Positions 1 to 64,000 of a stretch of DNA of 64,000 nucleotides are shown here, one piece after another. How positions within the stretch are numbered: the stretch's first letter is position 1; the number at the start of each line of letters is the position of its first letter. Below the pieces are notes generated by a model. That model was not told the DNA's origin and ran no database searches. It worked only from the letters and a program-made list of their open reading frames with translations. The position numbers and the translations under genes are program-made. This DNA comes from Selenomonadales bacterium (GTDB lineage: Bacteria > Bacillota > UBA994): contig JAGXRZ010000046.1 in assembly GCA_018335585.1 (NCBI GenBank), positions 11,832-75,831 on the forward strand, in the 5' to 3' direction.

Positions 1-267
1 AAAAAGGCGGGGCTTGGGCAAGCAACCATCAGAGAAATAGAGATGGGGGAGAAGAGCCCCAACATTATCACGCTAGAGAAAATCTGCACCGCCTTAGAAA
101 TTTCCCTCGCCGAATTCTTCGCTGAGGACGACTGCATCAAAGTAGCGGAGTCGCCTTGTGGCTACGGTGACTATGCCGATCTCCCTAAGGAGGCCGTCGA
201 GCGAGTCGAAGAGCTGATCGCGCTGTATCGGCTGAAATACAAAACGGAGAAAGAAGCGAAGAAATAG
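1..267 (+). CDS. XRE-family HTH transcriptional regulator, 5'-partial (begins before the window)
   Basis: Frame-1 translation from nt 1 reads ...AGLGQATIREIEMGEKSPNIITLEKICTALEISLAEFF, which is the helix-3 region of a Cro/CI-type HTH. The listed ORF 43..267 is its internal Met. Confidence 0.5.
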   Translation, partial: KKAGLGQATIREIEMGEKSPNIITLEKICTALEISLAEFFAEDDCIKVAESPCGYGDYADLPKEAVERVEELIALYRLKYKTEKEAKK

Positions 268-326
268 TGTGTCGTCCCAACCGCGACGCCGCATCCCCCA
301 ACCCTTGAACGACCTTCGCTAATGGC

Positions 327-548
327 CTAGCCGTCTTTACGCACCGTAAAGCTCACGGGCAAAAAAATACTGTCAGAGGAAACCTGAAGGATCTGCCCGA
401 TCGCCTCTGCAAGCTCTCGGGTGGCCGGACGCATCCCGCTTTCGATAAGATAATACCGACTGGCCCCGATATTCAGCTGCTTCGCCATGCCGGTCAAGCT
501 CTCCCCTCTAGCTTCACGTAGTTTCCGAAGCTCCGTCACTTCTTTCAC
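327..548 (-). CDS. XRE-family HTH regulator (Cro-like, 73 aa)
   Basis: MKEVTELRKLREARGESLTGMAKQLNIGASRYYLIESGMRPATRELAEAIGQIL is a canonical HTH_XRE. It is divergent from the S24 repressor gene across an AT-rich 140-nt region. Confidence 0.6.
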   Translation of the reverse strand: MKEVTELRKLREARGESLTGMAKQLNIGASRYYLIESGMRPATRELAEAIGQILQVSSDSIFLPVSFTVRKDG

Positions 549-696
549 GCTACCACCACCTTTACGCCAAGTAAACCATTCACCCTAATTTTACTTTACA
601 TTGCGTCAATGTCAATACCCTTTTTGTTTTTTCGTAAAGAGTATTTTTATGTTTTACGATTCGTGATAGACTTCCACTAATAGGAGGTGCCTGTAA

Positions 697-1574
697 TGGC
701 TCACTCAATCGGTGCCCGGATTAGGGATCTACGACAAGCTAGAGAAAAAACTCAGGACGAGCTGGGAAAGGTGTTGGGAGTCGGGAACAGCACTATTTCC
801 CTTTACGAAAGTGACAGCAGGCGTCCCGACGTCGACACCCTGCTGCGCCTTGCGAAGTTCTTCAGAGTCTCGACAGATTACCTTTTAGGGCGCACGGATT
901 GCCCCACCGAGCCTCCGCCTCTCCCCACCAATGTCAAGGAGTCCTGCGTAGGATATCTTGATGAGAGCACCGCGGCGCGCCCCATTGAACGGAGCATCCA
1001 GCCAGGGGCGTCTCTCGGCGACACTCTGCGACGTGGCGTAGCCGTGCCCATCCTCGGTCGTATTAAGGCCGGCATCCCCCTGATGTCCGAAGCAAACTTT
1101 GAAGGCGAGATAGAAGTGCCCAAGGACATCAAGGCAGACTTTGCCCTGCGCGTCTCGGGAGACTCTATGTCATGGGCGGGGATCGCGGATGGCGACATCG
1201 CCATCCTAAAACAAGTAACCTCCCCTACTCATGGCGCTGTGGTCGCCGCGGTGGAGGAGGACACATGGGAGGCTACCCTCAAGTTCTACGTGAAAGCCAA
1301 CAGCCACGCAGTGCTGAAGGCGGCGAATCCGGAGTATAAAGACATACCGATCACAGACAGGCATAGGATTATCGGCCAGCTGGTGAGCCTTTCAAAGAAC
1401 CCGCCCGTCTTAAACGATTATCTCGCCCATCTCATGTACAAGGGCGTGGCAGATAAGAAGTGGGAGCTGGCGGTAGAGATAGCGCAACAGCACGGGCTGG
1501 ACGGCGAGAAAGTCGCTAACATTATCTCGGCGTTTGGGCAGATTGGTAAGCACGTAAACTACCGTACGCCTTAA
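697..1574 (+). CDS. CI/LexA-like repressor (N-terminal XRE HTH plus S24 peptidase domain) with an atypical ~58-aa C-terminal extension
   Basis: HTH region: ARIRDLRQAREKTQDELGKVLGVGNSTISLYE. S24 region: ILGRIKAGIPLMSEANFEGEI...LRVSGDSMSWAGIADGDIAILKQ...HRIIGQLVSL. RBS AGGAGG lies 8 nt before the ATG at 697. The extension overlaps the 3' end of tnpB on the opposite strand. Confidence 0.65.
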
Positions 1575-2682
1575 GGCGACGGCTTTGCTCTGGCGCGGCA
1601 GACGGCTCCGCCTCCGAGCAGTGCGGCCGGTTTACAGCGGCCCTGCCGCCAATGTTGACGGCAGCGATTACATCCGCGGGGCCAGCGAGCCCGCACGATG
1701 TGCAGACGAATAGGGATTGGGTTTTGCGGTTCTCTTTGCCGCAATGCCCGCAAGCGGGACAGGTGCGGGAGGTGTTACGGGGGTCAACCAAATGCACGGC
1801 AACTCCCCGCAGGCAGGCTTTGTACGTTAGAAAGCTCCGCAGTTGGGCGAAAGCCCACGAATGGAGTGTTGCGCGCTGAGACCGTCGAGCCTTCGTCCGC
1901 GTGCGGATGTGTGTTAGATCTTCCAACGCAATCGCCCGCTTCGTGCATTCGGCCTTCGCAACAATCCGTTTCGAGAGGCAGTGGTTGACGTGTTTGGCAA
2001 ATCGCCGTTCTTGTCCTGACAGTTTGCGGAGTCGGCGGCGACTACCTAGTGTTCCGAGCTTCTGGAGCTTTTTGCGCAGGCGGCGATGTCGGCACCGCAC
2101 GTTCTTGATGGCCTTGCCGGAGTAGATCTCCCCGTCGCTGTCGGCAGCAATGTTGGTGACTCCTAAGTCGACGCCCAGGGCGCTGTCGCGGGGGACCGGG
2201 ATTGGTGTTTCAACCCGGCAGTTAACGAGGAGATACCACTCCCCCTTAACGCGCAGCACGTCGGATTCTCCCTGTCGTTGGGCAAGCAGGGTTCGCTGGT
2301 GTGGGCCACAGACAAATGGGATGGCCTGCCTTCCTTCCAGTGTCCAAATCGACACCCGCGAATCTTCTAGCGCGAAGGAAAGGATGCGATCGTCGTAAGC
2401 TACTGCCCCGTGTGGCCGAAACGAACGCTTCGCCTTTTTGTCTTTTTTGTAGGCGGCGGTGACCTTAGCTATGCAGCGAACAGCGAGTTGAGCGGATAGG
2501 CCGAAGGTGGCCCGCACTTCGCGGTAGGTTAGGCGATGGAGCGCAAACTGCCTAAAGGTTTGCGTGTCCCATGCCACCTGACCAATAAAGTTACAGGCGG
2601 CATTCGCCGTCTCAAGCGTGCGGCGCAGGGCTTCGGCCTGTTCGGGTGTAGGCAAGAGCTTTACTTGAGCGACGAGATTCAT
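1522..2682 (-). CDS. tnpB: IS200/IS605-family TnpB (OrfB), RuvC-like RNA-guided nuclease
   Basis: 386 aa. The N-terminus MNLVAQVKLLPTPEQAEALRRTLETANAACNFIGQVAWD matches OrfB_IS605. It has a C-terminal zinc finger CPACGHCGKENRKTQSLFVCTSCGLAGPADVIAAVNI. Its RBS is embedded in the last codons of the tnpA remnant. Confidence 0.8.
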   Translation of the reverse strand: MNLVAQVKLLPTPEQAEALRRTLETANAACNFIGQVAWDTQTFRQFALHRLTYREVRATFGLSAQLAVRCIAKVTAAYKKDKKAKRSFRPHGAVAYDDRILSFALEDSRVSIWTLEGRQAIPFVCGPHQRTLLAQRQGESDVLRVKGEWYLLVNCRVETPIPVPRDSALGVDLGVTNIAADSDGEIYSGKAIKNVRCRHRRLRKKLQKLGTLGSRRRLRKLSGQERRFAKHVNHCLSKRIVAKAECTKRAIALEDLTHIRTRTKARRSQRATLHSWAFAQLRSFLTYKACLRGVAVHLVDPRNTSRTCPACGHCGKENRKTQSLFVCTSCGLAGPADVIAAVNIGGRAAVNRPHCSEAEPSAAPEQSRRLKAYGSLRAYQSAQTPR

Positions 2683-2870
2683 CTAGCTCCTCCTTTGCTG
2701 CTCGATGTAGCGTTGAATGGTTTCGGACGAGACGTTTCCGGCGCTACCGAGGTAGTACGACCGACTCCACAACTCGGCGCGCAAGATTCGGGAGGTGTAT
2801 CCCTTGAGTTGATTGGCTATTTGTTGTGGGGCAAGCGTTGGCGGGCAATCAATAAACACATGTAGAATGC
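2683..2870 (-). pseudogene. tnpA: IS200-type Y1 transposase TnpA remnant (C-terminal ~60 aa only)
   Basis: Minus-strand translation ...HVFIDCPPTLAPQQIANQLKGYTSRILRAELWSRSYYLGSAGNVSSETIQRYIEQQRRS* matches the TnpA_IS200 C-terminus. There is no HUH N-terminal half and no start codon; an in-frame stop follows further upstream. Confidence 0.6.
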
Positions 2871-3006
2871 ACGGGGCGACGGGGGCCGTTCTACGGCTGT
2901 TCCGCCTTCCCCAATTGCGAATACACGAGGGCCCGCTAACTAAACTAAAGAGTGATGTTTAGGTGCCCCTCGGGGGCGAGGGTGCGAGCAACTGAGGCAC
3001 CTAGCT

Positions 3007-3363
3007 ATGTTGTTTTACGAAAGATATAATGAGTTTGCGAAGGTAGCAATCAAGAGGGGGTGGGTTGCCATGGTTAGGGATTTTCCTCAACTCGATCAGG
3101 ACGTAGTGTTTCCTCCGAGTGAAACGCTGCTTGAGACGCTAGAGCACTTAGGGATGACGCAGCTGGAACTGGCAAGACGAACCGGCACAACGCCTACGCA
3201 CATTAACCTATTGGCTAAGGGCAATGCTCCACTCTCTCCCGAGATGGCAAGAGCATTGGAAAGGGCGACTGGCGTGCCGGCAAGCCTCTGGACAAACCTT
3301 GGGAAGAACTATCAGGAAGCAAGGGAGCGAGGGGTCAGCCTCGTGATAACAACAAAAAGATAA
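3007..3363 (+). CDS. HTH XRE/HigA-like regulator; possible restriction-modification controller (C) protein or solitary antitoxin
   Basis: ...GMTQLELARRTGTTPTHINLLAKGNAPLSPEMARALERATGVPASLWTNLGKNYQ resembles the HigA/VapI HTH. It sits directly 5' of the methyltransferase gene. An alternative start is Met at 3070. Confidence 0.5.
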   Translation: MLFYERYNEFAKVAIKRGWVAMVRDFPQLDQDVVFPPSETLLETLEHLGMTQLELARRTGTTPTHINLLAKGNAPLSPEMARALERATGVPASLWTNLGKNYQEARERGVSLVITTKR

Positions 3364-3525
3364 AGAGGGCTTCAGCAGCCCCCTTGATCCGACCGTATTA
3401 GTACGATCCCCGGTGCAGCGCGAGTATACTCACGCTCTGCGATATATCGTATATAATTGAATTGTATACCAGCTGTCGCGAATGTCAAGGGCGTCGATTT
3501 GTTTTGTGGGAGAGGAGAGACGAAT

Positions 3526-4731
3526 ATGTCCTACCCAACTATTTCGCTGTTTAGCGGGGCCATGGGGTTAGACTTGGGACTTCGGGAAGCGGGCTTGGAC
3601 ATTAGAGTTTCCCAAGATATTGACCCGTGGTGCGTGAAGACGGCGGACGCGAACAATCACAAGAGTATATTAGGAGATATTCGCAAGCTTCTGGGAGACG
3701 ACCCGGAATGCCGCTTTTTGCTGGAGCCAGCTGGGCTTCAGACAGGAGAGGTTTTTGCGGTCGTCGGTGGCCCTCCCTGCCAGCCATTCAGCACAGCAGG
3801 GAACCGCCTAGGCACTAATGACCCCCGCGGCAGCCTGTTCATGGAGTTCATTCAAGCAATCCGGGCAATGCACCCGCGCTTCTTTGTCATGGAAAACGTC
3901 AAAGGGCTTTTGTCCGTTCCACTCAAACATAGGCCTCTGAAAGACAGGAAGGACGAACCTTTAGTGCCCGAAGAGACACCCGGTTCTGCTTTTGAGATCA
4001 TCAGGCAGATGTTTAACGACCTAGGGTACAAAACAGTTTACGGCATTCTTGATGCAGCTCATTACGGCGTGCCGCAGTTCAGAGAGCGCCTAATTATCAT
4101 TGGCTCAAGAGATAACGAGAATATTTTCCTGCCGAAGCCGACCCACTTCCAGATTCATCAGGACCCGGCACACAGATGGACTACGCTTAAGTCCGCAATC
4201 GAAGACCTAGAAAGCTCCCCGGGCCCCTGCGCCCGCTTTTCGGTTGACCGCATTAATCTCCTGCGCATGATCCCGATGGGAGGGAACTGGCGCAACCTGC
4301 CCAACGACTTGATTCCCATTGCCATGGGAGGAGCATTTGAGAGCGCCGGGGGAAAAGTAGGGTTTTATCGCCGATTGGACTATAATCAGCCCTCCCCCAC
4401 ACTTGTAACTAGCCCCGTACAGAAAGCAACAATGCTCTGCCACCCGACGCAAGACCGGCCCTTGTCTGTACGGGAATACGCCCGGATTCAGCAATTCCCC
4501 GACGACTGGCGGATTGAAGGGAACATAGCCGACTGCTATAGACAAATTGGCAACGCAGTCCCCATCGGGCTTGGCAAGGCCATCGGCCAAATGCTTATAG
4601 CCGTGGCAACCAACAGCGCTGAAATCAGAACCCGTCGGCTACGTGGGACATCTGTTCACCAGAGCCTTCACCAAGCCCAACAGATATCGGTTGAGCGGGT
4701 GGCCGGCGGAAAGAGTGGTGCGGCGAAGTGA
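3526..4731 (+). CDS. DNA (cytosine-5)-methyltransferase
   Basis: Motif I: ISLFSGAMGLDLGL. Motif IV: GGPPCQPFSTAG. Motif VI: ENVKGLLS. The RBS GGAGAGGAGAG precedes the ATG at 3526; the longer ORF from 3457 is probably not used. Confidence 0.85.
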   Translation: MSYPTISLFSGAMGLDLGLREAGLDIRVSQDIDPWCVKTADANNHKSILGDIRKLLGDDPECRFLLEPAGLQTGEVFAVVGGPPCQPFSTAGNRLGTNDPRGSLFMEFIQAIRAMHPRFFVMENVKGLLSVPLKHRPLKDRKDEPLVPEETPGSAFEIIRQMFNDLGYKTVYGILDAAHYGVPQFRERLIIIGSRDNENIFLPKPTHFQIHQDPAHRWTTLKSAIEDLESSPGPCARFSVDRINLLRMIPMGGNWRNLPNDLIPIAMGGAFESAGGKVGFYRRLDYNQPSPTLVTSPVQKATMLCHPTQDRPLSVREYARIQQFPDDWRIEGNIADCYRQIGNAVPIGLGKAIGQMLIAVATNSAEIRTRRLRGTSVHQSLHQAQQISVERVAGGKSGAAK

Positions 4732-5498
4732 TTAACGATCTCGAAGCGAAAATCGGAGAGTTGCTGGACGATTTTTACTCACGCCGGATCCAAAAGGTAA
4801 AGACACTCAGGCTAGGGGATGCGCTCAAACGCAAGAACCCGTATCTATACCGTGCTATTGGCGTTCAAAAGGCATCAGAGATCGTTGAGGGGTTGCTGAT
4901 GGCCTATATGTCCAGCAGCGACGAAGGCATATTCGGCGATGCGTTCTTTGAACCGCTTGCAAAGTTTGTATCCGGGGGTACCGTGTCTCCTTCCGAGGGA
5001 GTAGACGTCGCCATTGAAACTGAAACAACGTACAAGGCCATTGCCGTTAAAAGCGGCCCAAGCGTCTTTAACTCCCAAAGCAAGAGGCGTCAGGCCGACG
5101 ACTTCAAAGCCGTAGGTAACCGTCTAAAGAAGCTACAGAAGATGTTCGACCCAATCGTCGGCTACGGCTACGGGAATAAACAGCAAAAAAAGACTAGCAC
5201 CGCAGCGTTTAGAGAATTGGCCGGGCAAGCCTTCTGGGAAGAGATCACCGGCGACCCGGATTTTTACCTCAAAATTGTGCGCCTGATGAAGAACAAGCCC
5301 CAAGAACACCTGCCCACCTATCGCGAAGCTTGGGATGCCGCCGTGAACCGATTTACTCGCGACTTTACCCAAGACTTCTGTGCTGAAGACGGCAGTATCG
5401 ATTGGGAGAAGCTCGTCCAATACAATAGCGGTAAACAAACGCTCCTTTTCACGCCGATCAAGAGCGTCGGGGCAAACCCTAAACAGCGAGGTGATTAG
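4728..5498 (+). CDS. Putative type II restriction endonuclease, cognate to the methyltransferase
   Basis: The start overlaps the methyltransferase stop (ATGA coupling). A candidate PD-(D/E)xK motif reads ...EGVDVAIETETTYKAIAVKSGP. No other recognisable family. Confidence 0.4.
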   Translation: MINDLEAKIGELLDDFYSRRIQKVKTLRLGDALKRKNPYLYRAIGVQKASEIVEGLLMAYMSSSDEGIFGDAFFEPLAKFVSGGTVSPSEGVDVAIETETTYKAIAVKSGPSVFNSQSKRRQADDFKAVGNRLKKLQKMFDPIVGYGYGNKQQKKTSTAAFRELAGQAFWEEITGDPDFYLKIVRLMKNKPQEHLPTYREAWDAAVNRFTRDFTQDFCAEDGSIDWEKLVQYNSGKQTLLFTPIKSVGANPKQRGD

Positions 5499-6677
5499 GT
5501 GCGCGGTATTGTTGTGAAGAAGGGAAAGGGTTGGTATGTCGTTCTCGAGATGAAGACCGAAGACGGCGAGAGGGACAGGAAATGGAGGTCTCCGCGCAAG
5601 GAACTTGGGCTCAAGAAACCCGCTACTAAGAAACAGGCCCAGGAGCTACTTATCAAGCTGTCCCACGACTTGCAGCAGGGCACCTATATCGCGCCAAACG
5701 ATATGACCTTCGGCGAGTTACTGGATCGTTGGCTGGATATCCACGGCAAGCAGAATCTGGCGAAAACGACTTATGCCATCTACGCCTCGCATATCAGCAA
5801 ACACATAAAACCCGAGCTTGGCGCGATACAGGTAACCAAGCTCAAAGCATTTCATCTGCAGCAGTTTTACAGTAAAAAACTCGAGGGTGGGCGCGCAGAT
5901 AAGAAAGATGGGGGCCTCTCACCAGCCACGATAAACGACATGCATAAGGTAAGCAGCGCCGCCCTTGAGGCAGCGGTTACGTGGGAGATAGTTGCTAAGA
6001 ATGTTGCCCAATCAATTTCCCCGCCTAAAGTATTGGAAAGACGTCAGCAAACATGGACTGTAGACCATGCCCAGACATTCCTTAGCTCCATATCAGGGCA
6101 TAGACTGCACCCACTATATGTGTTGGCGATCGCCACAGGCATGCGGCGCGGCGAAATATTAGGCCTCCGTTGGCAAGACATAGACTGGGAAACAGGCGCC
6201 ATACACATCGTACAGTCACTGGTAGCCACTCCCGACGGCCCGATCGTCACGAATACGAAGACCAGCTCGGGGAGGCGGGCCATAGTAATCTCAGAAGGTG
6301 TTCTGGAGATACTTAAAGATCACAGAGACAAGTGTTGTGAGGAATCGGCTATGCGGTCTCGTGGGGACGGAGGTGTCTTGGTGTTCACATCCGAGCGCGG
6401 CACTCCATTGCTCCCCCGAAATCTCCTGCGGCACTTCTATTCGGCTTGTGAGAGAGCCGGTGTGCCCAAAATACCTTTTCATGCCTTACGCCACACCCAC
6501 GCCACCATCATGCTCAAACACGGAGTGCATCCCAAAGTTGTGTCGGAGAGATTGGGACACTCAAGGGTAGGGGTAACCTTAGACATCTACTCTCACGTGC
6601 TCCCTGGCCTGCAGGCCGAGGCCGCTAATTTGGCCGACCAAGCGGTGCTCCCGGACAAAAATAAAACCTCGCGGTAG
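5499..6677 (+). CDS. int: Tyrosine site-specific integrase (phage-integrase family)
   Basis: N-terminal arm-binding region MRGIVVKKGKGWYVVLEMKTEDGERDRKWRSPRK. Catalytic region ...LRWQDIDWETGAIHIVQS...HALRHTHATIMLKHGVHPKVVSERLGHSRVGVTLDIYSHV (R..HxxR..Y). It sits adjacent to the tRNA-Val 3' end. Confidence 0.85.
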   Translation: MRGIVVKKGKGWYVVLEMKTEDGERDRKWRSPRKELGLKKPATKKQAQELLIKLSHDLQQGTYIAPNDMTFGELLDRWLDIHGKQNLAKTTYAIYASHISKHIKPELGAIQVTKLKAFHLQQFYSKKLEGGRADKKDGGLSPATINDMHKVSSAALEAAVTWEIVAKNVAQSISPPKVLERRQQTWTVDHAQTFLSSISGHRLHPLYVLAIATGMRRGEILGLRWQDIDWETGAIHIVQSLVATPDGPIVTNTKTSSGRRAIVISEGVLEILKDHRDKCCEESAMRSRGDGGVLVFTSERGTPLLPRNLLRHFYSACERAGVPKIPFHALRHTHATIMLKHGVHPKVVSERLGHSRVGVTLDIYSHVLPGLQAEAANLADQAVLPDKNKTSR

Positions 6678-6711
6678 AAGATTGGTAGAACTTTTGCGAT
6701 TTGAGGGCAAA

Positions 6712-6754
6712 ATGCTTCAAAAAACCAAACCGCCAAGGGCTTAAAACCCTTGGC
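6712..6754 (-). terminator. Intrinsic terminator downstream of tRNA-Val
   Basis: Hairpin GCCAAGGG-(7 nt)-CCCTTGGC followed by GGTTTGGTTTTTTG on the minus strand. Confidence 0.6.
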
Positions 6755-6768
6755 GTTCCTAGTTCTTA

Positions 6769-6845
6769 TGGTGGGAGCAACAGGGTTCGAACCTGTGACC
6801 TCTACCGTGTCAAGGTAGCGCTCATCCCAACTGAGCTATGCCCCC
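6769..6845 (-). tRNA. tRNA-Val (anticodon GAC)
   Basis: Minus-strand sequence GGGGGCATAGCTCAGTTGGGATGAGCGCTACCTTGACACGGTAGAGGTCACAGGTTCGAACCCTGTTGCTCCCACCA. Cloverleaf, anticodon loop TTGACAC, encoded CCA. Confidence 0.85.
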
Positions 6846-6872
6846 GCGGCGACTTTCATTATACAGGCGTAG

Positions 6873-8606
6873 CTAGACAGTGTCAACCTGTTGATCTGCC
6901 CGGCCTATCGCCACACTCACTCGCTGCGTGCCGCCGCGCTGCGACAGCAGCCATACCGTAAGTTCTGTGGCTGGCACTTCGTCTTTGACGCGGATATTCC
7001 ACTTTACGCGCACCGTGCCTCGCTGCGGCGGAAACACGTAGTAGAACCAAGCTTTCTGCCCTGCTGAATACCCCTCAAGGTGGCCTACTTCATACTGATG
7101 TTCGCAGTTGACGAGCTCCATGCCTTTAGGTAAATCCAGCCGTACCAGGTCTGGCCTTACCGCCTTTTGTTTTATAGCTTGCTTTGTTATGTTCGTCGAC
7201 AGGAACCCGTGGTTTGACACCACCGCATGCACGCTGTATAGATTTTCGCCAAGGGGCTTAACCGTAACTTCGTCAATGTGCACTTCTGGTAGGGCTAGGG
7301 CGTAGCTCAGGGCAAACGCAGTCATCCTGTGACACTCAGCGTGGAGGAGGTGGCGAGGTGGATTCTGGCGGTACTCCTTCACTTTCCATCCGCCCACCTC
7401 GACTTCGCCAAACTGCGGATGCGCGACCTTTTGCCACGGCACAAAGCCCTCGCCTGTAAGCTCGCGGTCGTTCCACTGCAGCAGCTTGAGCTCGAGCTTG
7501 CGACGGTCGATTTTTTCCGGGGCCTTGAGAAAATCTGCTTTCATCTCGGGAGCGGCGCGACCTACGGCGTCCCAAAGCTCGGGAGTAAAAGCGAGCAGGC
7601 CAAGCTGGTCAAAGCACCAATCGTCAAGCACGCCTGAGGAATCGTCGCCGTAACAGCAAATGACAGGATACCCGGTGGCGTTTTCGCCGAGCTTGCCTAC
7701 AGCCTGATAAAGGGCAATGTCTTCCTCCGCAAAGTCTTTATCGGGAATGGTGCTGTGCGGCCTAAACAGCAGCCCTCCGGTGGTATGGTAGAGCAACACC
7801 CCAGCTATATTGGGGCGCTGGCTGATAAACTCCACCTGACACCTCGTTTCGGGTTCGGAGAGCGGATAAGGGCCGGCACCGGTTGTTTGAATGTTAAACC
7901 CAGAGGGGAAGTTGCGGTTAAGGTCAAGACCGTACTTGGTGGCCACATGCGCAAAGGGCGGCAGCACTTCCTCCACCCATTCGCCCTTGGCGTCCTTAAG
8001 CACGCCTTCGGTATACAGATGATAAAACGGCCCTACCATGTCTAGCGGCGAGCGCTCCGTCATCAGACGCGAGTCTTCCGGGTCTACCTTCCATGCACCG
8101 CGGGCATCGTCGCGAATGCGCATAGTTAGAATCAGGCCATTGCCGTCAAAATCCTCGGCGTGCAACCCAGGTGGGTCTTCGTACTTGCGAAAATCCGGGA
8201 AGGGACGGACGCTGCTGCGCAGCTGAGCCGGTGTAGCCAGATAGAGCTCGGCGCCATCTGGGTTAATGCGCGGCAAAACGTAAAATGTGCGTGAGTCCAA
8301 CAGCTTCGTGACCACAGCATCTGTCCCGTAGCGCGAAAGCAGATAGTCAATTAAGTGCAGCGCGGCCATGGAACCGGTGACTTCTCCGGCGTGAATATTG
8401 CCGTCGATGTACATGCCGGGCTTCTCTAGCGGCGCGCCCGTGCGAGGGTTCGTGATAGTCACAGCCCAAATGTCGCGTCCCTCGTAGCTCTTACCCACAG
8501 ACGTCAAAGTGACAAAGTCGGAGTACTGCGCCTGTAAGTTGTGTAGCGCAGCAGTAAGTTCCTGATAACGTAGATAGCTGTCAAACTTTAGTGCTGTGTT
8601 CCCCAT
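6873..8606 (-). CDS. M14-family zinc metallocarboxypeptidase
   Basis: 577 aa. ...YIDGNIHAGEVTGSMAALHLIDYLL...VLPRINPDGAE fits the M14 zinc-binding HxxE region. Confidence 0.65.
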   Translation of the reverse strand: MGNTALKFDSYLRYQELTAALHNLQAQYSDFVTLTSVGKSYEGRDIWAVTITNPRTGAPLEKPGMYIDGNIHAGEVTGSMAALHLIDYLLSRYGTDAVVTKLLDSRTFYVLPRINPDGAELYLATPAQLRSSVRPFPDFRKYEDPPGLHAEDFDGNGLILTMRIRDDARGAWKVDPEDSRLMTERSPLDMVGPFYHLYTEGVLKDAKGEWVEEVLPPFAHVATKYGLDLNRNFPSGFNIQTTGAGPYPLSEPETRCQVEFISQRPNIAGVLLYHTTGGLLFRPHSTIPDKDFAEEDIALYQAVGKLGENATGYPVICCYGDDSSGVLDDWCFDQLGLLAFTPELWDAVGRAAPEMKADFLKAPEKIDRRKLELKLLQWNDRELTGEGFVPWQKVAHPQFGEVEVGGWKVKEYRQNPPRHLLHAECHRMTAFALSYALALPEVHIDEVTVKPLGENLYSVHAVVSNHGFLSTNITKQAIKQKAVRPDLVRLDLPKGMELVNCEHQYEVGHLEGYSAGQKAWFYYVFPPQRGTVRVKWNIRVKDEVPATELTVWLLSQRGGTQRVSVAIGRADQQVDTV

Positions 8607-8730
8607 ACATACTCCCCTCTCGCGGCAAGATGTGGCCTTGTCTTATTCTAATTTCTGCTTGCCGCAGTCGAATTCCTGCCGTTGGGTCAATGTCGCAATC
8701 CTCCGTTCCCTCAAGGACACGCCTCGACAC

Positions 8731-8769
8731 GCGAAAACAAAAAGAACCGTCCCTTTTGTTTCGGTTCTT
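8731..8769 (-). terminator. Intrinsic terminator at the end of the tRNA cluster
   Basis: Hairpin AAGAACCG...CGGTTCTT followed by TTTGTTTTC on the minus strand, just 3' of tRNA-Leu. Confidence 0.55.
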
Positions 8770-8782
8770 TTACTTGGGAGTA

Positions 8783-8871
8783 TGGTGCCGAAGGCCGGAA
8801 TCGAACCGGCACGCCCCTCACGGAGCGAGGGATTTTAAGTCCCTTGCGTCTGCCTGTTTCGCCACTTCGGC
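8783..8871 (-). tRNA. tRNA-Leu (anticodon TAA)
   Basis: GCCGAAGTGGCGAAACAGGCAGACGCAAGGGACTTAAAATCCCTCGCTCCGTGAGGGGCGTGCCGGTTCGATTCCGGCCTTCGGCACCA. Long variable arm, anticodon loop CTTAAAA. Confidence 0.8.
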
Positions 8872-8877
8872 AAAAAT

Positions 8878-8952
<75 letters not shown>

Positions 8953-8997
8953 GGAAACAAAAACCCAACTTACGTGTGTAGCTGGGCGTGTAAACTA

Positions 8998-9072
8998 TGG
9001 AGCGGAAGACGAGATTCGAACTCGCGACCCTCGCCTTGGCAAGGCGATGCTCTACCGCTGAGCTACTTCCGC
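8998..9072 (-). tRNA. tRNA-Gly (anticodon GCC)
   Basis: GCGGAAGTAGCTCAGCGGTAGAGCATCGCCTTGCCAAGGCGAGGGTCGCGAGTTCGAATCTCGTCTTCCGCTCCA. Anticodon loop TTGCCAA. Confidence 0.8.
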
Positions 9073-9119
9073 ATGCGTCACGTCAGGATATTAGCACACG
9101 TGTTTACGGAGTGCAAGAG

Positions 9120-9252
9120 GGGCTGCTAGATGCTGGCTCCTAGTAGAGGGATGTGCCCAGTGCCTAGTGCTCAGTGCCTAGTGCCTCAAGCTGATTGCTG
9201 AGTGCTGAGTGCCCTTCGTCTCAAAGCTCACAGCTCAAAGCTCACAGCTCAA
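9120..9252. repeat. Modular heptamer-array intergenic element (inverted orientation) between tRNA-Gly and tRNA-Phe
   Basis: GTGCCCAGTGCCTAGTGCTCAGTGCCTAGTGCC is the reverse complement of the GGGCACT/GAGCACT arrays. It is followed by TCAAAGCTCACAGCTCAAAGCTCACAGCTCAAAAG, the reverse complement of the TTGAGCT/GTGAGCT arrays. Confidence 0.7.
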
Positions 9253-9257
9253 AAGGC

Positions 9258-9333
<76 letters not shown>

Positions 9334-9344
9334 ACTTTGTGAAG

Positions 9345-9420
9345 TGGCGGAGTCGACGGGAATCGAACCCGCGATCTCCGGCGTGACAGGCCGGCATGTT
9401 AACCGCTACACTACGACTCC
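9345..9420 (-). tRNA. tRNA-Asp (anticodon GTC)
   Basis: GGAGTCGTAGTGTAGCGGTTAACATGCCGGCCTGTCACGCCGGAGATCGCGGGTTCGATTCCCGTCGACTCCGCCA. Anticodon loop CTGTCAC. Confidence 0.8.
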
Positions 9421-9424
9421 AAAA

Positions 9425-9500
9425 TGGTGGGAGCAATAGGGCTCGAACCTATGACCCCCTGCTTGTAAGGCAGGTGCTCTCCCAGCTGAGCTATGCTCCC
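9425..9500 (-). tRNA. tRNA-Val (anticodon TAC)
   Basis: GGGAGCATAGCTCAGCTGGGAGAGCACCTGCCTTACAAGCAGGGGGTCATAGGTTCGAGCCCTATTGCTCCCACCA. Anticodon loop CTTACAA. Confidence 0.8.
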
Positions 9501-9555
9501 GTGCATTTAGTAGTATACTTACTTGTTTAGCTCGCGTCAAGCAAAAAATGAATGT

Positions 9556-9640
9556 TTGTCGCTTGTCACCTGTGGCTCGTCGCTGGAGCCTGGAGGCTGG
9601 CGGCTGGCGGCTTGTGATTTGTGATTTGTGATTTGTGATT
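9556..9640. repeat. Heptamer-array element between tRNA-Val and tRNA-Arg
   Basis: GGAGCCTGGAGGCTGGCGGCTGGCGG followed by CTTGTGATTTGTGATTTGTGATTTGTGATTTG (GTGATTT x4). The GCTGGCG array recurs at 55862-55893. Confidence 0.7.
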
Positions 9641-9644
9641 TGAA

Positions 9645-9719
9645 ATGGCACGCCCGAGAGGAATCGAACCTCCGCACCCGGATCCGGAGTCCGGCGCTCT
9701 ATCCACTGAGCTACGGGCG
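9645..9719 (-). tRNA. tRNA-Arg (anticodon CCG)
   Basis: GCGCCCGTAGCTCAGTGGATAGAGCGCCGGACTCCGGATCCGGGTGCGGAGGTTCGATTCCTCTCGGGCGTGCCA. Anticodon loop CTCCGGA. Confidence 0.75.
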
Positions 9720-9750
9720 CATTTATCACTAAGACAGTATATACGTTTGC

Positions 9751-11169
9751 TTAGTGTAATGCAAGTGAAGCAAAAAGCTCCGTCCCTTTTGCTTCGTTAA
9801 CGATTGCCTTAAATTGGCGGCCGCGGTCTTCAAAGTCGCGAAACATATCGAAGCTCGCGCAGGCTGGCGAGAGCATGATGTTTGTGCCGGGCACGGCCTG
9901 TGCCTGGCACCACTCTACTGCGGCGGCAAGCGAAGGTAGAATAGCCTGCTGCACGTGTTTGCCGCTCTGTTGTTCGGCCAAGAAAATTGCCTGGGAAATT
10001 TTTTGCGCGGTTTTGCCGATAAGCGCTACGGCGCGCACGCGTTCTACTATCACGCTGGCCAGGTCGTCAAAAGGCACCTGCTTGTCAGAGCCGCCAGCGA
10101 TTAGCACGATGTCTCCCCCAATTGCCCGAATACCGGCGATGGTGCGCGTGGGGCTAGATGCGATAGAGTCGTTGTAGTACTTTACGCCGTTTAACTCGCG
10201 CACTAGCTCCAAGCGGTGTTCGACGCCCGCAAAGTCTGTCACTGCTCTCCCTATTACCGCAAGCGAAACACCTTGTACTAGGCAAGCGGCGGCCGCAGCC
10301 GCGACATTCTCTTGGTTGTGTGCGCCGCATAGCTTAAGGTCGGCCGCCGTGCAGATCTGTCCCTCGTTCCCTTGCCAGCGCGCCAGCAAGCGGCCGTTAT
10401 GCCAGTACACGCCTTCCGTGAGCTCATGTGAGCGACTAAAGAAGACCGCACGGCCGCGGGCTGACTGTGCCATGCCGCGCGTAAGCGCATCGTCGTAATT
10501 TAGTATGACCCAATCGTCAGGCTGCTGAAAGCGCCAAATATTGGCCTTAGCGGCGATATACTCCTCGTAGCTCTTGTGCACGTCTAGGTGATTAGGAGAA
10601 ATGTTTGTGATTACGGCGACATGTGGGCTCTGCCGCATCGGCATAAGCTGAAAGCTCGATAGTTCTAAGACTACCTTGTCATTGCGTTCGATTGTTTCAA
10701 CCTGCTCGATAAGCGAGTTCCCAATATTGCCCCCCAAAAACATGTTGAAACCGGCTTCCCGTAGCACCGCAGCAATCAGCGAGGTAGTGGTAGTCTTACC
10801 GTCACTTCCGGTCACCGCGGTAATCGGGGCAGGGCACAACTCACAAAAAAGCTCGATTTCGCTTGTCAGCACCGCCCCTTCTGCTACCGCCGCTACAAGC
10901 TCAGGTAAATCCGGGCGCATTATCGGGGTCTTAAAAATATAGTCAAACCCTGTGAGGTGGGCAAGATAGTCCGCGCCAAGTGTAAGCCTAACATCTAGTC
11001 CGTCAAGTAAGGCGACGACGTCCGGCATTTCGTGCGCCTGCCGTCTGTCTAACGCCGTAACTTGGGCGCCATGCCGGCACAAAAAGCGCACCAAGGGCAC
11101 GCCACTTCTTAGGCCGAGGCCCAAGACGGCGGCTTTCTTACCTTTAAGCCGACTAACTGCTGTAGACAT
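9751..11169 (-). CDS. murD: UDP-N-acetylmuramoyl-L-alanine--D-glutamate ligase
   Basis: KKAAVLGLGLRSGV at the N-terminus; GSDGKTTTT P-loop; a MurD-like C-terminus ...SPACASFDMFRDFEDRGRQFKAIV. The last ~15 codons run through a repeat-family hairpin. Confidence 0.85.
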   Translation of the reverse strand: MSTAVSRLKGKKAAVLGLGLRSGVPLVRFLCRHGAQVTALDRRQAHEMPDVVALLDGLDVRLTLGADYLAHLTGFDYIFKTPIMRPDLPELVAAVAEGAVLTSEIELFCELCPAPITAVTGSDGKTTTTSLIAAVLREAGFNMFLGGNIGNSLIEQVETIERNDKVVLELSSFQLMPMRQSPHVAVITNISPNHLDVHKSYEEYIAAKANIWRFQQPDDWVILNYDDALTRGMAQSARGRAVFFSRSHELTEGVYWHNGRLLARWQGNEGQICTAADLKLCGAHNQENVAAAAAACLVQGVSLAVIGRAVTDFAGVEHRLELVRELNGVKYYNDSIASSPTRTIAGIRAIGGDIVLIAGGSDKQVPFDDLASVIVERVRAVALIGKTAQKISQAIFLAEQQSGKHVQQAILPSLAAAVEWCQAQAVPGTNIMLSPACASFDMFRDFEDRGRQFKAIVNEAKGTELFASLALH

Positions 11170-11237
11170 GACTCAGCTCCTTATCAGGCTTGCAGACGTG
11201 CCAAGGCACATCCCTACGACATGGCAACCGCGGGCGA

Positions 11238-12086
11238 TCACCGGTAGGTATGGAATCCCTTGCCGGTCTTGCGCCCTAGGTGACCGGCCTGTACTAGGCG
11301 CCGCAGCATAGGCGCCGGCCGGTATTTATCGCCAAGGCCCGCGTGCAGGATTTCCATTATAGAGAGGCAGACATCTAGGCCAATCAGGTCTGCTAAGGCC
11401 AGTGGCCCGAGCGGATGATTGGCGCCAAGTTTCATCACGGTATCGATAGCTTCTGCGGAAGCAACGCCCTCCTGCAGGCAGAAAGCCGCCTCGTTAAGCA
11501 TAGGGACAAGCACTCTATTTATGACGAAGCCGGGGTAATCGTTAACCTCGACGCCCGTCTTTCCCATACGGGTAACTACTGACAGCGCGGCGCTAAAGGT
11601 TTCGTCACTTGTGCCTTGCGCGCGAATAACCTCCACTAGCTGCATCAGCGGCACAGGATTCATAAAGTGCATGCCTACTACCCTGTCGGGCCGCTTAGTA
11701 AAGGACGCAATTTGCGTTAAGGGGATACTCGACGTATTACTGGCGAGAATCGTGCTTGCCGCGCAAACCTTGTCAAGCTGCAGGAAGATTCCTTTCTTGA
11801 CATCTACGTTTTCGGTGACGGCCTCAATCACAAGCTCTGCTTCGACGGCGCGGTCTAGTTCCGTAGTCGTCGCGATGCGGGCAAGGATTTCTGCGCGCAG
11901 TTCGGCAGAGATTTTCCCTTTCTCGACGGCTTTACTGAGCGCGCGGTCAATGCTTTGCACGGCGCGTCCTAGGTAGGTGGCCTCTAAGTCGCAAAGCAGC
12001 ACATTGTACTTGGCTTCGGCGGCCACTTGGGCAATACCGCTGCCCATCTGTCCTGCGCCTACCACCATAATAGTCTTAATCTCCAT
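11238..12086 (-). CDS. hbd: 3-hydroxybutyryl-CoA dehydrogenase
   Basis: [23 protein letters not shown]... NAD-binding Rossmann fold plus the 3HCDH C-terminal domain. Confidence 0.8.
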
Positions 12087-12215
12087 CCTTCATCTTCCCC
12101 CTTTTCTCATCCTGCTATGCTTTCGTCGCAGCAATGTCTTTATCCTTTTACACTACAGGAGGCCCGTATATTTTTCCTGCGCGTGTTATAATGGCTTGTG
12201 TGGGAGAGTGATACT

Positions 12216-12789
12216 TTTGGACAAGCTTGGTGACCTGCGCCATATCACCCTATTCTTAAGTTTCGCTAAGGTAGGCGCCTTTACTTTTGGTGGTGGGATT
12301 GCCATGTTGCCGGTTATTCAGCGCGAAATCGTAGAAAACAGGCAGTGGCTAAACCATGAGGAGTTCGTCGATGTGCTGGCCGTAGCGCAATCGGGGCCCG
12401 GCGCGATAGCGATTAATACGGCTATCCTGACCGGCTACAAACTGCTCGGTGCGGGAGGAGTGTTATCTGCAACTGCCGGCGTTGTTGCCCCTTCGTTCTT
12501 GATCATTCTCCTTATTGCTGCTTTGTTGCCGGAATATGGCCAGTCCCCTATCCTAAGTAGTTTCTTTATGGGCGTTCGCCCGGCGGTGGTTGCGCTTATT
12601 CTCGCCGCGGCATTGAGTGTGGGCAAGAAAGCGTTGCTCGACCGGGCCAGCCTCGCATTGGCCGGTCTCGCTCTAATTGTAAGCTTGGCCCTAAACCCCC
12701 ACCCTGCGGTGCTAATCCTCTCTGCCGCACTCGTCGGCCTCGGCCGCTTTCTCGCAGCCAAGCGCAAAGCTAGGACGGATAAATCATGA
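12216..12789 (+). CDS. chrA: Chromate transporter ChrA, short-chain N-half
   Basis: LSFAKVGAFTFGGGIAMLPVIQREIVENRQWLNHEEFVDVLAVAQSGPGAIAINTA. TTG start after GGGAGAG. The upstream part of the listed ORF 11977.. is antisense overlap. Confidence 0.65.
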
Positions 12790-13304
12790 TTCTTATTCAG
12801 CTTCTGGTCAGCTTCTTTACTGTCGGTTTCTTTAGCTACGGCGGCGGGTACGCCATGATTCCGCTGATTGAGCGCGAGATTGTGCAGCGCCAGGCCTGGC
12901 TTACCCCAAGCGAGTTTCTCGACATTTTAGCTGTTGCGGAGATTACACCCGGCCCAGTGGCCATTAACTCGGCTACGTTTGTAGGTTACCGCGTCGCCGG
13001 CATTTTGGGCTCTATTATGGCCACCTTCGGCGTCGTTTTGCCTTCTTTGCTCGTAATTCTGGCGCTTTCATACCTTTACGTCAAATATCAGGGCGCGCCG
13101 GCGCTAAAGGCCGCTTTCGCCATGGTGCGGCCGATTGTCGTAGTGCTTATCTTAATGGCCGCCGTGAACATCGGCTTCCTGACCATTAAGGACGCTCGTA
13201 GCGCTGTGCTAGCCATAGCCGTGCTGGTGCTTATGCACAAGACTCGCCTTAACCCTATCTTACTGCTGGTGCTCTCGGGCGTCGTCGGAGTGTTCATCTT
13301 CTAA
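12786..13304 (+). CDS. chrA: Chromate transporter ChrA, short-chain C-half
   Basis: FFSYGGGYAMIPLIEREIVQRQAWLTPSEFLDILAVAEITPGPVAINSATFVGY. Overlapping start/stop with the N-half gene. Confidence 0.65.
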   Translation: MILIQLLVSFFTVGFFSYGGGYAMIPLIEREIVQRQAWLTPSEFLDILAVAEITPGPVAINSATFVGYRVAGILGSIMATFGVVLPSLLVILALSYLYVKYQGAPALKAAFAMVRPIVVVLILMAAVNIGFLTIKDARSAVLAIAVLVLMHKTRLNPILLLVLSGVVGVFIF

Positions 13305-13319
13305 GGAGGAAGCCACAGC

Positions 13320-14000
13320 ATGAAACTAACCCCGCGCTCCGTACTCGCCCTGCGCCTGCTTTGCCTAAGCGTAGCCTTTATGGTCATCGGGATAGCGATT
13401 GACGTGTCCATCAAAGCTAACCTCGGCGTAGGCGCATGGACTGTCTTTCACTTAGGGATTGCAGCGCACACCGGGCTGACACAGGGGCAAGTCAGCCAAG
13501 CGGTTGGCCTAGGTATTATCGCGGCAAGCTACTTTCTCGGCATCAAACCCGCTGTCGGCACCGTCCTCAACATGCTGCTTATCGGCTGGTTTTTCGATGC
13601 GTCGGTCGCGTTACGGCTCATTCCGCCGGCGTTCTCTGTTACACAAGGCTTGTTCTACCTCATCGCGGCTACGCTGCTGATGGGTTTTGGCGGAGCCATG
13701 TATATGAGCGCGGGCCTCGGAGCGGGACCGCGCGACAGCCTGATGTTAGCCCTCATCAGGCGCACAACGTGGCCGGTCCGCGCCATACGCACCGGTATGG
13801 AACTGACTGTTTTGGCTTTAGGCTGGCTACTGGGCGGACCGGTAGGCGTAGGCACAGTGTTGCTCTCTGTCAGCCTTGGCCCTGCGGTAGAACTGTGTTT
13901 TGAGCTCTTTAGGGTACTAACTGCCCACAGCGAGCTTGCCGGCACGGTCATCGATGTGCCTGTCCCAAAAACAAGTGAAAGGAAGTCTGCAAATGCGTAA
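13320..14000 (+). CDS. YczE/YitT-like integral membrane protein
   Basis: Six predicted TM helices; AIDVSIKANLGVGAWTVFHLGIAAHTGLTQGQVSQAVGLGII resembles the YczE family. Confidence 0.4.
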   Translation: MKLTPRSVLALRLLCLSVAFMVIGIAIDVSIKANLGVGAWTVFHLGIAAHTGLTQGQVSQAVGLGIIAASYFLGIKPAVGTVLNMLLIGWFFDASVALRLIPPAFSVTQGLFYLIAATLLMGFGGAMYMSAGLGAGPRDSLMLALIRRTTWPVRAIRTGMELTVLALGWLLGGPVGVGTVLLSVSLGPAVELCFELFRVLTAHSELAGTVIDVPVPKTSERKSANA

Positions 14001-15741
14001 GACCAAAATCGTCTGCACTATCGGGCCCGCTAGCTCAGGCACAGAAATGTTACGGAGCCTAATTCGCGCCGGCATGGACGTAGCACGGCTTAACTTCTCG
14101 CACGGCACACATGAAGAGCATTTAGTAAGGCTCGGGGCCATCCGCGAAGCCGCAAGGCTTGAAGGTAAGCACGTCGCGATTATGCTCGACACGAAGGGGC
14201 CGGAAATCCGCATCGGCACGTTCGCTGACGGACCTATCACGCTCGCGGCGGGGGACTTGTTTACGCTGACCACTAAGCCTGTCGCCGGGGCTAGCGAGCA
14301 AGTGAGCGTTACTTACCCCGGGCTACCAAAAGACGTGCGCCCGGGAGACCGCCTGCTGCTCGATGACGGCTTGCTAGAGCTTAAAGTCGAGAGTGTTACC
14401 GAAAGCGACGTGCGCTGCCGCGTGGTTGTGGGCGGCCCGCTAAGCAACCGCAAGGGGCTCAATGTCCCCGGCAAGCGCATCAATTTGCCGGCGCTTTCAC
14501 CACAGGATGAAGCAGACCTGCGCTTTGGCGTCACAAACGGAGTAGACCTAATCGCGGCTTCATTTATGCGCACTCCGACCGACGTTTTGGCTGTACGCAA
14601 GTTCTTGGAGTCATGCGGCGGCAGCATTCCCATTATCGCTAAAATCGAAAACAAAGAAGGCGTAGACAACCTAGACGCCATCCTAAAGGTCGCGGATGGG
14701 TTAATGGTGGCGCGAGGCGATATGGGCGTGGAGTTTCCTGCGGAGGAAGTCCCCCTCATTCAAAAGCAAATGATTCACAAAGGCAACGCCGCCGGCAAGC
14801 CCGTCATCACGGCTACGCAAATGCTGGACTCCATGATTCGCAACCCGCGCCCCACGCGGGCCGAGGCGAGCGACGTCGCTAACGCTGTCTTTGACGGCAC
14901 CGACGCCATTATGCTCTCAGGCGAGACTGCCAGCGGCAAATACCCCTTAGAATCGGTCATGACTATGGCACGCATCGCTACACGTACTGAACAAGCGCTC
15001 GCCTATAAGCCGGAGCAAAGCAATGGCTACCAAGCTGTAGCAACAGTCACCGACGCCATCAGTCACGCCACGGTGCAAGCCGCGTCTCAACTAGAGGCAG
15101 CGGCCATTATCACCTCTACGCAGTCCGGTTGGACGGCGAGAATGGTGGCCAAGTACCGACCCAAGGCCCCGATTATTGCGGTCACCACCAAAGAGGTAAC
15201 GGCGCGGCGCTTAAATCTTCTCTGGGGAGTGTACCCGGTTTTAGGTGAGACCATCGCCACCACAGACGAAATGATGGACGAGGCAGTCAAGCGTTCTCTG
15301 CAGGCTAGCCTAATTAAAAATGGCGATTTAGTAGTTATTACCGCCGGCGTTCCCGTGGGCGTACCGGGCACGACGAATTTAATTAAAGTCCATGTCGTCG
15401 GGGATGTTTTGGCCCGCGGCACCGGGATTGGCGCGCAGAACGCCGAAGGCAAAGTCTGCGTAGCTAAGAATGCAACAGAGGCGACAGCCAAGCTAAAGGA
15501 GGGGGATATCCTCGTTACCACAGCAACCGACCGCGAGTTCATGGATGTACTGCCTAAAGCGTCAGGCATTGTCGCAGAAGAAGGCGGCTTAACTTCACAC
15601 GCGGCTATTGTCGGGCTCAATTTAAACAAATCTACCATCATCGGCGTCACCGGCGCGACAGAGATTCTAAAAGACGGGCAAGTCGTCACACTTGACGGCA
15701 GCCGCGGCCTTATCTACAAAGGACACGCACAGGTAAAATGA
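13993..15741 (+). CDS. pyk: Pyruvate kinase with C-terminal PEP-utilizer domain
   Basis: MRKTKIVCTIGPASSGTEMLRSLIRAGMDVARLNFSHGTHEEH...MVARGDMGVE... and C-terminal LTSHAAIVGLNLNKSTIIGV. RBS GAAAGGAAG. Confidence 0.85.
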   Translation: MRKTKIVCTIGPASSGTEMLRSLIRAGMDVARLNFSHGTHEEHLVRLGAIREAARLEGKHVAIMLDTKGPEIRIGTFADGPITLAAGDLFTLTTKPVAGASEQVSVTYPGLPKDVRPGDRLLLDDGLLELKVESVTESDVRCRVVVGGPLSNRKGLNVPGKRINLPALSPQDEADLRFGVTNGVDLIAASFMRTPTDVLAVRKFLESCGGSIPIIAKIENKEGVDNLDAILKVADGLMVARGDMGVEFPAEEVPLIQKQMIHKGNAAGKPVITATQMLDSMIRNPRPTRAEASDVANAVFDGTDAIMLSGETASGKYPLESVMTMARIATRTEQALAYKPEQSNGYQAVATVTDAISHATVQAASQLEAAAIITSTQSGWTARMVAKYRPKAPIIAVTTKEVTARRLNLLWGVYPVLGETIATTDEMMDEAVKRSLQASLIKNGDLVVITAGVPVGVPGTTNLIKVHVVGDVLARGTGIGAQNAEGKVCVAKNATEATAKLKEGDILVTTATDREFMDVLPKASGIVAEEGGLTSHAAIVGLNLNKSTIIGVTGATEILKDGQVVTLDGSRGLIYKGHAQVK

Positions 15742-15749
15742 CGCTTGCT

Positions 15750-17150
15750 CTACCTCTGCTTGCAGAACTCGCGCGCTAGCGACACCGCCTGTTCGCGACT
15801 GACAAGTTTACCCATGGCGGCCTGCTCGCTGAGGTGGTCGAGCGTTTCACCTAGCCACTTGCCGGGCGGCAGTTTAAGCTCCTGCATTAGCTCGGGCGCC
15901 GTAATAGGGAGCGGCGGGCTTATAATCTCCGCTTTCTTAAACAACCAAGCCTCCAAAAAGGCCTCGGTCGTGCGCACGATTTGGCTATAGTCTTCTTCTG
16001 TTTGCGCTTCGCCGCCTTTCCCCCGGAAATCTGCCAGCGCAAACAGCGCCAGCGGCACGCTCTGCTCGCCGTAGCGCCGGGCTATGCGATAGATATGCCC
16101 GTTATGGAGGCGCGGCAGCCGCGCGAGCTGTCCTAAGTACATATGCCAACGCACAAAGCGAGACAAGGCCTTGTGTTCGGCTTGCGACAACTTAAGCCGC
16201 CGCGAAACAGCAGAAACCATCTCCTGCCCCACCTGTTCGTGGCGATAAAACGTAACCCTGCCGTCCTCGCGCACAGCGCGCGTCGACGGCTTTCCCATGT
16301 CATGCAGAAGTGCACCTAGCTTACATACAGCCTGTTGGTGCAAATCGAGCTTGGAGAGCTCGGCTTGTACTGCAGGAGTGAGCTTTGGGGGGAGGAAATC
16401 CGGCGAGTGCCAGATTTGCACGTAGAACCGAAACACCTGCCGGGAATGCTCGTACACGCAGTGGCTATGGTAACGGTTCTGTGTAACGCCCTTTTCGCGG
16501 GTGAGCTCCGGTAAGAGCGTGTCCCACACGCGGCAGACATCTAGCCAATCTAGCACCTGCGGGGCGGAAGGGGCATTAAGTACGCGCGCTAACTCGGGCC
16601 AGATGCGCTCCCCCGCACACTCCGTTAACAAGTGACTTGCCTCTACCGCTTGTTGTGAGAGGAGAGCGCCAGGCGAAAAATCGTATTCGGCCATCAAGCG
16701 CGCCGCCCGCAGGATACGCACAGCGTCGTTTTGCAGGGCCAGCGGGTGTGTAGTGCATAACAGCTTCTGCTTAAGATGCGCTCTGCCGCCGTGGGGGTCA
16801 TGTATTTTGTTTAGGCGACGCTCGAGGTAGTCGTCAAGCGAAAGGGCCATGGAGTTTACGGTAAAGTCGCGCTGGGCTAGGTTCGCCGTAAGCTCGCCGG
16901 TAAGGGGCGAAAGGTCGCAAGTTTCCTCCCCAACGACAAACCTGAAAAAGCCTCGTTCTCCGCTCAGCGGAAAGGGCGAACAACCGAAGACTTCTGCAAC
17001 CTCGGCTAGCAGACCCTGAAAGTCGTGGGCAGGTAGCAACAGGTCGATATCGGGGCTTATTTGCGCGCGCCCTAAGCAGAGGTCGCGCACTGCCCCGCCG
17101 ACGACGTAAATGTCCTGCCGGCGGACAAGCTGCCGTAGCTCTTCAATCAC
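15750..17150 (-). CDS. cca: CCA-adding tRNA nucleotidyltransferase with HD domain
   Basis: IYVVGGAVRDLCLGRAQISPDIDLLL matches the polymerase-beta head; ...ALLHDMGKPSTR is the HD motif. Confidence 0.8.
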   Translation of the reverse strand: MIEELRQLVRRQDIYVVGGAVRDLCLGRAQISPDIDLLLPAHDFQGLLAEVAEVFGCSPFPLSGERGFFRFVVGEETCDLSPLTGELTANLAQRDFTVNSMALSLDDYLERRLNKIHDPHGGRAHLKQKLLCTTHPLALQNDAVRILRAARLMAEYDFSPGALLSQQAVEASHLLTECAGERIWPELARVLNAPSAPQVLDWLDVCRVWDTLLPELTREKGVTQNRYHSHCVYEHSRQVFRFYVQIWHSPDFLPPKLTPAVQAELSKLDLHQQAVCKLGALLHDMGKPSTRAVREDGRVTFYRHEQVGQEMVSAVSRRLKLSQAEHKALSRFVRWHMYLGQLARLPRLHNGHIYRIARRYGEQSVPLALFALADFRGKGGEAQTEEDYSQIVRTTEAFLEAWLFKKAEIISPPLPITAPELMQELKLPPGKWLGETLDHLSEQAAMGKLVSREQAVSLAREFCKQR

Positions 17151-17204
17151 AGGAACACCCCATTCCGGTCTAAAGTTACTGCAATCTGGACAGACTCTTG
17201 CTAA

Positions 17205-17579
17205 GTGAAGTCACAGGGAGGGTCTGCCATTAAGTCATGCGCTAAAGGCTATACGCTAGTTGAGCTGTTAATCGTAGTCAGCATAATCGCCGTCATTTCG
17301 GCCCTCGTGGTGCTGCGTATACTGCCCGCGGCTGCGGGTACCGGCGACGTGGGCGCCGGCCTGATGGAGCGAGCGGCGTGGGAAGCGGCCGCATGTAGAT
17401 TTAACCAGAACATTGTGCAGAATGCAACCGAGTACTTTGCCATTGTGTACGGGCATTACCCCGCGACACCGGCTGACTTGTTTCCGCGCTTTCTCGACCG
17501 CATCCCACGCTGCCCCGCCACCGGCGCGGAGTACCATTATGACGCGCATCACCTCGTAGTATGCCCTTATCACCCGTAA
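17205..17579 (+). CDS. Prepilin-type N-terminal cleavage/methylation domain protein (pseudopilin)
   Basis: KGYTLVELLIVVSIIAVISALVVL is a class-III signal peptide. The 3' 80 nt of the gene are duplicated at 30400-30480. Confidence 0.5.
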   Translation: MKSQGGSAIKSCAKGYTLVELLIVVSIIAVISALVVLRILPAAAGTGDVGAGLMERAAWEAAACRFNQNIVQNATEYFAIVYGHYPATPADLFPRFLDRIPRCPATGAEYHYDAHHLVVCPYHP

Positions 17580-18576
17580 GGGGATTATGGCGCGATAACA
17601 AGTAGGAACGCCAAGGGTTTTTAGCCCTTGGCGTTTTGTTGCCCTGCAGCAGAGCGTACGCCCTGCCTAGGAGGGAATATGCATCGCGCGTGGCACCTGT
17701 ATTCTGAAGAAGTTCCGCACCGAAGGCCAATACATCAGAGGCATCCTTAAGGCGTTCAAGATTACAAAATTCCCTAGCAAACGATTCTACCTGTGCCAGA
17801 GCAGCTTGGGGGTCGCGCAGGAGGCGGCACTTCTCTAGCGCCCATTGGCTTTTGAGTACATCCCATGTCTCCAGGCGGGCACCATCTGACTGTAACAGGT
17901 CGCCTAGCGTGGACTCAAGACACGCAGTGTCCTCTAGCGGAAGCACTTCCTTCGTGACCAGCAGCATTTCGCGATAGGCCTTGCATTTAGTGCTAATGGG
18001 CAATCCTGCAAGAGAAGAGACTTGTGCTAGCATCTGTTTAGCTTTTTCATATTCACCCATGCACACGCTACAAGCCATCGCGGCGATTAGCGCTTCGGCC
18101 TGCATCTCGAAAAAGTTGTGTTTTTCCGCCAACGCTACGGCTTTGCGCGAGAGGTTGAGCGCGGCTCGCCACTCGCCCTGACGAACTTTGCAGCTACATT
18201 CCCCTAACAAGGCACGCAGATTCGTCTCGGTTTCGTTGTCTTCTGAGCGCCCTAATCTCCGTCGGCATATCCTCGGTGCATGAACTCGTAACCATAGACA
18301 GGAGTTCTCGTGCCTCCGCGACCTTGCCTGTAGCCAGCAACCCTTTAGCTTGATTGAGAGTAGTTTCCACCCTTTGTCTAGCCTCGTCTATAGAATCGGG
18401 CAGGAAGTGGGACAGGGGTTCTCCTAGTCTCTCTGCTATTTGTCTCAGGTTTTCGGCTGATGGCTTTACTCTGCCGAGTTCTATAGCGGAATATAGGTGC
18501 GGGACGAAATGCCCTTGGCCAAGGTGGCCTGAGTCATGCCGCGCGCCTGCCGAGCTTCCCGAATACGTAAACCAAT
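17401..18576 (-). pseudogene. RNPP-type (HTH-XRE plus TPR) transcriptional regulator, disrupted by two frameshifts
   Basis: The HTH MIGLRIREARQARGMTQATLAKGISSRTYIPL* ends at 18481. A second frame reads ...LYSAIELGRVKPSAENLRQIAERLGEPLSHF...TEIRALRRQ...*. A third frame (ORF 17401..18210) reads MLGECSCKVRQGEW...EMQAEALIAAMACSVCMGEYEKAKQML, which are TPR-like helices. Confidence 0.5.
17610..17641 (+). terminator. Intrinsic terminator after the pilin gene
   Basis: GCCAAGGG-TTTTTAG-CCCTTGGC followed by GTTTTGTTG. The same hairpin recurs at 30514-30540 and, as a variant, at 6732-6754. Confidence 0.6.
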
Positions 18577-18840
18577 CATTGCCTCACCTCGTTGTGCCGT
18601 CTTCGCCCCGGTTCTCTTCGCCGTCAAAGGGCGCTTTCCCTGCACTTCTGCTGGAGATGCCCCTACTATTCCCGGAACAATGCCCGTCGTCGCGCCTGTA
18701 TTTCGTGCGCAAAGTCTCGCTGCAGGGCCATCTAACCCAGCTCTCTTTGGAAACACAGCCTCATTCTGAAGGTGGGATGGCAAGTCTGGAACTTGACGTA
18801 TGCGCATAAAATGCGTATTATTTGATTGTGAGGTGAGGAG

Positions 18841-19020
18841 ATGAAGCGGCGCGATCTCATTAGGATACTAACCGCCAACGGTTGGTGGAAGGCTAGAGAG
18901 GGCTCGGATCACACGATATATACCAATGGCAAACGGTCTGAACCTATACCGCGACACCTCGAAATTAATGAAATTACGGCGGCGAAGATCCTTAGACGCG
19001 CTGGGCTGAAGCCTAAATAG
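18841..19020 (+). CDS. hicA: HicA mRNA-interferase toxin
   Basis: MKRRDLIRILTANGWWKAREGSDHTIYTNGKRSEPIPRHLEINEITAAKILRRAGLKPK (59 aa, below the ORF-track cutoff). RBS GGTGAGGAG. YcfA/HicA fold signature. Confidence 0.75.
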   Translation: MKRRDLIRILTANGWWKAREGSDHTIYTNGKRSEPIPRHLEINEITAAKILRRAGLKPK

Positions 19021-19036
19021 AAAGGGGAGACTCACG

Positions 19037-19447
19037 GTGCAGCAAGTTTATCCTATCGTCTTAACCCCCACACAAAAAGGCGGCTATGCGGTATCTGTTC
19101 CTGACTTGAACATTGATACCCAAGGTGATAATTTAGCCGAAGCTATGTACATGGCTCGTGATGCTATCGGCATGTGGATCTGCTATGAACAAGATGCAGG
19201 TCGGTCTATCCCCAGTCCCAGCTGTTTGGACAGCATTACTGCAGAGCCAAATGAAATTAAGACACTGATCGATGTTGACACTGACGAATACCGTCGCACC
19301 CATGACAACCGAACCGTCCGCAAGAATTGCACCCTGCCTAGTTGGCTCAATGAACGTGCCGAAAAGGCTGGCGTAAACTTTTCGCTAGTTCTCCAAGAGG
19401 CATTGAAGGATCGCCTTGGTCTAAACGACAGTCCGCGAGTTGGCTAA
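19037..19447 (+). CDS. hicB: HicB antitoxin
   Basis: YPIVLTPTQKGGYAVSVPDLNIDTQGDNLAEAMYMARDAI is the HicB N-domain, with an RHH-like C-terminus. It lies 17 nt after hicA. Confidence 0.75.
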   Translation: MQQVYPIVLTPTQKGGYAVSVPDLNIDTQGDNLAEAMYMARDAIGMWICYEQDAGRSIPSPSCLDSITAEPNEIKTLIDVDTDEYRRTHDNRTVRKNCTLPSWLNERAEKAGVNFSLVLQEALKDRLGLNDSPRVG

Positions 19448-19495
19448 CGAGCTGCAAATGTGTTTTGAGGTGTTTCAGCTCCCGCATAATCGCGC

Positions 19496-20275
19496 CTACC
19501 GAAGTGCTCGCGCGAAGATGGCCATACTGATTATGGAGACCAGTGCTGTCACAGCAAGGCTTACGACCAAGGGCATGAGGATAGCCGAGAGCGTGAAAGG
19601 ATCTTGGAGAAAGATAGTTCGCAGAAGGCCTGCCGCAGCATTGACGGGGTTCACGGACGCAATCACTCGGATCCAGAATGGAGCCGCTGCGAGTGGGTAG
19701 AACACGGATGAGGTGAACACAATGGGAAGAATGACCAAATTGCTTATAACATTAAAAGTCTCCTGGCTCACAATTAATGTACACAATGCGGAAAATGTCA
19801 TGCTGATGAGTACGGTAAAGACGATGATCACTGCAAGTCCCAAGCAGACTCGGTACGGCGTGATCAATATCGAGAGCCCCATGACATGAGCAATAGCCAA
19901 GATTGTTCCACTGTATACGATCGTCTGAAAGCACATGGAGACAGCGTTGGCGACCAGTATTAACCCGCGAGGGATAGGCAAGCCAAACAGACTTTCCAGT
20001 TCCCCTGTCACTTTGTCGACGTAGATTGGTGTTCCCGCATGGACACCGCGCTGCCATGCTGCCATCGCTAGTATTCCCGGGAGCACGAAAGACAGGTAGT
20101 CCCAGTGCCGCCCAGCATATTGCACGGACGGTATGATCGTAGTCATGATTTGCCCGAAGATGAGTAGATACAGCGTCGGTTCGAGTATTGGCAGCATCAG
20201 GTTCTGCGGGGAACTAAGCATCAGACGCCATTGCCGATAAGCTAGCCCGATCATCGCCTTACTCACCACTGACAT
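19496..20275 (-). CDS. ABC-2 type transporter permease
   Basis: 259 aa, six TM helices. Start overlaps the ATPase gene stop. Confidence 0.6.
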   Translation of the reverse strand: MSVVSKAMIGLAYRQWRLMLSSPQNLMLPILEPTLYLLIFGQIMTTIIPSVQYAGRHWDYLSFVLPGILAMAAWQRGVHAGTPIYVDKVTGELESLFGLPIPRGLILVANAVSMCFQTIVYSGTILAIAHVMGLSILITPYRVCLGLAVIIVFTVLISMTFSALCTLIVSQETFNVISNLVILPIVFTSSVFYPLAAAPFWIRVIASVNPVNAAAGLLRTIFLQDPFTLSAILMPLVVSLAVTALVSIISMAIFARALR

Positions 20276-21224
20276 TGCCGCCGCGCCTCCTATCCTGCGC
20301 TTTAACTAGTGTCAAATAGACGTCCTCAAACCGCGGAGGTACCACGCGCATGGAACAGACCTGAACCCCATAATCTAGCAGCCTAAACAGCGCCCTTGGA
20401 ATCGCTTCTTTTCCGTGCGCAAACGCTACGGACAGCGTGTGTCCATTGAGAGTCACTCTTTTCGCAGTCGGCCCAAAGTCAGGAACGCGTTCCAACTCTG
20501 CGGTGAGTTTAAACTCTACTTCCGTCGTCCCTAAGCTTTCGACTAGTTCTTGGACGCTCCCCGAGGTGATTACTTTTCCTTGGTCAATTAAAATCACGTC
20601 GTCACACAGTGCCTCAACCTCATCCATCGAATGAGTCGTCAGAAAGGTAGTTGCCCCTGCATGGCGCACCAATGCTGAGAGCTGCTTCCAAAAAGTTTGC
20701 TTGGCCCCTGGATCAAGACCAATGCTTGGTTCATCGAGAAAGTAGCACTGGGCCGAACATGCCAGTGCCCTAGCAACCATAGTGCGCCTGCGAAGTCCTC
20801 CCGAGAGTTCCTCGCTTCTTTTGGCAGTGTGCTGGCCAAGTTCGAAGGCATCGATTGCCCACTGTGTCCTCCTCTGTGCCTCAGTCCACGTGAGGCCGCG
20901 CAGGAGGAGGTAGGTAAGTATGTTATCCCGTAGGGAAAGATAGTGGTTTAGCCAGGTGCTTTGCGAGACAATCGCAATCGCCTTTCTGACAGAGAGGCTT
21001 TCGCGCAAGATATCCCGACCGCACACCGTGGCCGTTCCAGCGTCCGGCTTGATAACAGTTGTTAGCATTCGTAGCGTGGTGGTCTTTCCCGCGCCGTTAG
21101 GGCCAAGGAGCGCTACCACTCGCCCCTTGGGGACAGAGAAGGACACTCCCTCTACTGCGAGTGTATTCCGGAACGCCTTCGCCAGTCCGCCACAGCTAAT
21201 TGCGTCCATGCTCTTCCTCCTCAT
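20259..21224 (-). CDS. ABC transporter ATP-binding protein (DrrA-like)
   Basis: GPNGAGKTT Walker A; LSGGLRRR signature; ILDEPSIGLD Walker B. Confidence 0.8.
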   Translation of the reverse strand: MRRKSMDAISCGGLAKAFRNTLAVEGVSFSVPKGRVVALLGPNGAGKTTTLRMLTTVIKPDAGTATVCGRDILRESLSVRKAIAIVSQSTWLNHYLSLRDNILTYLLLRGLTWTEAQRRTQWAIDAFELGQHTAKRSEELSGGLRRRTMVARALACSAQCYFLDEPSIGLDPGAKQTFWKQLSALVRHAGATTFLTTHSMDEVEALCDDVILIDQGKVITSGSVQELVESLGTTEVEFKLTAELERVPDFGPTAKRVTLNGHTLSVAFAHGKEAIPRALFRLLDYGVQVCSMRVVPPRFEDVYLTLVKAQDRRRGGNVSGE

Positions 21225-21235
21225 GCAACCTAGAT

Positions 21236-22900
21236 TCCCGCCAACTCATAACGAGGTCGGCGGTTCTACACCAAGAGCAACAAATAGCTCCTTCTGCTTC
21301 TCAAGGATTTCTCCAACCCTTAGGGCTTGGCCCGGCGCGGCAAAGCACTCTATTACGTCGAGCTTGTCCAAAGCGCTTTGAAGGGTATAGTGTCGGAACA
21401 ATCCAGTGTCCTGCATGCGCTTTTTGATGTAGGAGAGGTAGATTAAAGCCACGAACTCGACAAAGAGCTTACCTTCAAGGCTTTGTTCTGAAGAGACAAG
21501 GGTGCGCCTTAGATTGAGTCTCTCTTTGAGATTGCCAAAAGCCTTCTCTACTAAGTCCTTGTTGCGATAAAGCTTAAGCGCAGTGAGCGCATCCATGGTT
21601 TCGTTGGTGATTAGCACGAAATAGCCGAAGTAGCGCTTGGCCTTGCGGGCAGCTTCGTCCTTGACGACAACTTTTGTGCCGCGCTTTGGCGTCGTATGCA
21701 CATCGAAGTATTTCTTGTACTGGCCCTCATGCTCGGGAATGCGTTTCTCAGACTCTAGTTCGTGACGTAATTCCATCAGCTTTCGGTCAAAGGCCTTTTC
21801 CTGCTCCGCTGCTTTGTCGATGTTGTAGTAGTAATGTAGGTAGACACGGCGGGATTCCGTTATGGTGTCCCCTTTATACGGCCGTTTCAGGGTGTATTGC
21901 CACGTGGTCTGAACAGTCCGGCAGTAGAGCTGGTATGTATCGTTGTAAGCTTCAAAGCTGCGGAAGTCTGTGTAAATGTCTTCTAGTTTTTCGCGGATCC
22001 AAGCCAAGCTCATCTTGCCGGCAATAAGAAACTTGAGATGCTCTTTGAACAGGGCATTAAGGTTGTCTTCGCTGTAGAAACCCCGATCCATCACCAGCTT
22101 CGCTTTGGTAAATCCGAGCGTATCTAGGTCGGCTAAGAGATGTTTGACCGTTTTCACGTCTGGGATATTGCCAGCTAGCTTCCGGTAATAAAACGGGAGA
22201 TTAGACGTCTCACCGAAAACTAGCGCCAGATTGAACTGGGGGAGATGGTCGCCTTCCTTGTTGTTGCCGTATTGAACGTGGCGTAAGGCTCCCGAATAGC
22301 TAGAAAACGAGGTGATATCGTAAGCCCAGTACTCCTTCTCGCTGCGGCGCTTGCCTTGAAGCCGGAAGAACTGCTGTTTTACTTCCTCGGTAATTGAGGC
22401 AAACAGATCGCTGCTTCTCTGCGAAGTAATTGTCTTGCCGTAGGGATGCCTGTGCAACAGCCCCCACTTTTCAAACCGATACAGAGGATTGTGATCCTCT
22501 AAGACTAGGTAGTAGACGATGGACAGAACCTGCCGATAGGTGCGGGGGAAGCATAGTTTTAAGTCATCGGTTATGCCCAGCTTTTCGCCAACGGCGTCTA
22601 AGAGGTAAGTAGCGCCGTAGAAGGTTCGCGTGGTCTTTTCGCTTGGCACGGGTCCTCGCCTCGCAGGAGACGCGGGTTGTTCCTTTTTTCCTCGTCCGTC
22701 TGTCGGCACAACCTCCCCGGTTTCTGCATTTAACCTGCCAAGCAATCTACGTTTAGAACGGGACTGCTGTTTCTCCTTGTCCCAGTAAGAGACGGACTCG
22801 TAGACGTAGGTGATCCCCGAGCGCGCGTCTTTCTGACGAATGATTGCCACCATGCCCGCACCCCCTCGTTATGTGTATTGTAACACATAACGAGGACACA
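21236..22900 (-). mobile_element. IS1634-family (IS4 superfamily) insertion sequence; ends approximate
   Basis: The transposase ORF is flanked by CATAACGAGG (about 21243-21252) and its inverted copy CCTCGTTATG (about 22866-22875). An additional 13-bp hairpin CCTCGTTATGTGT/ACACATAACGAGG sits at the right end. Confidence 0.65.
21246..22853 (-). CDS. IS1634-family DDE transposase
   Basis: 535 aa. ...YDITSFSSYSGALRHVQYGNNKEGDHLPQFNLALVF...KLVMDRGFYSEDNLNALFKEHLKFLIAGK is typical of IS1634/IS4 DDE transposases. Confidence 0.8.
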   Translation of the reverse strand: MVAIIRQKDARSGITYVYESVSYWDKEKQQSRSKRRLLGRLNAETGEVVPTDGRGKKEQPASPARRGPVPSEKTTRTFYGATYLLDAVGEKLGITDDLKLCFPRTYRQVLSIVYYLVLEDHNPLYRFEKWGLLHRHPYGKTITSQRSSDLFASITEEVKQQFFRLQGKRRSEKEYWAYDITSFSSYSGALRHVQYGNNKEGDHLPQFNLALVFGETSNLPFYYRKLAGNIPDVKTVKHLLADLDTLGFTKAKLVMDRGFYSEDNLNALFKEHLKFLIAGKMSLAWIREKLEDIYTDFRSFEAYNDTYQLYCRTVQTTWQYTLKRPYKGDTITESRRVYLHYYYNIDKAAEQEKAFDRKLMELRHELESEKRIPEHEGQYKKYFDVHTTPKRGTKVVVKDEAARKAKRYFGYFVLITNETMDALTALKLYRNKDLVEKAFGNLKERLNLRRTLVSSEQSLEGKLFVEFVALIYLSYIKKRMQDTGLFRHYTLQSALDKLDVIECFAAPGQALRVGEILEKQKELFVALGVEPPTSL

Positions 22901-22974
22901 TACAAGCATGAGAAGCTCAATACGCAGGCATTCTGACGACTTTCAGGCTTCCCTATAAACCGCTCGTTAGGTGT

Positions 22975-23151
22975 CGGCGGGAATGCAGGATGCAAGTGCG
23001 CCAACTCGTGCGCGACAGTCCCCGCGAAGGTTGCTGTGTCGGTTGGATCCAAATGACCGCACCAGACTTCAACGCTATAGTCCCTTAAGAAGGCTTGTCC
23101 TCCAACTCGGGCTCCCGGCCCTTGAACAGGGTACACATTCGCTGTCAGCAT
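22975..23151 (-). pseudogene. Possible gene fragment containing an HExxH-like motif (HELAHLH)
   Basis: ...ATFAGTVAHELAHLHPAFPP... on the minus strand next to the IS. No convincing start or full domain. Confidence 0.2.
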
Positions 23152-23485
23152 AGGTTCTTGAGCAGCAATGAAAGCCTTTTGCAGTAGTTCTCTAGGACGC
23201 GAATCTCATTCAATCGCGCATACCTCCTCTTTAACATCATTACACAGTTCATAACAGTCAACAAGCGTTCTAGCGCTCATGTCGTTTTAGGGAAGCCTAC
23301 CTTGCCTCCGAGGCTGTGACGCGCCAGTCAGCTTTATAGACGCTGGCAGCAAGGCCTATGACTCCAAAGAGTGTAATGATAGCGACGCTAGACCAATACG
23401 GCAGGCGTTCCATTCGACCTGTGCTGACTACTAGGGACATAGAACATTTAAGGCAGAACTACTGAAAGAGGAGGAAGATACTGTA

Positions 23486-24442
23486 ATGACAAAACGGAGA
23501 AGAACGATTCTCGTTGTCGCGACCGTGCTCTTGCTGAGCGTAGTAGTCTACTCTGCGGTAACAGTGTTTTTCCCCACGCGCAGGTTGGCCCTGACGGCGT
23601 TCCACGGCCCACGGGGAAATGCAGTATTCGGTTTGCCACTTGTGGAGCCAACTTTTGAGAACCACGTGATTTGGTTATCCTCGAATATTATCATCGGCAC
23701 TATTTTACCGACACCGCCGGAAAGAGCCAGCGTTGGTTTCTACGACGTGAGGGTAGAAGAGAAAATACTTTCTCGCACTGAGGGGAACACAATTAAGGTG
23801 TCTGCGGGGAACCATCTGTTCGAAGTGGGCGAAACTTATCTAATGTTACTTTCGAGATTCGCTGTCACCGAGTACCCCTTTGATTTTTACGTAGCCGACC
23901 TTGAGTTTACATTTCGGGTAGACGCCCCGAAGGATCAAGTTCAGCGCCTTGTTAGGGTCTCCGAGAATCCGGAGGAGCGTGTGTTTATTGCCCCATTTCA
24001 GGAACCGCAATACAACTCGCTTGCGCGGCTGCGAGAGTACATTCGCAGTCTTGCCCCGGCCAATCACGTCCGCTCCTTCAGGTTCCAGAGGAACAGAGAT
24101 GCCCGCGTGATAGAAGAAGCTCCGAGTCAGGCAGCTCTCATCAGCATGGCCGATCACATTTTGTTGATTGAGATTACCTCAGCAAGACTGAACAGGAATC
24201 AGATGATAGCGGAGGTCAAATTTAAAACTCTCAATGAGTTTAAGGGCCAAGAGAAATATGACAAGACCGGATTGCTTCTGCCTGCCGGTGTGGAGATCAA
24301 CCAGCGCTACCTTGTTTTCTTGATCGAATCAGGAGAGGAAGCTGGCCATCTAACCTTGGCCACACGAAGAGGAAGTGTCGTGGCCGAAACTGATCCAGAG
24401 TTTAGCGCCCTGCTCGAAGAACTCACAGCATCAAGGCGTTAG
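23486..24442 (+). CDS. Hypothetical membrane-anchored protein (318 aa)
   Basis: Strong RBS AGAGGAGGAAG. One N-terminal TM helix (ILVVATVLLLSVVVYSAV), then a ~280-aa domain with no recognisable motif. Local GC is lower than in flanking genes. Confidence 0.4.
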   Translation: MTKRRRTILVVATVLLLSVVVYSAVTVFFPTRRLALTAFHGPRGNAVFGLPLVEPTFENHVIWLSSNIIIGTILPTPPERASVGFYDVRVEEKILSRTEGNTIKVSAGNHLFEVGETYLMLLSRFAVTEYPFDFYVADLEFTFRVDAPKDQVQRLVRVSENPEERVFIAPFQEPQYNSLARLREYIRSLAPANHVRSFRFQRNRDARVIEEAPSQAALISMADHILLIEITSARLNRNQMIAEVKFKTLNEFKGQEKYDKTGLLLPAGVEINQRYLVFLIESGEEAGHLTLATRRGSVVAETDPEFSALLEELTASRR

Positions 24443-24528
24443 TCCAAGGCGCAGTTCGTCTAAGGAGCCTAGGAGCATTGCTATTGCTGTGCCTTATCCT
24501 TCGTCTTGCGGCTCCCTCCTCGTTCGTG

Positions 24529-26166
24529 TTATCGTGGCAGCTCTTGCATTGACTTTACCTGTGACCAACTGCCGGAGGCACAAAGTTTTCCGTCGACGAT
24601 CAGCAGTACCTCGTCGAAGCTGTCTAGGTGGTCGGTCAAGTCATGAGTGACTTTAATGATGGTCTTATCGGTTAGGTTGCTTAGGTAGAGCTTCATTAAC
24701 TGAGCTACCTGCGAGTCCATGGCGGAAAGGGGTTCATCTAGCAGCAGTATGTCTTTGTCCGCGAGCATCATTCTAAACAGCCCGATAATCTGTTTTTCGC
24801 CGCCGCTCAGTAATCTGCAGTTTTCCTGCTTACTGATAGAGCTCAGTTTGGCGTCACCTATTAGACGAGAGAACACGGGCAGTGCTTTTTCATAAGGAAC
24901 GGTGTTAAACACGGTTATGTTTGAGAGGAAGTCCGACAGGAAAATGTGCTCGTGCTGATCTACGCACCACATTATAGGAGTGGCGTCTATGGCCTGCAGG
25001 TCTTTCCCGTCAATGTAAATCTTGCCGGCGTCTAAGTCTACATATTTCATCAAGGCACGCACTATGGTGGATTTGCCCGAACCGTTAGGCCCGATGATGG
25101 CGTACTTTTTACCTTTAAGGAACGTAAAACTAAAGTTTTCTAGGCTGAAGTCCTGGTACCGCACGGTTACACCCTGAAATACAATTGCTTTGTTAAACGC
25201 GGTAGCGACGGGCATATCGCTTTCAGGGTGCCAATCAAGCATGGCCAGCACCTTCTCTTTAATGCCTCTTGTCCCCCTAATTGTTGCCATGTCCGTGATG
25301 ATTGACTGGATCGGCGCGATGAAGCTCTCGATGAAGCCTAACGTAGCTGCGGCGGTTCCTAGCGTGATTTGCCCAATCAATAGAAACCACCCTACTAACG
25401 AGAAGGACACAATATTTAACAGGTACAAGAAGAATCCTCGCACTACGCCAAGCAGGCTCTTGATTTTCCCATACTGGTATCGTCGCTCGGCAGTTTTACC
25501 TAGAACTAGCTCGTGTTCGTGGAAGATACTACTCCTAGTGTCAGGCCTGATTAGCTTAAAGCCTTCCAACAAGTCCTTCATCTTGGCCATGTACTCGCCC
25601 CGGGTATCCAGATAGACTTTGTGGCGATGCGAAATCGTCTTGGCACCAATTGTAGGGACTAAAATGGCTGAGAAAAAGGACAATGCGATAATGACGATGC
25701 CAATTCTTAGGTCCACCAGGAGAAGCAATACTGCGCCAAACACCACAATGGAGTTGGCCATCTTAAAGATGTTTAGCAGAGGGTTCAGATAGTCCATTTC
25801 TAGTTGCGTTATCTCACTTGCCTGAATCGAGATGTACTCCCCTACATCTTTGGAGACAAACTTCTGGTACCTGTATCTGGCTATGGACTTGAAGAAGTCG
25901 CGCTTCATTGCTACTTCAAAGGCCACGCCGCCTTTCCAGCTGACAAGCATGTGCAGATACGTGGCCACCAAAGATACCAAGACACACAGGGCATACAGAG
26001 CAGCGAGCGTAACTAATAGCCGCAGACTCAGCTGATCAGCGGAATCAAACAACAGCTTGACGAGGTACGGCATAAAGGCCAGTGCGGCGCTAGAGATCAA
26101 GTCGAGCGCAATCTCTAACGCAATGTATTTTCTTATAGCTAAAAGGTACTTCTTCATTTTCCACAC
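24529..26166 (-). CDS. ABC exporter, fused permease/ATPase
   Basis: Six N-terminal TM helices, then GPNGSGKST, LSGGEKQ, LLLDEP. Roughly 45% GC versus about 60% in the flanks. Confidence 0.7.
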   Translation of the reverse strand: MWKMKKYLLAIRKYIALEIALDLISSAALAFMPYLVKLLFDSADQLSLRLLVTLAALYALCVLVSLVATYLHMLVSWKGGVAFEVAMKRDFFKSIARYRYQKFVSKDVGEYISIQASEITQLEMDYLNPLLNIFKMANSIVVFGAVLLLLVDLRIGIVIIALSFFSAILVPTIGAKTISHRHKVYLDTRGEYMAKMKDLLEGFKLIRPDTRSSIFHEHELVLGKTAERRYQYGKIKSLLGVVRGFFLYLLNIVSFSLVGWFLLIGQITLGTAAATLGFIESFIAPIQSIITDMATIRGTRGIKEKVLAMLDWHPESDMPVATAFNKAIVFQGVTVRYQDFSLENFSFTFLKGKKYAIIGPNGSGKSTIVRALMKYVDLDAGKIYIDGKDLQAIDATPIMWCVDQHEHIFLSDFLSNITVFNTVPYEKALPVFSRLIGDAKLSSISKQENCRLLSGGEKQIIGLFRMMLADKDILLLDEPLSAMDSQVAQLMKLYLSNLTDKTIIKVTHDLTDHLDSFDEVLLIVDGKLCASGSWSQVKSMQELPR

Positions 26167-26208
26167 TCACAAACTCATTCTACCCAGATTATAGCTCTGT
26201 TGGCAACA

Positions 26209-27321
26209 CTATCGCGTGACCTCACGCACTAAGAGGGCAGAGACGGCGGCAGCCGCCAATAGCCCTGCGCTTGCCAAAAAGGCGACCCTGATCCCGAGCG
26301 GAACCGTAATTACCCCTACAGCAAGAATGCTTAAGGGAGTGGCCAGTCGTGACAAAGCCGCATCTAACGCAAAGGCTTGGGCAGAAGAGCCGGGATCCGC
26401 ATGTTGCTGGATAATCGTCTCTGAAGCCATCGATGCTAACGCGTCATTCCCGCCGGAAAGAAAGAGGACAGCAGATGCCACCGAGGTGGAAATGACAAAT
26501 GTGCCCAAGAACAAGAAGGCTACTGCGTCCAGCATTAGCGCTAGGCCATACCCCAAAAAGGGCTTGATGCGACTCACGGGCAAAAGTAGCAAGGGGAGGC
26601 TCATGAGACCGCCTGTTCCGAGGGCGGAGAGCAGTGCCCCGTATGCCGCCTCACCCCCGAGAAGTACGTCATTGGCATACACAACCAAATGATGCAATAC
26701 CCCATATCCCAGACCGGACAGAAGTGCGGTGGTGAAATACCGACGTAGCTGTGGCTGGCGCAACGTCACGGCAATGCTTTCTCGCAGCGATATCCGCTTG
26801 GGGCTACTGCCCGCAGTGGTCACGCCATACTCTACTGCTCTCCCGAACACCGCTATGTACACCATAGTTCCCGCGCTAACTAGGAAGGTCAATCCATTAA
26901 CTAGCATGGAGGATTGAACCCCTATCGTCCTTAGAGTCATGGCCGCAACGAAGGGGCCAAGTGCCGTCAGACTATGGCCGAGAGCGGTTCTAAGGACATT
27001 TACTTCTATAAGTCGGTCACTTTCCACTAGCGTCGGGATGGCGCTGCGGTATGCAACGTTATATATGGCACTGACGCCAGAGAGAAAAACTGCGGCCACA
27101 AAGAGGATGGCCGCATTAGGCCTAAGGCTGACTGCGAACATACACAGTGCAGAGATTAAATCTAGGCAACCCATCAGCGCCCATCTGTTTGCCCGCTGAA
27201 TGTATGGAGCCACTGCCGGGCCAATGAACACGGTTGGAACCAGACGGGCGACGGCGAGCAACCCGATTAGCACCGCAGACTGTGATTCTGCATACACTGT
27301 TTGCCCGGCTGCAATCAGCAA
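26209..27321 (-). CDS. MFS transporter
   Basis: 370 aa, 10-12 TM helices, MFS-like loop motifs. TTG start as listed; the true start is uncertain. Confidence 0.55.
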   Translation of the reverse strand: MLIAAGQTVYAESQSAVLIGLLAVARLVPTVFIGPAVAPYIQRANRWALMGCLDLISALCMFAVSLRPNAAILFVAAVFLSGVSAIYNVAYRSAIPTLVESDRLIEVNVLRTALGHSLTALGPFVAAMTLRTIGVQSSMLVNGLTFLVSAGTMVYIAVFGRAVEYGVTTAGSSPKRISLRESIAVTLRQPQLRRYFTTALLSGLGYGVLHHLVVYANDVLLGGEAAYGALLSALGTGGLMSLPLLLLPVSRIKPFLGYGLALMLDAVAFLFLGTFVISTSVASAVLFLSGGNDALASMASETIIQQHADPGSSAQAFALDAALSRLATPLSILAVGVITVPLGIRVAFLASAGLLAAAAVSALLVREVTR

Positions 27322-27414
27322 TATCCACGAACCAAACAGTGCTATGGAATGCCCAATTATTGGGATTGTTACTCGATACAGGCTGACTCCCCCTTTGCAG
27401 CAAACTTTCCCGGC

Positions 27415-29229
27415 CTACGTCGGCAGATAGCTACTGGCTTGGCGCGTGAACATCGTATAATATACACCCCTTGCGGACATCAGCTCTGTGTGTGAGCCTT
27501 GCTCAACGATGCGGCCATGCTTAAGAACAAGTATCCTATCGGCGCTGCGTGCTAGGGGCATGCGGTGCGTCACTATCAGGGCCATCTTATCCCGGGCTAA
27601 GTGGCGTAGCGTCGCTAGCACTTCGTGTTCGCTTTGGGGGTCGATAGCTGCCGTTGGTTCATCTAGGATCATCAGTTGAGCTTTGGGCTGGCGAAGCAGC
27701 GCGCGTGCTAGGGCGAGGCGTTGCCACTGTCCGGAAGAAAGATCGGTGCCTCCCTCAAGTATTGTCCCAAGCGGCGTGTCGAGACTATCAGGAAGTGCTT
27801 CCACCAGTCTGTCCAGACCCACTTCTCCGGCCACAGCTAGTAGCGTGGCGTCATGGTGCATCTGCGATAGGTCGCCAAACCCAATATTTTCGCGCACTGT
27901 AACCGGGAAGTGCGCATAGTCCTGGCAGACCACCGCAATTCGTTTGCGTAGCTCACCGATGTCAAGTGAGCGAATGTTCTCGCCATCCCAAGTGATCTCA
28001 CCTTGGTTCGGGTCGTAGAGGCGACACAGCAGCTTGGTTAACGTCGTCTTCCCGGCGCCATTCTCGCCGACAAGCACTACTGTTTCCCCTGGGCTTATGG
28101 ACAGATTAATGTCTTCTAGAGCAGTCCGGTCGCTAGTAGGATAGCTAAATGAAACATGCGAAAAGCGAACGCCATATGCTTGAGATCCTGAGCTACCCTG
28201 CGGGACGGGCTCTCTAGCTAATGCGGATTCCATGTCCAGAACGTCAAATAAAGGGCCAGCACCTTGCGCTGCCTGATATAGATCCCCGCCCTCAAAGATC
28301 ATCAGCTCAAGACTTCGCCGCACTTGGAAAATTAGGCCCGCGAACAGAGCCAAATCGCCGAGGGTGTACGCGCCGCGAAGCGCTCCGTCAACAACGAAAA
28401 CATAAGGGATAGCTGCTCCAAGCGTGCCGACTACGGACCAGGCGACAAGCATCCATGTGCCGCGGGAACGTGCTGCCTTCATAGCCGAGAACATGGCACT
28501 AAAGCGCACGTTCCAGTGTCCAAGAAAGAAGGCGGGCAGATTAAACAGCCGCACCTCCTTAGCATAAATCTCGGTTAGGAGAATGCGCTCGTATAGCTTC
28601 ATATACCGCACATTCTCAGCTTGTGATTCCTCTACGTCCCAACTAAAATCCTCAACCCTTGATACAACGAATACCGTAGGCAACGCGGTAAGAAAGAGCA
28701 CAGGTGGCACCCACCAAGCGATGGTAGCCGTAAGCAGGAACGCGGGCACAAACGCAAAAAGGCCAATGAGCATACGTCCAATGGCAGTGACAAGTCGCCA
28801 AAGATGGTCTGCCCCTTTTTCCGCAAGCTGCAGTGTATTTAGGGCTTCTGGGTTCTCGAACATAGAAAGGTCGTCGAACCCGGCCACCTTAGCTAAGAGC
28901 TGTCGGCGGGCCTCCCCGCCGACGCGGTCACGAAAGTTGTCAATCTCTAGTCCGCGCACTGTCTCCACAGTGTCCATAATGAAGATACACGCGACAAACG
29001 CTAGTATGGCCTGCGGGAGGAGCGACCCTAAGTGGGCAAAAAGCCCCTGCCTACCCGCCAACTGCGTTACTTCGTCGATTACTATTTTGCTTGTGTAAAG
29101 TATTATTATGGGGGTAACGCCCAATAGCAGATTAAGTACTAACAGAAGCCGAACTTCACCCGGGGCGGCACGACACCCCAGCAACAACGCCCGCTTAATG
29201 GTCTTTATTTTTTGCTTTAAGAGGACCAC
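27415..29229 (-). CDS. ABC exporter, fused permease/ATPase
   Basis: 604 aa. GENGAGKTT Walker A; LSSGQWQRLALARAL signature; LMILDEPTAAID Walker B. Confidence 0.75.
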   Translation of the reverse strand: MVLLKQKIKTIKRALLLGCRAAPGEVRLLLVLNLLLGVTPIIILYTSKIVIDEVTQLAGRQGLFAHLGSLLPQAILAFVACIFIMDTVETVRGLEIDNFRDRVGGEARRQLLAKVAGFDDLSMFENPEALNTLQLAEKGADHLWRLVTAIGRMLIGLFAFVPAFLLTATIAWWVPPVLFLTALPTVFVVSRVEDFSWDVEESQAENVRYMKLYERILLTEIYAKEVRLFNLPAFFLGHWNVRFSAMFSAMKAARSRGTWMLVAWSVVGTLGAAIPYVFVVDGALRGAYTLGDLALFAGLIFQVRRSLELMIFEGGDLYQAAQGAGPLFDVLDMESALAREPVPQGSSGSQAYGVRFSHVSFSYPTSDRTALEDINLSISPGETVVLVGENGAGKTTLTKLLCRLYDPNQGEITWDGENIRSLDIGELRKRIAVVCQDYAHFPVTVRENIGFGDLSQMHHDATLLAVAGEVGLDRLVEALPDSLDTPLGTILEGGTDLSSGQWQRLALARALLRQPKAQLMILDEPTAAIDPQSEHEVLATLRHLARDKMALIVTHRMPLARSADRILVLKHGRIVEQGSHTELMSARGVYYTMFTRQASSYLPT

Positions 29230-29789
29230 AGTGCCACTCTCCCACGTCTACCTACCTGGCAAAACCGCCATTCTGGTTACAACTAAGTGAAAAGCCAGAA
29301 GCCAGGGATCAAGACATTGAGGCACGTGATCCCCTGTGATGACCTGTAATCGACGGAGTAATAAATGCAAGGAGTGCCTTCCTTTCAGCTGCAACAAAGC
29401 AATCGTAAGTTGACCGAGGATTGCCGTGACGCATAGCCGAAACTGCTATTCGGATAACTGCAGCTATTGATGAGGTTGGCGCACCGGGGTGCAGCGCGTA
29501 TGTATGAGCGGCCAGTCGGTGACTGATACGGGGGGGGCAGTATCCCACCGCTTTCAAGATTCCTCGTGAAACAATAAGACTAAGAAACGCGGCCGATAAT
29601 CGTAGACTCGCGACCATGCCAACCTCACTTCTTTGGCTTACGGGGGGGAGGAGGGTCGTACTACGGATTTCACAAAAACACTTCCAATCCAGTTATTCCA
29701 TCATGCCATATTATTGTTATATTGGCAACAGTATCACATGCCAATGATAGTGTCGCGCGACACTAAAAGGCCCCTCCTTAAGGAGAGGC

Positions 29790-30251
29790 TTATACGTAGG
29801 ATGCACACCTACTGCTGATTGTGTTTGCCCTGCAGCAGAGCGTACGCCCTGCCGCACAGTAATGTCGTCCGCCGCAAAGGCAAACCAGTTGCTCGGGTAC
29901 TTCATAAAGCACCTTGCCCTTCTTTAGGATTTCTTCCTGAAAAAACAAACTGTCCTTTGCAAGCTCAAGCTCTTCCGGCGTATAAACCAAAATATCTGCC
30001 CCTCTTCTGGACATGACGAGCAAGCCGACCTCTTTCAACCTCTCATAAAATCCCTTTTGAGAATTCTTTATGACTATCAGGTCAATGTCGCTGTATTCAT
30101 GGATATTGCCGGTGGCAAGAGAACCAAATAGCACGATCTTTAACGGGTCATACTCCTTGATCAAAACCGATACTATTCTTGCCAATTCCCTTTCCAAAAC
30201 TAACTTTCTGGCTGCGATTTTGTCCTCATATTGGGATTGATGAAGAGCCAC
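29790..30251 (-). CDS. Minimal nucleotidyltransferase (MNT/Pol-beta superfamily) domain protein; the C-terminus probably runs past the true stop into a repeat
   Basis: LFGSLATGNIHEYSDIDLIVI is the GS...D.D NTase motif. No HEPN partner found nearby. Confidence 0.45.
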   Translation of the reverse strand: MALHQSQYEDKIAARKLVLERELARIVSVLIKEYDPLKIVLFGSLATGNIHEYSDIDLIVIKNSQKGFYERLKEVGLLVMSRRGADILVYTPEELELAKDSLFFQEEILKKGKVLYEVPEQLVCLCGGRHYCAAGRTLCCRANTISSRCASYV

Positions 30252-30689
30252 TATGTTATCTTCCTCCCCAAACAGCGCATCATGCCACTATGATACAAAA
30301 GCACCCTTAAATAGTCAAACGAGTGAGTAAGCCGCGCATGTCAGGGGCTGCTCGGGTAACGAAAGAAGGCCCAACAGTCGCGCTTTGGTTCATGGCGTGA
30401 GGCGGCTGCATCCCACGCTGCCCCGCCACCGGCGCGGAGTACCATTATGACGCACATCACCTCGTAGTATGCCCTTATCACCCGCAAGGGGCTTACGACG
30501 CGATAAAAACTAGTAACGCCAAGGGTTTTAAGCCCTTGGCATTTTGTTGCCCTGCAGCAGAGCGTACGCCCTGCCTAGGAGGGAATATGCATCGCGCGTG
30601 GCACCTGTATTCTGAAGAAGTTCCGCACCGAAGGCCAATGATTCTACCTGTGCCAGAGCAGCTTGGGGGTCGCACTGGAGATGGCCCTA

Positions 30690-32225
30690 CTATTCCCGGA
30701 ACAATGCCCGTCGGCGCGCCTGTATTTCGTGCGCAAAGTCTCGCTGCAGGTTTACATGAGTGGCCAAGAACTCCTGCCACCCCTGATTCTCGTCCAGGGA
30801 CTCCTCTTGCGTGATTTGAGCCAGTATCGCAGCTTTTTCGGCAGTTGTTTGCCCGAACGCGTCAGCTAACTTGCGCGCTAGAGTCTCGATGCGCAGGTTC
30901 TTATCTTCCGCACTCCAAGCCACCCAGATGTCTTGCATCTTTACTTCGCGTCTAAAACCCTCGCGGAAGCGTTCCTTCCAGCTGCTATATGCGGGTGCCA
31001 CTGCGTAGGCATCCCAAAACTGCTCAAGACGGTCAACATAGGCTCTTCGTATCGCTAAGTAACGGCTGTGCTGGGCGGGTGTCCATGCATGGAAGGGGTG
31101 ATGAATGTAAGGGTCGTGCAGTGAGAGGAAGCCGCCTACACCGCCTCTGCTGTATGCCTGCAACCAACTTCTACCCGCTGTCCAATGGCCAAAGATTTTT
31201 AGGGCATCCGCTTCCAAAAGGTCTAGCCGTTCCTGCGTCAAAATCTCTCCAGGTAACAAGCTTGCGCCAACACCACCGGCAGGCAAGATATGCATGGTTA
31301 CGCCAATCCTGCGGACTTCAATATCGTGCCCTATGTAGAAGTAGTCGACGGTCACAAAGGAACTTGTGTTGCGTGGGCGAGGGATGGCCTGTAGTACACT
31401 GCGCGGTACATGCCCCTGCACTCGCCGCACCAAATCGGACGTCCACACATCAAGGCCACCCGCCAGACGGTCGAGCGCAGTGTCTTTAGCGAGATGCTTC
31501 GGATAGTAGACCATTACTTCAGCCCATTCGCCTTGCATGGCTAGAACCCGTACATTCTCTCCCGTGCCCAGCTCGCCAAGAGCTTCGCCCGCTCTGCTCG
31601 GAGTGCGGTAAAGCGGGGTATCTTCTAACAAGTAGGCGATGTCGCGACCGTCGTTACGTCCCCACACTGGCAGACGAAGGGGTTTGTCTAGTCCCTCAGC
31701 CTGTGTAACTAGGGCTTGTGGAGAGGGCCAACTAGTAGAGAGCCAAACGAAATTATCGTTCTGCAGGCGTGAGCCGTCTACGGCGCGCAGTTCAGCCGGC
31801 AAGACCACGGTGACGAGAAAATTCGGCAAGCTACTCCCAGCGACATGATGCAATGACAGTGTTTTACCTTCAATGCGGTAGTAGAAATACTTCTGCTTTG
31901 GGGTTGCCACAGAAGGATACGCTACCACTGCCGATCCTCCGCTGAACAACAAAATTTCACAGCTGTTGTTTGGGTCTAACTCTTTGTTGAAAGTAAAGGT
32001 GATGGCGATGTCTTCGCTTGGCTGGAGCAAGTTGCGATGGAGGACTTCGACTCCCTCTGGTACTTCCACTATACCGTACCCCGAAATCTCTAACCTTGTG
32101 ACGGCGAGCCCCTTTTGGGAGGGCGCCTGTCGGCACCCTCCCGCAACGAGCGCTGCTACTGCGACGATTGTTACGATGAAAAGAACACCAAATCTCTTAG
32201 TTAAGGCCATTCTATTCGCCCCCAA
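30690..32225 (-). CDS. Lipoprotein with an SH3b-like domain, function unknown
   Basis: Lipobox-like VAGGC. TPLYRTPSRAGEALGELGTGENVRVLAMQGEWAEV resembles SH3b. The last ~30 codons lie inside the duplicated segment. Confidence 0.4.
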   Translation of the reverse strand: MGANRMALTKRFGVLFIVTIVAVAALVAGGCRQAPSQKGLAVTRLEISGYGIVEVPEGVEVLHRNLLQPSEDIAITFTFNKELDPNNSCEILLFSGGSAVVAYPSVATPKQKYFYYRIEGKTLSLHHVAGSSLPNFLVTVVLPAELRAVDGSRLQNDNFVWLSTSWPSPQALVTQAEGLDKPLRLPVWGRNDGRDIAYLLEDTPLYRTPSRAGEALGELGTGENVRVLAMQGEWAEVMVYYPKHLAKDTALDRLAGGLDVWTSDLVRRVQGHVPRSVLQAIPRPRNTSSFVTVDYFYIGHDIEVRRIGVTMHILPAGGVGASLLPGEILTQERLDLLEADALKIFGHWTAGRSWLQAYSRGGVGGFLSLHDPYIHHPFHAWTPAQHSRYLAIRRAYVDRLEQFWDAYAVAPAYSSWKERFREGFRREVKMQDIWVAWSAEDKNLRIETLARKLADAFGQTTAEKAAILAQITQEESLDENQGWQEFLATHVNLQRDFAHEIQARRRALFRE

Positions 32226-32377
32226 TAGTTCTATTCTTCGCGCTTAATGGACAGCAGGCTTAGTGTTATCGTGGCAAAGTCTTGCATTGACTTTACCTGT
32301 GACCAGGTTCCGGAGGCATAATTAACGCCGCTCCAAAAGCTAGGGCATCATCGGCCTGCAGCCCTTGCGCTAGCTAG

Positions 32378-32890
32378 CTAAGGGGTCCCGCCATATAGGG
32401 TAGTCATCTGCTGTTTGAACCACTCCACCGCTTCCTTAAAGATGATATTCATCTCTCTATTGCTGGTGTTGAGACCAGCATGCATGCCGTAGTCGGTTGG
32501 CACCCAACCAGTGCTGACCTTAAATCCGTAGACAACTAGGCGTGCGCCGCTACTTGCCGTGCCCAATGCTATCGCAAACACTTCTGGGGGCTCTCCTAGC
32601 TCCTTTTTCGCTTTATCTAGGATCTCTTGCTGTAATCTGCCTACTTCCTCGTCACTTATGCCGGACTGAGTATGGCGCAGCATCAAGGCAATGCGGCCTG
32701 ATCTGAGAGTGTATCTGTCGCCGCCTCCCGTCACTGTCACAAGGGAAGAAGTTCCTTCCCAAGCTCGGACCAAGTCATTGATCTTTGCGGAAACTGAACT
32801 GTCGATCCCACCTCTCATGGCGCCGACACCTAGACGATTAACTGCGATGAAGGAAATCAGTAGCACTGCCAAAATGGCCCCTAGTCCCAA
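32378..32890 (-). CDS. Hypothetical membrane-anchored protein (170 aa)
   Basis: One N-terminal TM helix. No recognisable motif. Confidence 0.3.
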   Translation of the reverse strand: MGLGAILAVLLISFIAVNRLGVGAMRGGIDSSVSAKINDLVRAWEGTSSLVTVTGGGDRYTLRSGRIALMLRHTQSGISDEEVGRLQQEILDKAKKELGEPPEVFAIALGTASSGARLVVYGFKVSTGWVPTDYGMHAGLNTSNREMNIIFKEAVEWFKQQMTTLYGGTP

Positions 32891-32984
32891 TAGGGACAGC
32901 CTTACATTCCATCGCCGCGCTGAATACGTTTCTATTATTGTCGCCTCCTCCTAATGTCGTATAAGCAGTATGAGCATTACGAGC

Positions 32985-34292
32985 CTACCTAGCGTCAAGC
33001 CGCAAGGGAACGGACACAGTGTTCGGGTTATCGCCCTCTACTGGAGAATACGCATAAACAGCTAGAACCAACTCCGAGCCGTCCGCCACGTGTGTCGGCA
33101 CTTCTATGTCAAAGGTGAAATACAACCAATACGTTGCTCCTACTAGATGCTCCTCCGTTAGCACCGGGTTCCTGGTAAAACCAGGAGCAGTATGTCCGGC
33201 CATTAAGCTTCCTCCGTCCAAAGAATTGCGACCAACCTCACCCAACCCATAGAAAATGGTAGCTTCAAAGGTATTGGCAACTCCAGATACGGTGAATCTA
33301 CGACCTACCGCCTCAGTCGGGGCCGGCGCAAAGAGCTTTATTGACCGGGAGTGAGCAACAATATCCGGAAGAAAATGGATTCCGACAATAGTTCCGATAA
33401 AAATTTCTTCATCGGCTCGGGTGATGGGCACAAACCTGACCGGTAGTCCCGTTGCCTTGATGTAAACCACATCATAAAGGGCAGCTGGCGATAGTTGCTC
33501 CGCTGGCGAAGGCTTGGAGAAGCTAGCTCGAACCACTACTTCTTCTGCCATAACAAGCACATCAACTATTCGTACCACGCGCTCGAACGGCTCGGGGCCA
33601 TCTCGACTACTAATTCCACTCCTAACAAAAAGATATTGCTTGCCATCAAATTCCTTAGTATTAGCAAAATCGGTCATATCAAACTTTAGGGAACTCTTAA
33701 CCCAGTTCCGGACCTCTTCTGGGGTTGCGGCAGCTGAGTGCACTGTAACCGGCCAAAAGCTCACCTTTCTGCCGGTGATAATCTCAATCCGAAGAGGATC
33801 GGCGTAGATCCGTAGGGGGTCAGCAAGGTTTTTATCTAGTCTAAGCTCAGCCCAGAATACCAGCCTGTATCTGCCCGGCTGGTCTAAGGCGAAGGAGTAG
33901 TGTCCAAACCACGACTCTTGATGATTAACCTCGCCCGGCCTAAAATTCCAGTCGTCCAGTCGCAATTTAAGACTCTGCGAAACAACCATTCTGTTTTCCT
34001 CATCGTAAACCCTAAAGAACAGAGCCGGATCAACACCCCGCAAAGTTAACGGTTCAGCACTGAAGTTCATATTGTTTAGAGTTACACTTCCCCGGATTCT
34101 CTCGCCAACATGGTAGTGGGTCTTTAATAGCTCCCCCACTAATTCTAGCTTCTCCGCTTCAACAGCAGCTTCCTGTTGGTCAGTCGCATCTACAGCCGGT
34201 ACGGTTCGCTGTACTAATGCGATCCCGGCAATGGTGATTAGCGACAGTAGCGCAAGAAGCAGGATCGCCGAAAGCAGCACCGCGTTCCTCAT
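32985..34292 (-). CDS. Membrane-anchored protein with a C-terminal Gmad2-type Ig-like domain
   Basis: N-terminal TM helix. The C-terminal ...FEATIFYGL...WLYFTFDIEV...LAVYAYSPVEGDN resembles the Gmad2/GerMN fold. Confidence 0.4.
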   Translation of the reverse strand: MRNAVLLSAILLLALLSLITIAGIALVQRTVPAVDATDQQEAAVEAEKLELVGELLKTHYHVGERIRGSVTLNNMNFSAEPLTLRGVDPALFFRVYDEENRMVVSQSLKLRLDDWNFRPGEVNHQESWFGHYSFALDQPGRYRLVFWAELRLDKNLADPLRIYADPLRIEIITGRKVSFWPVTVHSAAATPEEVRNWVKSSLKFDMTDFANTKEFDGKQYLFVRSGISSRDGPEPFERVVRIVDVLVMAEEVVVRASFSKPSPAEQLSPAALYDVVYIKATGLPVRFVPITRADEEIFIGTIVGIHFLPDIVAHSRSIKLFAPAPTEAVGRRFTVSGVANTFEATIFYGLGEVGRNSLDGGSLMAGHTAPGFTRNPVLTEEHLVGATYWLYFTFDIEVPTHVADGSELVLAVYAYSPVEGDNPNTVSVPLRLDAR

Positions 34293-34499
34293 GAGGCCAC
34301 CTCCAAAATGCCGTTAATTCATTCTACCCAGATTATAGCTCTGTTGGCAACACTATCACGTGCCAATGATAGTGTCGCGTGACACTAAAAGGCCTCTCCA
34401 TCCTGCCTATCATCTCAGGCATCCCCATAATCCGAGGGAATTGGCCTCATCTCAGTTGCTTTGGATTTTGCGGTGACGTATACTGAGTGTATCAACTAA

Positions 34500-34700
34500 A
34501 TACGCTGTGGGGTGCCCCTAGCTGTAGGGGTTAAAAGGGAATCAGGTGAGAATCCTGAGCGGTCCCGCCACTGTAACGGGTAGTGCCTATACTTAACCAC
34601 TGTTCGCGCGCGAATGGGAAGGAACTAGGCGCGTCACTCCCGTAGTCAGGAAACCTGCCCCAGAGCCAAGACTCCGTCCTTCGGTCGAAAGGACTAGGTC
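34500..34700 (+). ncRNA. Cobalamin (B12) riboswitch
   Basis: AAAGGGAATCAGGTGAGAATCCTGAGCGGTCCCGCCACTGTAACGG matches the conserved cobalamin-riboswitch core. It lies 5' of btuF. Confidence 0.7.
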
Positions 34701-34726
34701 AAAGCTTGTACTTAGCTTTGCATCGA

Positions 34727-34762
34727 ACCCTCAACCGTTGGTTGAGGGCTTTACTTTGTGCG
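34727..34762 (+). terminator. Riboswitch expression-platform terminator
   Basis: CCCTCAACCGTTGGTTGAGGG followed by CTTTACTTTGTG. Confidence 0.55.
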
Positions 34763-34853
34763 ACAAGGGGGTTACCTGTGGTCTAGTTGAGAGCATTGCT
34801 CACCGGTGACAGACGACTGTTATCAAACCTACATGTAAGGAGAGGATACACTC

Positions 34854-35753
34854 ATGAAACGCATTGCTGTATTGTCGCTCGTACTCGTTCTCGCTGTGGC
34901 CTTATCCGGTTGCGCCGTACTTAACGTACTGCGGCCGAGCATTGTCGTAACGGATGACCTAGACCGCGAAGTACGCCTAGAGCGCGCGGCGCAGCGCATT
35001 GTCTCACTTGCCCCGAGTAACACGGAAATGCTCTTTGCCTTAGGCCTAGCAGAAGAAACCGTCGGTGTGTCCGAGCTCTGCGACTACCCACCGCAAGCTG
35101 CCACGAAGGAACGCGTCGGCTCATTTGCCACCCCTTCCATCGAAAAAATAGTTAGCCTCAAACCCGACCTCGTCTTAGCCGCCAGCCTACACAAAACTGT
35201 CGGCGAGCAATTAGTTGAGCTAGGGATTCCGGTAATTGTCCTGCATCCCGAAAGCATTCAGGGAGTGCTAGATAACGCCGACCTCCTCGGGCGGGTCACC
35301 GGTCAGGCGCGCGGCGCGGCGGAGCTTAAGCGGCAAATCACGGCGGAGCTCAATGCCGTTGACGAGCGCGTCAAAACACTAACACAGGCACAGCGGCCGC
35401 TAGTGTACTACGAGGTATGGTCTAACCCCATCATGACGGCCGGGCCCAACACGTTTATCAATGAACTTATTACCCGCGCGGGCGGCGTGAACTTAGGGGC
35501 GACCGCAACGACTGCCTGGCCGACGCTCTCGCTGGAGGAGCTTTTGTCTAGGCAGCCACAGGTCATGTTCTACGGCCATGCCACCGAGACGGTAGAGCAA
35601 GTCAGGCAGCGCGCCGATTGGGGCAGCATCCCTGCCCTGCGTGACGGACGGGTGTACCTGGTAGACGAAAACCTTATCCTGCGGGCCGGGCCCCGCATCG
35701 GGCAAGCGCTGCGGCTTCTCTCCACCCAGTTACACCCCGACCTATGGCGGTGA
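34854..35753 (+). CDS. btuF: Cobalamin/siderophore-type periplasmic binding lipoprotein (BtuF-like)
   Basis: Lipobox LSGCAV. PBP family 8 fold; IVSLAPSNTEMLFALGL. Confidence 0.7.
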   Translation: MKRIAVLSLVLVLAVALSGCAVLNVLRPSIVVTDDLDREVRLERAAQRIVSLAPSNTEMLFALGLAEETVGVSELCDYPPQAATKERVGSFATPSIEKIVSLKPDLVLAASLHKTVGEQLVELGIPVIVLHPESIQGVLDNADLLGRVTGQARGAAELKRQITAELNAVDERVKTLTQAQRPLVYYEVWSNPIMTAGPNTFINELITRAGGVNLGATATTAWPTLSLEELLSRQPQVMFYGHATETVEQVRQRADWGSIPALRDGRVYLVDENLILRAGPRIGQALRLLSTQLHPDLWR

Positions 35754-36781
35754 ACAAATTAGCCGCCATGCGCGCGTGGTCGGCTAACGCCCTCTTAGGC
35801 ATCGTCTTAGCCCTAAGCATAGTCCTAAGCCTCGTGGTGGGGGCGGTCGACATCGCTCCCACCCGCCTGTTGGCGGCTTTGCAGGAATTAGTGACTGCAC
35901 CTGCGAACACTTGGTCAGTAGATGCTGTGATAGCCTGGCGACTGAGATTGCCACGCGCTCTTCTAGCGGCGGCTGTAGGCGCCTCCTTGGCGACGGCAGG
36001 TGCCATTATGCAGGGCCTCTTGCACAACAGCTTGGCCGACTCCTTTGTGCTTGGTGTATCCTCGGGCGCAAGCCTTGGCGCGGCGATTGCCCTGTTACTT
36101 GGCCTAAACTTTGCCTTCTTTGGCCTCGGAGCTGTAACTCCGCTGGCGTTTGGGGGGGCAATGCTCGCGCTCTTAGCTGTGCTCATCATCTCGCGGCGAG
36201 TGGCCGGCCAATCGACTTTAGGTTTGCTCTTGGCAGGCATCGCGATGAATAGCGCGCTTTCTGCGGTGGTGTCGTTCCTAGTGCTGCTAAGCCGCGAGCG
36301 AATCAACCCCCTGCTCTTCTGGCTGATGGGAGGGTTCGCCGGACGCGGCTGGAGTCACCTCGTCCTGATGCTCCCCTACTTACTTGTCGGCTTGGCAATC
36401 GCCTACGCCTACCACCGCCACCTCACCGCCATCAGTCTCGGTGATGCGACTGCGCACCATTTAGGGGTAGATGTAAGCCGTGTGCGCCTCTTGCTTTTGG
36501 GGACGGCAGCGTTACTTACGGCGGCAGCCGTATCAGTAAGCGGCATGATTGGCTTTGTAGGCTTGATGACACCGCATTTCGCGCGCATGCTTGTCGGGCA
36601 TCACTACCGTCGCCTTTTACCCACTGCGGCCTTATGCGGGGCAATTTTCCTGACTTGCGCCGATCTCTTGGCACGCGTTGCTATGCGCCCGCAGGAACTC
36701 CCGGTCGGGATTATAACTGCTTTGTGCGGCGGGCCGTTTTTCCTCTGGCTCTTGTCGCGCCAACGGCGGGAGGTGGCCTAA
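35744..36781 (+). CDS. btuC: FecCD-family ABC permease (BtuC-like)
   Basis: 345 aa, 9-10 TM helices, FecCD signature region. Confidence 0.75.
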   Translation: MAVNKLAAMRAWSANALLGIVLALSIVLSLVVGAVDIAPTRLLAALQELVTAPANTWSVDAVIAWRLRLPRALLAAAVGASLATAGAIMQGLLHNSLADSFVLGVSSGASLGAAIALLLGLNFAFFGLGAVTPLAFGGAMLALLAVLIISRRVAGQSTLGLLLAGIAMNSALSAVVSFLVLLSRERINPLLFWLMGGFAGRGWSHLVLMLPYLLVGLAIAYAYHRHLTAISLGDATAHHLGVDVSRVRLLLLGTAALLTAAAVSVSGMIGFVGLMTPHFARMLVGHHYRRLLPTAALCGAIFLTCADLLARVAMRPQELPVGIITALCGGPFFLWLLSRQRREVA

Positions 36782-37566
36782 TGCCTGCCATTAGTGTCGA
36801 GAAGGTTTCCTATCGTTTTGGGCAGCCGGTACTCCGTGAAGTCTCGGCGAGTTTTAGTCAAGGCACTTTTACGGGGATTCTGGGCGCTAACGGTGTGGGC
36901 AAGTCAACCCTAGTCAAGCTTATCAGCCGGTGGCTGCCCCTGCAGGAAGGGTCAATCCGCATCTACGACCGCCCACTCCAAGCGTTCACACAGCGTGAAT
37001 TGGCCCGCCATATCGCTGTCGTGGCGCAAGAACAGGCGGAGCTTACGGAACTTACGGTGCGGGAAATGGTGGAACTAGGCCGCATCCCACACCAAGGGCT
37101 ACTAGACTCCCCTTCTCAGGCTGACCACAACGCGGTGGAATCCGCACTAGCACAGACAGGGCTACAGGCACTGGCCACGCGGCGCTTCGGCACGCTGAGC
37201 GGCGGAGAGCGACAACGCGTAAGGGTTGCTATGGCCCTAGCGCAAGCGGCCGACATTTTAATCCTCGATGAGCCTACCACACACCTTGACATCAGGTACC
37301 AACTAGAACTCCTGACACTGCTCGCCGAACTCGTCGCCAAGGGCTACACGGTAATTGCGGTGCTACACGACATTAACTTAGCGGCACTTTTTTGCGACCA
37401 CCTGCTGCTTCTCGCTGACGGTCGAGTGCTTAGCGCCGGAACCCCGGCTGAGGTTATTACGCGTGAGGCCATCTTAGAGGCATACCAGTGCGATGTCACT
37501 GTGCTCCTACACCCTACGTCCGAGGCACCACAGATTGCGCTGCGGCGAAGTTACCAGGATGCTTAG
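36781..37566 (+). CDS. btuD: ABC ATP-binding protein (BtuD/FepC-like)
   Basis: GANGVGKST; LSGGERQRV; ILILDEPTTHLD. Start at Met 36781 (MPAISVEKVSY). Confidence 0.75.
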   Translation: MPAISVEKVSYRFGQPVLREVSASFSQGTFTGILGANGVGKSTLVKLISRWLPLQEGSIRIYDRPLQAFTQRELARHIAVVAQEQAELTELTVREMVELGRIPHQGLLDSPSQADHNAVESALAQTGLQALATRRFGTLSGGERQRVRVAMALAQAADILILDEPTTHLDIRYQLELLTLLAELVAKGYTVIAVLHDINLAALFCDHLLLLADGRVLSAGTPAEVITREAILEAYQCDVTVLLHPTSEAPQIALRRSYQDA

Positions 37567-37574
37567 CGGGAGTG

Positions 37575-38795
37575 ATGTATGTGTTTGATGTCTGTGTGGT
37601 AGGTGGAGGGGCAGCCGGCTTGCCTGCGGCAATTGCCGCCGCACGCGCGGGCGCAAAAGTTATGCTGCTTGAGAAGCGTCCTCACCTTGGCAAGAAAATC
37701 CTGGCCAGCGGCAACGGCCGCTGCAATCTCAGTAACGCTGACATTTCCCCCGCGCATTATGTAAGCCAGGACTCGGCGCTACTTGGTCCCCTACTTGACA
37801 AACTCACTGTCGGCGATACCCGCGCCTATTGGCAAAAGCTTGGCCTCGAACTCACGCCCGAGGATGGACGCCTCTACCCGCGCACCATGCAGGCGAAGAG
37901 CGTCCTGGAAGTGCTGCTGCATGAGCTGACACGCCTTAAGGTCGGTGTTACCCAGAATGCCCACGTCGCAGCAATCGACTCGACCGAGCGCGACGGCGCC
38001 CTAGAAGTAGTGACCCAGGACGGGCAAAGACTCGCGGCACGCTCGGTTATTCTCGCTACCGGAGGCAAAGCCGCCCCACAGCTAGGCTGTAGCGGAGACG
38101 GGTACAACTTTGCCGCTAGGTTCGGGCACACAATTTTGCCCCCGGCACCAGCACTCGTAGGCCTTAGGCTTTCTAGCCCCCACCTTAAGCGGCTGTCAGG
38201 GTTGCGCTTGCAAGCACGGGTGTCTATACCTGAGCTTGCCAAAGAGGAAGTGGGAGAAGTCCTCTTTACCGACTACGGCATCTCCGGCATACCCGTTTTT
38301 GACTTAACTGCACATATCGGACACCGCGCCGGACTCACACTGCACCTGTGCCTAGCAGACCAAGCGTCTCTTCCCGCACTGGAAAGCTATCTGCGCGACC
38401 GCCTGCGACTCCTCGGCCACAAGTCTATGCACGACGCGCTACAAGGCTACCTCCCAACTCAACTGATTGCGCCCCTCTTGCAGGAGGCCTCTCTACCACT
38501 TGACCTGCCGTCACGCAAACTGCGCAACAGCGAGCTTACAGCACTCGCCGCTCTGCAGTGGAACTGGATGTTCCCCATCCTTGGACTTAACACTTGGGAA
38601 CAGGCACAGACAACATGGGGCGGCGTGCCCCTCTGCGAAGTGGATATCCCTTCCTTTAGGTCAAAGAAACACCCCGGCCTATTTTTAGCCGGGGAGGTAC
38701 TTGATGTGCACGGCAGATGCGGCGGCTACAACCTGCACTGGGCTTTCGGGAGCGGCAGGTTAGCCGGAGAGAGCGCGGCGGCGAGCGCGACCTAG
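37575..38795 (+). CDS. HI0933/BaiN-family NAD(P)/FAD-dependent oxidoreductase
   Basis: VCVVGGGAAGLPAAIAAARAGAKVMLLEKRPHLGKKILASGNGRCNLSN. Confidence 0.6.
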   Translation: MYVFDVCVVGGGAAGLPAAIAAARAGAKVMLLEKRPHLGKKILASGNGRCNLSNADISPAHYVSQDSALLGPLLDKLTVGDTRAYWQKLGLELTPEDGRLYPRTMQAKSVLEVLLHELTRLKVGVTQNAHVAAIDSTERDGALEVVTQDGQRLAARSVILATGGKAAPQLGCSGDGYNFAARFGHTILPPAPALVGLRLSSPHLKRLSGLRLQARVSIPELAKEEVGEVLFTDYGISGIPVFDLTAHIGHRAGLTLHLCLADQASLPALESYLRDRLRLLGHKSMHDALQGYLPTQLIAPLLQEASLPLDLPSRKLRNSELTALAALQWNWMFPILGLNTWEQAQTTWGGVPLCEVDIPSFRSKKHPGLFLAGEVLDVHGRCGGYNLHWAFGSGRLAGESAAASAT

Positions 38796-38796
38796 C

Positions 38797-39687
38797 TTAA
38801 GGTAACAGCCTGCCTCCACTCGGCGCTAGGACTTTTATGCCTCCCGGCACAACCCTTGCTGCCACCGGCGTGCTACCATAAACGGTGCCGTCAAACATTT
38901 TGGTCATGGTGCGTTCGGCCGAAATCTTTATCGTCTTACAGGTAAAAAACTCTACCGCGGGGTGTCCTACGTGTCCGCCCGAGTAGACCTTAGGCAACAA
39001 GCCAAGCAAAGCCGTGCGGCTTAGTTCGTTGACAAGGCATACATGCAGCAGTCCGTCATTGAGTTTCGCTCGCGGGGTTACATACATGCCGCCGCCTGTC
39101 CAACAGGAGTTCATGATAAATACCGCGACGGTTTTGCGCCGCATAATTTTGCCATCTAATTCAATTGCCATCTCATCGGGAGTAAGCTCATGAATGACTT
39201 TGACGACCGCCGCAGCAATAGCTAACGGGCCGCGCAAGAAGTCCTTGTACCTGTTGACGTGCGTCATAACTTGCGTAGTAAAGCCAAGGCCTAAGATTAC
39301 GCCAAAGGCGGCGTCAGTGTCTACCCCGTAATCAATGGCGCGCGTAGGGGCGCCTGACAACGCCTGCACCGCCGCGTTAATCTCGAGGGGAACGTTTAAA
39401 CCGCGCGCTAGGTCGTTCCCTGTGCCGGTAGGTATAACCGCTAGCGTCGCTTCCGTGCCGATGAGCCCATTGAGCACCTCATGCGCGGTGCCATCTCCCC
39501 CCATCGCGCCTACGACCACTGCCCCGGTCTGCGCTAGTTCGCGCGCCAACAGCGTCGCATGGCCGGGCTCTTTAGTGCGATGCAGCCGGTAGGGGATTTG
39601 CTTTGCCTGTAGTGCGCTTTCCAACCGGGGAAGCGCTTTTTGCGTGCGGCCACGCCCGGCGATGGGGTTAACTATGATATCCCACAC
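38797..39687 (-). CDS. Diacylglycerol-kinase-family lipid kinase (YegS/DagK-like)
   Basis: IIVNPIAGRGR...VVGAMGGDGTAHEVLNGL fits DAGK_cat. Confidence 0.75.
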   Translation of the reverse strand: MWDIIVNPIAGRGRTQKALPRLESALQAKQIPYRLHRTKEPGHATLLARELAQTGAVVVGAMGGDGTAHEVLNGLIGTEATLAVIPTGTGNDLARGLNVPLEINAAVQALSGAPTRAIDYGVDTDAAFGVILGLGFTTQVMTHVNRYKDFLRGPLAIAAAVVKVIHELTPDEMAIELDGKIMRRKTVAVFIMNSCWTGGGMYVTPRAKLNDGLLHVCLVNELSRTALLGLLPKVYSGGHVGHPAVEFFTCKTIKISAERTMTKMFDGTVYGSTPVAARVVPGGIKVLAPSGGRLLP

Positions 39688-39711
39688 TTGCCTTGCCTCC
39701 TTGTTCGCGCG

Positions 39712-40071
39712 CTAATCGCGCGTGTCTTCTTCCACGCGGATAATAACGCGGTTTGGCATGCACACGATGACTTCGCCTGGACGGCTTTTCTTCCCCATGC
39801 CGATACACACTTTATCCGGGCAATCTGCCTCCACGACACGAATGTACTCCCCGTCTACTTCAATCAGCAGGTCTCCGCGCGTCCCGCGCACCGTAAAGCG
39901 GCGCAGCGCGTCTCCTTGGCGGAGCGGCACTTGCTCTACTTCACGGTTATCCACGGCAATTATCGCCACCCCGCCGGGCCTCACCGTAAAGTGGCGGTAA
40001 AGGACCCAGGTGCCTGCCATAAGCATTACGGCAATTATGGCAAGCAAAATCTTCTTGTCTAGCGCGGTCAA
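39712..40071 (-). CDS. NusG domain II-containing membrane-anchored protein
   Basis: 119 aa. TM anchor then ...GGVAIIAVDNREVEQVPLRQGDALRRFTVRG...VIVCMPNRVIIRVEE. Confidence 0.45.
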   Translation of the reverse strand: MTALDKKILLAIIAVMLMAGTWVLYRHFTVRPGGVAIIAVDNREVEQVPLRQGDALRRFTVRGTRGDLLIEVDGEYIRVVEADCPDKVCIGMGKKSRPGEVIVCMPNRVIIRVEEDTRD

Positions 40072-40089
40072 CGACGCACCTCGCTTTTC

Positions 40090-42195
40090 TTACCTTAGGA
40101 CTCTGATTCCAACTACATACAAGACCACCAGCACCCCAAGCATCACCCCGGCTACCACCAGTGACCCCAACGTGACGTTCTGTGGGTTCCAGACTACCGG
40201 TTGATGTTCGCCGGTTTCGTTTTCGCTAGCCGCCTCATTGCGCATGCGTCGTGTTGTTTGCACCGCCGCATGCCCTACGTGAGTGAAGCTCTCCTCAAGC
40301 CCCTGCTCGAGCCCGCGCGCTTGCTCTATTACTAGGTTTGTCGCGCGGCCCGCCACCTCATAGCCTTCGTCGAGCATGTCGTCTAACTTCTTGACGCGGC
40401 GGAGAACACTATGGGACACACTGCCGCTCCTGTCGTAGAGGTCGCAGATGCCGCCCTCCACACGCGTAACATAGCTACAGCAAAGCCTAAGGAAACCTTG
40501 ATACACAGGGCGATAGAACACCGCCTCGACAGACAGCCACCAAGGCACAGCGCCCTCGCCAAACCGATAGTGGCGCGCCGCTAGGAAAATTAGTACCCCA
40601 AGGGCTACAGGAATAGCCACCGCAACATACGAGCTCGTAGTCCACAGCTTTACGCCAGATAGCTGCTGCATCATTACGCCAAAGTCGACTACGGTGCTCG
40701 CCGCACTCCTGGCCATTAGGCCAATGAAACGCTCCGGGAACAAACCTATCGCCACGATACTAGCCGCAGTAAGGCCGAGCACCGCCGGGATAGCTACGCC
40801 TTCCTTGGTTCCCTGCGTTATTTGCCCTCGGTTCGCGCCTAGGAACACTCCGTAGTAGAGCTTAACGAAGTACGCGGCCGTCAAAGCTGAGCCCAGTATA
40901 AACAGCCATACAGCCCAAGTCAGGAGCCCTTCGCCGTGGTACGAAGCAGCCTTCTCGATGCCGTACTGAATAAGTTTCTTGCTGCCAAACCCGCTAAAAC
41001 CGGGGACTCCAAGGACGGCTAGGGAGGCAATCAAAGTCGTAACAGCCGTAAAGGGCAATACCTTTGCCATGCCCCCAAGTTTGCCTAGGTCGAGTGACTG
41101 GGCGCGCAGGTACACCGACCCCATCATCATAAATAGCCCCGCCTTAAACACAGCATGATTAAAGGCGTGAAACACGGCGGCGGTGTAGGGTAGGCCACCC
41201 TTGGCGCCTAAGTATGCGGCACAGCCGACGGCGAGCATCACATAGCCCATCTGACTGATACTGGAATAGGCCAAGAGGCGCTTGACGTTCCTCTGCAACA
41301 AAGCCATAATCGCGCCGCAAAGAATCGTGAGCAGGGCTACCCAGATAAGTACGAAGCCAATCTGCTGTGGGATGGCGGCGGTTGCCTTCGCCGGAACCGG
41401 CAATGACAATGTAACGGTAAGAACGCTCAGGATGCCGTAGAAGCCGGTCTTGCCCATCACGCCCGAAAGCAACGCCGTGCCGGGGGCAGGCGCCACAGGG
41501 TAGGCGTGCGGTATCCATACGTGCAGAGGAACCAACCCTGCCTTGACCCCAAACCCAATGAGAAACACTAGCGCTACCACATACGGACTGATTGTTCCAC
41601 CCTGCAGTATGTCAAGCACCGGCACAATGTCTGCCGTACCTGTCGTCCAAACCAAGAGCAGAATGCCAAGCAGTAACACCAGCCCTCCGGCCACACCCAT
41701 GTAGAGATAGCTATCGCCTGCGCGCATAGCTTCGTCGTCTTCGTCGTGAATGACAAGCGGATAAGCGGCGAAAGTCATGATTTCAAAGAACAGGAACAAC
41801 GTAAAGTAGTCTCCGGCCAGAAACACACCCAAGCAACCGCTGAGGCTCACCAAGAGGAAGCTCGAAAAGCGCGTCTGCGAGTGACTGCTCTGCATATAGC
41901 TCACGGCATACACCGTGATTAACGCCCATAGCCCTGCTGACAGTAGGGCAAAAAGTGTACCTAGGTCTGTCGGGCGAAAGCTAAGCCCGTAATCGACAAG
42001 GCGGAAGAAGACGAGCTCTAAGCGGTGCGGGGGATTTAGGACATAGACTGCTCCGGCAGCAGCCACTGCCGCCAAAGCAGAGGCAATCGTTATCGCGTCG
42101 CGCAGTCGCTGATTTCGGCGGCAAAGAAAGACCAGAACTGCACCAAGGAGGGGCAGCAGTATGGGCGCGAGGAGCAAGAGGTCTAGCGAACGCAC
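40090..42195 (-). CDS. mrpA: MrpA/NuoL-like proton-conducting antiporter subunit with an atypical C-terminal extension
   Basis: 701 aa. N-terminal ~480 aa are a NuoL/MrpA/MrpD-type membrane core. The C-terminal ~200 aa are a soluble region plus a final TM helix. Confidence 0.65.
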   Translation of the reverse strand: MRSLDLLLLAPILLPLLGAVLVFLCRRNQRLRDAITIASALAAVAAAGAVYVLNPPHRLELVFFRLVDYGLSFRPTDLGTLFALLSAGLWALITVYAVSYMQSSHSQTRFSSFLLVSLSGCLGVFLAGDYFTLFLFFEIMTFAAYPLVIHDEDDEAMRAGDSYLYMGVAGGLVLLLGILLLVWTTGTADIVPVLDILQGGTISPYVVALVFLIGFGVKAGLVPLHVWIPHAYPVAPAPGTALLSGVMGKTGFYGILSVLTVTLSLPVPAKATAAIPQQIGFVLIWVALLTILCGAIMALLQRNVKRLLAYSSISQMGYVMLAVGCAAYLGAKGGLPYTAAVFHAFNHAVFKAGLFMMMGSVYLRAQSLDLGKLGGMAKVLPFTAVTTLIASLAVLGVPGFSGFGSKKLIQYGIEKAASYHGEGLLTWAVWLFILGSALTAAYFVKLYYGVFLGANRGQITQGTKEGVAIPAVLGLTAASIVAIGLFPERFIGLMARSAASTVVDFGVMMQQLSGVKLWTTSSYVAVAIPVALGVLIFLAARHYRFGEGAVPWWLSVEAVFYRPVYQGFLRLCCSYVTRVEGGICDLYDRSGSVSHSVLRRVKKLDDMLDEGYEVAGRATNLVIEQARGLEQGLEESFTHVGHAAVQTTRRMRNEAASENETGEHQPVVWNPQNVTLGSLVVAGVMLGVLVVLYVVGIRVLR

Positions 42196-42208
42196 ATCTC
42201 TGTCCTCC

Positions 42209-43690
42209 CTATTTAGCTAAGAAAAGGGCGTCTGCCGCTCTCTCGGCGAGTTCTAGGGCGATGTTATAGGGCAGTAGGTCGATGACGAGAATAACGAGGC
42301 CGAGGACGACCATAGGCACGAGCATAGCCCAAGGCACTTCTGGCCGCTTAGCTCGCGCCTGTTCTGCGTGCGCTAATCCTTCACCAAAGAAGGCATTTTG
42401 AATAAGTGGAAAATAGTAAATGAAGTTCATTAGTGAGCTAAGCAAGAGCAGCATGACAAACGCAATGCTGCCTGCATCAAGCGCGCCGAGTGCTAACTCC
42501 CACTTAGAAACAAACCCGACTAGCGGGGGCACACCGACCATCGAGAGAGCGGCTACCGTGAAGACCGACATGGTGACGAGCATACTTCTTCCCATGCCTA
42601 CCCACTCTGATACCCTGCGCTTGCCAGTGCGATAGATTACAGACCCTGCCGCTAAGAACAGGCTCGACTTCATAAAGGCATGGGCAAAGATATGAAATAT
42701 CGCTCCAATTAAAGCCCTTTCCTGCAGCAACCCTATACCTAGGAGGATATATCCCATCTGCCCGACGCTTGAGTACGCAAGCCGGCGCTTGATTTCATCT
42801 TGGGTGATAGCCACAGCCGACCCAAGGAAAACCGTTATAGCCGCCAACCAGACCAGTAGATCGTTCCACCCCGTGCGTTGCACCATGTCTAGACCAAAAA
42901 TCTGGTACACGACGCGGATAAGCCCAAACGCACCGGTCTTAAGCATCAAGCCCGAAAGCAAGGCGCTAGCAGGACTAGGTGCTACCGGATGCGCTTCCGG
43001 CAGCCACACATGCAAGGGCACCATACCCGCCTTAATGCCAAAACCGACGAGAAAGCCAAGGAAGGCCAAGGTAGTGAGGCCGGTTACCTCAAGCGGCAGG
43101 CCGCCGGAAGTAAAGGCAACTGTGCCTGCACCCTGAAAGATGGCCATAATCGCAAACAGCAAGGCCAGTCCGCCGATAATAGTGAGAATAAGATACCTGT
43201 AGCCCGCGCGCATTGCTTCCGCGGTCTCTTCGTGGATTACCAGCACATAGGCCGAAAGCGACATCACTTCAAAGAACAAGAAGAACGTGAACAGGTCGCC
43301 GCTTAGGACAACGCCCATAGCGCCCGCTAATGTCAGCACGGAGAAAGGGTAGTACCTGTTTTTGGCATGCTCCTTGACCATATACGCGGTAGAGTAAATC
43401 GTGACTGCCAACCAGACAAAGGAAACTACCGCCGCCACCAGAAACGCTAAATAGTCCAAGCGAAACGAAATGCCAAGCGGAGGCAGTAGCTCCGGAAACT
43501 CGGCAATTAACGTTGTATCGGCCATAATTACATGATAGTGCTGTGCCACGAGCAGAAAAGAAGCTAGGGCCGCCAATACAGAAAGGCCGTTACGCAGCTG
43601 CCAAGAGCGGCGTTCCACGGCGTAGATAACTATAGCCAGGAAAAGCGGCACGAGTATAGGCAAAGTTAACGACCATGAGGTAGGTTGCAT
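42209..43690 (-). CDS. mrpD: MrpD/NuoN-like antiporter subunit
   Basis: 493 aa; proton-pumping membrane-subunit family. Confidence 0.7.
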   Translation of the reverse strand: MQPTSWSLTLPILVPLFLAIVIYAVERRSWQLRNGLSVLAALASFLLVAQHYHVIMADTTLIAEFPELLPPLGISFRLDYLAFLVAAVVSFVWLAVTIYSTAYMVKEHAKNRYYPFSVLTLAGAMGVVLSGDLFTFFLFFEVMSLSAYVLVIHEETAEAMRAGYRYLILTIIGGLALLFAIMAIFQGAGTVAFTSGGLPLEVTGLTTLAFLGFLVGFGIKAGMVPLHVWLPEAHPVAPSPASALLSGLMLKTGAFGLIRVVYQIFGLDMVQRTGWNDLLVWLAAITVFLGSAVAITQDEIKRRLAYSSVGQMGYILLGIGLLQERALIGAIFHIFAHAFMKSSLFLAAGSVIYRTGKRRVSEWVGMGRSMLVTMSVFTVAALSMVGVPPLVGFVSKWELALGALDAGSIAFVMLLLLSSLMNFIYYFPLIQNAFFGEGLAHAEQARAKRPEVPWAMLVPMVVLGLVILVIDLLPYNIALELAERAADALFLAK

Positions 43691-43705
43691 AGATTGGCCT
43701 CCAAT

Positions 43706-45172
43706 TTATCTCACGAAGAGATGAGCTGTCTGGCGTACCAGAGGAACCATCAGTGAAGGGAACAAACCAAAGAAAAAGACCATGCCCACCAGCACGGCGA
43801 TAGGTGCCAACACACTCATAGCCGGTTCTTTAACTTGCACCTCGCTATCGCTACCAAAGAAGGCGGAGATGATTATGGGAAAGTAGTAGGCTGCGTTAAG
43901 CAGGCTGCTGATGAGGATAAACACGGCGAAGATCATCATATCCGCGTCAAGTGCCCCAAGCGCCAAGTACAGCTTTGAAATGAACCCAGCCGTACCCGGG
44001 ATGCCCACCATGGACATTGCGCCGACAGCGAAAGCCGCGAAAGTAAGCGGCATCCTGCGTCCTAGGCCATTAAACTGCGACAGCTTCTTGATTCCGGTCT
44101 GGTGGATTATTACCCCGGCGGTTAAGAACAAAAGAGACTTCATTACGGCGTGGTTAAGGATGTGTAGCACACCGCCTTCAATAGCGCGCTGACTGAACAA
44201 GCCAAACCCTAGGAAGATATATCCCACTTGCGCTACCGTGGAAAAGGCCAGTAAACGCTTGACGTTATCCTGTACCATGGCAAAAACCGAGCCTACCATC
44301 AGCGCGCCTGTCGAAAGCGCCAAGAAAAGGTGTCGTATCGGCAACAGCGCAAAGATTTCAAGCCCTAACGCTAAGTAGGCAATCCGCATAAGCGCAATGA
44401 TGTAAACCTTTACGACTAGACCGCTGAGCAAAGCGCTAGAGGCGGTAGGGGCGTTAGAATGCGCGTCGGGCAGCCACACATGCATAGGGAAGAGGGCGGC
44501 TTTCACGCCGAATCCTACTACCATTAGGCCTATGGCAGTCAGTAGATTTAAGGGGTACTGTGTTGCTGTTATGGTCAGCGTAGCGCGAATGTAGTCCATA
44601 TTGAGATGTCCGGTGATCATAAAGATTAAGGCTATAGAAAAGAGCAGTCCTCCGGAACCTAGGGCGCTTAGGACTAGGTAGCGGAAGCTCGCTTCCACGC
44701 TCTCTTTAGTGCCCTTGATGGCGATAATGGCGATAGCCGCGAGCGAGCTAATCTCGATGAAAACAAAGAGGTTAAACAAGTCCCCAGCCATTACCATGCC
44801 CTGCATCGCCGCAGTAAGGAGAAGGATGAGAGTGAAATATGCACTGTTGTTGCGCACCTCGCGCGGGCCACAGACGGCAAACCAAGAAATAATGAGAGAT
44901 ACGGTGGCAATAACGAGGGAGGAAAAGGCCGCGAAAACGTCCACCCACACCACAATTCCATATGGCGCCGGCCAGCCGCCCACGGGATACCTGAGTGTGC
45001 CCTGCGCTAAGACCTGCATCGTCATACGTAGGGCTAGGGCAAAGGCCAACAGGCCTGCGCCCAAGAAGACCGCATTTACGGCAGACTCGCGCTTACCAAA
45101 GAGCGGAGTAACAAAGGCGGCAAGGAGCAAGACAGCGACAATAAGTACAGGCGCATGTGTCACACTAGGCAT
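43706..45172 (-). CDS. mrpD: MrpD/NuoM-like antiporter subunit
   Basis: 488 aa; same family as the neighbouring MrpD. Confidence 0.7.
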   Translation of the reverse strand: MPSVTHAPVLIVAVLLLAAFVTPLFGKRESAVNAVFLGAGLLAFALALRMTMQVLAQGTLRYPVGGWPAPYGIVVWVDVFAAFSSLVIATVSLIISWFAVCGPREVRNNSAYFTLILLLTAAMQGMVMAGDLFNLFVFIEISSLAAIAIIAIKGTKESVEASFRYLVLSALGSGGLLFSIALIFMITGHLNMDYIRATLTITATQYPLNLLTAIGLMVVGFGVKAALFPMHVWLPDAHSNAPTASSALLSGLVVKVYIIALMRIAYLALGLEIFALLPIRHLFLALSTGALMVGSVFAMVQDNVKRLLAFSTVAQVGYIFLGFGLFSQRAIEGGVLHILNHAVMKSLLFLTAGVIIHQTGIKKLSQFNGLGRRMPLTFAAFAVGAMSMVGIPGTAGFISKLYLALGALDADMMIFAVFILISSLLNAAYYFPIIISAFFGSDSEVQVKEPAMSVLAPIAVLVGMVFFFGLFPSLMVPLVRQTAHLFVR

Positions 45173-45536
45173 GTCGTTTACTCCTTAGGGCGATAATCTT
45201 GTCTGCGTCAATTGTGCCATACTGCTTATGCAGGAGCACAACCAGAGCTAAAGCGAAAGCAGTGAAACTTACGGAAATAACTATACCTGTAAGAATAAGT
45301 GCTGAAGGTACGGGGTTGACGTACAGCGTGACGCCTTCTTTGAGAATAGGCGCCTGCCCGCCGCGAATATAGCCAATAGCGACAAAGAACAAGAACAGCG
45401 ACGTGTCCATGATGTTCATCCCCATGATTTTTTTAAGCAGGTTGTTGTGAGTAAGCATAGTATGAAAGCCAATAATAAAGAGCATTACAGACGTTAAGTA
45501 GTAGATGTTCATCCATAGTCGCTCAATGATGGCCAT
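45165..45536 (-). CDS. mrpC: MrpC/NuoK-like subunit
   Basis: 123 aa, three TM helices; NuoK-like. Confidence 0.65.
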   Translation of the reverse strand: MAIIERLWMNIYYLTSVMLFIIGFHTMLTHNNLLKKIMGMNIMDTSLFLFFVAIGYIRGGQAPILKEGVTLYVNPVPSALILTGIVISVSFTAFALALVVLLHKQYGTIDADKIIALRSKRHA

Positions 45537-45963
45537 CCGGTCCTGCGCCCCCTTCCAGCAGTTCTTGGAACAGCGTAAACACCGTGCCGGCGACCTTTGC
45601 TCCGATGCCTAGTGTCACCAGCAAGATCATGCCGCTGCTCCAGAGGCGACCCGGTTCCCCGGTCGGAAATACTCCCTGGTTGGTAAGGAAGTGTCGTCCT
45701 ACCAAGATACCCACAAGGCCCGCGCCTACGTAGATTAGTGCTCCGCCTACCTCAAACAGGAGCGATGTCTCGTGCTTTAGGCGGTGCTTCTTGGCCGTAA
45801 ACCGATAGACTAGGCTATAGAAGATAAAGCTCGCGCCGATGATGGTGCCGCCGGAAAAGCCCCCACCTGGCGAAAGGTGGCCGTGAAAAAGAATGTACGC
45901 GCCAAAGAGCTGCGTGGCTGGGATAAGCACTCTCCCAAGCATCTCTAGAATCATGTCATGCAT
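45523..45963 (-). CDS. mrpB: MrpB-like subunit
   Basis: 146 aa; ...GHLSPGGGFSGGTIIGASFIFY is the MnhB motif. Confidence 0.6.
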   Translation of the reverse strand: MHDMILEMLGRVLIPATQLFGAYILFHGHLSPGGGFSGGTIIGASFIFYSLVYRFTAKKHRLKHETSLLFEVGGALIYVGAGLVGILVGRHFLTNQGVFPTGEPGRLWSSGMILLVTLGIGAKVAGTVFTLFQELLEGGAGPDGHH

Positions 45964-46237
45964 GTTCGTACCCTCCGTAGAGCGCGGCCCCTACAGCTAC
46001 GACCGCCACAAACAAGACGGTGGCCTCGCCTAAGGTGTCGTAAGCGCGGTAGTCGATGATAATCGCGGCGATAGTGTTAAGTGCACCGGTATCGCGCACA
46101 CTATCGGATAGGTACTTCTGCATAATGCCTTGGTGAGCGGGAGCGCTCGCGTCGCCATACAGCGGCATCTCCGCAACCATCAGCGTCAGCAGCACGCCGA
46201 TGCCAAGCAAAATTATTACGGTTATGGTCTTTCTCAT
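45956..46237 (-). CDS. MrpB-related small subunit (MbhE-like)
   Basis: 93 aa, two TM helices. Confidence 0.5.
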   Translation of the reverse strand: MRKTITVIILLGIGVLLTLMVAEMPLYGDASAPAHQGIMQKYLSDSVRDTGALNTIAAIIIDYRAYDTLGEATVLFVAVVAVGAALYGGYEHA

Positions 46238-46602
46238 TCTTCGTGCCTCCCGGTGCGGCTGATGGCGGCAAGAAACAAGAGCGAGGTTGCCCCGGCACCG
46301 ATGGCGGCTTCAGTAATGGCGACGTCAGGCGAATGCAGCTGTTGCCAGATAATGGACATGACCATGCTGTAGGCACCGAAAATAATCGTCGCGCTGAGCA
46401 GGTCCTTAGTGCGCGCCACGACTATAGCACAGACCACCAGAAATGCCAACAAGAGGACATTAATTGCCGCTAGCATGCTTGTCCTCCCTTCGCGTGCGGT
46501 AAACGGCTCGCGCCATATAATGCGCCGCTGCCGGGGTTGTAACCCACAAAAAGACAATAAGCAGGATGACCTTAAGCACAAGGTATACGTTGCCGCCCTC
46601 AA
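46234..46602 (-). CDS. MrpB-domain (DUF4040-like) small subunit; probable true start near 46480
   Basis: MLAAINVLLLAFLVVCAIVVARTKDLLSATIIFGAYSMVMSIIW. The N-terminal ~40 codons of the listed ORF overlap mrpG. Confidence 0.45.
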   Translation of the reverse strand: MRAATYTLCLRSSCLLSFCGLQPRQRRIIWREPFTAREGRTSMLAAINVLLLAFLVVCAIVVARTKDLLSATIIFGAYSMVMSIIWQQLHSPDVAITEAAIGAGATSLLFLAAISRTGRHEE

Positions 46603-46768
46603 AGAATGTTAGGCCGACCAATACCAGTCCGGCACCCAAGGTATCACATTTTGTCGTAGCATGCATGCGCGAGAGCGCGTCGGGGAAGCGCAGCAGACCG
46701 ACCGTGCCGGCCGTGAAAAAGAACAAGCCCGCAAAGAGAAACGCTGTGCCAATAAGGGTTGCGATCAT
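46460..46768 (-). CDS. mrpG: MrpG/MnhG
   Basis: FTAGTVGLLRFPDALSRMHATTKCDTLGAGL. Confidence 0.65.
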   Translation of the reverse strand: MIATLIGTAFLFAGLFFFTAGTVGLLRFPDALSRMHATTKCDTLGAGLVLVGLTFFEGGNVYLVLKVILLIVFLWVTTPAAAHYMARAVYRTRREDKHASGN

Positions 46769-46781
46769 AGTTTCGTACCTC

Positions 46782-47051
46782 TCATACGATGGTGCCCCGT
46801 TCGATGTAGCGAGCCACTCCTATAGTTAAAAGGAAGCTTATTAGCGCGTAGACGATGGCGACGTCAAGGTAATACGGGACTTCATGAAAAATGTAGCCAA
46901 TGAGCATCAGCACGACTACCGTTTTTGTGCCGATAACGTTAATCGCCACAACTCTATCAGCGGGCGTCGGGCCCACAACTGCGCGATACAAGGACGCGAA
47001 AGTGAGCAACATGAGCCCTAAACACGTAACCAAAAGTACGGTTCGTTCCAT
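46782..47051 (-). CDS. mrpF: MrpF/MnhF
   Basis: 89 aa; ...RVVAINVIGTKTVVVLMLIGYIF. Confidence 0.65.
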   Translation of the reverse strand: MERTVLLVTCLGLMLLTFASLYRAVVGPTPADRVVAINVIGTKTVVVLMLIGYIFHEVPYYLDVAIVYALISFLLTIGVARYIERGTIV

Positions 47052-47545
47052 TAATGTCGCCTCTCTATCTCTGCCAGCAAATTCTCGATGTGCCAGCCGG
47101 CAAGTCCGGCCGCGGCGCCGTCCGTCAGGGCATGTACGACGAAGTTTCCTTGCGCCGGCGCTTCGACCGAGATTGTGCCCGGCGTCAGGGTAATGCTGTT
47201 CGCCAGGAATACGCGCATCATCGGCTCCTTGAGCTTGCTCTCGTGCGTGACAAACTGCGGCTTTATGTCTAACTTGCGCGCGAAAGCGAGTTCGGCAACT
47301 TGCACGGAGGCCTTGATGACGTCAACGATTAAGTACCTAACATAAGTCAGCCAAGCGGAAAGGTTTGTACGGCTGATGTGCAGGTCATTGGTGAAACTAA
47401 GCAGCAGGTCGCGGTTAACAAAGGTTACTAACCCCGCCACCAGCCAACCGGTAATTACAGACTGAACATCAAAACTTTGCGCAAACAGCATCCAAAGCAG
47501 GAACAAAGCCAGAGTCCAGCCGAATAGTCGAGTATACCGCGACAC
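47051..47545 (-). CDS. mrpE: MrpE/MnhE
   Basis: 164 aa; MnhE family. Confidence 0.65.
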   Translation of the reverse strand: MSRYTRLFGWTLALFLLWMLFAQSFDVQSVITGWLVAGLVTFVNRDLLLSFTNDLHISRTNLSAWLTYVRYLIVDVIKASVQVAELAFARKLDIKPQFVTHESKLKEPMMRVFLANSITLTPGTISVEAPAQGNFVVHALTDGAAAGLAGWHIENLLAEIERRH

Positions 47546-47625
47546 AAAAATCCCCCCACAAAGTTAAGAGCTACCACCAACATGACGGCAGCCCTTATAG
47601 CTCACTCTGTTCTCGCGCGTCTATC

Positions 47626-48465
47626 CTACCTGTTAGGTGCCTTTTCTAATGCATCGATGACTGCTGACACAAAGCCTTCACTCGAGCCGGTCGCGCCCGA
47701 GACGGCGTCAACTTCTGGGTCTTGCTCGCGGATTACGGCCTTAGCCAGCTCCACGAAGGCGGGATTAGCATACTCCGGCGTGTCTTGATGGGCCAAAACC
47801 CTGACACTTTCCACTCGGCCGGACTTGACGGTGACTAAAACTCTAACCGGCCCAAACAAGCCGCTTCCTTCACCCTGATACTCGCCGTCAGGAATAGTCG
47901 CGAGGTCGCGCACAAATCTGTCGACCGGAACAGGCGGCGCTGCGCCTAGGACGTGCTGTCCAAACATGAGCAGTGCATTCCTCACCCCGGCAGTTACGCC
48001 ACGTACCGACAATGTCGCGCCGGAGATGGCTTGGACATCGCCTCCCACCGCCAGTGGGTCGCGCGCCGTCTTGCCGGTGAACTGACGCAGAAACGCCGAG
48101 GCCGCTACCCGGTCTCCGATTCCCGGCGTCTCGCGGTGCCCGGTAATGCGCACGCCCTGCGCCGCTCCGGACATGTCGACTGCGACTAACAGGTTGATAG
48201 GACCTGCGTAGCCGCTACCGGCGCTCTGCATTATTGCTCCCACGGGCTTTCCGTCTTTAGTGGCTAGAAAGAAGGTGACACCGTCACGCGTTGTTTCCTC
48301 GAATCTGTCGGCGACAGGCAAAAGATCGCCGAGTGCCCGTTGTAGCTCAGCTTGTTTGCGCTCGGCTATGACGACGCTAGTGACAGAGTGAGTGGCCGCT
48401 AAGGCTGCTCCCGCAATAGCGCAGATTAGAGCGAGTGTGACGCTTAGCTTAAAAACTTCCCTCAT
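47626..48465 (-). CDS. Membrane-anchored protein with two FMN-binding domains (RnfG/NqrC/PplA-like)
   Basis: Domain 1: GYAGPINLLVAVDMSGAAQGVRITGHRETPGIGDRV...ISGATLSVRGVTAGVRNAL. Domain 2: ...VKSGRVESVRVLAHQDTPEYANP...DAVSGATGSSEGFVSAV. The Ser/Thr in the S/TGAT motifs are the covalent FMN-attachment sites. Confidence 0.7.
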   Translation of the reverse strand: MREVFKLSVTLALICAIAGAALAATHSVTSVVIAERKQAELQRALGDLLPVADRFEETTRDGVTFFLATKDGKPVGAIMQSAGSGYAGPINLLVAVDMSGAAQGVRITGHRETPGIGDRVAASAFLRQFTGKTARDPLAVGGDVQAISGATLSVRGVTAGVRNALLMFGQHVLGAAPPVPVDRFVRDLATIPDGEYQGEGSGLFGPVRVLVTVKSGRVESVRVLAHQDTPEYANPAFVELAKAVIREQDPEVDAVSGATGSSEGFVSAVIDALEKAPNR

Positions 48466-48530
48466 GTGTAATCCCCTACCTCGGTGATTGCTTGACTATT
48501 TCTTTGCTTATTCTAGCACAGTGTAGCCCC

Positions 48531-49559
48531 TTAACCAAGAGAAAGATGTCCGCGCGAGTAAAGCGCCAAAAACTCTCGCGCTGTGCGCTCCCACGTAAAA
48601 ACGCGACTGCGCAAGAACCCGGCCTGTGCCATTGTCTTCTGTAGCATGGAGTTTGAGATTAGCGCGAGCAGCCCGTTAGCCCACGCCTTAGCGTCAGCAA
48701 ATTGGCGAATAAAATGTCCGGCTTGCGGTCCTACCACCTCGGGCACGCTCCCGCGCAGGCTAGCCACAACCGGTAGCGCCGTGGCCATTGCGGGTAGACA
48801 ATCGTGTCCCGCCGCGGCGCGGTCTTGTGTCGGGTAAAGGAACATGTCGGCCGCTCGATAGATTTTTGGCTGAAGAGGGGTGCTGCCAACGACCAAAATC
48901 TTAACGCGGCTCAGTTCTGTGCCAAGCGGACAATTTTGCAGTAGCTCCAGCCCTTTTGGGTCATGCGCTGTGTGGGCCAACAACAGAACCTTCTCGTCCG
49001 GCTCCACTTCCCAGAGCAGGCGCTGCTTTTGTCGCTCCCGCATAAGTCCTCTATCGCCGTGTGCGGGAAGGAAGACCGACCCATCAACACCGGGGTAAAC
49101 GACGTTCACGCGCAAGCGCAAGCCATAGAACCTCCCGATAAAGAGGTTCTTTAAGAAGAAGCTATGGACGACTACTTGGTCGACTAAGCAGAGCGACAGG
49201 CGCAGGTCACGGCGTGAAATTGCGTCTTGGGCAAGGGGCCGCAGCGACTGCAAGTGGAGCAGCACATAGCCTTGATAGGTTTGGCGTAAGGCGGGCACTA
49301 GCCACGGGCAGTTCTCAACGTGCACTGCTGTCGGCCGCGTTTCCCGAAGTACCTGTCGCAGCACTTCCGCAGAAAAAACGAGCGGCCAACGGTATAGGCG
49401 TATTCCGAGCACCTCCGGTGCTTGCATGCCGGCCGGCAACAGGATCGATACCTCTATTCCTTGGCGCGACAGCAGTGCGGCCACCGTAAAGACTGACGGA
49501 TGTGACTCGTCCACTTCGAGCGTCGAACCGTCCGGCGGCAGTACATATAGAACTTTCAC
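48531..49559 (-). CDS. GT4-family glycosyltransferase
   Basis: ...ILVVGSTPLQPKIYRAADMFLYPT... The listed ORF 48531..49790 extends through the repeat element. A GTG start at 49559 after GGGGAG fits the family length. Confidence 0.65.
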   Translation of the reverse strand: MKVLYVLPPDGSTLEVDESHPSVFTVAALLSRQGIEVSILLPAGMQAPEVLGIRLYRWPLVFSAEVLRQVLRETRPTAVHVENCPWLVPALRQTYQGYVLLHLQSLRPLAQDAISRRDLRLSLCLVDQVVVHSFFLKNLFIGRFYGLRLRVNVVYPGVDGSVFLPAHGDRGLMRERQKQRLLWEVEPDEKVLLLAHTAHDPKGLELLQNCPLGTELSRVKILVVGSTPLQPKIYRAADMFLYPTQDRAAAGHDCLPAMATALPVVASLRGSVPEVVGPQAGHFIRQFADAKAWANGLLALISNSMLQKTMAQAGFLRSRVFTWERTAREFLALYSRGHLSLG

Positions 49560-49599
49560 CCTGCACTCCCCCAACGCGCACTTTACCTCAGTGTACGCA

Positions 49600-49810
49600 G
49601 GTGAGCGGTGGGCGGTGAGGCGCGAGCCGCCAGGAAATTGTCGCTTGTGGCTTGTCGCTTGTGGCTTGGGGAGAGGCTTTAGGCTTGAGGCTTGAGGCGT
49701 TAGAAGAACGGGCTTTGAGCTTTGAGAGCACGCTCTGTCTCCACGAAGTGCGAAGTGCGAAGTGCGAAGTGCCCGTCCTCTGCGGAGCACGAAGCACGCT
49801 CTCTCTACCA
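49600..49810. repeat. Modular heptamer-array intergenic element
   Basis: GTCGCTTGTGGCTTGTCGCTTGTGGCTTG, then TTTAGGCTTGAGGCTTGAGGCGTTAG, then TTTGAGCTTTGAGAGC, then CGAAGTGCGAAGTGCGAAGTGCGAAGTG. Confidence 0.75.
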
Positions 49811-49823
49811 GCAGCCCCCATCT

Positions 49824-50501
49824 TCATAGGTTACTAAAGATCAAATAAAGCCCTACGCCGACAAACAGCAGGCCGGCTACGTACGCGCCATAGTCCCAGT
49901 AGCGACTTAGACCGCGCCAAGCGCGGAGGGCTCCCGCTGCGCTTCCCACAAGCAGCAGCGGCACGCCCTGCCCTATCCCAAACGCAAACAGCAGTAGCCC
50001 ACCCGTATAGATGCGCCCGGAGGCCGCAGCAACACCGACGATGACGCCAAGTACTGGCCCCGCGCAGGGTGACGCTGCAAACCCAAACACCAATCCCACT
50101 ATGTAGGCCCCGAGCAACCCATCCGTGCGCAGAGGAAGCTTACTAATGGCGGAAACAGGTAGCTGAATGAGCTGCATCAGACTAAGTCCCATCAAAACCA
50201 GCACTGCGCCTAGCAAGAGCGGCAGAAAGTCGGAGGTGATGCCAATCATGCCGCCTAGGAGGGCTGCTACCACCCCGAGCCCCGTAAAGGCGCTGGCCAG
50301 CCCGAGGATTAGACAGAGCACAAGGAGCAGGCTACGGCGCGTCTTTATGCCCTTAAAGACGCCTACATAGCCCAAAACCAACGGCATCATCGCAATGATG
50401 CAGGGAGAGAGGCTAGTTAATACCCCGACTGAAAATGCAGCCAGCAAGGCCCAACCAAGCTGCCCCGCCAGTATGTTCTGTAGCGTTTCCAGTGCAATCA
50501 T
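49824..50501 (-). CDS. ccdA: Cytochrome c-type biogenesis / thiol-disulfide transmembrane electron carrier CcdA
   Basis: ...LSPCIIAMMPLVLGYVG... and ...AASPCAGPVLGVIVGVAA; the two conserved Cys of DsbD/CcdA. Confidence 0.8.
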   Translation of the reverse strand: MIALETLQNILAGQLGWALLAAFSVGVLTSLSPCIIAMMPLVLGYVGVFKGIKTRRSLLLVLCLILGLASAFTGLGVVAALLGGMIGITSDFLPLLLGAVLVLMGLSLMQLIQLPVSAISKLPLRTDGLLGAYIVGLVFGFAASPCAGPVLGVIVGVAAASGRIYTGGLLLFAFGIGQGVPLLLVGSAAGALRAWRGLSRYWDYGAYVAGLLFVGVGLYLIFSNL

Positions 50502-50929
50502 GGGTCAAGCCCCTGCAGCAGAAACTGCCGCAGTGTTTCCTTAGACATACCCCCGACGCGTTGCTGTTCACGCCCGGTTGCGGAAATCATCACGAAGTGA
50601 GGGATAGTCCGCACGTTGAAGCGCAGAACGAGCTCCCCCGTCTCCCTTTCCGTCGTATCCGCGACAACAAAGGCGACCTGTGTGCCAAACTCGGCCTTAA
50701 GTTCCCGCACCGCGGGATACATTATTACACAGGCGCGTCAAGTGTCCGCGGTAATCATAACGAACACCGGCCTGCTCTCCGCTATCGCGCGCTGAAACGC
50801 CGTAAAGGGCTGGCGGGTCTTTAGGTCGTCGCCGCCACCCGGCCGAGCCAGAAACCAGGCCACGGCTGCGACGAGCAAAACAAGTACCAGAGATACGCTA
50901 CGTTTCACTCTTATCGCCCTCCCAGACAT
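50498..50929 (-). CDS. Membrane-anchored thioredoxin-like protein with an in-frame TGA at the CxxC position (candidate selenoprotein, UxxC)
   Basis: ORFs 50738..50929 and 50498..50722 share one frame, separated only by TGA at 50738-50740. The joined sequence ...VFVMITADT-[TGA]-RACVIMYPAVRELKAEFG... places the stop exactly where the first Cys of the thioredoxin WCxxC motif sits. A likely GTG start at about 50907 follows GGGAGG. Confidence 0.45.
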
Positions 50930-51884
50930 CTGCTAGGATGCTTCGCTCAAGGCGCCTGTCCCACGCCGACCAGCGCTCGCCAAGCGAAAGGGTCTCGTTA
51001 ATTATCTTGTCGACCTGAGCTAGTCTGCTACTGGTTAAGTCGGCTAGGTGCAGTGCCACGGCGTTAGCGGTTTTCGGTTCCTCAGGCGAGCCCCATTCCC
51101 GCTGGCCGTGGTGACTAAGGACGAGATGCTTTAGTTCATCTCGCAGGGCCGTCGGGAAGGCGGGCAGGCCCTCTGTCAGACTTCCGATTAGCTCTGCTCC
51201 CAGCACCACATGGCCGATGAGTTTGCCTCTATCTGTAACTTCAAACCCAAAGGCGCGCGGCTCGTATTCCTCGGTTTTAGCGGCGTCATGAAAGATTGCC
51301 CCTGTAAGCAGCAGGTCGCGGTTTAGGCGTGCGCCTTGCACCTCTGCCATGCGCTCGGCATAGGCTATGACTTCTAAGGTATGCATAAGGAGCCCACCTA
51401 CATGGGCGTGGTGTACGTCGCGACCGGCAGGTGCCTGCTGGAAAGCATGCTGCACGCCAGGCAGCGAAAAATAGCGTGACAATAAATCCCGCAAACACGG
51501 GGTTTTGATGTTCGACATAATCGCCTCTAGTTCGCGCCACATTTCGGCAAGCGGACGCGGCGGAGGAGTAGAAAAGTCAAGGGCGTCAACGTCTGCAATG
51601 TTCGCGCGCGCTATTTCCTCGATGTAAATCTGCTTGTCGCCGCGGTAGTCTTGTACGCGACCTGACACCCATACGATGTCGTCTTTGCGGTAGGAGTTGT
51701 CGGCCACAAGGGCTTCGTTCCAAGCTACCGCAGATACTCGACCTGTACGGTCGCCAAGGGACAAAACCATGCCGCAAGTGGGCACACCGTTCTTAGTGTA
51801 GTTGACAAGCCTTCTTTCGATAACAAAGAAATGGCTCTTTACCTGTGTGCCCACAGTTAAATCTTTGGCGTATATCTTTTTCAC
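50898..51884 (-). CDS. yhaM: 3'-5' exoribonuclease YhaM (OB-fold plus HD domain)
   Basis: ...[15 protein letters not shown]...[10 protein letters not shown]...LVLSHHG. Confidence 0.75.
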
Positions 51885-53059
51885 CTGATAACCTGCATCT
51901 CCTTGCCTACAGTGGCAAACGCATCGAGTGCGTAGTCGAGGTCAGCTTCTGTGTGTGAGGCCGAAATCATGGCGCGAATGCGCGCTTTACCCTTAGCGAC
52001 GGTCGGGAAGCCGATCTTGGTGGCAAATACTCCCCTCTGGAATAGGCGGCGACTCATTTCGCCTGCGACCTCGGCCTCACCTAGCATCACCGGCGTTATG
52101 GGCGTCTCGCTGCTCCCAATGTCAAAGCCTAGGTTACGCATGCCTTCTTTGAAATAGCGCGCATTACTCCACAAGCGCTCTACCGGCTCACCGCTCGCGG
52201 TAAGGATTTCGATGGCCTGCTTCGTGGCCGCCACATCAGGTGGAGTGAGGGCCGAGCTAAAGAGGAAGGGCCGAGCGCGCTGCTTTAGGTACTCGATCAG
52301 CCGAGCGCTCCCCGCAGCAAACCCGCCGATTGTGCCGATAGCTTTCGAGAAAGTGCCGACTTCGACGTCAACCTGCCCATGCAAATGGAAGTGGTCGACA
52401 ATGCCGCGCCCGTTCTCGCCGAGTACCCCTTCGCCGTGGGCATCGTCGACCATGGTCATTGCCCCATAGCGTTTGGCGACGGCCACGATTTGGGGTAGTT
52501 TGGCTATGTCTCCGTCCATACTAAAGACGCCGTCGGTAATTACTAGAACTCGCCCGGCACCGATGCCCTTAAGTACCGCTTCAAGCGAATCCGGGTCATT
52601 GTGCTTATACACCTTAATTTCGGCGCGGCTTAGGCGTGCTCCGTCGATAATGCTAGCGTGGTTTAGCTCGTCGGAGACAATGGTGTCGTCCTTGCCGACT
52701 AAGGCGGGAATGACCGCGAGGTTAGCCATAAACCCCGATTGCAGCGTAAGCGCAGCCTCGACGCGCTTAAACTTGGCTACTTCCGCATCAAGCTCAGCAT
52801 GCAGGCTCATAGTGCCGGCGATGCTGCGCACTGCCGACGGGCCGACGCCAAACTGAGCTATTGCTTCTATGGCTGCCTGCCGTAGCCGCGGGTCGTTGGC
52901 AAGGTTTAAGTAGTTGTTGGAGCATAGGTTGAGTTTCCTTTGTCCACCGATTACAATCCATGCGCCCTGCGCACTTTCTATTACCTTGATGTCGTTGTAG
53001 AGTCCGCTGCTTTTAAGCTCCTGCAGGATTTCGTCAATGAAGTGCATGTTGTCTTGCAT
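51881..53059 (-). CDS. kbl: Glycine C-acetyltransferase / 8-amino-7-oxononanoate synthase family (Kbl)
   Basis: ...[16 protein letters not shown]...GTFSKA... PLP-lysine region; 392 aa. Confidence 0.75.
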
Positions 53060-53072
53060 GTGGGACCTCCTT

Positions 53073-53245
53073 GCTTGTTGGTCGCTTGTGGCTTGTCGCT
53101 TGTCGCTTGAGGAGAGACTTTAGGCTTTAGGCTTTAGGCGTTAGAAGGACGGGCTTTGAGCTCTGAGCTTTGAGCTCTGACCGAAGGAAAGCCGGGTGCT
53201 ACCGCGACACCGCTCTACTGAGCACTGGTCACTGAGCACTGGGCA
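53073..53245. repeat. Modular heptamer-array intergenic element (best-preserved copy)
   Basis: GTCGCTT x4, linker AGGAGAGAC, TTTAGGC x3, linker AAGGACGGGC, TTGAGCT/CTGAGCT x4, core GGTGCTACCGCGACACCGCTCTAC, then TGAGCAC/TGGTCAC/TGAGCAC/TGGGCAC. It starts about 10 nt upstream of the kbl RBS. Confidence 0.8.
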
Positions 53246-53248
53246 CCC

Positions 53249-53623
53249 CTACTTCCTCTCTTTACCCGACAAGTGCTTTTCATAAATGGTTTCTTTGAGC
53301 TCCTCGGAGCGCAAGCTACGCCAGTCTACTTCGGTAGAACCGCGTCGGGACGCAGGGTCATACTTCAGGGAGAGCTGTTCGGCTAAGAATGTCAGCACCA
53401 TGCGATGCAAGCTTTCGTTGCGCTTTTCGCGCGAAAGATGACGCGTCACCCTAACCTCCGCGCCGGTCTGTTCGGCCACGGTGCGACGCACGGCATCCTC
53501 AGGCGTCTCGCCCTCTTCCACGTCGCCCCCAGGCAGTGCCCATACGCCCCCCGGCGGTCTAACCATAAGTACATGATGGCCGTTAAGGACAATAGCTTGA
53601 ACGTAGATTCTGCGATAATCCAT
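53249..53623 (-). CDS. NUDIX hydrolase
   Basis: ...GGDVEEGETPEDAVRRTVAEQTGAE is the Nudix box. Confidence 0.7.
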   Translation of the reverse strand: MDYRRIYVQAIVLNGHHVLMVRPPGGVWALPGGDVEEGETPEDAVRRTVAEQTGAEVRVTRHLSREKRNESLHRMVLTFLAEQLSLKYDPASRRGSTEVDWRSLRSEELKETIYEKHLSGKERK

Positions 53624-53711
53624 GTTCGTCTCCCCTTTCCATCATCTTCTCTAAGCTTAGCATACCAGAGGGCGTAAGGCTGTGCAACGCGCCGCGCAAG
53701 GCGCGAGGAGA

Positions 53712-54000
53712 CTGTCGCTTGTCGCTTGTCGCTTGGGGAAGCGCTGAGCGGTGAGCTGTGAGCTGTGAGGGTGCGCCGTGGCAATCATGAATCAGGAATC
53801 GTGAATCATGAACTAGGGGGCGGGATCAGGCTCTAGGCTTTAGGCGTTAGGCGTTAGAAGCTTTGAGCGGTGAGCTGTGAGCTTTTTGCCACTGCGACAC
53901 CGCCCTACTGGGCACTAGGCACTGAGCACTGGGCACTCCATCAACCCCTCGTCCTCCACGAAGTGCTAAGTGCCAAGTGCAAAGTGCATCCCCACAACAC
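53712..54000. repeat. Modular heptamer-array intergenic element (longest copy)
   Basis: GTCGCTT x3; GTGAGCT x3; GAATCAT/GAATCGT x4; TAGGCTT/TAGGCGT x4; GTGAGCT x2; core GCCACTGCGACACCGCCCTAC; GGGCACT/AGGCACT/GAGCACT/GGGCAC; then AAGTGCT/AAGTGCC/AAGTGCA. Confidence 0.8.
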
Positions 54001-54161
54001 TTGAACATTCCCCTCCTTAGGTTTAATATATCGTTGTATGCGTAAAGCGGGAGAATCATGCGCAAAGCTGAGCAAAACGCTACCAAAAGCATGGGAAAGC
54101 AGTTTAAGGCACTTTACGCGACCTAGCGCAGCATTAGGACGGACGATAGGAGGCTCTCGGG

Positions 54162-55649
54162 TTGAGCACTAAAAAAGACATCGCGCATATGGCACTTCTG
54201 CGCCGACAGAGCCGCACACCACTCTTTGACGCGCTGCGCAACTACGTGCGCGAGGGCACGCTCTCTTTCCACGTCCCCGGCCACAAACACGGCAAGGGGC
54301 TACCGGAGTTTACGCGCTTTGTCGGCAAGAATGTCATGAACATTGACCTCACCATCATGCCTGACCTCGACAGCATCTACAAGCCGCATGGGCCGATAAA
54401 AGCAGCACAAGACCTCGCCGCCGAGGCCTTCGGTGCAGACTACGCCCATTTTCTCAGCAACGGCACGACCGCAGGCATTCACTGCATGTTGATGTCTACC
54501 TTGCGCCCGGGCGACAAGTTTATCGTACCGCGCAATGCCCATAAATCCGTGATTTCAGCGATGATTTTAACCGGGGCTGAGCCTGTATACATCCAGCCCT
54601 ACGTGGACAACTACCTAGGCGTAGCCATGGCCATTACCGCCGACGAAGTACGCCAAGCACTGCGCCAACAACCCGACGCCAAGGCCATATTTGTTATTAA
54701 CACGACCTTCTACGGCATGGCGCCGGAGCTAGAGCGCATTGTGGAGATTGCGGAGGACTACGAGATACCGGTGCTAGTTGACGAGGCTCACGGAGCCCAC
54801 CTTAAGTTCCATCCCAGTCTGCCACTGTCAGCGATGGAAGCTAAGGCGGACATGGCTGCCCTAAGCACGCATAAGCTCCTTGGCTCCATGACCCAGAGCT
54901 CCCTGCTACTCACGCGGGGCGACCTGATAGACGCCCAGTATGCGAAGACGACCCTGAATTTGACGCAGACTACCAGCCCAAGCTACCCGCTATTGGCCTC
55001 GCTAGATATGGCGCGCAAACAGGTCTTCTTCCGCGGGCAAGAAATGCTTACACACGCCATTAACCTCGCGAACTGGGCGCGCTACGAAATCAACAATAAC
55101 ATCCCCGGCCTCTATGTGTACGGCAACGATATGGTCGGACAGCCGGGCTGCTATGAATATGACCCTACTAAACTGTGCATAAACGTGAGAGCCTTAGGCA
55201 TCTCCGGCTTTGAAATGGAGCGCATCCTGCGGCAAGGGTTCCACATTCAAGTAGACCTCTCCGACCTGTACAACGTCCTATGCGTAGTCTCGATTGCGGA
55301 TAGCAAAGAAGCCGTGCGCACCCTCGTGCATGCCCTGAGCGAGATTGCGCGCAAATACCAAGTTCAAGACGTGCGCGAGCAGCCCATTGAGCTGCCGCCG
55401 CTCCCGGCACTTGCCTATCTGCCGCGCGAAGCCTTCTATGCCGAGACTAAGCGCGTGCCTTTAGATCAGGCTAAGGGGAAAATCGTGGCCGAGATGCTTA
55501 TGGCTTACCCTCCCGGTATTCCGCTTATCTGTCCGGGAGAAATCCTAACCGAAGAGATTATCGACTACGTGCGCATGCTCGAAGAGGCAGACGCACAAAT
55601 ATACGGCACCGAAGACCCTAATGCGGAGTATATAAAGATTGTGAGGTGA
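54162..55649 (+). CDS. Orn/Lys/Arg decarboxylase-family PLP enzyme
   Basis: ...LSFHVPGHKHGKG...DLTIMPDLDSIYKPHGPI...STHKLLGSMTQSS is the OKR_DC_1 major domain. Confidence 0.75.
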   Translation: MSTKKDIAHMALLRRQSRTPLFDALRNYVREGTLSFHVPGHKHGKGLPEFTRFVGKNVMNIDLTIMPDLDSIYKPHGPIKAAQDLAAEAFGADYAHFLSNGTTAGIHCMLMSTLRPGDKFIVPRNAHKSVISAMILTGAEPVYIQPYVDNYLGVAMAITADEVRQALRQQPDAKAIFVINTTFYGMAPELERIVEIAEDYEIPVLVDEAHGAHLKFHPSLPLSAMEAKADMAALSTHKLLGSMTQSSLLLTRGDLIDAQYAKTTLNLTQTTSPSYPLLASLDMARKQVFFRGQEMLTHAINLANWARYEINNNIPGLYVYGNDMVGQPGCYEYDPTKLCINVRALGISGFEMERILRQGFHIQVDLSDLYNVLCVVSIADSKEAVRTLVHALSEIARKYQVQDVREQPIELPPLPALAYLPREAFYAETKRVPLDQAKGKIVAEMLMAYPPGIPLICPGEILTEEIIDYVRMLEEADAQIYGTEDPNAEYIKIVR

Positions 55650-55651
55650 GT

Positions 55652-55893
55652 GGGAATCATGAATCATCAATCGTGAATCGTGAACTACTGGGGCTCTCAG
55701 CTTTTAGTCGCTAGGCATTAGGCTTTAGGCTTTAGGGGCAGGCTGGAAGGTGGCAAGGTTAAAGGGGTACCGGGCACTACCGCGAGATCGCCCCACTGGG
55801 CATTGGGCACTGAGCACTAATCTACGAAGCACGAAGCACGAAGCACGGAGCACGCGCTCCCCTCTCCTGGCGGCCGGCGGCTGGCGGCTGGCA
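55652..55893. repeat. Modular heptamer-array intergenic element
   Basis: GAATCAT/CAATCGT/GAATCGT arrays; TAGGCAT/TAGGCTT x3; core GGGCACTACCGCGAGATCGCCCCAC; TGGGCAT/TGGGCAC/TGAGCAC; CGAAGCA x3; GCTGGCG x3. Confidence 0.75.
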
Positions 55894-55897
55894 GCTC

Positions 55898-56752
55898 CTA
55901 CCGCTCCGCGGCATGCGCCAAAGCATTTAAAAAGCGCTTCAGGCTAATCTTGCCGCCATATGGCGCGCTGTGCTCCACGTGACGCATTTCGCGCCGTACC
56001 TCGGCAAAATCAAAGAATGTGGCAGCGTAGTTTTCAAAGCGAGGGTGCGCGTAATCCTCGAGCCCTAGCGCAGCGAGGTGATGCAGAGCCGACTGCACGG
56101 CTCGCCGCATGCGCTGTTCAGCCGCTTTTTGCGCGGTGAGGCTATCGCCGGCGATATGTAGAAGCAAGTCTTTCATGGAAAGGGTGTCCCGTGTGCGGGC
56201 GCGCGCAATAAACAGGGCCGCGTCTTCTAGGTCGCGTGCGCCGGATTCTGCCCCAATGCCTAAGTCGTGTAGCAGCGCCCTGATTTTTAGCCTTGTCTTA
56301 TCTGCAACATCCGCGCTTGGCTGAGAAGTCGAAACCCCAAGCTCGGCCATCGAGCGGTAAATACTACTTACCGTGCGCTTAAGGGCTAATGTTTCGCACA
56401 CTTTGGCCAGGACGGCGCGCACTTCGCGCGAATTTATTGGTTTGTGGATAAAGAAATCGATGCCGGCTTCGTAAGCAGCCTCTACCATTACCTTAGCCTG
56501 TACCTGGGAGATCATCACAAAGGAAGGGCTGACGGCGCCGGACAGGAGACGCACCAGCTCGATGCCGTCCATATCGGGCAGCAGCAAATCGACCAAGACA
56601 ACATCTACGGCGGTAGAGAGCAGTGCCAGACGTGCTTCTTGCCCGGAACTAGCCGAGCCCGCTACCACGCCTAACCCGCTGTCTTGGATTATCTCCTGGA
56701 GCATACGCCTGACGGCAAAATCATCGTCGACTACAAAGAATCGGTATTGCAC
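55898..56752 (-). CDS. Response regulator (REC domain plus YcbB/GlnL-type C-terminal domain)
   Basis: MQYRFFVVDDDFAVRRMLQEIIQ...VDVVLVDLLLPDMDGIELV. Confidence 0.65.
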   Translation of the reverse strand: MQYRFFVVDDDFAVRRMLQEIIQDSGLGVVAGSASSGQEARLALLSTAVDVVLVDLLLPDMDGIELVRLLSGAVSPSFVMISQVQAKVMVEAAYEAGIDFFIHKPINSREVRAVLAKVCETLALKRTVSSIYRSMAELGVSTSQPSADVADKTRLKIRALLHDLGIGAESGARDLEDAALFIARARTRDTLSMKDLLLHIAGDSLTAQKAAEQRMRRAVQSALHHLAALGLEDYAHPRFENYAATFFDFAEVRREMRHVEHSAPYGGKISLKRFLNALAHAAER

Positions 56753-56762
56753 GCTACCCCCC

Positions 56763-58031
56763 CTATCCTTCGGATGAGTTCGCCAGCGGTATTTTCACCG
56801 TAAACGTGCTGCCCTTCCCGGGCTCGCTGTGCGCGGTAATCTCGCCGCCCTGTCTTTCCACTATCGCTTTGACTTGGGCCAGACCTAAGCCTGTCGAAGC
56901 CTGCCCCGTAACGGGGTTAAATTTCGTCGTGTAGCCCGGTTCAAAGACTACACCTAGGTCTGGTGCGCTTATTCCTTTGCCGGTGTCGCGCACGGCGATA
57001 TATAGACTCGCGTCGGACACCCGCACATCTAACCACACCGAACCTACCTCGGCTATGGCTTCGATGGCGTTGCCCATCAGGTTGTTGATAACGGCTAGGA
57101 TGCGATGGTATTCCGCGACTTCAGCTTGCCCGGCAATGGAATAGTGGACAGCAACCTCCTTGCCCTGCTCCTCTGCTAGGGCTTGGTTTGCTTTTACCGC
57201 TACTTCCGCGAGCGTAGAGAGAGCCAGTGTCTCGCCTTGGCTTTCCCTAACCACGACATGGCGGAGGCGCGCCGCGAGGCGCGCAAAGTCTTTCTTGGCG
57301 TCGTGGATTTCTCGCGCCACCGCCAAGGCAGCATCAGCGTCTTCGACGCCGGCGGCTCTTAGCTTTTTGTACAACTGGTGGCTTTGCACCATGACCGTTT
57401 CCACGTGCGCTAGTGTGTTTTCAAGATAGAGCAGCTCGCCGGTTACATCCGAGGTCAAGAGCAGGAGGCGGCGAAACTCGCGCTCTTTCTGCTCTTGCCC
57501 GATGATGACCTCGCGCTGTCGCCACGCCGTGAAAGCAAGGCCGGTTAAGGCTCCCCTAACCAAGGCCACTAAGCCTAGGAGATAGAACATCGGTAACACG
57601 TCGCGATTAGCGAAGTCGCCTCTCACCAACAGCTCCCCGATGTTTGCACCCATATCCAAAAAGGCCAGTGCCCAGACAATATCCAGCCCTCCGCTGTTTA
57701 GCCCCTGCCGCCAAAGCGCCAGCCCTACTCCAAGCAGAAGATAGAAGACTCCGGCCGGATAGTGCTGGTCTAGGCCGTGCAGAAACGGGACATCTGCCAA
57801 CAAGAAGCCGGCTCCGGCGCGAAAGACGGTGACGGCTACGCCTGTCGTCAGGCCTGCGACCGGACGACTAAGCCGCTCCTCCATAAGTAAATAAAAGCAG
57901 AACACACTCACCGCTAGGCTAAACCTAAACCCGGTGCCAAACGGGAAGAAGCTGAAGTTGCTCACAAAGACCGTGAGAAGTGCGAGATACGTCAGCGACT
58001 TGGTGTTCAGCCAGAGCAGAGGCGCGCGCAT
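56763..58031 (-). CDS. Sensor histidine kinase (multi-TM sensor, GlnK/YcbA-like)
   Basis: Five or six N-terminal TM helices; H-box ...AREIHDAKKDF; HATPase region ...GLGLAQVKAIVERQGGEITAHSEPGKGSTFTVKIP. Confidence 0.65.
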   Translation of the reverse strand: MRAPLLWLNTKSLTYLALLTVFVSNFSFFPFGTGFRFSLAVSVFCFYLLMEERLSRPVAGLTTGVAVTVFRAGAGFLLADVPFLHGLDQHYPAGVFYLLLGVGLALWRQGLNSGGLDIVWALAFLDMGANIGELLVRGDFANRDVLPMFYLLGLVALVRGALTGLAFTAWRQREVIIGQEQKEREFRRLLLLTSDVTGELLYLENTLAHVETVMVQSHQLYKKLRAAGVEDADAALAVAREIHDAKKDFARLAARLRHVVVRESQGETLALSTLAEVAVKANQALAEEQGKEVAVHYSIAGQAEVAEYHRILAVINNLMGNAIEAIAEVGSVWLDVRVSDASLYIAVRDTGKGISAPDLGVVFEPGYTTKFNPVTGQASTGLGLAQVKAIVERQGGEITAHSEPGKGSTFTVKIPLANSSEG

Positions 58032-58039
58032 CTGTGCTT

Positions 58040-59386
58040 TTAGGTTCCGGACACAGCTAATGACCCTATGTAGAGCGACGGCGCGCCGATGGCCCCTACG
58101 CCAAAGTCGAGGTCGTCGGCAACCGCTCTCACGTCAGAGAGCATGGCAAAGAAATTGCCCGCGACTGTAATCTGATTGACGGGACGCGCAATTTGCCCGC
58201 CGCTGACTAAGTAGCCATAGGCCGAAAGCGAGAAGTCCCCCGAAACAGGATTAGCTCCGGCATGGGTGCCTTGGATGCTGGTGATGACTAAGCCTTCGCC
58301 CATCTGTGTAAGCAACTCCTGGAAGCTGTGCCGACCCGGTGCGATATAGAAGTTGCTCGGCGCGACGCCGACAGGCGCGTTGTAGGCAGCCTTATGCGCG
58401 TTGCCGGTCGAGGCGGAGCCGTCTTTCTTGGCTGTTTTTTGGTTGTGTAGCAGCGTGTTAAGTATGCCTGCTTCTACTACTGCTTTCTTCCGCGTCGGGA
58501 AGCCTTCGGCGTCAAAGGGGGCTGCATTAGGGCGCTCCGCGAGGTGTGGGTCATCCACAATGGTCACAATATCGCTCATAATCCGCTGCCCTACCTTGCC
58601 TTTGAGCAAAGACATCCCCTTCTGCGCGGCATCCGCCGAGAAGGACGAAGCGAACGTAGACAAAAAGGCCTGCGCCACGTCTTTGCGTAGCACCACAGGG
58701 TAGCTGCCGGAGGTTACCGGCGCTGCGCCTAGCAGTGACAGCGCTTCTTCGACGGCTTCCTTAGCCACCTTGGCCGCATCAAAGCGCGAGAAATCGCGGG
58801 CCGCCACAAAAGCATAAGATTGCTTGGTGTCCTGACCCTCTTTGACTACGGCCGAGATGTACCCGGCGGCAAAGTTGTCGCGGTGACGCAGTTCTAAGCC
58901 GCGGGAGTTCATAATCAGCGTTTCCCCGGCAGTGTCGCCTACGGAGACTTGTGCGGTAAACACCCGATTGTCTAGCGCGTAGGCCTGTTTTTCGACGTCT
59001 TTAACCCAAGCGATTTTTTCACCGGCTACGACTTCAGTCAACTGCGCGCTGAAGGCATCAACTAGCGCATACTCCGCAGGGGCGGCCCCGGCGAAAATCT
59101 CTTCGCCCTCATCGCTGTCCATGATGTCTGCATTATCCAAAGCGTCCTTAAGCAGCGCCTCTATCCCCTCGGCGGCGAAATTCTCGGTAAAGGAGTAGCC
59201 CATCTTGCCGTTGACGAGGCCGCGGAACATCAGGCCGCGCGATTCTGCCAGCGTGTAGCTGTCAATTTCAGTCTTAAATACGCCCACGCGGAACTGATTG
59301 CGTGATGACGCATATACCTCCATATCGCCAAAACCGAGAGCGCTGCCCTGTGCGAAGAGCTCACGTGCGAAACTGCGTACGTCCAC
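58040..59386 (-). CDS. pmbA: TldD/PmbA-family metalloprotease (PmbA/TldE)
   Basis: 448 aa; PmbA_TldD family. Paired with tldD. Confidence 0.75.
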   Translation of the reverse strand: MDVRSFARELFAQGSALGFGDMEVYASSRNQFRVGVFKTEIDSYTLAESRGLMFRGLVNGKMGYSFTENFAAEGIEALLKDALDNADIMDSDEGEEIFAGAAPAEYALVDAFSAQLTEVVAGEKIAWVKDVEKQAYALDNRVFTAQVSVGDTAGETLIMNSRGLELRHRDNFAAGYISAVVKEGQDTKQSYAFVAARDFSRFDAAKVAKEAVEEALSLLGAAPVTSGSYPVVLRKDVAQAFLSTFASSFSADAAQKGMSLLKGKVGQRIMSDIVTIVDDPHLAERPNAAPFDAEGFPTRKKAVVEAGILNTLLHNQKTAKKDGSASTGNAHKAAYNAPVGVAPSNFYIAPGRHSFQELLTQMGEGLVITSIQGTHAGANPVSGDFSLSAYGYLVSGGQIARPVNQITVAGNFFAMLSDVRAVADDLDFGVGAIGAPSLYIGSLAVSGT

Positions 59387-60787
59387 TTACTTGTCCCCCT
59401 TTCTTCCGCCTACGGTAATCTCTGACACGCGAATGGTGGGCTGCCCTACATCGGTAGGAACACTGCCACTCAGCGAGCCGCACATCCCTTGTCCGCACGC
59501 TAAGTTATTGGCCACCATGTCAACGCGCATTAACACCTCGGACCCCTTGCCAATCAAGCTCGCTCCGCGCACTGGCTCCATGATTTTGCCGTTACGCACC
59601 ATGTAGGCTTCATTGACAGCAAAGTTAAACTCGCCTGTCGCCGGGTTCACCGACCCGCCGCCCATATAGCGGGCAAACAAGCCGTACTCCGTGTTGGCAA
59701 TAATCTCTTCCTTGCTGTAAGGCCCGGGCAAAATAAAGGTATTGGTCATACGCGAAGTGGGCGCGAATCTATAGGACTGGCGGCGGGAACTGCCGGTGGC
59801 GGCAGCGTGCATGCGGCGCCCGTTTAGCATGTCAATGAGATAACCCTTAAGAATCCCGTTTTCGATTAAGAGATTGCGCTGTGTGGGATGCCCCTCGTCG
59901 TCGACGTTAAGGCTGCCCCAGGCATTGGGAATAGTGCCGTCGTCTACCGCGCTGACGACGTCTGAGGCAATTTTCTCGCCTAGTTTGTCGGCAAACACAG
60001 AGGTCTTCTTGGCTACCGACGTGGCCTCTAGACTGTGCCCGCAAGCCTCGTGGAAGATTACGCCGCCAAACTCGTTGTCGATAATTACCGGCATGCGGCC
60101 GCTCGGCGCGTAATCGGCATGAATCATCGTGCTGGCAATGCGGGCTGCCTCGCGCGCGTATGTATCGATGTCAATCTTGTCGTAGAACTCAAATCCCATA
60201 TGTGCTCCCGGTGCGTATGTGCCGGACTGCTTTTCCGCACCCTTGGAGGCAATGGCGGTAATGCCGGTGCGCGTGCGCACGCGGCGATCCTCAACCAAGA
60301 GGCCGCGGGAGTTGGCGATTTGCACATGTTGGTCTTCGTCAAAGTAGCGCACGGAGACCTGCGAAATAACCGGGTCGTACTCCTTAGCCATCTGATAGGC
60401 GCGCGTCATCAAGGCTACTTTGCGCTGTTTGTCAATAGTATCTGGCAGTGTGCGGATTAGATTAACCGAAGGGATACTGCCCTTCAACAGGTTCATGCAC
60501 AAGGTGTCGCTTACTCCCGGCAACGCCTGTGCCGCATCGACGGCGACTTTTACTAGGTTGTCGCGGCTGTAATCGTTTGTATAGGCGTAGACGCAGTTGG
60601 TGCCCTGAAAGATGCGGATGCCTACCCCATATTCGCGACCGGATACGCTGCTGTCGATTTTCCCTCCGACCATCGATAAGGTGTTGCTGAAGCGGTCTTC
60701 CACAAAGACTTCCGCGAAGTCGCCCCCGGTGCTGAGGGCCGCAGTAATGCAATCTTCCAGTAGGGTTTTCGCAAGCACAGTCTCCAT
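59387..60787 (-). CDS. tldD: TldD metalloprotease
   Basis: 466 aa; ...FHEACGHSLEA is the TldD HExxxH motif. Confidence 0.8.
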   Translation of the reverse strand: METVLAKTLLEDCITAALSTGGDFAEVFVEDRFSNTLSMVGGKIDSSVSGREYGVGIRIFQGTNCVYAYTNDYSRDNLVKVAVDAAQALPGVSDTLCMNLLKGSIPSVNLIRTLPDTIDKQRKVALMTRAYQMAKEYDPVISQVSVRYFDEDQHVQIANSRGLLVEDRRVRTRTGITAIASKGAEKQSGTYAPGAHMGFEFYDKIDIDTYAREAARIASTMIHADYAPSGRMPVIIDNEFGGVIFHEACGHSLEATSVAKKTSVFADKLGEKIASDVVSAVDDGTIPNAWGSLNVDDEGHPTQRNLLIENGILKGYLIDMLNGRRMHAAATGSSRRQSYRFAPTSRMTNTFILPGPYSKEEIIANTEYGLFARYMGGGSVNPATGEFNFAVNEAYMVRNGKIMEPVRGASLIGKGSEVLMRVDMVANNLACGQGMCGSLSGSVPTDVGQPTIRVSEITVGGRKGDK

Positions 60788-60802
60788 CCTCCTTCGTTGA
60801 AT

Positions 60803-61972
60803 TTAACGTCTAAGGAACGCCGCGATACGCTCTAAGCCGGCGGCGAGGCGTGGGTCCGGCGTGGTCAGGGAAATGCGCCAGTAGCCCTCGCCAAAGCGTC
60901 CAAAACCGATGCCGGGTGAAACGATAACGCCCTGCTCGGCCAAAAGCTGCATGGCAAACTCCTGGGACGAGGCAAAGCCGGCCGGTATGGGCAGCCAGAC
61001 ATAGAGCGAAGCACGCGGCACCGGGCACGGCAGGCCCATCTTGCCGAGCGCGTCTATGACCAAGGCACGCCGCGCCTCATAGATGTTGCGCATGCGCGCG
61101 ATAGTGCCGGTAGGGTTCGCTAACCCCTCCATGGCCGCAAACTGTATGGCGGTGAACTGACCGCTATCGGTAGCCGTCTTGACCTTGCGTAACGCGGTAA
61201 TAAGCTTCTCGTTCCCGTAGGCAAAGGCCACCCGCCAGCCCGTCATGTTAAAGGGTTTTGAAAGCGAGTTTAGTTCAATGCAGCAGTCCATAGCGCCGGG
61301 TACCTCCAGGATGCTTGGGGCCACAAACCCGTCGAAGGTGATTTCCGAGTAGGCGTTGTCGTGGCAAATCACGATATTGTGCTGTTTTGCGAACTCTACC
61401 GCCTTGGCAAAGAAAGATAACTCTGCCGTAGCAGCCGTGGGATTATTGGGGTAGTTAAGGTACATGAGAGACGCACGCCGCAAGATATCTGGCGGGATGG
61501 CGCTAAAGTCCGGCAAGAAGTTGTTCTCCGGCAGCAACGGCATGTGATAGGGTTCGGCATTTGCCAAAATCGCCGCCATTTCATACACGGGATAAGCCGG
61601 GTTTGGCACCAAAACGACGTCGCCCGGGTTCGCTACCGCCAAAGCAAAGTGGGCGATGCCTTCCTTAGAACCGATAAGCCCTACTAGCTCGCGGTCTGAA
61701 TGCACGCTTATGCCAAACCGCTGCTGTAGCCAAGTGGCGGCGCTACGGCGGAAGGCGGGGTCCCCGTCGTATTCGGGGTATTGGTGCGTAGCGGTTCTAT
61801 TGCGCACGATATCGACAAAGGCCTCTACGATAAAGTCAGGCGTCGGCACGTCGGGGTCGCCTACGCCAAGGTTAATTAGGTCAACGCCGCGTGCGCGCGC
61901 CTCCCACTTGAGGCGGTCAATCTCGGCAAACAGATACTTAGGCATGTTGTGAATGCGTTCTGCTATGTGCAT
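60803..61972 (-). CDS. Class I/II PLP-dependent aminotransferase (LL-DAP/aspartate aminotransferase-like)
   Basis: ...INLGVGDPDVPTP...NPGDVVLVPNPAYPVY...SLSKPFNMTGWRVAFAYGN. Confidence 0.7.
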   Translation of the reverse strand: MHIAERIHNMPKYLFAEIDRLKWEARARGVDLINLGVGDPDVPTPDFIVEAFVDIVRNRTATHQYPEYDGDPAFRRSAATWLQQRFGISVHSDRELVGLIGSKEGIAHFALAVANPGDVVLVPNPAYPVYEMAAILANAEPYHMPLLPENNFLPDFSAIPPDILRRASLMYLNYPNNPTAATAELSFFAKAVEFAKQHNIVICHDNAYSEITFDGFVAPSILEVPGAMDCCIELNSLSKPFNMTGWRVAFAYGNEKLITALRKVKTATDSGQFTAIQFAAMEGLANPTGTIARMRNIYEARRALVIDALGKMGLPCPVPRASLYVWLPIPAGFASSQEFAMQLLAEQGVIVSPGIGFGRFGEGYWRISLTTPDPRLAAGLERIAAFLRR

Positions 61973-61988
61973 GTGTTTCCTCCTTTAG

Positions 61989-62198
61989 TGAACGTGGTGA
62001 AGTGCTCAGTGCTCAGTGCCTAGTGCTCAGTGCTCAGTGCCTAGTGCCTAGTGCTCAGCAGAGGTAAAGGTGCAAGGTAAAAGGGGAAAGGGTCCCACTG
62101 CGACACGGCTCTACTGGGCACTGGGCACTGGGCACTCCCTCTACTAGGAGCAAGGAGCGAAGCAAAAAGCTCCGTCCCTTTCCTTTTGCTTCCTTCAT
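61989..62198. repeat. Modular heptamer-array intergenic element with a terminal hairpin module
   Basis: (GTGCTCA/GTGCCTA) x8, then core CCCACTGCGACACGGCTCTAC, then TGGGCAC x3, then hairpin GAAGCAAAAAGCTCCGTCCCTTTCCTTTTGCTTC. It starts about 5 nt upstream of the aminotransferase RBS. Confidence 0.8.
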
Positions 62199-63106
62199 CC
62201 TCGCCTGGCCCTTGCCACAGCTACATGTGCTTGCGTTGCTAGGTACTGTGCGGTAAGGTCGTGAAGTTCGTTCAGGAAGGCGGCGCACACGTCGGCCGAA
62301 AGTCCGTCTACGGTCGGCTCGCGGCGTGCCGTGCAGCCGTCAACCACACCTGCCTCGCAAAGACTCGTTAGCAGAGCCTGCTCCTCCGCCGCAGTAGGCA
62401 GTAGATTCTCATTCTGCAAGACTGACAACGCGGCAATCAGCGCGTAGGCTCCCCAATTGCTCACCCCCGCACAGACGACAGACTGCGCGTCGCTAGCGGC
62501 CGCGATAGATGTGCCATTGACAGCCGTGGCAATACGGCGTCCGGCGCTCCCGCAGCCAAGTTCATTGCCGCCGTCGCCGATGGCAATGGTATAGATGCCT
62601 GCGCGCTCTGCGGCGGACAGAGCTGCATCTAGCATCGGCACATGCTGCGAAATGTCTATCCCGCGCATATTGCGGCACTTCCCGTCACTGCCTTGGCCTG
62701 GATACTCTAAGGCCACAAACACTTGGCAAGGATAGTCCTGCCAGAGGTCACTGGGCACCTTTCCGGGCTGCAAAGCGACAAACTGGGAGCGCAAGGCTAG
62801 GTTGCCGCGGCATACCGCTATGGCCTCGCGCGCGCTCACAGCGCCGAGGATATAGACAGCCTTGCCTAAGCGTTCTAGAGCTCGCGCCAAAAAGGCTGCT
62901 CCGGGCGGTCCGTCACTTTCGACCGCTTGCGCGGACGGGATGTAGAACCCTGTGGCGATGGCGACGGCTTCTGCTTTTCTTAGTCGCTCGGCCGCAATGG
63001 CTAGTGTTCCCGGCCTCTGTTCCTGCGCTAACCCACGCTGCCCGGGGTCTTGCCGGAGGTGCCATTCTAGTGCTGCGAAGTGCCCCATAGTTGCCTCCTG
63101 TGACAA
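62195..63106 (-). CDS. DUF4392-like (D-glutamate cyclase-like) protein
   Basis: 303 aa; ...IAIGDGGNELGCGS... Weak family assignment. Confidence 0.35.
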   Translation of the reverse strand: MSQEATMGHFAALEWHLRQDPGQRGLAQEQRPGTLAIAAERLRKAEAVAIATGFYIPSAQAVESDGPPGAAFLARALERLGKAVYILGAVSAREAIAVCRGNLALRSQFVALQPGKVPSDLWQDYPCQVFVALEYPGQGSDGKCRNMRGIDISQHVPMLDAALSAAERAGIYTIAIGDGGNELGCGSAGRRIATAVNGTSIAAASDAQSVVCAGVSNWGAYALIAALSVLQNENLLPTAAEEQALLTSLCEAGVVDGCTARREPTVDGLSADVCAAFLNELHDLTAQYLATQAHVAVARARRG

Positions 63107-64000
63107 TCAGAATTGCGGCAATAGACGCCGCTGTGCCTCTAAGAGGTCGGCTACCAGTAACTGTGCTATCTGTTGGTTAGGCACCAACGGGTGCATGCGC
63201 ATGGCTTCAACTGCGAGTTGACGGTCGCCTTTTAAGGCCGCCGCAACATTTAAGGCTTCGGCTCGCTCCACGCGTACAATTAGCTCCTTTAGGCCCGCGT
63301 CTAGCTCCCCCGGTACCGGCAACAATCGCGCTCCCTCGCTACTTACGTGACTTGGCACCTCGACAATAGCCTCTGTCGGCAGCCACGCAATTACTCCCTG
63401 ATTGCGACCGTTTACCACAAGGCGGTCGTTGCGCCTAGCTTCCATGCTGGCGATTACCTGCACGGCTAAGTCACCGTGCCCCGGGACACCACGCCGCAAG
63501 CGCAGGCGCGGCTTGGGTTGCTCCGCTTGCTCACGGTAGTGACTGTACACAACGGGGAGTTTAAGCATCAGGTCTTGCGCTCGCGTCCGCTTTTGCCTCT
63601 GCTGCTCGCGGAAAATCTCCTGGGTATAGTAGTAATACAAGAGATAGGGTGAAGGTAGAACCCCGAAGCGCCGCAAAAGGCGCGCCATTCTCCCCACGAA
63701 ACCGGGGACATGCGCTAGCGGGCCGCTAAGCGACCGTAACCAAGGCAAGACGTCGCGCCCCTTGTAACGCGCGGCTGTCAACGCGCCGCAGTGGTTTACG
63801 CCGACGTTATCTATGACGAGCTGTGTCGGGTTGACGCGCAACAACTGCCCCAGCACTACCTGCATGCCGAAGGGCTCGTCGCAGATCGCCGTGATTTTGT
63901 CAAAGCCGCTGTCCAGCACGGCACGGGCTACCTGCCCGGTGGGATTGGTGTAATTGATAAGCCTTGCGTCAGGACAGAGGCTCTGCATACGGCGCGTCAG
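63107..64000 (-). CDS. Glycoside hydrolase family 4 (6-phospho-glucosidase-like), N-terminus beyond the window
   Basis: The ORF runs to the window edge; ...INYTNPTGQVARAV...ICDEPFG...NHCG are GH4 C-terminal motifs. Confidence 0.55.
   Translation of the reverse strand: MTRRMQSLCPDARLINYTNPTGQVARAVLDSGFDKITAICDEPFGMQVVLGQLLRVNPTQLVIDNVGVNHCGALTAARYKGRDVLPWLRSLSGPLAHVPGFVGRMARLLRRFGVLPSPYLLYYYYTQEIFREQQRQKRTRAQDLMLKLPVVYSHYREQAEQPKPRLRLRRGVPGHGDLAVQVIASMEARRNDRLVVNGRNQGVIAWLPTEAIVEVPSHVSSEGARLLPVPGELDAGLKELIVRVERAEALNVAAALKGDRQLAVEAMRMHPLVPNQQIAQLLVADLLEAQRRLLPQF

What the first reader, a model, noticed from the sequence alone, without database searches (positions are those of the whole stretch)
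1400..3000. IS605-family element with intact TnpB but decayed TnpA, inserted into the 3' end of a CI-like repressor gene; omega-RNA candidate region
tnpB is full length, with an intact zinc finger and RuvC region. tnpA survives only as a C-terminal ~60-codon remnant that still supplies the tnpB RBS. This is the typical state of domesticated or autonomous TnpB loci.

The TnpB guide RNA (omega RNA) is expected to span the tnpB 3' end and the adjacent right end, roughly 1400-1650 on the minus strand. On the opposite strand the S24 repressor ORF continues ~58 codons beyond the end of its peptidase domain. The insertion therefore appears to have replaced the repressor's native C-terminus and stop codon with IS-derived sequence.
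Basis: partly seen in the sequence, partly recalled or inferred. Interest (0 to 1): 0.55.

Follow-up and report, generated by a model that had tools for sequence, protein, structure and literature searches.

The report
Stranded IS605 remnant beside repressor gene
This is an ordinary IS605-family insertion sequence that has lost its left end and its transposase but keeps an intact TnpB nuclease gene and guide-RNA scaffold; it landed two codons before the stop of a prophage-type repressor gene and changed only that gene's last few residues, not its 58-residue tail.

Summary

The interpretation needs three corrections.

1. The repressor's roughly 58-residue tail is native. It is conserved in 17 homologues, and homologues in 10 fetched IS-free loci carry it. 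The IS changed only the last residue and added four (...KHVK* became ...KHVNYRTP*).
2. The IS right end is at 1554, not about 1400. DNA homology to independent copies stops exactly there. The omega-RNA scaffold is 1554-1691 (-). It has seven covarying helices and a covarying pseudoknot. The guide is the repressor antisense sequence 1553-1538.
3. The left end and the first ~62 tnpA codons are missing. About 100 bp of unassignable sequence (2865-2964) sits in their place, so the element cannot move.

One substitution at 1572 turns the canonical tnpB stop (TAG) into AAG, which extends TnpB by 16 codons into the flank. On the other strand the same substitution creates the repressor's TAA stop.

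IS-free sibling elements carry a family TAM (TTCAC) next to an exact match to the guide. That is the known target logic of TnpB homing. Whether TnpB is expressed here is untested.

This is a new member of a known kind and of low interest.

The parts
1554..2864 (-). IS605-family remnant: right end, tnpB and the 3' part of tnpA. The left end and the 5' part of tnpA are missing.
   Evidence: DNA homology to independent copies (L086, L087, L108, L101, L098) stops exactly at 1554. Homology to the near-identical copies L165 and L166 begins at about 2862-2864. L166 is a whole-unit contig of 1672 bp that runs from TCAT|AGGTATCC... to ...GTCGTTTAC.
1522..2682 (-). tnpB ORF as it stands (386 aa). The canonical 370-aa protein corresponds to 1573-2682. 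Codons 371-386 are read-through across the right end into the flank.
   Evidence: Pfam OrfB_IS605 and Cas12f1-like_TNB. Most of the 120 listed homologues are 370 aa, and those whose C-termini were inspected end ...APEQSRRL*. D172, E254, D337 and two CxxC pairs are present.
1572..1572 (.). Single substitution that swaps a stop codon between two convergent genes. On the minus strand TAG becomes AAG, so tnpB loses its stop. On the plus strand AAA becomes TAA, so the repressor gains its stop at 1572-1574.
   Evidence: L165 and L166 have CTT-TAG where the window has CTT-AAG. With the canonical base the repressor ORF would be 323 aa instead of 295.
1554..1691 (-). Omega-RNA scaffold. Helices: 1691-1688/1683-1680; 1664-1657/1650-1643; 1642-1638/1629-1625; 1620-1614/1593-1586; 1612-1607/1602-1597; terminal hairpin 1583-1578/1566-1561. 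Pseudoknot: 1635-1630 with 1559-1554.
   Evidence: RNAalifold on 29 relatives gives 36 pairs, 25 of them with compensatory changes. 96.5% of cells are paired, against 31-45% when the partners are slid, and 0 of 500 shuffles reach the observed values. The pseudoknot is 93.7% paired, against 19-53% when slid. The covariance model R1 hits only here in the window, which is expected because the window sequence was in the seed.
1538..1553 (-). Predicted omega-RNA guide, GTGCTTACCAATCTGC. It is flanking DNA and is antisense to repressor codons Q-I-G-K-H.
   Evidence: It lies immediately 3' of the right-end tip. It is unique in the window. TCAY followed by this 16-mer occurs exactly in the IS-free alleles L001-L003 and in no other fetched locus.
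2683..2859 (-). tnpA remnant of 58 codons. The HUH motif and the N-terminal ~62 residues are absent, and there is also a 10-codon internal deletion.
   Evidence: Matches Y1_Tnp profile positions 55-121 only. Full-length relatives are about 133 aa with HLHLF where the window has ILHVF at the breakpoint. L165 shares the 30-nt internal deletion.
2865..2964 (.). About 100 bp of unassigned sequence where the left end and the 5' part of tnpA should be.
   Evidence: No significant similarity to the left end of L165 or L166. No match in any fetched locus or elsewhere in the window, and none in IMG/VR for a 23-mer. The family's left-end motif GCGCGGAAACC...GGAGGAAGCGC is absent.
687..1574 (+). HTH_3 + Peptidase_S24 repressor gene (295 aa). 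Residues 1-289 are native. V290-P295 and the stop codon are encoded by the IS right end.
   Evidence: Pfam, alignment A1, and DNA comparison with the IS-free alleles.
2965..3043 (+). Native sequence that directly follows the repressor stop codon in IS-free alleles. It starts with the GC-rich hairpin GCCCCTCGGGGGC.
   Evidence: Window 2965-3043 aligns to L002 4775-4852, which is the first base after the stop codon of that allele.

Best explanation
An IS200/IS605-family element (tnpA-tnpB co-directional, about 1.67 kb when complete) inserted canonically. On its top strand it went in 3' of a TTCAC motif, between the His and Val codons two codons before the stop of the repressor gene of an integrated prophage- or ICE-like element. 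It later lost its left end and the first ~62 tnpA codons. It now has neither a working transposase nor a left end and cannot move.

The TnpB gene, its catalytic residues and the ~138-nt omega-RNA scaffold are intact in sequence. The scaffold is encoded almost wholly inside the 3' end of tnpB.

If the locus is transcribed, the RNA would carry the 16-20 nt of repressor antisense sequence that follow the right end as its guide. The TnpB-RNA complex would then cut IS-free copies of the same repressor allele, which carry TTCAC directly beside an exact guide match. That is the known homing and retention role of TnpB.

The repressor survives nearly unchanged (K to N, plus YRTP). One A-to-T change in the loop of the terminal omega-RNA hairpin created an early TAA for the repressor and removed the tnpB stop.

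Shown: the element boundaries, the native tail, the RNA structure, and the target site in sibling alleles. Inferred: transcription, nuclease activity, and any selection on the substitution.
For: - Native tail: 17 homologues down to 45% identity share the tail and end ...KHVK* or similar. The IS-free loci L001-L003 are 94% identical in DNA up to window 1561, and homology resumes at 2965. L167-L173 are also IS-free.
- Right end at 1554: five independent copies stop aligning there. The whole-unit contig L166 ends ...GTCGTTTAC. The family-wide right-end tip pattern agrees.
- TAM is TCAY, read from the left-end flanks of about 25 relatives. The empty site reads ...CTTACTTCAC|GTGCTTACC... on the IS strand. 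TCAY plus the guide occurs exactly in L001-L003.
- Omega RNA.
- TnpB is intact apart from the lost stop.
- tnpA and the left end are lost.
- Mechanism from the literature: the guide is taken from the right-end flank, the TAM abuts the left end, the donor joint is the target, and excision needs both ends (Meers et al., bioRxiv 10.1101/2023.03.14.532601; Karvelis et al., PMC8612924, listed).
Against: - No sigma-70-like promoter was found on the minus strand between tnpB and 3460, and the promoter-like sequence seen in the left end of L165 is gone. Expression is therefore doubtful.
- The 16-residue C-terminal extension may or may not be tolerated.
- The IS is 100% identical between the two contigs that carry this insertion and about 99.6% identical to L165 outside one patch. 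The intact ORF could simply reflect a young insertion rather than selection.
- The origin of 2865-2964 is unexplained.
- The ten bases expected between the hairpin and the left end (TTACTTCAC...) are not recognisable.
Confidence: 0.6

Rival explanations
1. Silent relic. This has the same anatomy, but the TnpB/omega-RNA module is not expressed or not active. The ORF is open only because the insertion and the truncation are recent, and the locus is simply decaying.
For: The left-end promoter region is lost and no promoter-like site lies upstream of tnpB. The stop codon is already lost. tnpA is already broken in two ways. There is no divergence within the IS between the window and L004 that could show purifying selection. 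Other copies also show stop loss (L087, P0127, P0131).
Against: All catalytic and zinc-finger residues are intact. All omega-RNA helices remain paired in this copy, and the change at 1600 keeps a G-U pair. Read-through from neighbouring transcription cannot be excluded.
Confidence: 0.3
2. One reading: the IS extends to about 1400 and replaced the repressor's native C-terminus with ~58 IS-derived codons.
For: Only the overlap of the two convergent ORFs (1522-1574) and the end of the Pfam S24 match at residue 233.
Against: The tail is conserved in IS-free homologues. DNA of IS-free alleles is collinear up to 1561. IS copies share nothing below 1554.
Confidence: 0.02
3. Domesticated TnpB: the immobilised nuclease or guide RNA has been co-opted by the prophage, for example as an RNA-guided regulator (as for TldR) or as a weapon against competing elements, and is kept for that reason.
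For: The module is fixed in place, its guide matches a conserved immunity gene of sibling elements, and those siblings have a TAM plus an exact target. Domestication of TnpB is documented (Wiegand et al., PMC10705468, listed; from my own knowledge of that work, not read here, the TldR proteins it describes are nuclease-dead).
Against: The RuvC residues are intact, so it is not TldR-like. This arrangement was seen only in two near-identical contigs. Every other close relative sits in unrelated flanks, as a mobile IS would. No dedicated promoter was found.
Confidence: 0.06

Closest known systems
IS200/IS605-family elements with co-directional tnpA-tnpB (IS608/ISDra2-type organisation) and their TnpB-omega-RNA (reRNA) system
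   Same: - A Y1 (HUH) TnpA followed directly by TnpB.
- Insertion 3' of a short motif without a target duplication.
- A subterminal hairpin at the right end.
- A guide-RNA scaffold that overlaps the tnpB 3' end and stops at the right-end boundary, with the guide taken from the flank.
- The TAM is the motif that flanks the left end.
   Different: - The TAM here is TCAY, inferred from flanks and not measured.
- The canonical stop codon sits in the loop of the last omega-RNA hairpin, only 16 nt from the element tip.
- This copy lacks the left end and the catalytic half of TnpA.
- Its TnpB reads through into the flank.
tnpB-only non-autonomous IS605-family elements (IS1341-like; the majority class described by Meers et al. 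2023)
   Same: TnpB plus omega RNA without a working TnpA. The closest relatives in reference genomes (Chloroflexales, 65-73% identity) are of this type, with intact left and right ends.
   Different: Those elements keep both ends and can be mobilised in trans. This one has no recognisable left end, so it cannot be.
TldR (nuclease-dead, domesticated TnpB transcription factors)
   Same: An immobilised TnpB-family gene with a fixed guide.
   Different: The D-E-D catalytic triad is intact here, and there is no conserved host-gene association.

Membership tests
IS200/IS605 family insertion sequence | Y1 HUH transposase TnpA | tested here: inconclusive
   Only the C-terminal half is present (Y1_Tnp profile 55-121, E = 6e-12). 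The HUH motif and N-terminus are missing and there is a 10-codon internal deletion. The homology shows family origin, but the gene is non-functional. Sibling copy L166 has a 133-aa tnpA.
IS200/IS605 family insertion sequence | Conserved right end with a subterminal hairpin and a defined tip | tested here: met
   The hairpin GCCGTCGCC-TTAA-GGCGTACGG followed by TAGTTTAC matches the family pattern ...GCC-stem-CTTTAG-stem-GGTNGYTKAC across more than 100 loci, with covariation.
IS200/IS605 family insertion sequence | Conserved left end with a subterminal hairpin | tested here: not met
   The family's left-end motif GCGCGGAAACC...GGAGGAAGCGC is absent. Window 2865-2975, which includes the unassigned 2865-2964 stretch, has no significant similarity to the L165/L166 left end. 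This copy is therefore a truncated remnant.
IS200/IS605 family insertion sequence | Insertion 3' of a specific 4-5 nt motif with no target-site duplication | tested here: met
   The empty allele reads ...TTCAC|GTGCTTACC... on the IS strand, and the right-end junction is at exactly that point. TCAY flanks the left end in about 25 relatives. The left junction of this copy cannot be checked because it has been rearranged.
TnpB RNA-guided nuclease (OMEGA class) | Split RuvC with a D-E-D triad and a CxxC...CxxC zinc finger | tested here: met
   Pfam OrfB_IS605 and Cas12f1-like_TNB. D172, E254, D337 and C308/C311 and C327/C330 align with the corresponding motifs of Cas12f chain 9nzq_A.
TnpB RNA-guided nuclease (OMEGA class) | Cognate omega RNA that overlaps the tnpB 3' end and ends at the right-end boundary | tested here: met
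   Structure 1554-1691 with 25 of 36 pairs compensated and a covarying pseudoknot. No Rfam family matched, so the evidence is the covariation found here and not a curated model.
TnpB RNA-guided nuclease (OMEGA class) | RNA-guided, TAM-dependent DNA cleavage | not testable with these tools
   This needs biochemistry or an interference assay. Only the predicted target (TTCAC plus the guide in L001-L003) could be shown.
LexA/CI-type S24 autocleaving repressor | N-terminal HTH plus C-terminal Peptidase_S24 domain | tested here: met
   HTH_3 (residues 12-66) and Peptidase_S24 (121-233, E = 3.5e-23). GDSM is invariant in A1. Which residues are catalytic and whether autocleavage occurs were not tested.

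The most novel reading that the evidence does not exclude
The stranded TnpB-omega-RNA module works as an allele-specific weapon of this prophage or ICE. Because its guide is frozen on the 3' end of the immunity repressor gene, it would cut incoming or co-resident sibling elements that lack the IS (TTCAC plus an exact 16-38 nt match in L001-L003). The A-to-T change at 1572 would then have been selected because it gives the repressor a near-native C-terminus while keeping the omega-RNA hairpin intact.
Probability: 0.1. Interest if true: 0.45.

Novelty: new member of a known kind. Interest (0 to 1): 0.2.

Why it matters
It matters mainly as a correction. The locus is a routine IS605-family remnant, and the repressor is not C-terminally replaced.

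Three small points are of some use:
- A clean worked example with an empty site, a TAM (TCAY), a guide and a covariation-supported omega-RNA with pseudoknot, for a TnpB clade (Chloroflexota/Bacillota, metagenomic) that has no Rfam model.
- A case where one nucleotide in a palindromic CCTTAAGG moves a stop codon from one convergent gene to the other.
- A conserved, unannotated ~58-residue C-terminal extension in a clade of HTH-S24 repressors.

Tried and rejected
- Rfam scan of 1-5000 at E <= 1 found nothing, so the RNA had to be defined de novo.
- A search for a second IS copy in the window found none (blastn and tblastn; covariance model).
- My first reading of the TAM as TTTAC, taken from Chloroflexales left-end flanks, was wrong. 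Aligning about 25 left ends on their hairpin motif shows the boundary lies further out and the flank is TCAY.
- I tried to assign 2865-2964 in four ways. All were negative:
  - local alignment to the L165/L166 left end with shuffles (score 20 against a shuffled mean of 19.5);
  - blastn-short against all 173 loci and the window;
  - an exact 23-mer in IMG/VR;
  - comparison with the sequence downstream of the repressor in seven further IS-free loci.
- I considered that GGGGC-ACCTAAACATCAC is a diverged copy of the expected GGGGC-TTACTTCAC flank. There are too many changes for a 94%-identical lineage, so this is left open.
- The single-sequence fold of 1534-1700 is not significant on energy alone (z = -1.69). 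The support comes from covariation.
- Phage and plasmid collections gave no close annotated relative. The best plasmid TnpB is 51.5% identical, and the phage collection gave no match to this region.
- Selection on this tnpB copy cannot be assessed, because there are no differences from L004 inside the IS.
Full report
**What is in the sequence**

ORF listing and Pfam scans show three genes.
- 687-1574 (+) is a 295-aa protein with HTH_3 (residues 12-66) and Peptidase_S24 (121-233).
- 1522-2682 (-) is a 386-aa TnpB (OrfB_IS605, Cas12f1-like_TNB).
- 2683-2859 (-) is a 58-aa ORF that matches only positions 55-121 of the 121-position Y1_Tnp profile.

A GGAGG lies 6 nt upstream of the tnpB ATG, inside the end of the tnpA remnant. 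There is no second copy of the element in the 64-kb window. Rfam has nothing in 1-5000 even at E <= 1.

**The repressor tail is native**

A search with the repressor found 205 relatives. The close ones are 250-260 aa yet cover 96-97% of the 295-aa query.

In an alignment of 17 of them (A1) the length difference lies in the HTH-S24 linker. The ~58 residues after the S24 domain are conserved down to 45% identity. The homologues come from Tindallia, Heliophilum, Dehalobacterium, Formimonas and metagenome assemblies, and K252, D256, W259 and G270 are invariant. Homologues end ...QIGKHVK* or similar. The window ends ...QIGKHVNYRTP*.

The contigs that encode P0002 and P0005 (L001-L003) are the same kind of integrated element without any IS. 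Their gene order is repressor, two small genes, an HTH gene, a DNA methylase, an EcoO109I-type restriction enzyme and an integrase.

Their DNA is 94% identical to the window up to 1561, and homology resumes at window 2965. That position corresponds to the first base after their stop codon. Seven more IS-free loci (L167-L173) carry the tail as well.

Only the final Lys and the stop were replaced.

**Where the IS ends**

Canonical relatives of the TnpB are 370 aa and end ...APEQSRRL*.

Scans of genome and metagenome collections gave 160 related loci. BLASTN of the window's minus strand against them shows that five independent copies (L086, L087, L108, L101, L098) stop aligning exactly at window 1554.

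Two Logan contigs carry nearly the same IS.
- L165 has a TnpB 99% identical to the window's.
- L166 has a TnpB 88% identical. It is a 1672-bp contig that begins TCAT|AGGTATCCGCGCGCGG... and ends ...GCGCACGGTCGTTTAC, so it is one complete unit.

The right end is therefore ...GGCGTACGGTAGTTTAC| on the minus strand, and its last base pairs with window 1554.

Codon V290 of the repressor (GTA, 1554-1556) is already IS sequence. By coincidence it restores the native Val.

**The insertion site and the TAM**

I aligned about 25 relatives on their left-end hairpin motif (GCGCGGAAACC...GGAGGAAGCGC). The base run just outside the left end is TCAT or TCAC, often with a T before it.

On the IS strand the empty allele reads ...GGGGCTTACTTCAC|GTGCTTACCAATCTG.... 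The right-end junction lies exactly after TTCAC, as expected for an IS200/IS605 insertion 3' of its target motif without a duplication (mechanism as summarised in Meers et al.).

**The left side is broken**

Homology to L165/L166 and to all tnpA-bearing relatives starts at about 2862-2864. That is at the HUH motif: ILHVF in the window, HLHLF in relatives. The first ~62 codons of tnpA and the whole left end are missing. The remnant also has a 30-nt internal deletion that it shares with L165.

Window 2865-2964 matches nothing. It has no similarity to the left end, to any of the 173 loci or the rest of the window, or to IMG/VR.

Excision needs both ends, so the element is stranded.

**The stop-codon swap**

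L165 and L166 read CTT-TAG after codon 370. The window reads CTT-AAG. TnpB therefore runs on for 16 codons, crosses the element tip after codon 376, and stops at 1522-1524 inside repressor antisense sequence.

The same base (window 1572, T on the plus strand) makes the repressor's TAA at 1572-1574. With the canonical base the repressor would be 323 aa.

The site is in the tetraloop of the last omega-RNA hairpin. That loop varies freely among relatives (TTTAG, TTCAG, TTGAG, CTCGG, TTTGG), so the RNA should not be affected.

Other copies have also lost this stop (L087 TAG to TGG; P0127, P0131). The change may therefore be neutral decay. Selection for a short repressor tail is an inference.

**The omega RNA**

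I aligned the last ~138 nt of 29 non-identical relatives (A3). RNAalifold predicts 36 pairs in seven helices, and 25 pairs have compensatory changes.

| Measure | Helices | Pseudoknot |
|---|---|---|
| Cells forming a standard pair | 96.5% | 93.7% |
| Same, with partners slid by 1-3 columns | 31-45% | 19-53% |
| Cells changed on both sides | 207 | 21 |
| Same, in shuffles (mean) | 72 | 6.4 |
| Shuffles reaching the observed paired % and covariation score | 0 of 500 | 0 of 500 |

The pseudoknot is a six-base pairing between the loop of the third hairpin (GUAAAC, 1635-1630) and the element tip (GUUUAC, 1559-1554). It covaries as GUAAGC/GCUUAC, GUCAA/UUGAC and GUCAUA/UAUGAC.

In the window all helices are intact. 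The one difference from L165 inside a stem (1600) keeps a G-U pair.

A covariance model built from A3 hits only 1554-1691 in the window. The window sequence was in the seed, so this mainly shows that nothing similar lies in 1350-1553 or elsewhere.

The scaffold therefore lies almost wholly inside the tnpB ORF. The guide is the flank 1553-1538, GTGCTTACCAATCTGC, which is antisense to repressor codons Q-I-G-K-H and unique in the window.

**Likely function**

The TnpB catalytic residues D172, E254 and D337 and both CxxC pairs are present. The pattern TCAY + guide occurs exactly in the three IS-free sibling alleles and in no other fetched locus. Those alleles are the predicted targets of the TnpB-RNA complex. 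This is the homing and retention logic described for the family (Karvelis et al., PMC8612924; Meers et al., 10.1101/2023.03.14.532601).

In the IS-bearing allele the guide match is preceded by TTTAC (the element tip) and not by TCAY.

Several things argue against activity.
- The promoter-like left-end sequence of L165 is gone.
- The pattern scan finds no sigma-70-like site on the minus strand between tnpB and 3460.
- The repressor transcript would now run antisense into the guide and terminal hairpin, because its native GC-rich hairpin (GCCCCTCGGGGGC, 2965-2977) has been displaced by 1.4 kb. That this hairpin terminates the repressor transcript is an assumption.

The IS is identical in the two contigs that carry this insertion. 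Outside a 100-bp mosaic patch (1738-1837) it differs from L165 at five positions. Its intactness may therefore only reflect youth.

**Verdict**

This is an ordinary, truncated, immobile IS605-family element with a sequence-intact TnpB/omega-RNA module. It sits two codons before the end of a prophage-type repressor gene that is essentially undamaged.

The extent of the IS, the position of the omega RNA and the fate of the repressor tail were wrong.

This is a new member of a known kind and of low interest.

Noticed in passing
window 1398-1553 (repressor residues ~238-289); alignment A1: All HTH_3 + Peptidase_S24 repressors of this clade carry a conserved ~58-residue extension after the S24 domain, with K252, D256, W259 and G270 invariant. 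It has no Pfam match even at E <= 10. The canonical LexA and lambda CI proteins end with the S24 domain (my own knowledge), so this may be an undescribed domain.
   Followed up: partly
window 2865-2964: About 100 bp of sequence of unknown origin replaces the IS left end and the 5' part of tnpA. It contains GTAGAA...TTCTAC (2863-2868 and 2889-2894, plus strand) flanking a G-rich stretch. It has no match in any fetched locus, elsewhere in the window, or in IMG/VR.
   Followed up: yes
window 2965-3060 compared with L002 4775-6073: The window lacks two genes (223 aa and 170 aa) that sit between the repressor and the HTH gene in the IS-free sibling elements. As a result the window ORF 3007-3363 starts in sequence that is upstream-intergenic in the siblings.
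   Followed up: partly
window 1115-1493 compared with L004: 21 of the 23 differences between the window and the near-identical contig L004 cluster in the S24 half of the repressor gene. There are none in the IS or in the 3.7 kb beyond it. This looks like a recombination patch.
   Followed up: no
window 1738-1837 (inside tnpB): 20 of the 25 differences from the sibling IS copy L165 fall in this 100-bp stretch, which suggests mosaic recombination between IS variants.
   Followed up: no
L087 around 3110-3150; proteins P0127, P0131: Other copies of this IS clade have also lost the stop codon in the hairpin loop (for example TAG to TGG), and their TnpB reads through the element tip into unrelated flanks.
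   Followed up: partly
alignment A3 columns 115-121 compared with 147-153 (window 1590-1584 and 1560-1554): The bases just 5' of the terminal right-end hairpin (GCAAAG, GTAAAG, GACAAG) change together with the element tip (GTTTAC, GCTTAC, GTTGAC). This may reflect the DNA guide and cleavage-site pairing used by TnpA rather than RNA structure.
   Followed up: no
L002 1-172: The IS-free sibling element carries a 395-aa gene with RRXRR and HNH domains at the edge of the fetched stretch. It may be IscB-like (my inference from the domain pair).
   Followed up: no
window 3488-3461 (-) and 3385-3363 (-): A near-consensus sigma-70-type promoter (TTGACA-16-TACAAT, 11 of 12) points leftward from inside the start of the methylase ORF. 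A terminator-like hairpin follows it. Its transcript is unknown.
   Followed up: no

What the first reader, a model, noticed from the sequence alone, without database searches (positions are those of the whole stretch)
34318..34400. Nested-palindrome operator/promoter cassette copied in front of three minus-strand operons (exporters and secreted proteins)
A ~60-nt segment, CATTCTACCCAGATTATAGCTCTGTTGGCAACACTATC..., precedes the start codons of the Gmad2-protein operon (34318-34400) and the 545-aa ABC exporter (26167-26230). A related copy lies at 29712-29780 upstream of the ABC/MFS exporter block.

Two copies carry a compound palindrome: TTGGCA/TGCCAA embracing ACACTATCA-N8-TGATAGTGT, followed by GTGTC-gcgt-GACAC. 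Read on the coding strand this overlaps a TTGCCA...TATAAT promoter-like pair.

The shared cassette implies that one DNA-binding regulator co-controls two ABC exporters, an MFS pump and an operon of three exported or membrane proteins (32985-34292, 32378-32890, 30690-32225). This could be an uncharacterised envelope or secretion module whose regulator is not in the window.
Basis: seen in the sequence. Interest (0 to 1): 0.6.

Follow-up and report, generated by a model that had tools for sequence, protein, structure and literature searches.

The report
Orphaned peptide-pheromone promoter copied three times
The repeated segment is the promoter, plus a probable regulator-binding box, that in related bacteria drives the small secreted signalling peptide of a peptide quorum-sensing system; in this genome three copies sit in front of exporter and secreted-protein genes, while the local sensor and peptide genes have decayed.

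Summary
Three copies exist: 34317-34399, 29695-29777 and a truncated one at 26172-26240. They far exceed chance.

Comparison with related metagenome loci shows what the cassette is. In at least eight related contigs an about 425-aa HTH+TPR regulator, whose best solved-structure matches are PlcR, Rap and NprR, ends in a terminator. A near-invariant 34-nt core follows directly: TAGTGTCGCGCGACACTATCATTGGCACGTGATA. Next come a -35/-10 promoter, a GGAGG ribosome-binding site and a 47-56-aa secreted propeptide with a conserved DPPxP C-terminus. This is the signature of RRNPP-type peptide quorum sensing.

The core is 91-100% identical between loci whose regulator genes are only 68-89% identical. None of the inverted repeats shows a compensatory change, so the constraint is on sequence, not on a hairpin.

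The window holds only wreckage of the circuit:
- the regulator gene is deleted next to copy 3;
- a regulator pseudogene lies at 17623-18579, with remnants at 30403-30750 and 29809-29853;
- the propeptide gene behind copy 2 has a 116-nt deletion.

The palindrome geometry, the promoter pairing and "regulator not in window" need correction. This is a new member of a known kind. Regulator binding is inferred, not shown.

The parts
34317..34399 (-). Cassette copy 3, complete. It sits at the ancestral position of the propeptide promoter and drives the Gmad2 operon.
   Evidence: It is 84% identical to the L102 propeptide promoter and 92% identical to that of L105.
34354..34387 (-). Conserved 34-nt core, TAGTGTCACGCGACACTATCATTGGCACGTGATA. 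It contains an 18-bp palindrome at 34370-34387 and the TATCA-N8-TGATA box at 34354-34371. This is the putative regulator-binding region.
   Evidence: 31 of 49 columns are invariant in 13 distinct copies. The core is 91-100% identical where regulator CDS are 68-89% identical. The box form is kept in distant relatives.
34321..34350 (-). Promoter P2: -35 TTGCCA (34345-34350), 18-nt spacer, -10 TAGAAT (34321-34326). An alternative -10, TATAAT, lies at 34332-34337 (P1).
   Evidence: The TTG of the -35 and the A2/T6 of the -10 are kept at 17-18 nt spacing in all close copies, including L111, where a 1-nt deletion destroys TATAAT.
34298..34304 (-). Ribosome-binding site GGAGGTG. It is shared with the propeptide genes of relatives. 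The ATG is at 34290-34292.
34394..34442 (.). Deletion scar. The about 1.4 kb holding the regulator gene in the syntenic relative L102 is missing here, and only the 3' half of its terminator remains.
   Evidence: L102 2793-5895 matches window 37541-34442 at 96.6%. Homology resumes at L102 7325, which corresponds to window 34394.
29695..29777 (-). Cassette copy 2, complete. Core at 29732-29765, -35 TTGCCA at 29723-29728, -10 CATGAT at 29700-29705.
   Evidence: It is near-identical to the L085 copy, which drives an intact propeptide.
29770..29789 (-). Intrinsic terminator hairpin plus T-tract of the former regulator gene, directly upstream of copy 2.
   Evidence: The same stem at the same position, with a different sequence, is seen in all relatives.
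29625..29673 (-). Propeptide pseudogene. It has a 116-nt internal deletion and a weakened ribosome-binding site (GGAAG).
   Evidence: Alignment to the intact 54-aa ORF of L085. No intact propeptide was found in the window.
29809..29853 (-). Remnant of the regulator C-terminus (..GRAYALLQGKHNQQ*), overlapped by the 3' end of the MNT nucleotidyltransferase ORF.
   Evidence: Repeat D14. The same C-terminus lies directly before the cassette in L079, L101 and L105.
30403..30750 (-). Internally deleted regulator paralogue. It keeps the upstream region plus codons about 365-428 and a downstream hairpin module.
   Evidence: 95-97% to 17500-17834 and 18651-18726. tblastn of P0001 residues 365-428 matches 30671-30531.
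17623..18579 (-). HTH-TPR regulator pseudogene. It has a frameshift and lacks about 323 nt (residues about 120-189) relative to intact P0001.
26172..26240 (-). Cassette copy 1, truncated. P2 is intact (-35 at 26201-26206, -10 at 26177-26182), but only the promoter-proximal half-site remains. It drives ABC545.
   Evidence: The MFS stop codon lies at 26209-26211, inside it.
30690..34292 (-). Operon behind copy 3: a 435-aa Gmad2-domain protein, a 170-aa protein and a 511-aa protein. All have N-terminal hydrophobic segments.
   Evidence: A homologue of the 170-aa gene is also cassette-driven in L108.
26209..29229 (-). ABC exporter (604 aa) and MFS transporter, downstream of copy 2 and the propeptide remnant.
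   Evidence: No terminator was predicted between the cassette and the ABC start.
24529..26166 (-). ABC exporter (545 aa) behind copy 1.
32260..32321 (-). Relic of the C-terminal coding end of an ABC545-like gene, downstream of the 170-aa gene.
   Evidence: 87% identical to 24523-24583.

Best explanation
The cassette is the pheromone-gene promoter module of an RRNPP-like peptide quorum-sensing system of a thermophilic Bacillota lineage.

Native arrangement, shown in relatives: an about 425-aa cytoplasmic receptor (XRE-type HTH plus TPR superhelix) ends in an intrinsic terminator. A 34-nt conserved region follows, then a sigma-A-type promoter, a strong ribosome-binding site and a 47-56-aa propeptide. 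The propeptide has a signal-peptide-like N-terminus and a conserved (P)Q(Y/W)DPPxP C-terminus.

Inferred mechanism, by analogy with PlcR/PapR, NprR/NprX and ComR/ComS:
1. The propeptide is exported and trimmed.
2. Its C-terminal peptide is re-imported and binds the TPR domain.
3. The receptor dimer binds the box (TATCA-N8-TGATA, plus in this subfamily the adjoining palindrome TAGTGTCGCGCGACACTA). It most probably activates the promoter, giving positive feedback, and also activates the genes placed behind copies of the module.

In this window the module exists three times, in front of a Gmad2/secreted-protein operon, an ABC+MFS exporter block and a second ABC exporter. The copies arose by duplication or recombination of blocks that carried the receptor's 3' end, terminator, box, promoter and ribosome-binding site.

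The local receptor genes and the propeptide gene are dead. The three promoters are therefore orphans. They are silent, constitutive from the good TTGCCA-18-TAGAAT promoter, or served by a paralogous receptor elsewhere in the genome.
For: Architecture:
- Regulator, terminator, cassette and small ORF are found in that order in L101, L102-104, L105, L108 and L111-114. With a variant box the same order is found in L106 and L107. L110 has the variant box after its regulator but no propeptide ORF was identified there.
- L102 is syntenic with the window. The btuF operon is 96.6% identical and the pilin/CCA flank 94.4%. It carries an intact regulator and propeptide where the window has copy 3.

Regulator:
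- Pfam HTH_3 at 3e-14, with weak TPR_MalT.
- AlphaFold model with pLDDT 90, all helical repeats.
- The best Foldseek PDB match is the PlcR-PapR-DNA complex. Rap and NprR follow, interleaved with generic TPR proteins.
- A profile against PDB sequences hits the PlcR HTH at 5e-8 and RapJ at 2e-3.
- The hosts are Bacillota.

Propeptides:
- Eight sequences, each with 2 K/R in the first 4 residues and a 15-aa hydrophobic window of KD 2.0-3.1. D-P-P-x-P is invariant.
- The five-criterion RRNPP signature comes from PMC10075063.

Footprint:
- The 34-nt core is 91-100% identical. Regulator CDS are 68-89% identical and the stop-to-core spacer 50-82%.
- 31 of 49 columns are invariant in 13 copies.
- Regulators at 40-44% identity keep [TG]AT[CA]A-N8-TGA[TC]A 15 nt upstream of a -10 hexamer. 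Their recognition helix differs in parallel: SRTYISAIELGR versus SRSYITALENGR.
- A loose box pattern hits cassette positions almost exclusively in about 130 kb of related DNA.

Varied cargo behind the cassette: S8 proteases, radical-SAM RiPP genes with ABC exporters, an M10-like protease, and a homologue of the window's 170-aa gene.
Against: - No binding, transcription or peptide data exist. The link between box and regulator rests on adjacency, conservation and a two-point co-variation.
- The window itself has no intact regulator or propeptide, so the circuit cannot work from local parts.
- The regulator genes carry no box upstream of themselves.
- The TPR assignment is below Pfam gathering thresholds, and generic TPR proteins score nearly as well as RRNPP proteins in Foldseek.
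- Two candidate promoters (P1, P2) place the box at about -37 or about -48, so activation versus repression is undecided.
- Copy 1 lacks half of the box.
- SignalP could not be run.
- The small ORF could instead be a RiPP precursor in some loci (L105, L106).
Confidence: 0.72

Rival explanations
1. The conserved core is the operator of a different, unlinked transcription factor, such as a global or TetR/MarR-type repressor. The neighbouring HTH-TPR gene is only a frequent neighbour.
For: - The regulator is missing or dead next to all three window copies, yet the core is still intact.
- The best-conserved part is an 18-bp perfect palindrome typical of many repressor operators.
- The P2 promoter looks self-sufficient, with 10 of 12 consensus positions.
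Against: - In every relative with enough sequence the cassette follows the regulator's stop codon or a remnant of it.
- The box form changes together with the regulator subfamily.
- No other regulator gene recurs near the copies.
Confidence: 0.1
2. The copies are merely edges of segmental duplications and recombination in a plastic genomic island. They provide a plain constitutive promoter, and the palindromes have no regulatory role.
For: - Both flanks of the ABC545 unit are duplicated around the Gmad2/170-aa unit.
- The copies carry regulator 3' ends, a terminator, the 5'UTR and the ribosome-binding site.
- The island differs completely between near-identical strains and contains IS elements.
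Against: - The core is far better conserved (91-100%) than the flanking intergenic DNA (50-82%) or the regulator CDS (68-89%) across lineages.
- The box form and its spacing to the -10 persist in regulators of only 40-44% identity.
Confidence: 0.1
3. The inverted repeats act as a nucleic-acid structure. This could be an RNA element or attenuator between the regulator and propeptide genes, or a cruciform or recombination site.
For: - Three mutually overlapping inverted repeats could form alternative hairpins.
- Single-strand DNA folding gives z = -2.3 and -2.6 for copies 3 and 2.
Against: - There are zero compensatory changes in any of the three repeats. Every departure breaks pairing: 1, 6 and 19 cells.
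- TTGGCA/TGCCAA becomes TTGACA/TGACAA in L085b. These therefore behave as directly repeated -35-like hexamers, not as a stem.
- No U-tract follows any hairpin.
- There is no Rfam match.
- The elements lie upstream of the conserved -10.
Confidence: 0.04
4. The cassette is a small mobile element, MITE-like or integron-cassette-like, that spreads an outward-facing promoter.
For: - There are multiple copies in one island.
- It lies in front of unrelated genes in different genomes. L085 holds two copies back to back.
- Short-read assemblies break at it.
Against: - It has no terminal inverted repeats or target-site duplications at consistent ends, and copy boundaries differ between copies.
- It is always oriented towards a gene and always preceded by regulator-derived sequence.
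- Collection scans found only 4 related loci in metagenome contigs and none in 185,579 species genomes.
Confidence: 0.04

Closest known systems
PlcR-PapR of the Bacillus cereus group (RRNPP family): the PlcR box TATGNAN4TNCATA upstream of papR and of a regulon of secreted proteins. The box sequence is quoted from my own knowledge.
   Same: - HTH+TPR receptor, and the best structural match (3u3w).
- The receptor gene is followed by a small Sec-type propeptide gene.
- An A/T-rich inverted-repeat box is copied in front of genes for secreted proteins, proteases and transporters.
- Positive feedback on the propeptide gene is inferred here.
   Different: - The receptor is about 140 aa longer, with more TPR helices.
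- Sequence similarity is limited to the HTH.
- The box is TATCA-N8-TGATA plus an extra 18-bp palindrome.
- There is no box upstream of the receptor gene.
- The pheromone C-terminus is proline-rich (DPPxP).
- The host is a deep-branching thermophilic Bacillota lineage, not Bacillales.
NprR-NprX (Bacillus) and other about 420-aa HTH-TPR RRNPP receptors
   Same: - Similar length (about 425 aa).
- HTH plus a long TPR array. The NprR apo structure 5dbk gives the highest TM-scores (0.57/0.67).
- The propeptide gene lies immediately downstream.
   Different: No significant sequence match. No NCBIfam family reaches its cut-off. The targets and the box differ.
Rgg/SHP and ComR/ComS systems of streptococci, which control radical-SAM RiPP (RaS-RiPP) operons (review PMC13361665)
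   Same: - In relatives L105, L106 and L111 the regulator-propeptide pair is followed by radical-SAM enzymes, Cys-rich precursor peptides and ABC exporters.
- The inverted-repeat box lies next to or over the -35 region.
   Different: The propeptides here have Sec-type signal sequences rather than short hydrophobic leaderless peptides. The receptor is not a member of the Rgg family.
Candidate RRNPP systems predicted by RRNPP_detector (PMC10075063)
   Same: The same five-criterion signature is met: small secreted propeptide, 250-500-aa TPR receptor, adjacency.
   Different: This particular family was not found in the literature searched. Here the cis-element and its duplication and decay history are also defined.

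Membership tests
RRNPP-type quorum-sensing system (signature of PMC10075063) | Receptor of about 250-500 aa | tested here: met
   Intact family members are 396-428 aa. In the window only a pseudogene and remnants exist.
RRNPP-type quorum-sensing system (signature of PMC10075063) | Receptor carries peptide-binding TPRs | tested here: met
   TPR_MalT at E = 2e-5, below the gathering score. The AlphaFold model is 22 helices in repeat pairs, pLDDT 90. Foldseek top hits are PlcR, Rap and NprR, but generic TPR proteins score similarly.
RRNPP-type quorum-sensing system (signature of PMC10075063) | Small propeptide (10-100 aa) encoded directly next to the receptor | tested here: met
   ORFs of 47-56 aa lie 90-150 nt after the receptor stop, behind a GGAGG site, in L102, L105, L108, L111, L114, L106 and L107. 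In the window the ORF is reduced to 49 nt.
RRNPP-type quorum-sensing system (signature of PMC10075063) | Propeptide secreted by the Sec pathway (SignalP) | tested here: inconclusive
   SignalP is not available. As a proxy, there are 2 K/R in the first four residues and a 15-aa hydrophobic window of KD 2.0-3.1 in all eight peptides.
RRNPP-type quorum-sensing system (signature of PMC10075063) | Mature peptide binds the receptor and changes its activity | not testable with these tools
   Needs biochemistry or genetics.
One of the seven characterised RRNPPA subfamilies (Rgg, ComR, PrgX, AimR, NprR, PlcR, Rap; PMC9765709) | Full-length sequence homology to a subfamily profile | tested here: not met
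   No NCBIfam model reaches its cut-off. PDB sequence hits to PlcR and ComR cover only the HTH, and RapJ reaches E = 2e-3. The tight family has about 30 representatives at E <= 1e-30 among 1.84 billion.
Sigma-70/sigma-A-type promoter | -35 and -10 hexamers at 16-18 nt spacing, conserved among copies | tested here: met
   TTGCCA-18-TAGAAT matches 10 of 12 positions. The TTG and the A2/T6 positions are kept at 17-18 nt spacing in all close copies. The transcription start is not testable.
   No such gene accompanies the cassette in 15 related loci. The associated regulator is XRE-HTH+TPR and has no box upstream.
Cis-regulatory RNA / attenuator | Conserved base pairing with compensatory changes, or a match to a known RNA family | tested here: not met
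   0 compensatory changes. There is no Rfam hit at gathering score or at E <= 1, apart from a chance 0.53 hit.
MITE / mobile promoter element | Defined ends with terminal inverted repeats and target-site duplication | tested here: not met
   Copy boundaries differ and coincide with regulator-derived sequence.

The most novel reading that the evidence does not exclude
This is an undescribed RRNPP-like receptor/pheromone subfamily of deep-branching thermophilic Bacillota, with a proline-rich DPPxP signal. Its 'terminator-box-promoter-RBS' module behaves as a portable plug. The module is repeatedly duplicated together with the receptor's 3' end and so recruits new secreted-protein, exporter and RiPP genes into the regulon. 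The target promoters outlive the receptor. The resulting orphan regulon may be run in trans by a paralogous receptor (cross-talk or eavesdropping) or may have become constitutive.
Probability: 0.35. Interest if true: 0.55.

Novelty: new member of a known kind. Interest (0 to 1): 0.42.

Why it matters
The analysis turns an anonymous repeat into a testable regulon. It names a candidate receptor, a candidate pheromone motif and a 34-nt target site for a peptide-signalling system in an uncultured thermophilic Bacillota lineage. That lineage lies outside the Bacillales and Lactobacillales, where all characterised RRNPP subfamilies sit.

It also shows one way such regulons can grow and decay. Blocks carrying the pheromone promoter are duplicated in front of new cargo, and the receptor can then be lost while the promoters persist.

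In relatives the same module controls radical-SAM and YcaO peptide clusters and S8 proteases. This could guide natural-product mining. The finding is not a new principle.

Tried and rejected
1. Genome-contig scan with GATANTGTTGCCAANNNNNNNATAAT gave 34 hits. All were single chance matches in unrelated taxa, so the source species is not represented.

2. Metagenome scan with the palindrome gave 59 loci. Only L079, L082, L085 and L099 were related. The source contig itself is not in that collection, so the regulon size in the source genome could not be measured.

3. Sigma-54 reading of TGGCAC...TTGC was rejected, because the spacing is 9 nt rather than 5 (read directly from the sequence).

4. An H-type pseudoknot from the interleaved repeats was rejected on steric grounds, with zero-length loops (inference), and for lack of covariation.

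5. A terminator/antiterminator reading was rejected, because no U-tract follows any alternative hairpin.

6. Homology of the 435-aa Gmad2 protein to the first cassette-driven gene of L108 was not found. Only the 170-aa gene is shared.

7. The ABC545 and ABC604 exporters are only generically similar to the exporters of L105 and L106.

8. A box upstream of the regulator genes (autoregulation) was not found.

10. A literature search found no description of this subfamily.

Full report
**1. Observation**

- The repeat finder reports 26172-26218, 29694-29740 and 34316-34362 as one family. The 26-kb and 34-kb copies are 96% identical.
- It reports 29695-29777 and 34317-34399 as an 83% pair.
- A self-blastn gives E = 4e-18 and 3e-14.
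- The motif ACACTATCA-N8-TGATAGTGT with up to 3 mismatches occurs only at 34350-34375 and 29728-29753. Shuffles gave none.

The description needs several corrections.
- TGCCAA lies inside the 8-nt spacer, so the repeats interleave rather than nest.
- TTGCCA and TATAAT are 7 nt apart and are not a promoter pair. The consensus scan instead finds TTGCCA-18-TAGAAT and GTGATA-16-TATAAT.
- With gaps allowed, the 26-kb copy aligns out to about 26240. It has lost 19 nt, which is one arm of the palindromes. The stop codon of the upstream MFS gene lies inside it.

**2. Surroundings**

On the minus strand the copies precede three gene sets:
- a 435-aa Gmad2-domain protein, a 170-aa protein and a 511-aa protein;
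- a 604-aa ABC exporter and an MFS transporter;
- a 545-aa ABC exporter.

A cobalamin riboswitch (109 bits) and a btuF-type operon diverge from the 34-kb copy.

The region is full of other repeats.
- 30403-30750 matches 17495-17834 plus 18651-18726.
- A 29-mer occurs three times.
- 32260-32321 matches the last 60 nt of the ABC545 gene.
- Both flanks of the ABC545 unit are therefore duplicated around the Gmad2/170-aa unit.

**3. Source and relatives**

The 435-aa protein is found on metagenome contigs only. Identical neighbouring proteins are labelled 'Selenomonadales bacterium' and 'Thermaerobacter sp.' MAGs, which places the source in Bacillota.

A scan of species genomes returned only chance hits. 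A metagenome scan for the palindrome returned four related loci among 59.

These relatives supplied two leads.
- In L079 and L085 the cassette is followed, after a GGAGG site, by a 54-aa ORF. It has a signal-peptide-like start and ends in FVPQYDPPPPRK(L/P)KK.
- Directly upstream lies the C-terminus of a protein ending ..RAYALL(Q/H)G...

**4. The regulator**

Joining the L085 and window fragments gave a 427-aa protein with HTH_3 (3e-14) and weak TPR matches. A database search found a small family of intact 396-428-aa proteins. One of them is 99% identical to the reconstruction.

Their contigs show a constant order: regulator, stop codon, terminator hairpin with T-tract, TAGTGTCGCGCGACACTATCATTGGCACGTGATA, -35/-10 promoter, GGAGGTGA, small ORF.

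L102 is syntenic with the window. Its btuF operon is 96.6% identical and its pilin/CCA-enzyme flank 94.4%. Between these flanks L102 holds only the intact regulator, a 56-aa propeptide and S8 proteases. The window instead holds a 17-kb mosaic.

Relative to L102, the regulator gene is missing between window positions 34442 and 34394. Only the 3' half of its terminator remains in front of copy 3.

The other regulator-derived sequences in the window are:
- a frameshifted, internally deleted pseudogene at 17623-18579;
- a remnant of codons about 365-428 at 30531-30671;
- a C-terminal stub at 29809-29853.

The propeptide gene behind copy 2 carries a clean 116-nt deletion and a weakened ribosome-binding site.

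**5. Is the core functional?**

Among loci with intact regulators, four regions differ in pairwise identity:

| Region | Identity |
|---|---|
| 34-nt core | 91-100% |
| Regulator CDS | 68-89% |
| Stop-to-core spacer | 50-82% |
| Promoter stretch | 63-87% |

In 13 distinct copies, 31 of 49 columns are invariant. Almost all invariant columns lie in the first 34.

Regulators of only 40-44% identity (L106, L107, L110) lack the 18-bp palindrome. They keep [TG]AT[CA]A-N8-TGA[TC]A 15 nt upstream of a TATAAT/TACAAT/TAGAAT hexamer. L106 and L107 also have propeptides ending in PQYDPPEP.. and LQWDPPKPE; no propeptide ORF was identified in L110. The recognition helix changes in parallel, SRTYISAIELGR versus SRSYITALENGR.

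None of the three inverted repeats shows a compensatory change, and every departure breaks pairing. In L085b TTGGCA/TGCCAA becomes TTGACA/TGACAA. These elements therefore behave as -35-like hexamers, not as a stem. No Rfam family matches. The constraint is thus on the DNA sequence, as expected for a protein-binding site.

**6. Which promoter?**

In all close copies TTG.. lies 17-18 nt upstream of a hexamer with A at position 2 and T at position 6 (TAGAAT, GATAAT, GATGAT, CATGAT or TAAAAT). This holds even in L111, where a 1-nt deletion ruins TATAAT. I therefore favour P2.
- With P2 the box is centred near -48 and the 18-bp palindrome near -64.
- In the distant relatives the box overlaps a TTGTGA -35, which corresponds to P1 and a centre near -37.

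The difference is about one helical turn. That fits an activator acting from one face of the helix, but this step is inference.

**7. Comparison with known systems**

The AlphaFold model (pLDDT 90) is an HTH followed by about 9 helical repeat pairs. Its best PDB match is PlcR-PapR-DNA. Rap and NprR follow, interleaved with generic TPR proteins. A sequence profile hits the PlcR HTH (5e-8) and RapJ (2e-3).

The five-criterion RRNPP signature (PMC10075063) is met in the relatives. The one exception is that Sec export could be judged only by composition.

The protein belongs to none of the curated families. It also lies outside the seven characterised subfamilies, which are found in Bacillales and Lactobacillales (PMC9765709). 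The tight family has about 30 representatives at E <= 1e-30 among 1.84 billion. I found no paper describing it.

**8. How the copies arose**

Cassettes are preceded by regulator-derived sequence wherever the flanks can be read. L108 has two copies with identical terminators.
- The first follows the intact regulator and drives a 363-aa gene and a homologue of the window's 170-aa gene.
- The second follows a 56-aa remnant of a regulator C-terminus and drives the propeptide and an S8 protease.

L085 has two copies back to back. The unit that duplicates is therefore regulator 3' end, terminator, box, promoter and ribosome-binding site. This could come from tandem paralogous modules that then decay, or from block duplication. 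It does not look like a transposable element.

**9. Verdict**

The cassette is the pheromone-gene promoter and probable receptor box of an RRNPP-like system. It is present three times in an island where the cognate receptor and pheromone genes have decayed.

Shown:
- the repeats;
- the architecture in relatives;
- the conservation pattern;
- the fold prediction;
- the pseudogenisation.

Inferred:
- receptor binding to the box;
- the direction of control;
- peptide maturation;
- whether the three window operons are still regulated.

The finding is a well-supported new member of a known kind and of moderate interest.

Noticed in passing
window 34493-34676 (+): Cobalamin riboswitch (Rfam RF00174, 109 bits). 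It diverges from cassette copy 3 and leads a btuF / FecCD / ABC ATPase operon at 34854-37566.
   Followed up: partly
window 9137-9253, 49600-49780, 53060-53990, 55650-55900, 61987-62136: Arrays of tandem heptamers (AGTGCTC/AGTGCCT, GGCTTTA/GCTTGTC and related). They occur in both orientations at several intergenic sites. L079 7700-8100 has similar arrays. Their function is unknown.
   Followed up: no
window 6726-6769, 17595-17638, 30503-30546: A 44-nt module with a perfect hairpin, AACGCCAAGGG-loop-CCCTTGGCGTT. It looks like a bidirectional terminator and occurs three times, once beside a tRNA gene. It also occurs in L100, L101 and L102.
   Followed up: partly
L105 6073-10472; L106 1900-6491; L111 14626-15191; L114 7190-8482: In relatives the regulator-propeptide pair is followed by radical-SAM enzymes, Cys-rich precursor peptides (for example ..GVGSWFNPSNGLCPGWTSCGCCNGRS, twice in L106), a CPBP protease, ABC exporters or a YcaO protein. 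These look like quorum-sensing-linked RiPP clusters.
   Followed up: partly
window 29790-30251 (-): An MNT-type nucleotidyltransferase (Polbeta/NTP_transf_2) sits inside the remnant of a regulator gene. Its 3' end runs over regulator-derived sequence. No HEPN partner was seen.
   Followed up: no
window 21246-22853 (-); L082 1640-; L079 5763-; L108 997-1707: IS elements populate this island and its relatives: a 535-aa DDE transposase in the window, and IS21-like and DDE_Tnp_1 elements in related loci. In L082 an IS interrupts the propeptide gene.
   Followed up: partly
window 32260-32321: A relic of the last about 20 codons of an ABC545-like exporter lies between the 170-aa and 511-aa genes. 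An exporter gene was apparently replaced or deleted there.
   Followed up: partly
window 23486-24442 (+); L085 4072-5007; L100 2068-3042: A conserved 311-324-aa secreted protein of unknown function. In L085 and L100 it is driven by a variant cassette (TTGACA type). In the window it has no cassette.
   Followed up: partly
window 6772-9720 (-): A cluster of eight tRNA genes.
   Followed up: no
L004-L006 (Logan contigs): Short-read assemblies of the same gene start exactly 56 nt upstream of the ATG, inside the cassette. This is consistent with the repeat breaking assemblies. These strains carry a 146-aa second gene in place of the 170-aa one.
   Followed up: no

What the first reader, a model, noticed from the sequence alone, without database searches (positions are those of the whole stretch)
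47626..48465. Extracytoplasmic double-FMN-binding protein positioned as the first gene of an Mbh-type Mrp module
The 279-aa protein has an N-terminal anchor and two FMN_bind domains with S/TGAT flavinylation motifs. This resembles RnfG/NqrC and the PplA flavoprotein of flavin-based extracellular electron transfer. It sits 80 nt upstream of, and on the same strand as, a 10-gene Mrp cluster ordered E-F-G-B-B-B-C-D-D-A'. That order is characteristic of the membrane arm of Mbh/Mbx-type respiratory complexes rather than of classical mrpABCDEFG.

No hydrogenase, FeS or quinone-binding subunits are present. A covalently flavinylated periplasmic protein attached to a proton/sodium-translocating Mrp module would be an unusual redox-coupled ion pump or sensor arrangement. 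As far as I know it is not a described complex.
Basis: partly seen in the sequence, partly recalled or inferred. Interest (0 to 1): 0.65.

Follow-up and report, generated by a model that had tools for sequence, protein, structure and literature searches.

The report
Stray rnfG gene beside Mrp antiporter
The two-flavin membrane protein in front of the Mrp antiporter genes is a left-behind subunit gene (rnfG) of the Rnf ion pump, whose whole operon still sits at this spot in related bacteria, so it is probably not a new redox-driven Mrp pump.

Summary
[quoted passage not shown] It lies 80 nt upstream of a 10-gene Mbh-like mrp cluster.

The interpretation does not hold well. The first 172 residues are a full-length RnfG (PDB profile E 2.5e-36; Foldseek top hits are RnfG chains). 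In the sister class Dethiobacteria and other Bacillota, the orthologue lies inside rnfCDGEAB, and that operon sits directly upstream of the same mrp cluster (13 loci). In the window's lineage, class UBA994 from hyperalkaline serpentinite springs, only rnfG remains at the locus.

Three results argue against a flavoprotein-Mrp complex:
- The same mrp type occurs elsewhere with no FMN gene.
- Related orphan rnfG-like genes occur with no mrp nearby.
- One complete genome with such an orphan is reported to carry rnfCDEAB without G.

Best reading: a trans-encoded, doubly flavinylated RnfG of a split Rnf system, under strong purifying selection, next to an ordinary Na+/H+ antiporter. Whether an Rnf core or ApbE exists elsewhere in this genome could not be tested.

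A conserved terminator-like hairpin separates the gene from mrpE. A selenocysteine thioredoxin-like gene lies upstream.

The parts
47626..48465 (-). rnfG-like gene, 279 aa. It has an N-terminal TM helix, an RnfG-type FMN_bind domain (SGAT, T151), a roughly 20-residue low-confidence linker, and a second FMN_bind domain (SGAT, T259).
   Evidence: Pfam. Alignment A1. PDB profile search: positions 4-172 match RnfG 7zc6_G (E 2.5e-36) and 9eri_G (8e-31), against about 1e-9 for NqrC; positions 192-271 match 8p2b CbFMN4 domain 1 (5e-20). AF2 model. Foldseek. dN/dS 0.04-0.07.
48510..48538 (-). Promoter-like element TTGGTT-17 nt-TAGAAT, with TGc before the -10 hexamer. It overlaps the stop codon of the upstream glycosyltransferase gene. 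The RBS GGTAGGGGA follows.
   Evidence: Read by eye from the sequence. The -35 hexamer matches only 3 of 6, so the consensus scan does not list it. Inference only.
47566..47596 (-). Conserved stem-loop (AAGGGCUGCCGUC-AUG-UUGGUGGUAGCUCUU) in the rnfG-like/mrpE spacer. A U-rich tail follows (47558-47569), then the mrpE RBS GGGGGG (47552-47557). It is terminator- or attenuator-like.
   Evidence: Fold, (z-score only -0.65 for the whole spacer). Conserved in 9 UBA994-class loci, with better U-tracts in L013, L005 and L007. RNAalifold gives 15 pairs, 2 with compensatory changes. No Rfam match.
47051..47545 (-). mrpE (MNHE), 164 aa
   Evidence: Pfam PF01899, E 3.8e-29
46782..47051 (-). mrpF, 89 aa
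   Evidence: Pfam PF04066
46460..46768 (-). mrpG, 102 aa
   Evidence: Pfam PF03334
46234..46476 (-). MbhD-type subunit, 80 aa. The start is set at the internal ATG, as in relatives.
   Evidence: Pfam PF13244. Orthologues of 80 aa.
45956..46237 (-). MbhE-type subunit, 93 aa
   Evidence: Pfam PF20501
45523..45963 (-). MnhB/MrpB-type subunit, 146 aa
   Evidence: Pfam PF04039
45165..45536 (-). mrpC (NuoK-like), 123 aa
   Evidence: Pfam PF00420
43706..45172 (-). Antiporter-like subunit MrpD1, 488 aa
   Evidence: Pfam PF00361
42209..43690 (-). Antiporter-like subunit MrpD2, 493 aa. Its orthologue directly follows rnfB in loci that lack the other mrp genes.
   Evidence: Pfam. 52-57% identity to L002, L092, L091 and L001. 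Alignment A5.
40090..42195 (-). The antiporter module is followed by helical repeats and one C-terminal TM helix.
   Evidence: Pfam. Best PDB matches are MbhH 6cfw_H (5.5e-51) and MBS 6u8y. Alignment A6 shows a variable number of hydrophilic repeats before a conserved terminal TM helix.
39712..40071 (-). NusG_II (DUF1312) membrane-anchored protein, 119 aa. It is the last gene of the cluster.
   Evidence: Pfam PF07009, E 2.5e-26. It follows the long antiporter subunit in UBA994 loci and in rnf-linked loci L002 and L099.
49824..50501 (-). ccdA (DsbD_TM), 225 aa. It is a conserved upstream neighbour. A GT4 gene lies between it and the rnfG-like gene here, but not in L006, L007 or L012.
   Evidence: Pfam. 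Contexts.
50498..50908 (-). Membrane-anchored thioredoxin-like gene with an in-frame TGA (50738-50740) at the first Cys of CxxC. Probable selenoprotein (UxxC).
   Evidence: TGA in 9 loci against TGT/TGC in L006 and L095. Hairpin downstream of the TGA.

Best explanation
The gene is an rnfG orthologue: the extracytoplasmic, covalently flavinylated subunit of the Rnf ferredoxin:NAD+ ion pump. It carries one extra FMN_bind domain, a 'multi-flavinylated RnfG'.

The ancestor of the Bacillota_D lineages had rnfCDGEAB immediately upstream of this Mbh-like mrp cluster, and many relatives still do. In class UBA994, to which the window belongs, rnfCD and rnfEAB are gone from the locus and rnfG stayed.

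Most likely the protein still works as the G subunit of an Rnf core encoded elsewhere as a G-less rnfCDEAB operon. Its second flavin may pass electrons onward to an extracytoplasmic acceptor. The Mrp complex is then an ordinary Na+(K+)/H+ antiporter that these hyperalkaliphiles need. The two are neighbours, and probably co-regulated, because both belong to the same Na+/H+ cycle.

What is shown: identity as RnfG, the ancestral rnf-mrp linkage, purifying selection, and the absence of rnf core genes and apbE from the 64 kb. What is inferred: flavinylation, the present partner, and co-transcription through a leaky hairpin.
For: Identity as RnfG:
- The family profile matches full-length RnfG of solved Rnf complexes (7zc6_G E 2.5e-36, 9eri_G 8e-31, 8ahx_G 5e-23) far better than NqrC (about 1e-9).
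- Foldseek on the model puts RnfG chains first, with TM-score 0.72 and 0.69 normalised to target length.

Orthologues inside rnf operons, followed by mrp genes:
- Orthologues at 38-42% identity, with 2-4 FMN_bind domains, lie inside rnfCDGEAB in Ca. Contubernalis, Dethiobacter alkaliphilus and MAGs.
- In 9 loci the operon is followed by the same 10-gene mrp cluster. The rnfB-mrpE gaps are 56-88 nt in L098, L099, L100 and L102.
- In 4 loci it is followed by the orthologous MrpD2 plus long-subunit pair.

Split rnf systems exist:
- L102 has rnfC-D-E-A-B with no G, in front of mrp.
- The complete genome of Ca. Fermentithermobacillus carboniphilus is reported to carry 'rnfCDEAB' (PMC10215811). It has an orphan triple-FMN_bind RnfG-like gene far from any rnf or mrp gene.
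- That orphan groups with the UBA994 proteins in an NJ tree.

Mrp does not need the gene: the same mrp gene order occurs with unrelated upstream genes in L107, L108, L110, L114, L120 and L137.

The gene is functional: dN/dS is 0.04-0.07, and both SGAT threonines are invariant.
Against: No rnfC, D, E, A, B or apbE gene was found in the 64-kb window, nor in the blast-annotated flanks (up to 10 kb each side) of the UBA994-class loci or the gene lists. The rest of those genomes could not be searched, so the predicted G-less rnf operon is untested.

In every UBA994-class locus whose downstream flank is held, the gene keeps its place and strand in front of mrpE. The spacer is short and leaves no room for an mrp promoter after the hairpin. 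This looks more like one transcription unit with mrp than like a stray gene.

NusG_II, another extracytoplasmic protein of the rnf-linked block, is also retained.

The NJ tree rests on 172 positions and has no support values.

'rnfCDEAB' in the cited paper is the authors' gene list. It is not an explicit statement that G is missing from the operon.
Confidence: 0.55

Rival explanations
1. One reading: the flavoprotein is a true subunit of the Mrp complex. It would make the complex a redox-driven or redox-gated ion translocator, or a sensor.
For: The gene order rnfG-like, mrp (10 genes), NusG_II is strictly conserved across class UBA994 at 48-99% identity. All genes are on the same strand, the spacer is 51-101 nt, and there is no space for a promoter after the hairpin. 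Purifying selection is as strong as on the mrp genes. Rnf and mrp genes are linked across many lineages.
Against: No electron donor or acceptor module is present in the cluster. The same Mrp type exists without any FMN_bind gene. Orphan relatives exist without Mrp nearby. The protein is a full-length RnfG whose orthologues sit inside rnf operons. A conserved terminator-like hairpin separates it from mrpE. UBA994 loci share extended synteny from yhaM to yegS, so conservation of order within the class is partly just relatedness.
Confidence: 0.08
2. The protein is a stand-alone extracytoplasmic electron-transfer flavoprotein, independent of Rnf. It would be fed across the membrane by the CcdA/thioredoxin-like (selenocysteine) pair encoded just upstream, as in a 'DsbD-type' flavinylation-associated system.
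For: The thioredoxin-like and ccdA genes lie immediately upstream on the same strand in all UBA994-class loci, and directly adjacent in L006, L007 and L012. Meheust et al. 2021 describe flavinylation clusters containing DsbD (PF02683) and thioredoxin-like proteins, and multi-flavinylated proteins as electron conduits (PMC8238504).
Against: The hallmark partners of those DsbD systems (ApbE, DUF3570, DUF4266) are absent here. A glycosyltransferase gene lies between ccdA and the rnfG-like gene in the window. Orphan relatives in L020, L173 and L175 have no CcdA neighbour. CcdA with a membrane thioredoxin is a common housekeeping pair in Firmicutes (general knowledge).
Confidence: 0.12
3. The gene is an evolutionary relic that no longer has a redox role. 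It would be, for example, a non-flavinylated structural protein, or on its way to being lost.
For: The Rnf core genes and apbE are missing from the window. P0006 has TNAT in place of SGAT in domain 1. In MAG HKB212 the gene is split into two ORFs.
Against: dN/dS is 0.04-0.07. Both flavinylated threonines and the surrounding motifs are invariant across 15 sequences down to 37% identity. The number of domains has grown to three in some members. The HKB212 contig also has a split mrpD2, which suggests assembly errors.
Confidence: 0.05

Closest known systems
RnfG subunit of the Rnf complex (Clostridium tetanomorphum 7ZC6, Acetobacterium woodii 9ERI, Azotobacter vinelandii 8AHX)
   Same: Residues 1-172 align over the full length of RnfG, covering the N-terminal TM helix and the FMN_bind domain with the flavinylated Thr in I(S/T)GAT. 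The predicted fold is the same. Orthologues lie between rnfD and rnfE.
   Different: There is an extra C-terminal FMN_bind domain. No rnfC, D, E, A or B is at the locus or within the 64 kb. The gene lies directly in front of mrpE.
Multi-flavinylated RnfGs and multi-flavinylated proteins (Meheust et al. 2021, eLife, PMC8238504; CbFMN4 and SaFMN3 domains, PDB 8P2B and 8P2A)
   Same: The protein has more than one extracytosolic FMN_bind domain, each with an ApbE-type motif. Domain 2 matches CbFMN4 domain 1 (E 5e-20; TM-score 0.88). The paper reports RNF clusters with multi-flavinylated RnfG.
   Different: Here the multi-flavinylated RnfG is outside any rnf cluster and next to mrp. That paper mentions neither Mrp, antiporters nor NusG_II (0 occurrences).
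Mbh/Mbs membrane arm and Mrp Na+/H+ antiporters (P. furiosus MBH 6CFW, MBS 6U8Y, B. pseudofirmus Mrp 7QRU)
   Same: The subunit families and the order E-F-G-MbhD-MbhE-MnhB-C-D match. The antiporter-like subunits are closest to MbhH and MbsH. 'MrpEFGBBBCD, MrpDD' has been annotated as a Na+/H+ antiporter in a serpentinite-spring MAG (PMC6305446).
   Different: There are no hydrogenase or sulfane-reductase subunits. There are three antiporter-like subunits, the last with a repeat-containing helical tail and a terminal TM helix.
PplA, the two-FMN lipoprotein of Listeria flavin-based extracellular electron transfer
   Same: Both have two FMN_bind domains displayed outside the membrane.
   Different: The anchor is an RnfG-type TM helix, and residues ALIC give no canonical lipobox. 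Domain 1 is RnfG-type. No ndh2, eetA/B, dmkA/B or fmnB gene is in the window.
NqrC of Na+-NQR
   Same: Same fold class and the same flavinylation motif.
   Different: The match is much weaker than to RnfG: E about 1e-9 against 1e-36, and TM-score 0.35-0.5 against 0.7. No nqr genes are present.

Membership tests
RnfG (Rnf complex subunit G) | Full-length sequence and fold similarity to RnfG of solved Rnf complexes | tested here: met
   Profile against PDB: 7zc6_G E 2.5e-36 over profile positions 4-172. Foldseek: 9eri_G and 7zc6_G rank first, TM-score 0.72 and 0.69 normalised to target.
RnfG (Rnf complex subunit G) | Single N-terminal TM helix with an extracytoplasmic FMN_bind domain carrying the flavinylated Thr in an (S/T)GA(T/S) motif | tested here: met
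   Helix at residues 2-48 in the model. ISGAT with T151 invariant. Pfam FMN_bind.
RnfG (Rnf complex subunit G) | Encoded with rnfC, D, E, A and B, and assembled with RnfD/E/A | tested here: not met
   No rnf core gene is in the 64-kb window (tblastn; Pfam) or in the flanks of UBA994-class loci. Orthologues in Dethiobacteria and other lineages do meet it. Presence elsewhere in the genome could not be tested.
RnfG (Rnf complex subunit G) | Covalent FMN attached by ApbE | not testable with these tools
   The motifs are present. No ApbE (PF02424) was found among the window ORFs scanned. The rest of the genome was not available.
Multi-flavinylated extracytosolic proteins (Meheust et al. 2021) | More than one FMN_bind domain on a secreted or membrane-anchored protein, each with a flavinylation motif | tested here: met
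   Two PF04205 stretches. SGAT at residues 148-151 and 256-259. Definition taken from PMC8238504.
Mrp antiporter, Mbh-like gene order | MrpE, F, G, B-type, C and at least two antiporter-like (D/A) subunits in one cluster, in the order EFG-B-B-B-C-D... | tested here: met
   Pfam. The same order occurs in more than 25 related loci.
Mrp antiporter, Mbh-like gene order | Cation/proton antiport activity | not testable with these tools
   There is only indirect support. Invariant charged residues sit in the antiporter-like subunits: E141, K220, H227, K251 and K396 in MrpD2 (A5), and E138, K218, H225, K249 and K406 in the long subunit (A6). I did not map them onto the solved antiporter-like subunits.
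Mbh/Mbs/Mbx-type respiratory complex | Peripheral redox module (NiFe hydrogenase-like large and small subunits, FeS subunits, NuoH-like MbhM) | tested here: not met
   None of these families is in the cluster or the window.
PplA-type flavin-based extracellular electron transfer locus | Lipoprotein anchor, and co-located ndh2, eetA/eetB, dmkA/B and fmnB (ApbE) | tested here: not met
   No canonical lipobox is present (A-L-I-C15, read). None of these genes is in the window.
DsbD-type flavinylation-associated system (Meheust et al. 2021) | DsbD (PF02683) in the cluster together with ApbE, DUF3570, a thioredoxin-like protein and DUF4266 | tested here: inconclusive
   CcdA (PF02683) and a thioredoxin-like gene lie two to three genes upstream. 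ApbE, DUF3570 and DUF4266 are absent. Definition taken.

The most novel reading that the evidence does not exclude
Rnf and this Mbh-like Mrp module may be more than neighbours. In Bacillota_D and allied lineages they could form one functional or physical unit, an Rnf redox module working with antiporter-like subunits in the way complex I does.

Four observations fit this:
- The mrp genes are embedded between rnfB and the rnf-associated NusG_II/Gx genes.
- The MrpD2 plus long-subunit pair stays glued to rnfB even where mrpEFGBBBCD1 is absent from the locus.
- The rnfB-mrpE gaps are only 56-88 nt in four loci.
- In UBA994, RnfG and NusG_II are exactly the parts kept with Mrp.

On this reading RnfG would be an interface or regulatory subunit of that super-assembly.
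Probability: 0.1. Interest if true: 0.8.

Novelty: new variant of a known kind. Interest (0 to 1): 0.38.

Why it matters
As found, this corrects an attractive but unsupported idea: there is no evidence for a flavin-driven Mrp pump.

What remains is modestly useful in three ways.
- An rnf-mrp gene block is conserved across alkaliphilic and digester Bacillota. In the papers I searched it was not discussed as a unit.
- There are clear cases of split rnf systems: G-less operons, orphan multi-flavin RnfG genes, and one RnfD-RnfG fusion. Pathway callers that require rnfG in the operon, or that score an orphan rnfG as 'Rnf present', will misjudge such genomes.
- The organisms come from pH 11-12 serpentinite springs, where the way a Na+/H+ cycle is built is a real open question. 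Dethiobacter alkaliphilus is cultured, so it gives a direct way to test whether Rnf and Mrp associate.

Tried and rejected
1. I looked for the Rnf core in the same genome. A tblastn search of Contubernalis RnfC/D/E/A/B against the window found nothing. An RnfD homologue search returned 7829 hits at E 1e-40 or better, with only the best 120 listed, all at least 56% identical and none attributable to UBA994 MAGs. This approach cannot answer the question.

2. The supplement of the paper describing the closest MAGs (PMC9751293) gives taxonomy and genome size for GPS119 and HKB212 but no Rnf table. A literature search for 'UBA994' gave nothing relevant.

It worked with 7 sequences.

4. I tested the spacer hairpin as a known riboswitch, for example a Na+ or Li+ riboswitch. 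There was no Rfam match even at E up to 5.

5. A sigma-70 scan found no promoter in the 80-nt spacer. It did not report the hairpin as a terminator, because the window's U-tract is weak.

6. Literature searches for an Rnf-Mrp or antiporter-like association and for DUF1312/NusG_II function found nothing on point.

7. I rejected PplA membership and a DsbD-system reading (see the membership tests).

8. My first annotation script timed out.

Full report
**1. The observation**

The ORF at 47626-48465 on the minus strand is real and encodes 279 aa. Pfam finds two FMN_bind (PF04205) domains, whole-protein E 1.6e-35. Each domain carries the ApbE-type motif: DVQAISGAT ending at T151, and DAVSGAT ending at T259. 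Both threonines are invariant in a 15-sequence alignment that reaches down to 37% identity. An AlphaFold2 model (mean pLDDT 82.9) shows a long N-terminal helix at residues 2-48 and two alpha/beta domains joined by a low-confidence linker around residues 171-190.

They are MrpE, F and G, then MbhD, MbhE and MnhB, then MrpC, then three antiporter-like subunits. The last of these is 701 aa. Its antiporter module is most similar to MbhH of the Pyrococcus MBH complex (6cfw_H, E 5.5e-51) and to MBS subunits. Its C-terminal 200 residues are hydrophilic helical repeats that end in one TM helix. The repeat number varies between lineages. No hydrogenase, FeS or quinone-site subunit is present in the cluster or in the whole window.

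**2. What the protein is**

A profile of the family matches full-length RnfG from the solved Rnf complexes. The matches are C. tetanomorphum 7zc6_G (E 2.5e-36, profile positions 4-172), A. woodii 9eri_G (8e-31) and A. vinelandii 8ahx_G (5e-23). NqrC reaches only about 1e-9. Foldseek on the model gives the same ranking, with TM-score 0.72 and 0.69 normalised to the RnfG chains. The second domain matches a domain of a characterised multi-flavin protein, CbFMN4 domain 1 (8p2b, E 5e-20, TM-score 0.88). The protein is therefore an RnfG with one extra flavin domain. That is an architecture already described as 'multi-flavinylated RnfG' (PMC8238504).

**3. Where the window comes from**

The closest genomes are MAGs GPS119 (85% protein identity), HKB212 (83%) and UBA994 (78%). 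The supplement of Nobu et al. 2022 places GPS119 and HKB212 in GTDB Firmicutes_D, class UBA994 ('SRB2'). They have genomes of 1.75-1.95 Mb and come from the hyperalkaline serpentinite springs The Cedars and Hakuba Happo (PMC9751293).

**4. Context in relatives**

*4a. Within class UBA994.* The order yhaM, thioredoxin-like, ccdA, (GT4), rnfG-like, mrp (10 genes), NusG_II is kept in every locus whose downstream flank is held. These are L005-L014, L016 and L093-L095, at 48-99% identity of the RnfG-like protein, which has two or three FMN_bind domains. L015 ends just after the rnfG-like gene.

*4b. In the sister class Dethiobacteria and other Bacillota.* The orthologue, at 38-42% identity and with 2-4 FMN_bind domains, is the G gene of a complete rnfCDGEAB operon, and that operon sits immediately upstream of the same mrp cluster. 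Examples are Ca. Contubernalis alkaliaceticus, Dethiobacter alkaliphilus, and L177, L098, L099, L100, L105 and L111. The rnfB-mrpE gaps are 56-88 nt in L098, L099, L100 and L102. The Contubernalis genome paper lists the two sets of locus tags as separate systems and makes no comment on their adjacency (PMC10608574).

*4c. In four further loci (L002, L092, L101, L176).* Here rnfB is followed only by two antiporter-like genes, which are the orthologues of the window's MrpD2 (52-57% identity) and its long subunit. NusG_II and/or a Gx-transporter-type gene come next, followed in L002, L092 and L176 by maf and radC (and mreB in L002 and L092); the genes after Gx in L101 were not identified.

*4d. 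In more distant loci with the same mrp order (MrpD2 46% identity or less).* The genes upstream of mrpE are unrelated: sigma-54 activators, a P-type ATPase, and others.

The FMN gene is thus not a component of this Mrp type. It is what is left of an rnf operon that sat in front of it.

**5. Is the orphan a relic or a working gene?**

dN/dS against three orthologues is 0.04-0.07, the same as for the mrp genes and flanking housekeeping genes. dS is saturated, so the ratio is only approximate. The flavinylation motifs are invariant. The gene is functional.

**6. Whom does it work with?**

Three observations point to an Rnf core encoded elsewhere.

- Split rnf systems exist. Locus L102 has rnfC-D-E-A-B with rnfD overlapping rnfE and no G, again in front of mrp. 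L105 has an RnfD-RnfG fusion.
- In an NJ tree of the RnfG domain, the UBA994 proteins group with other orphans. These are P0014, P0015 and the Fermentithermobacillaceae proteins, and the group is sister to the operon-encoded Dethiobacteria RnfGs. The tree has no support values. These other orphans have no rnf, mrp or ccdA neighbour.
- For the one complete genome among them, Ca. Fermentithermobacillus carboniphilus Bu02, the authors report 'genes rnfCDEAB' (PMC10215811). A G-less operon plus an orphan G is the simplest reading of that genome.

I therefore predict a G-less rnfCDEAB operon and an apbE gene elsewhere in UBA994 genomes. I could not test this. The window has neither, the flanks of the related loci have no rnf core gene, and an RnfD homologue search was too crowded to resolve.

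**7. Operon structure**

A promoter-like TTGGTT-17-TAGAAT lies at 48510-48538, just upstream of the gene. I read it by eye, and the consensus scan does not list it.

The 80-nt spacer contains a stem-loop at 47566-47596, followed by a U-rich stretch and then the mrpE ribosome-binding site. The hairpin is conserved in nine UBA994-class loci. Some have much better U-tracts than the window, for example TTCTCTCTTTTTT in L013. Two base pairs change in a compensatory way. It matches no Rfam family.

Because no promoter can fit between the hairpin and mrpE, the likeliest arrangement is one transcription unit with partial termination or 3'-end stabilisation after the rnfG-like gene. This is inference.

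**8. Mechanism proposed**

- Shown: an RnfG-type membrane-anchored protein with two flavinylation motifs; an Mrp cluster of the Mbh-like type; an ancestral rnf-mrp linkage.
- Inferred: ApbE attaches FMN to T151 and T259 outside the membrane. Domain 1 docks on RnfD/E as in the solved complexes. Domain 2 offers a side exit for electrons, as proposed for multi-flavinylated RnfGs (PMC8238504).
- Also inferred, from established alkaliphile bioenergetics rather than from these data: Rnf builds a Na+ or H+ gradient and membrane potential, and Mrp uses that potential to bring H+ in and push Na+ out at external pH 11-12.

**9. Rivals**

A flavoprotein-Mrp complex (8%) is disfavoured by points 4 and 6 and by the lack of any donor or acceptor. 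A CcdA/thioredoxin-fed stand-alone flavoprotein (12%) is possible but lacks the hallmark genes of the described DsbD-type systems. A dead relic (5%) is contradicted by the selection data.

**10. Novelty and score**

The parts are known: RnfG, multi-flavinylated RnfG, and Mrp of the EFGBBBCD plus DD type, which is annotated as an antiporter in PMC6305446. The arrangement is new: an orphan multi-flavin rnfG retained in front of mrp, and a widely conserved rnf-mrp block that the papers I searched do not discuss as a unit.

The most novel reading still open is that Rnf and the antiporter-like subunits act as one assembly. I give it about 10%.

Interest is 0.38. The finding is a useful correction with a testable side hypothesis, not a new kind of machine.

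Noticed in passing
window 50498-50908 (-), TGA at 50738-50740: The thioredoxin-like gene upstream of ccdA has an in-frame TGA exactly at the first Cys of its CxxC motif (…ITADT-TGA-RAC…). The TGA is conserved in 9 loci from several species, while L006 and L095 have TGT/TGC there. The N-terminal part encodes a TM anchor, and a hairpin follows the TGA. It is probably a membrane-anchored selenocysteine (UxxC) thioredoxin-like protein that gene callers split into two small ORFs.
   Followed up: partly
L002 13008-16660; L092 14360-18252; L101 9965-13750; L176 14156-18086: In four rnf loci only the MrpD2 and long-subunit pair follows rnfB; mrpEFG-BBB-C-D1 are absent from the locus. Closely related MAGs differ in this respect (L176 against L177). 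Whether the missing eight genes lie elsewhere, or the pair works with Rnf, is unknown.
   Followed up: partly
L102 1-4000; L105 1207-2784: L102 is an rnf operon with no rnfG: rnfD at 875-1831 overlaps rnfE at 1828-2430. L105 has an RnfD-RnfG fusion protein of 525 aa with two FMN_bind domains. Both lie in front of mrp clusters in the same metagenome series (Ga0207421).
   Followed up: partly
window 40090-40800 (-), and alignment A6: The tail of the long antiporter subunit consists of a variable number of roughly 25-residue hydrophilic repeats before a conserved terminal TM helix. The protein ranges from 643 to 881 aa across lineages. L098 carries three tandem copies of this subunit. The tail may be a length-adjustable lateral helix.
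   Followed up: no
window 34493-34676 (+): A cobalamin riboswitch (109 bits) lies upstream of a periplasmic binding protein, a FecCD permease and an ABC ATPase (34854-37566). This is presumably a B12 uptake operon.
   Followed up: no
window 687-9720: A probable integrated element lies next to a cluster of 8 tRNA genes (6772-9720, - strand). It comprises an S24/LexA-like repressor (687-1574), a TnpB/Cas12f-like IS605 OrfB (1522-2682), a C5 DNA methylase plus an EcoO109I-type restriction enzyme (3457-5498), and a tyrosine integrase (5499-6677) ending about 100 nt from the first tRNA.
   Followed up: no
window 21246-22853 (-): A DDE (IS4-like) transposase lies in a lower-GC stretch (0.49-0.53 over 18-34 kb). 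The stretch also holds several ORFs with no Pfam match (17401-18210, 23486-24442, 30690-32225).
   Followed up: no
L014 9995-10839 and 14775-15486: In MAG HKB212 both the rnfG-like gene and mrpD2 are split into two ORFs. Assembly or sequencing errors seem more likely than two pseudogenes.
   Followed up: no
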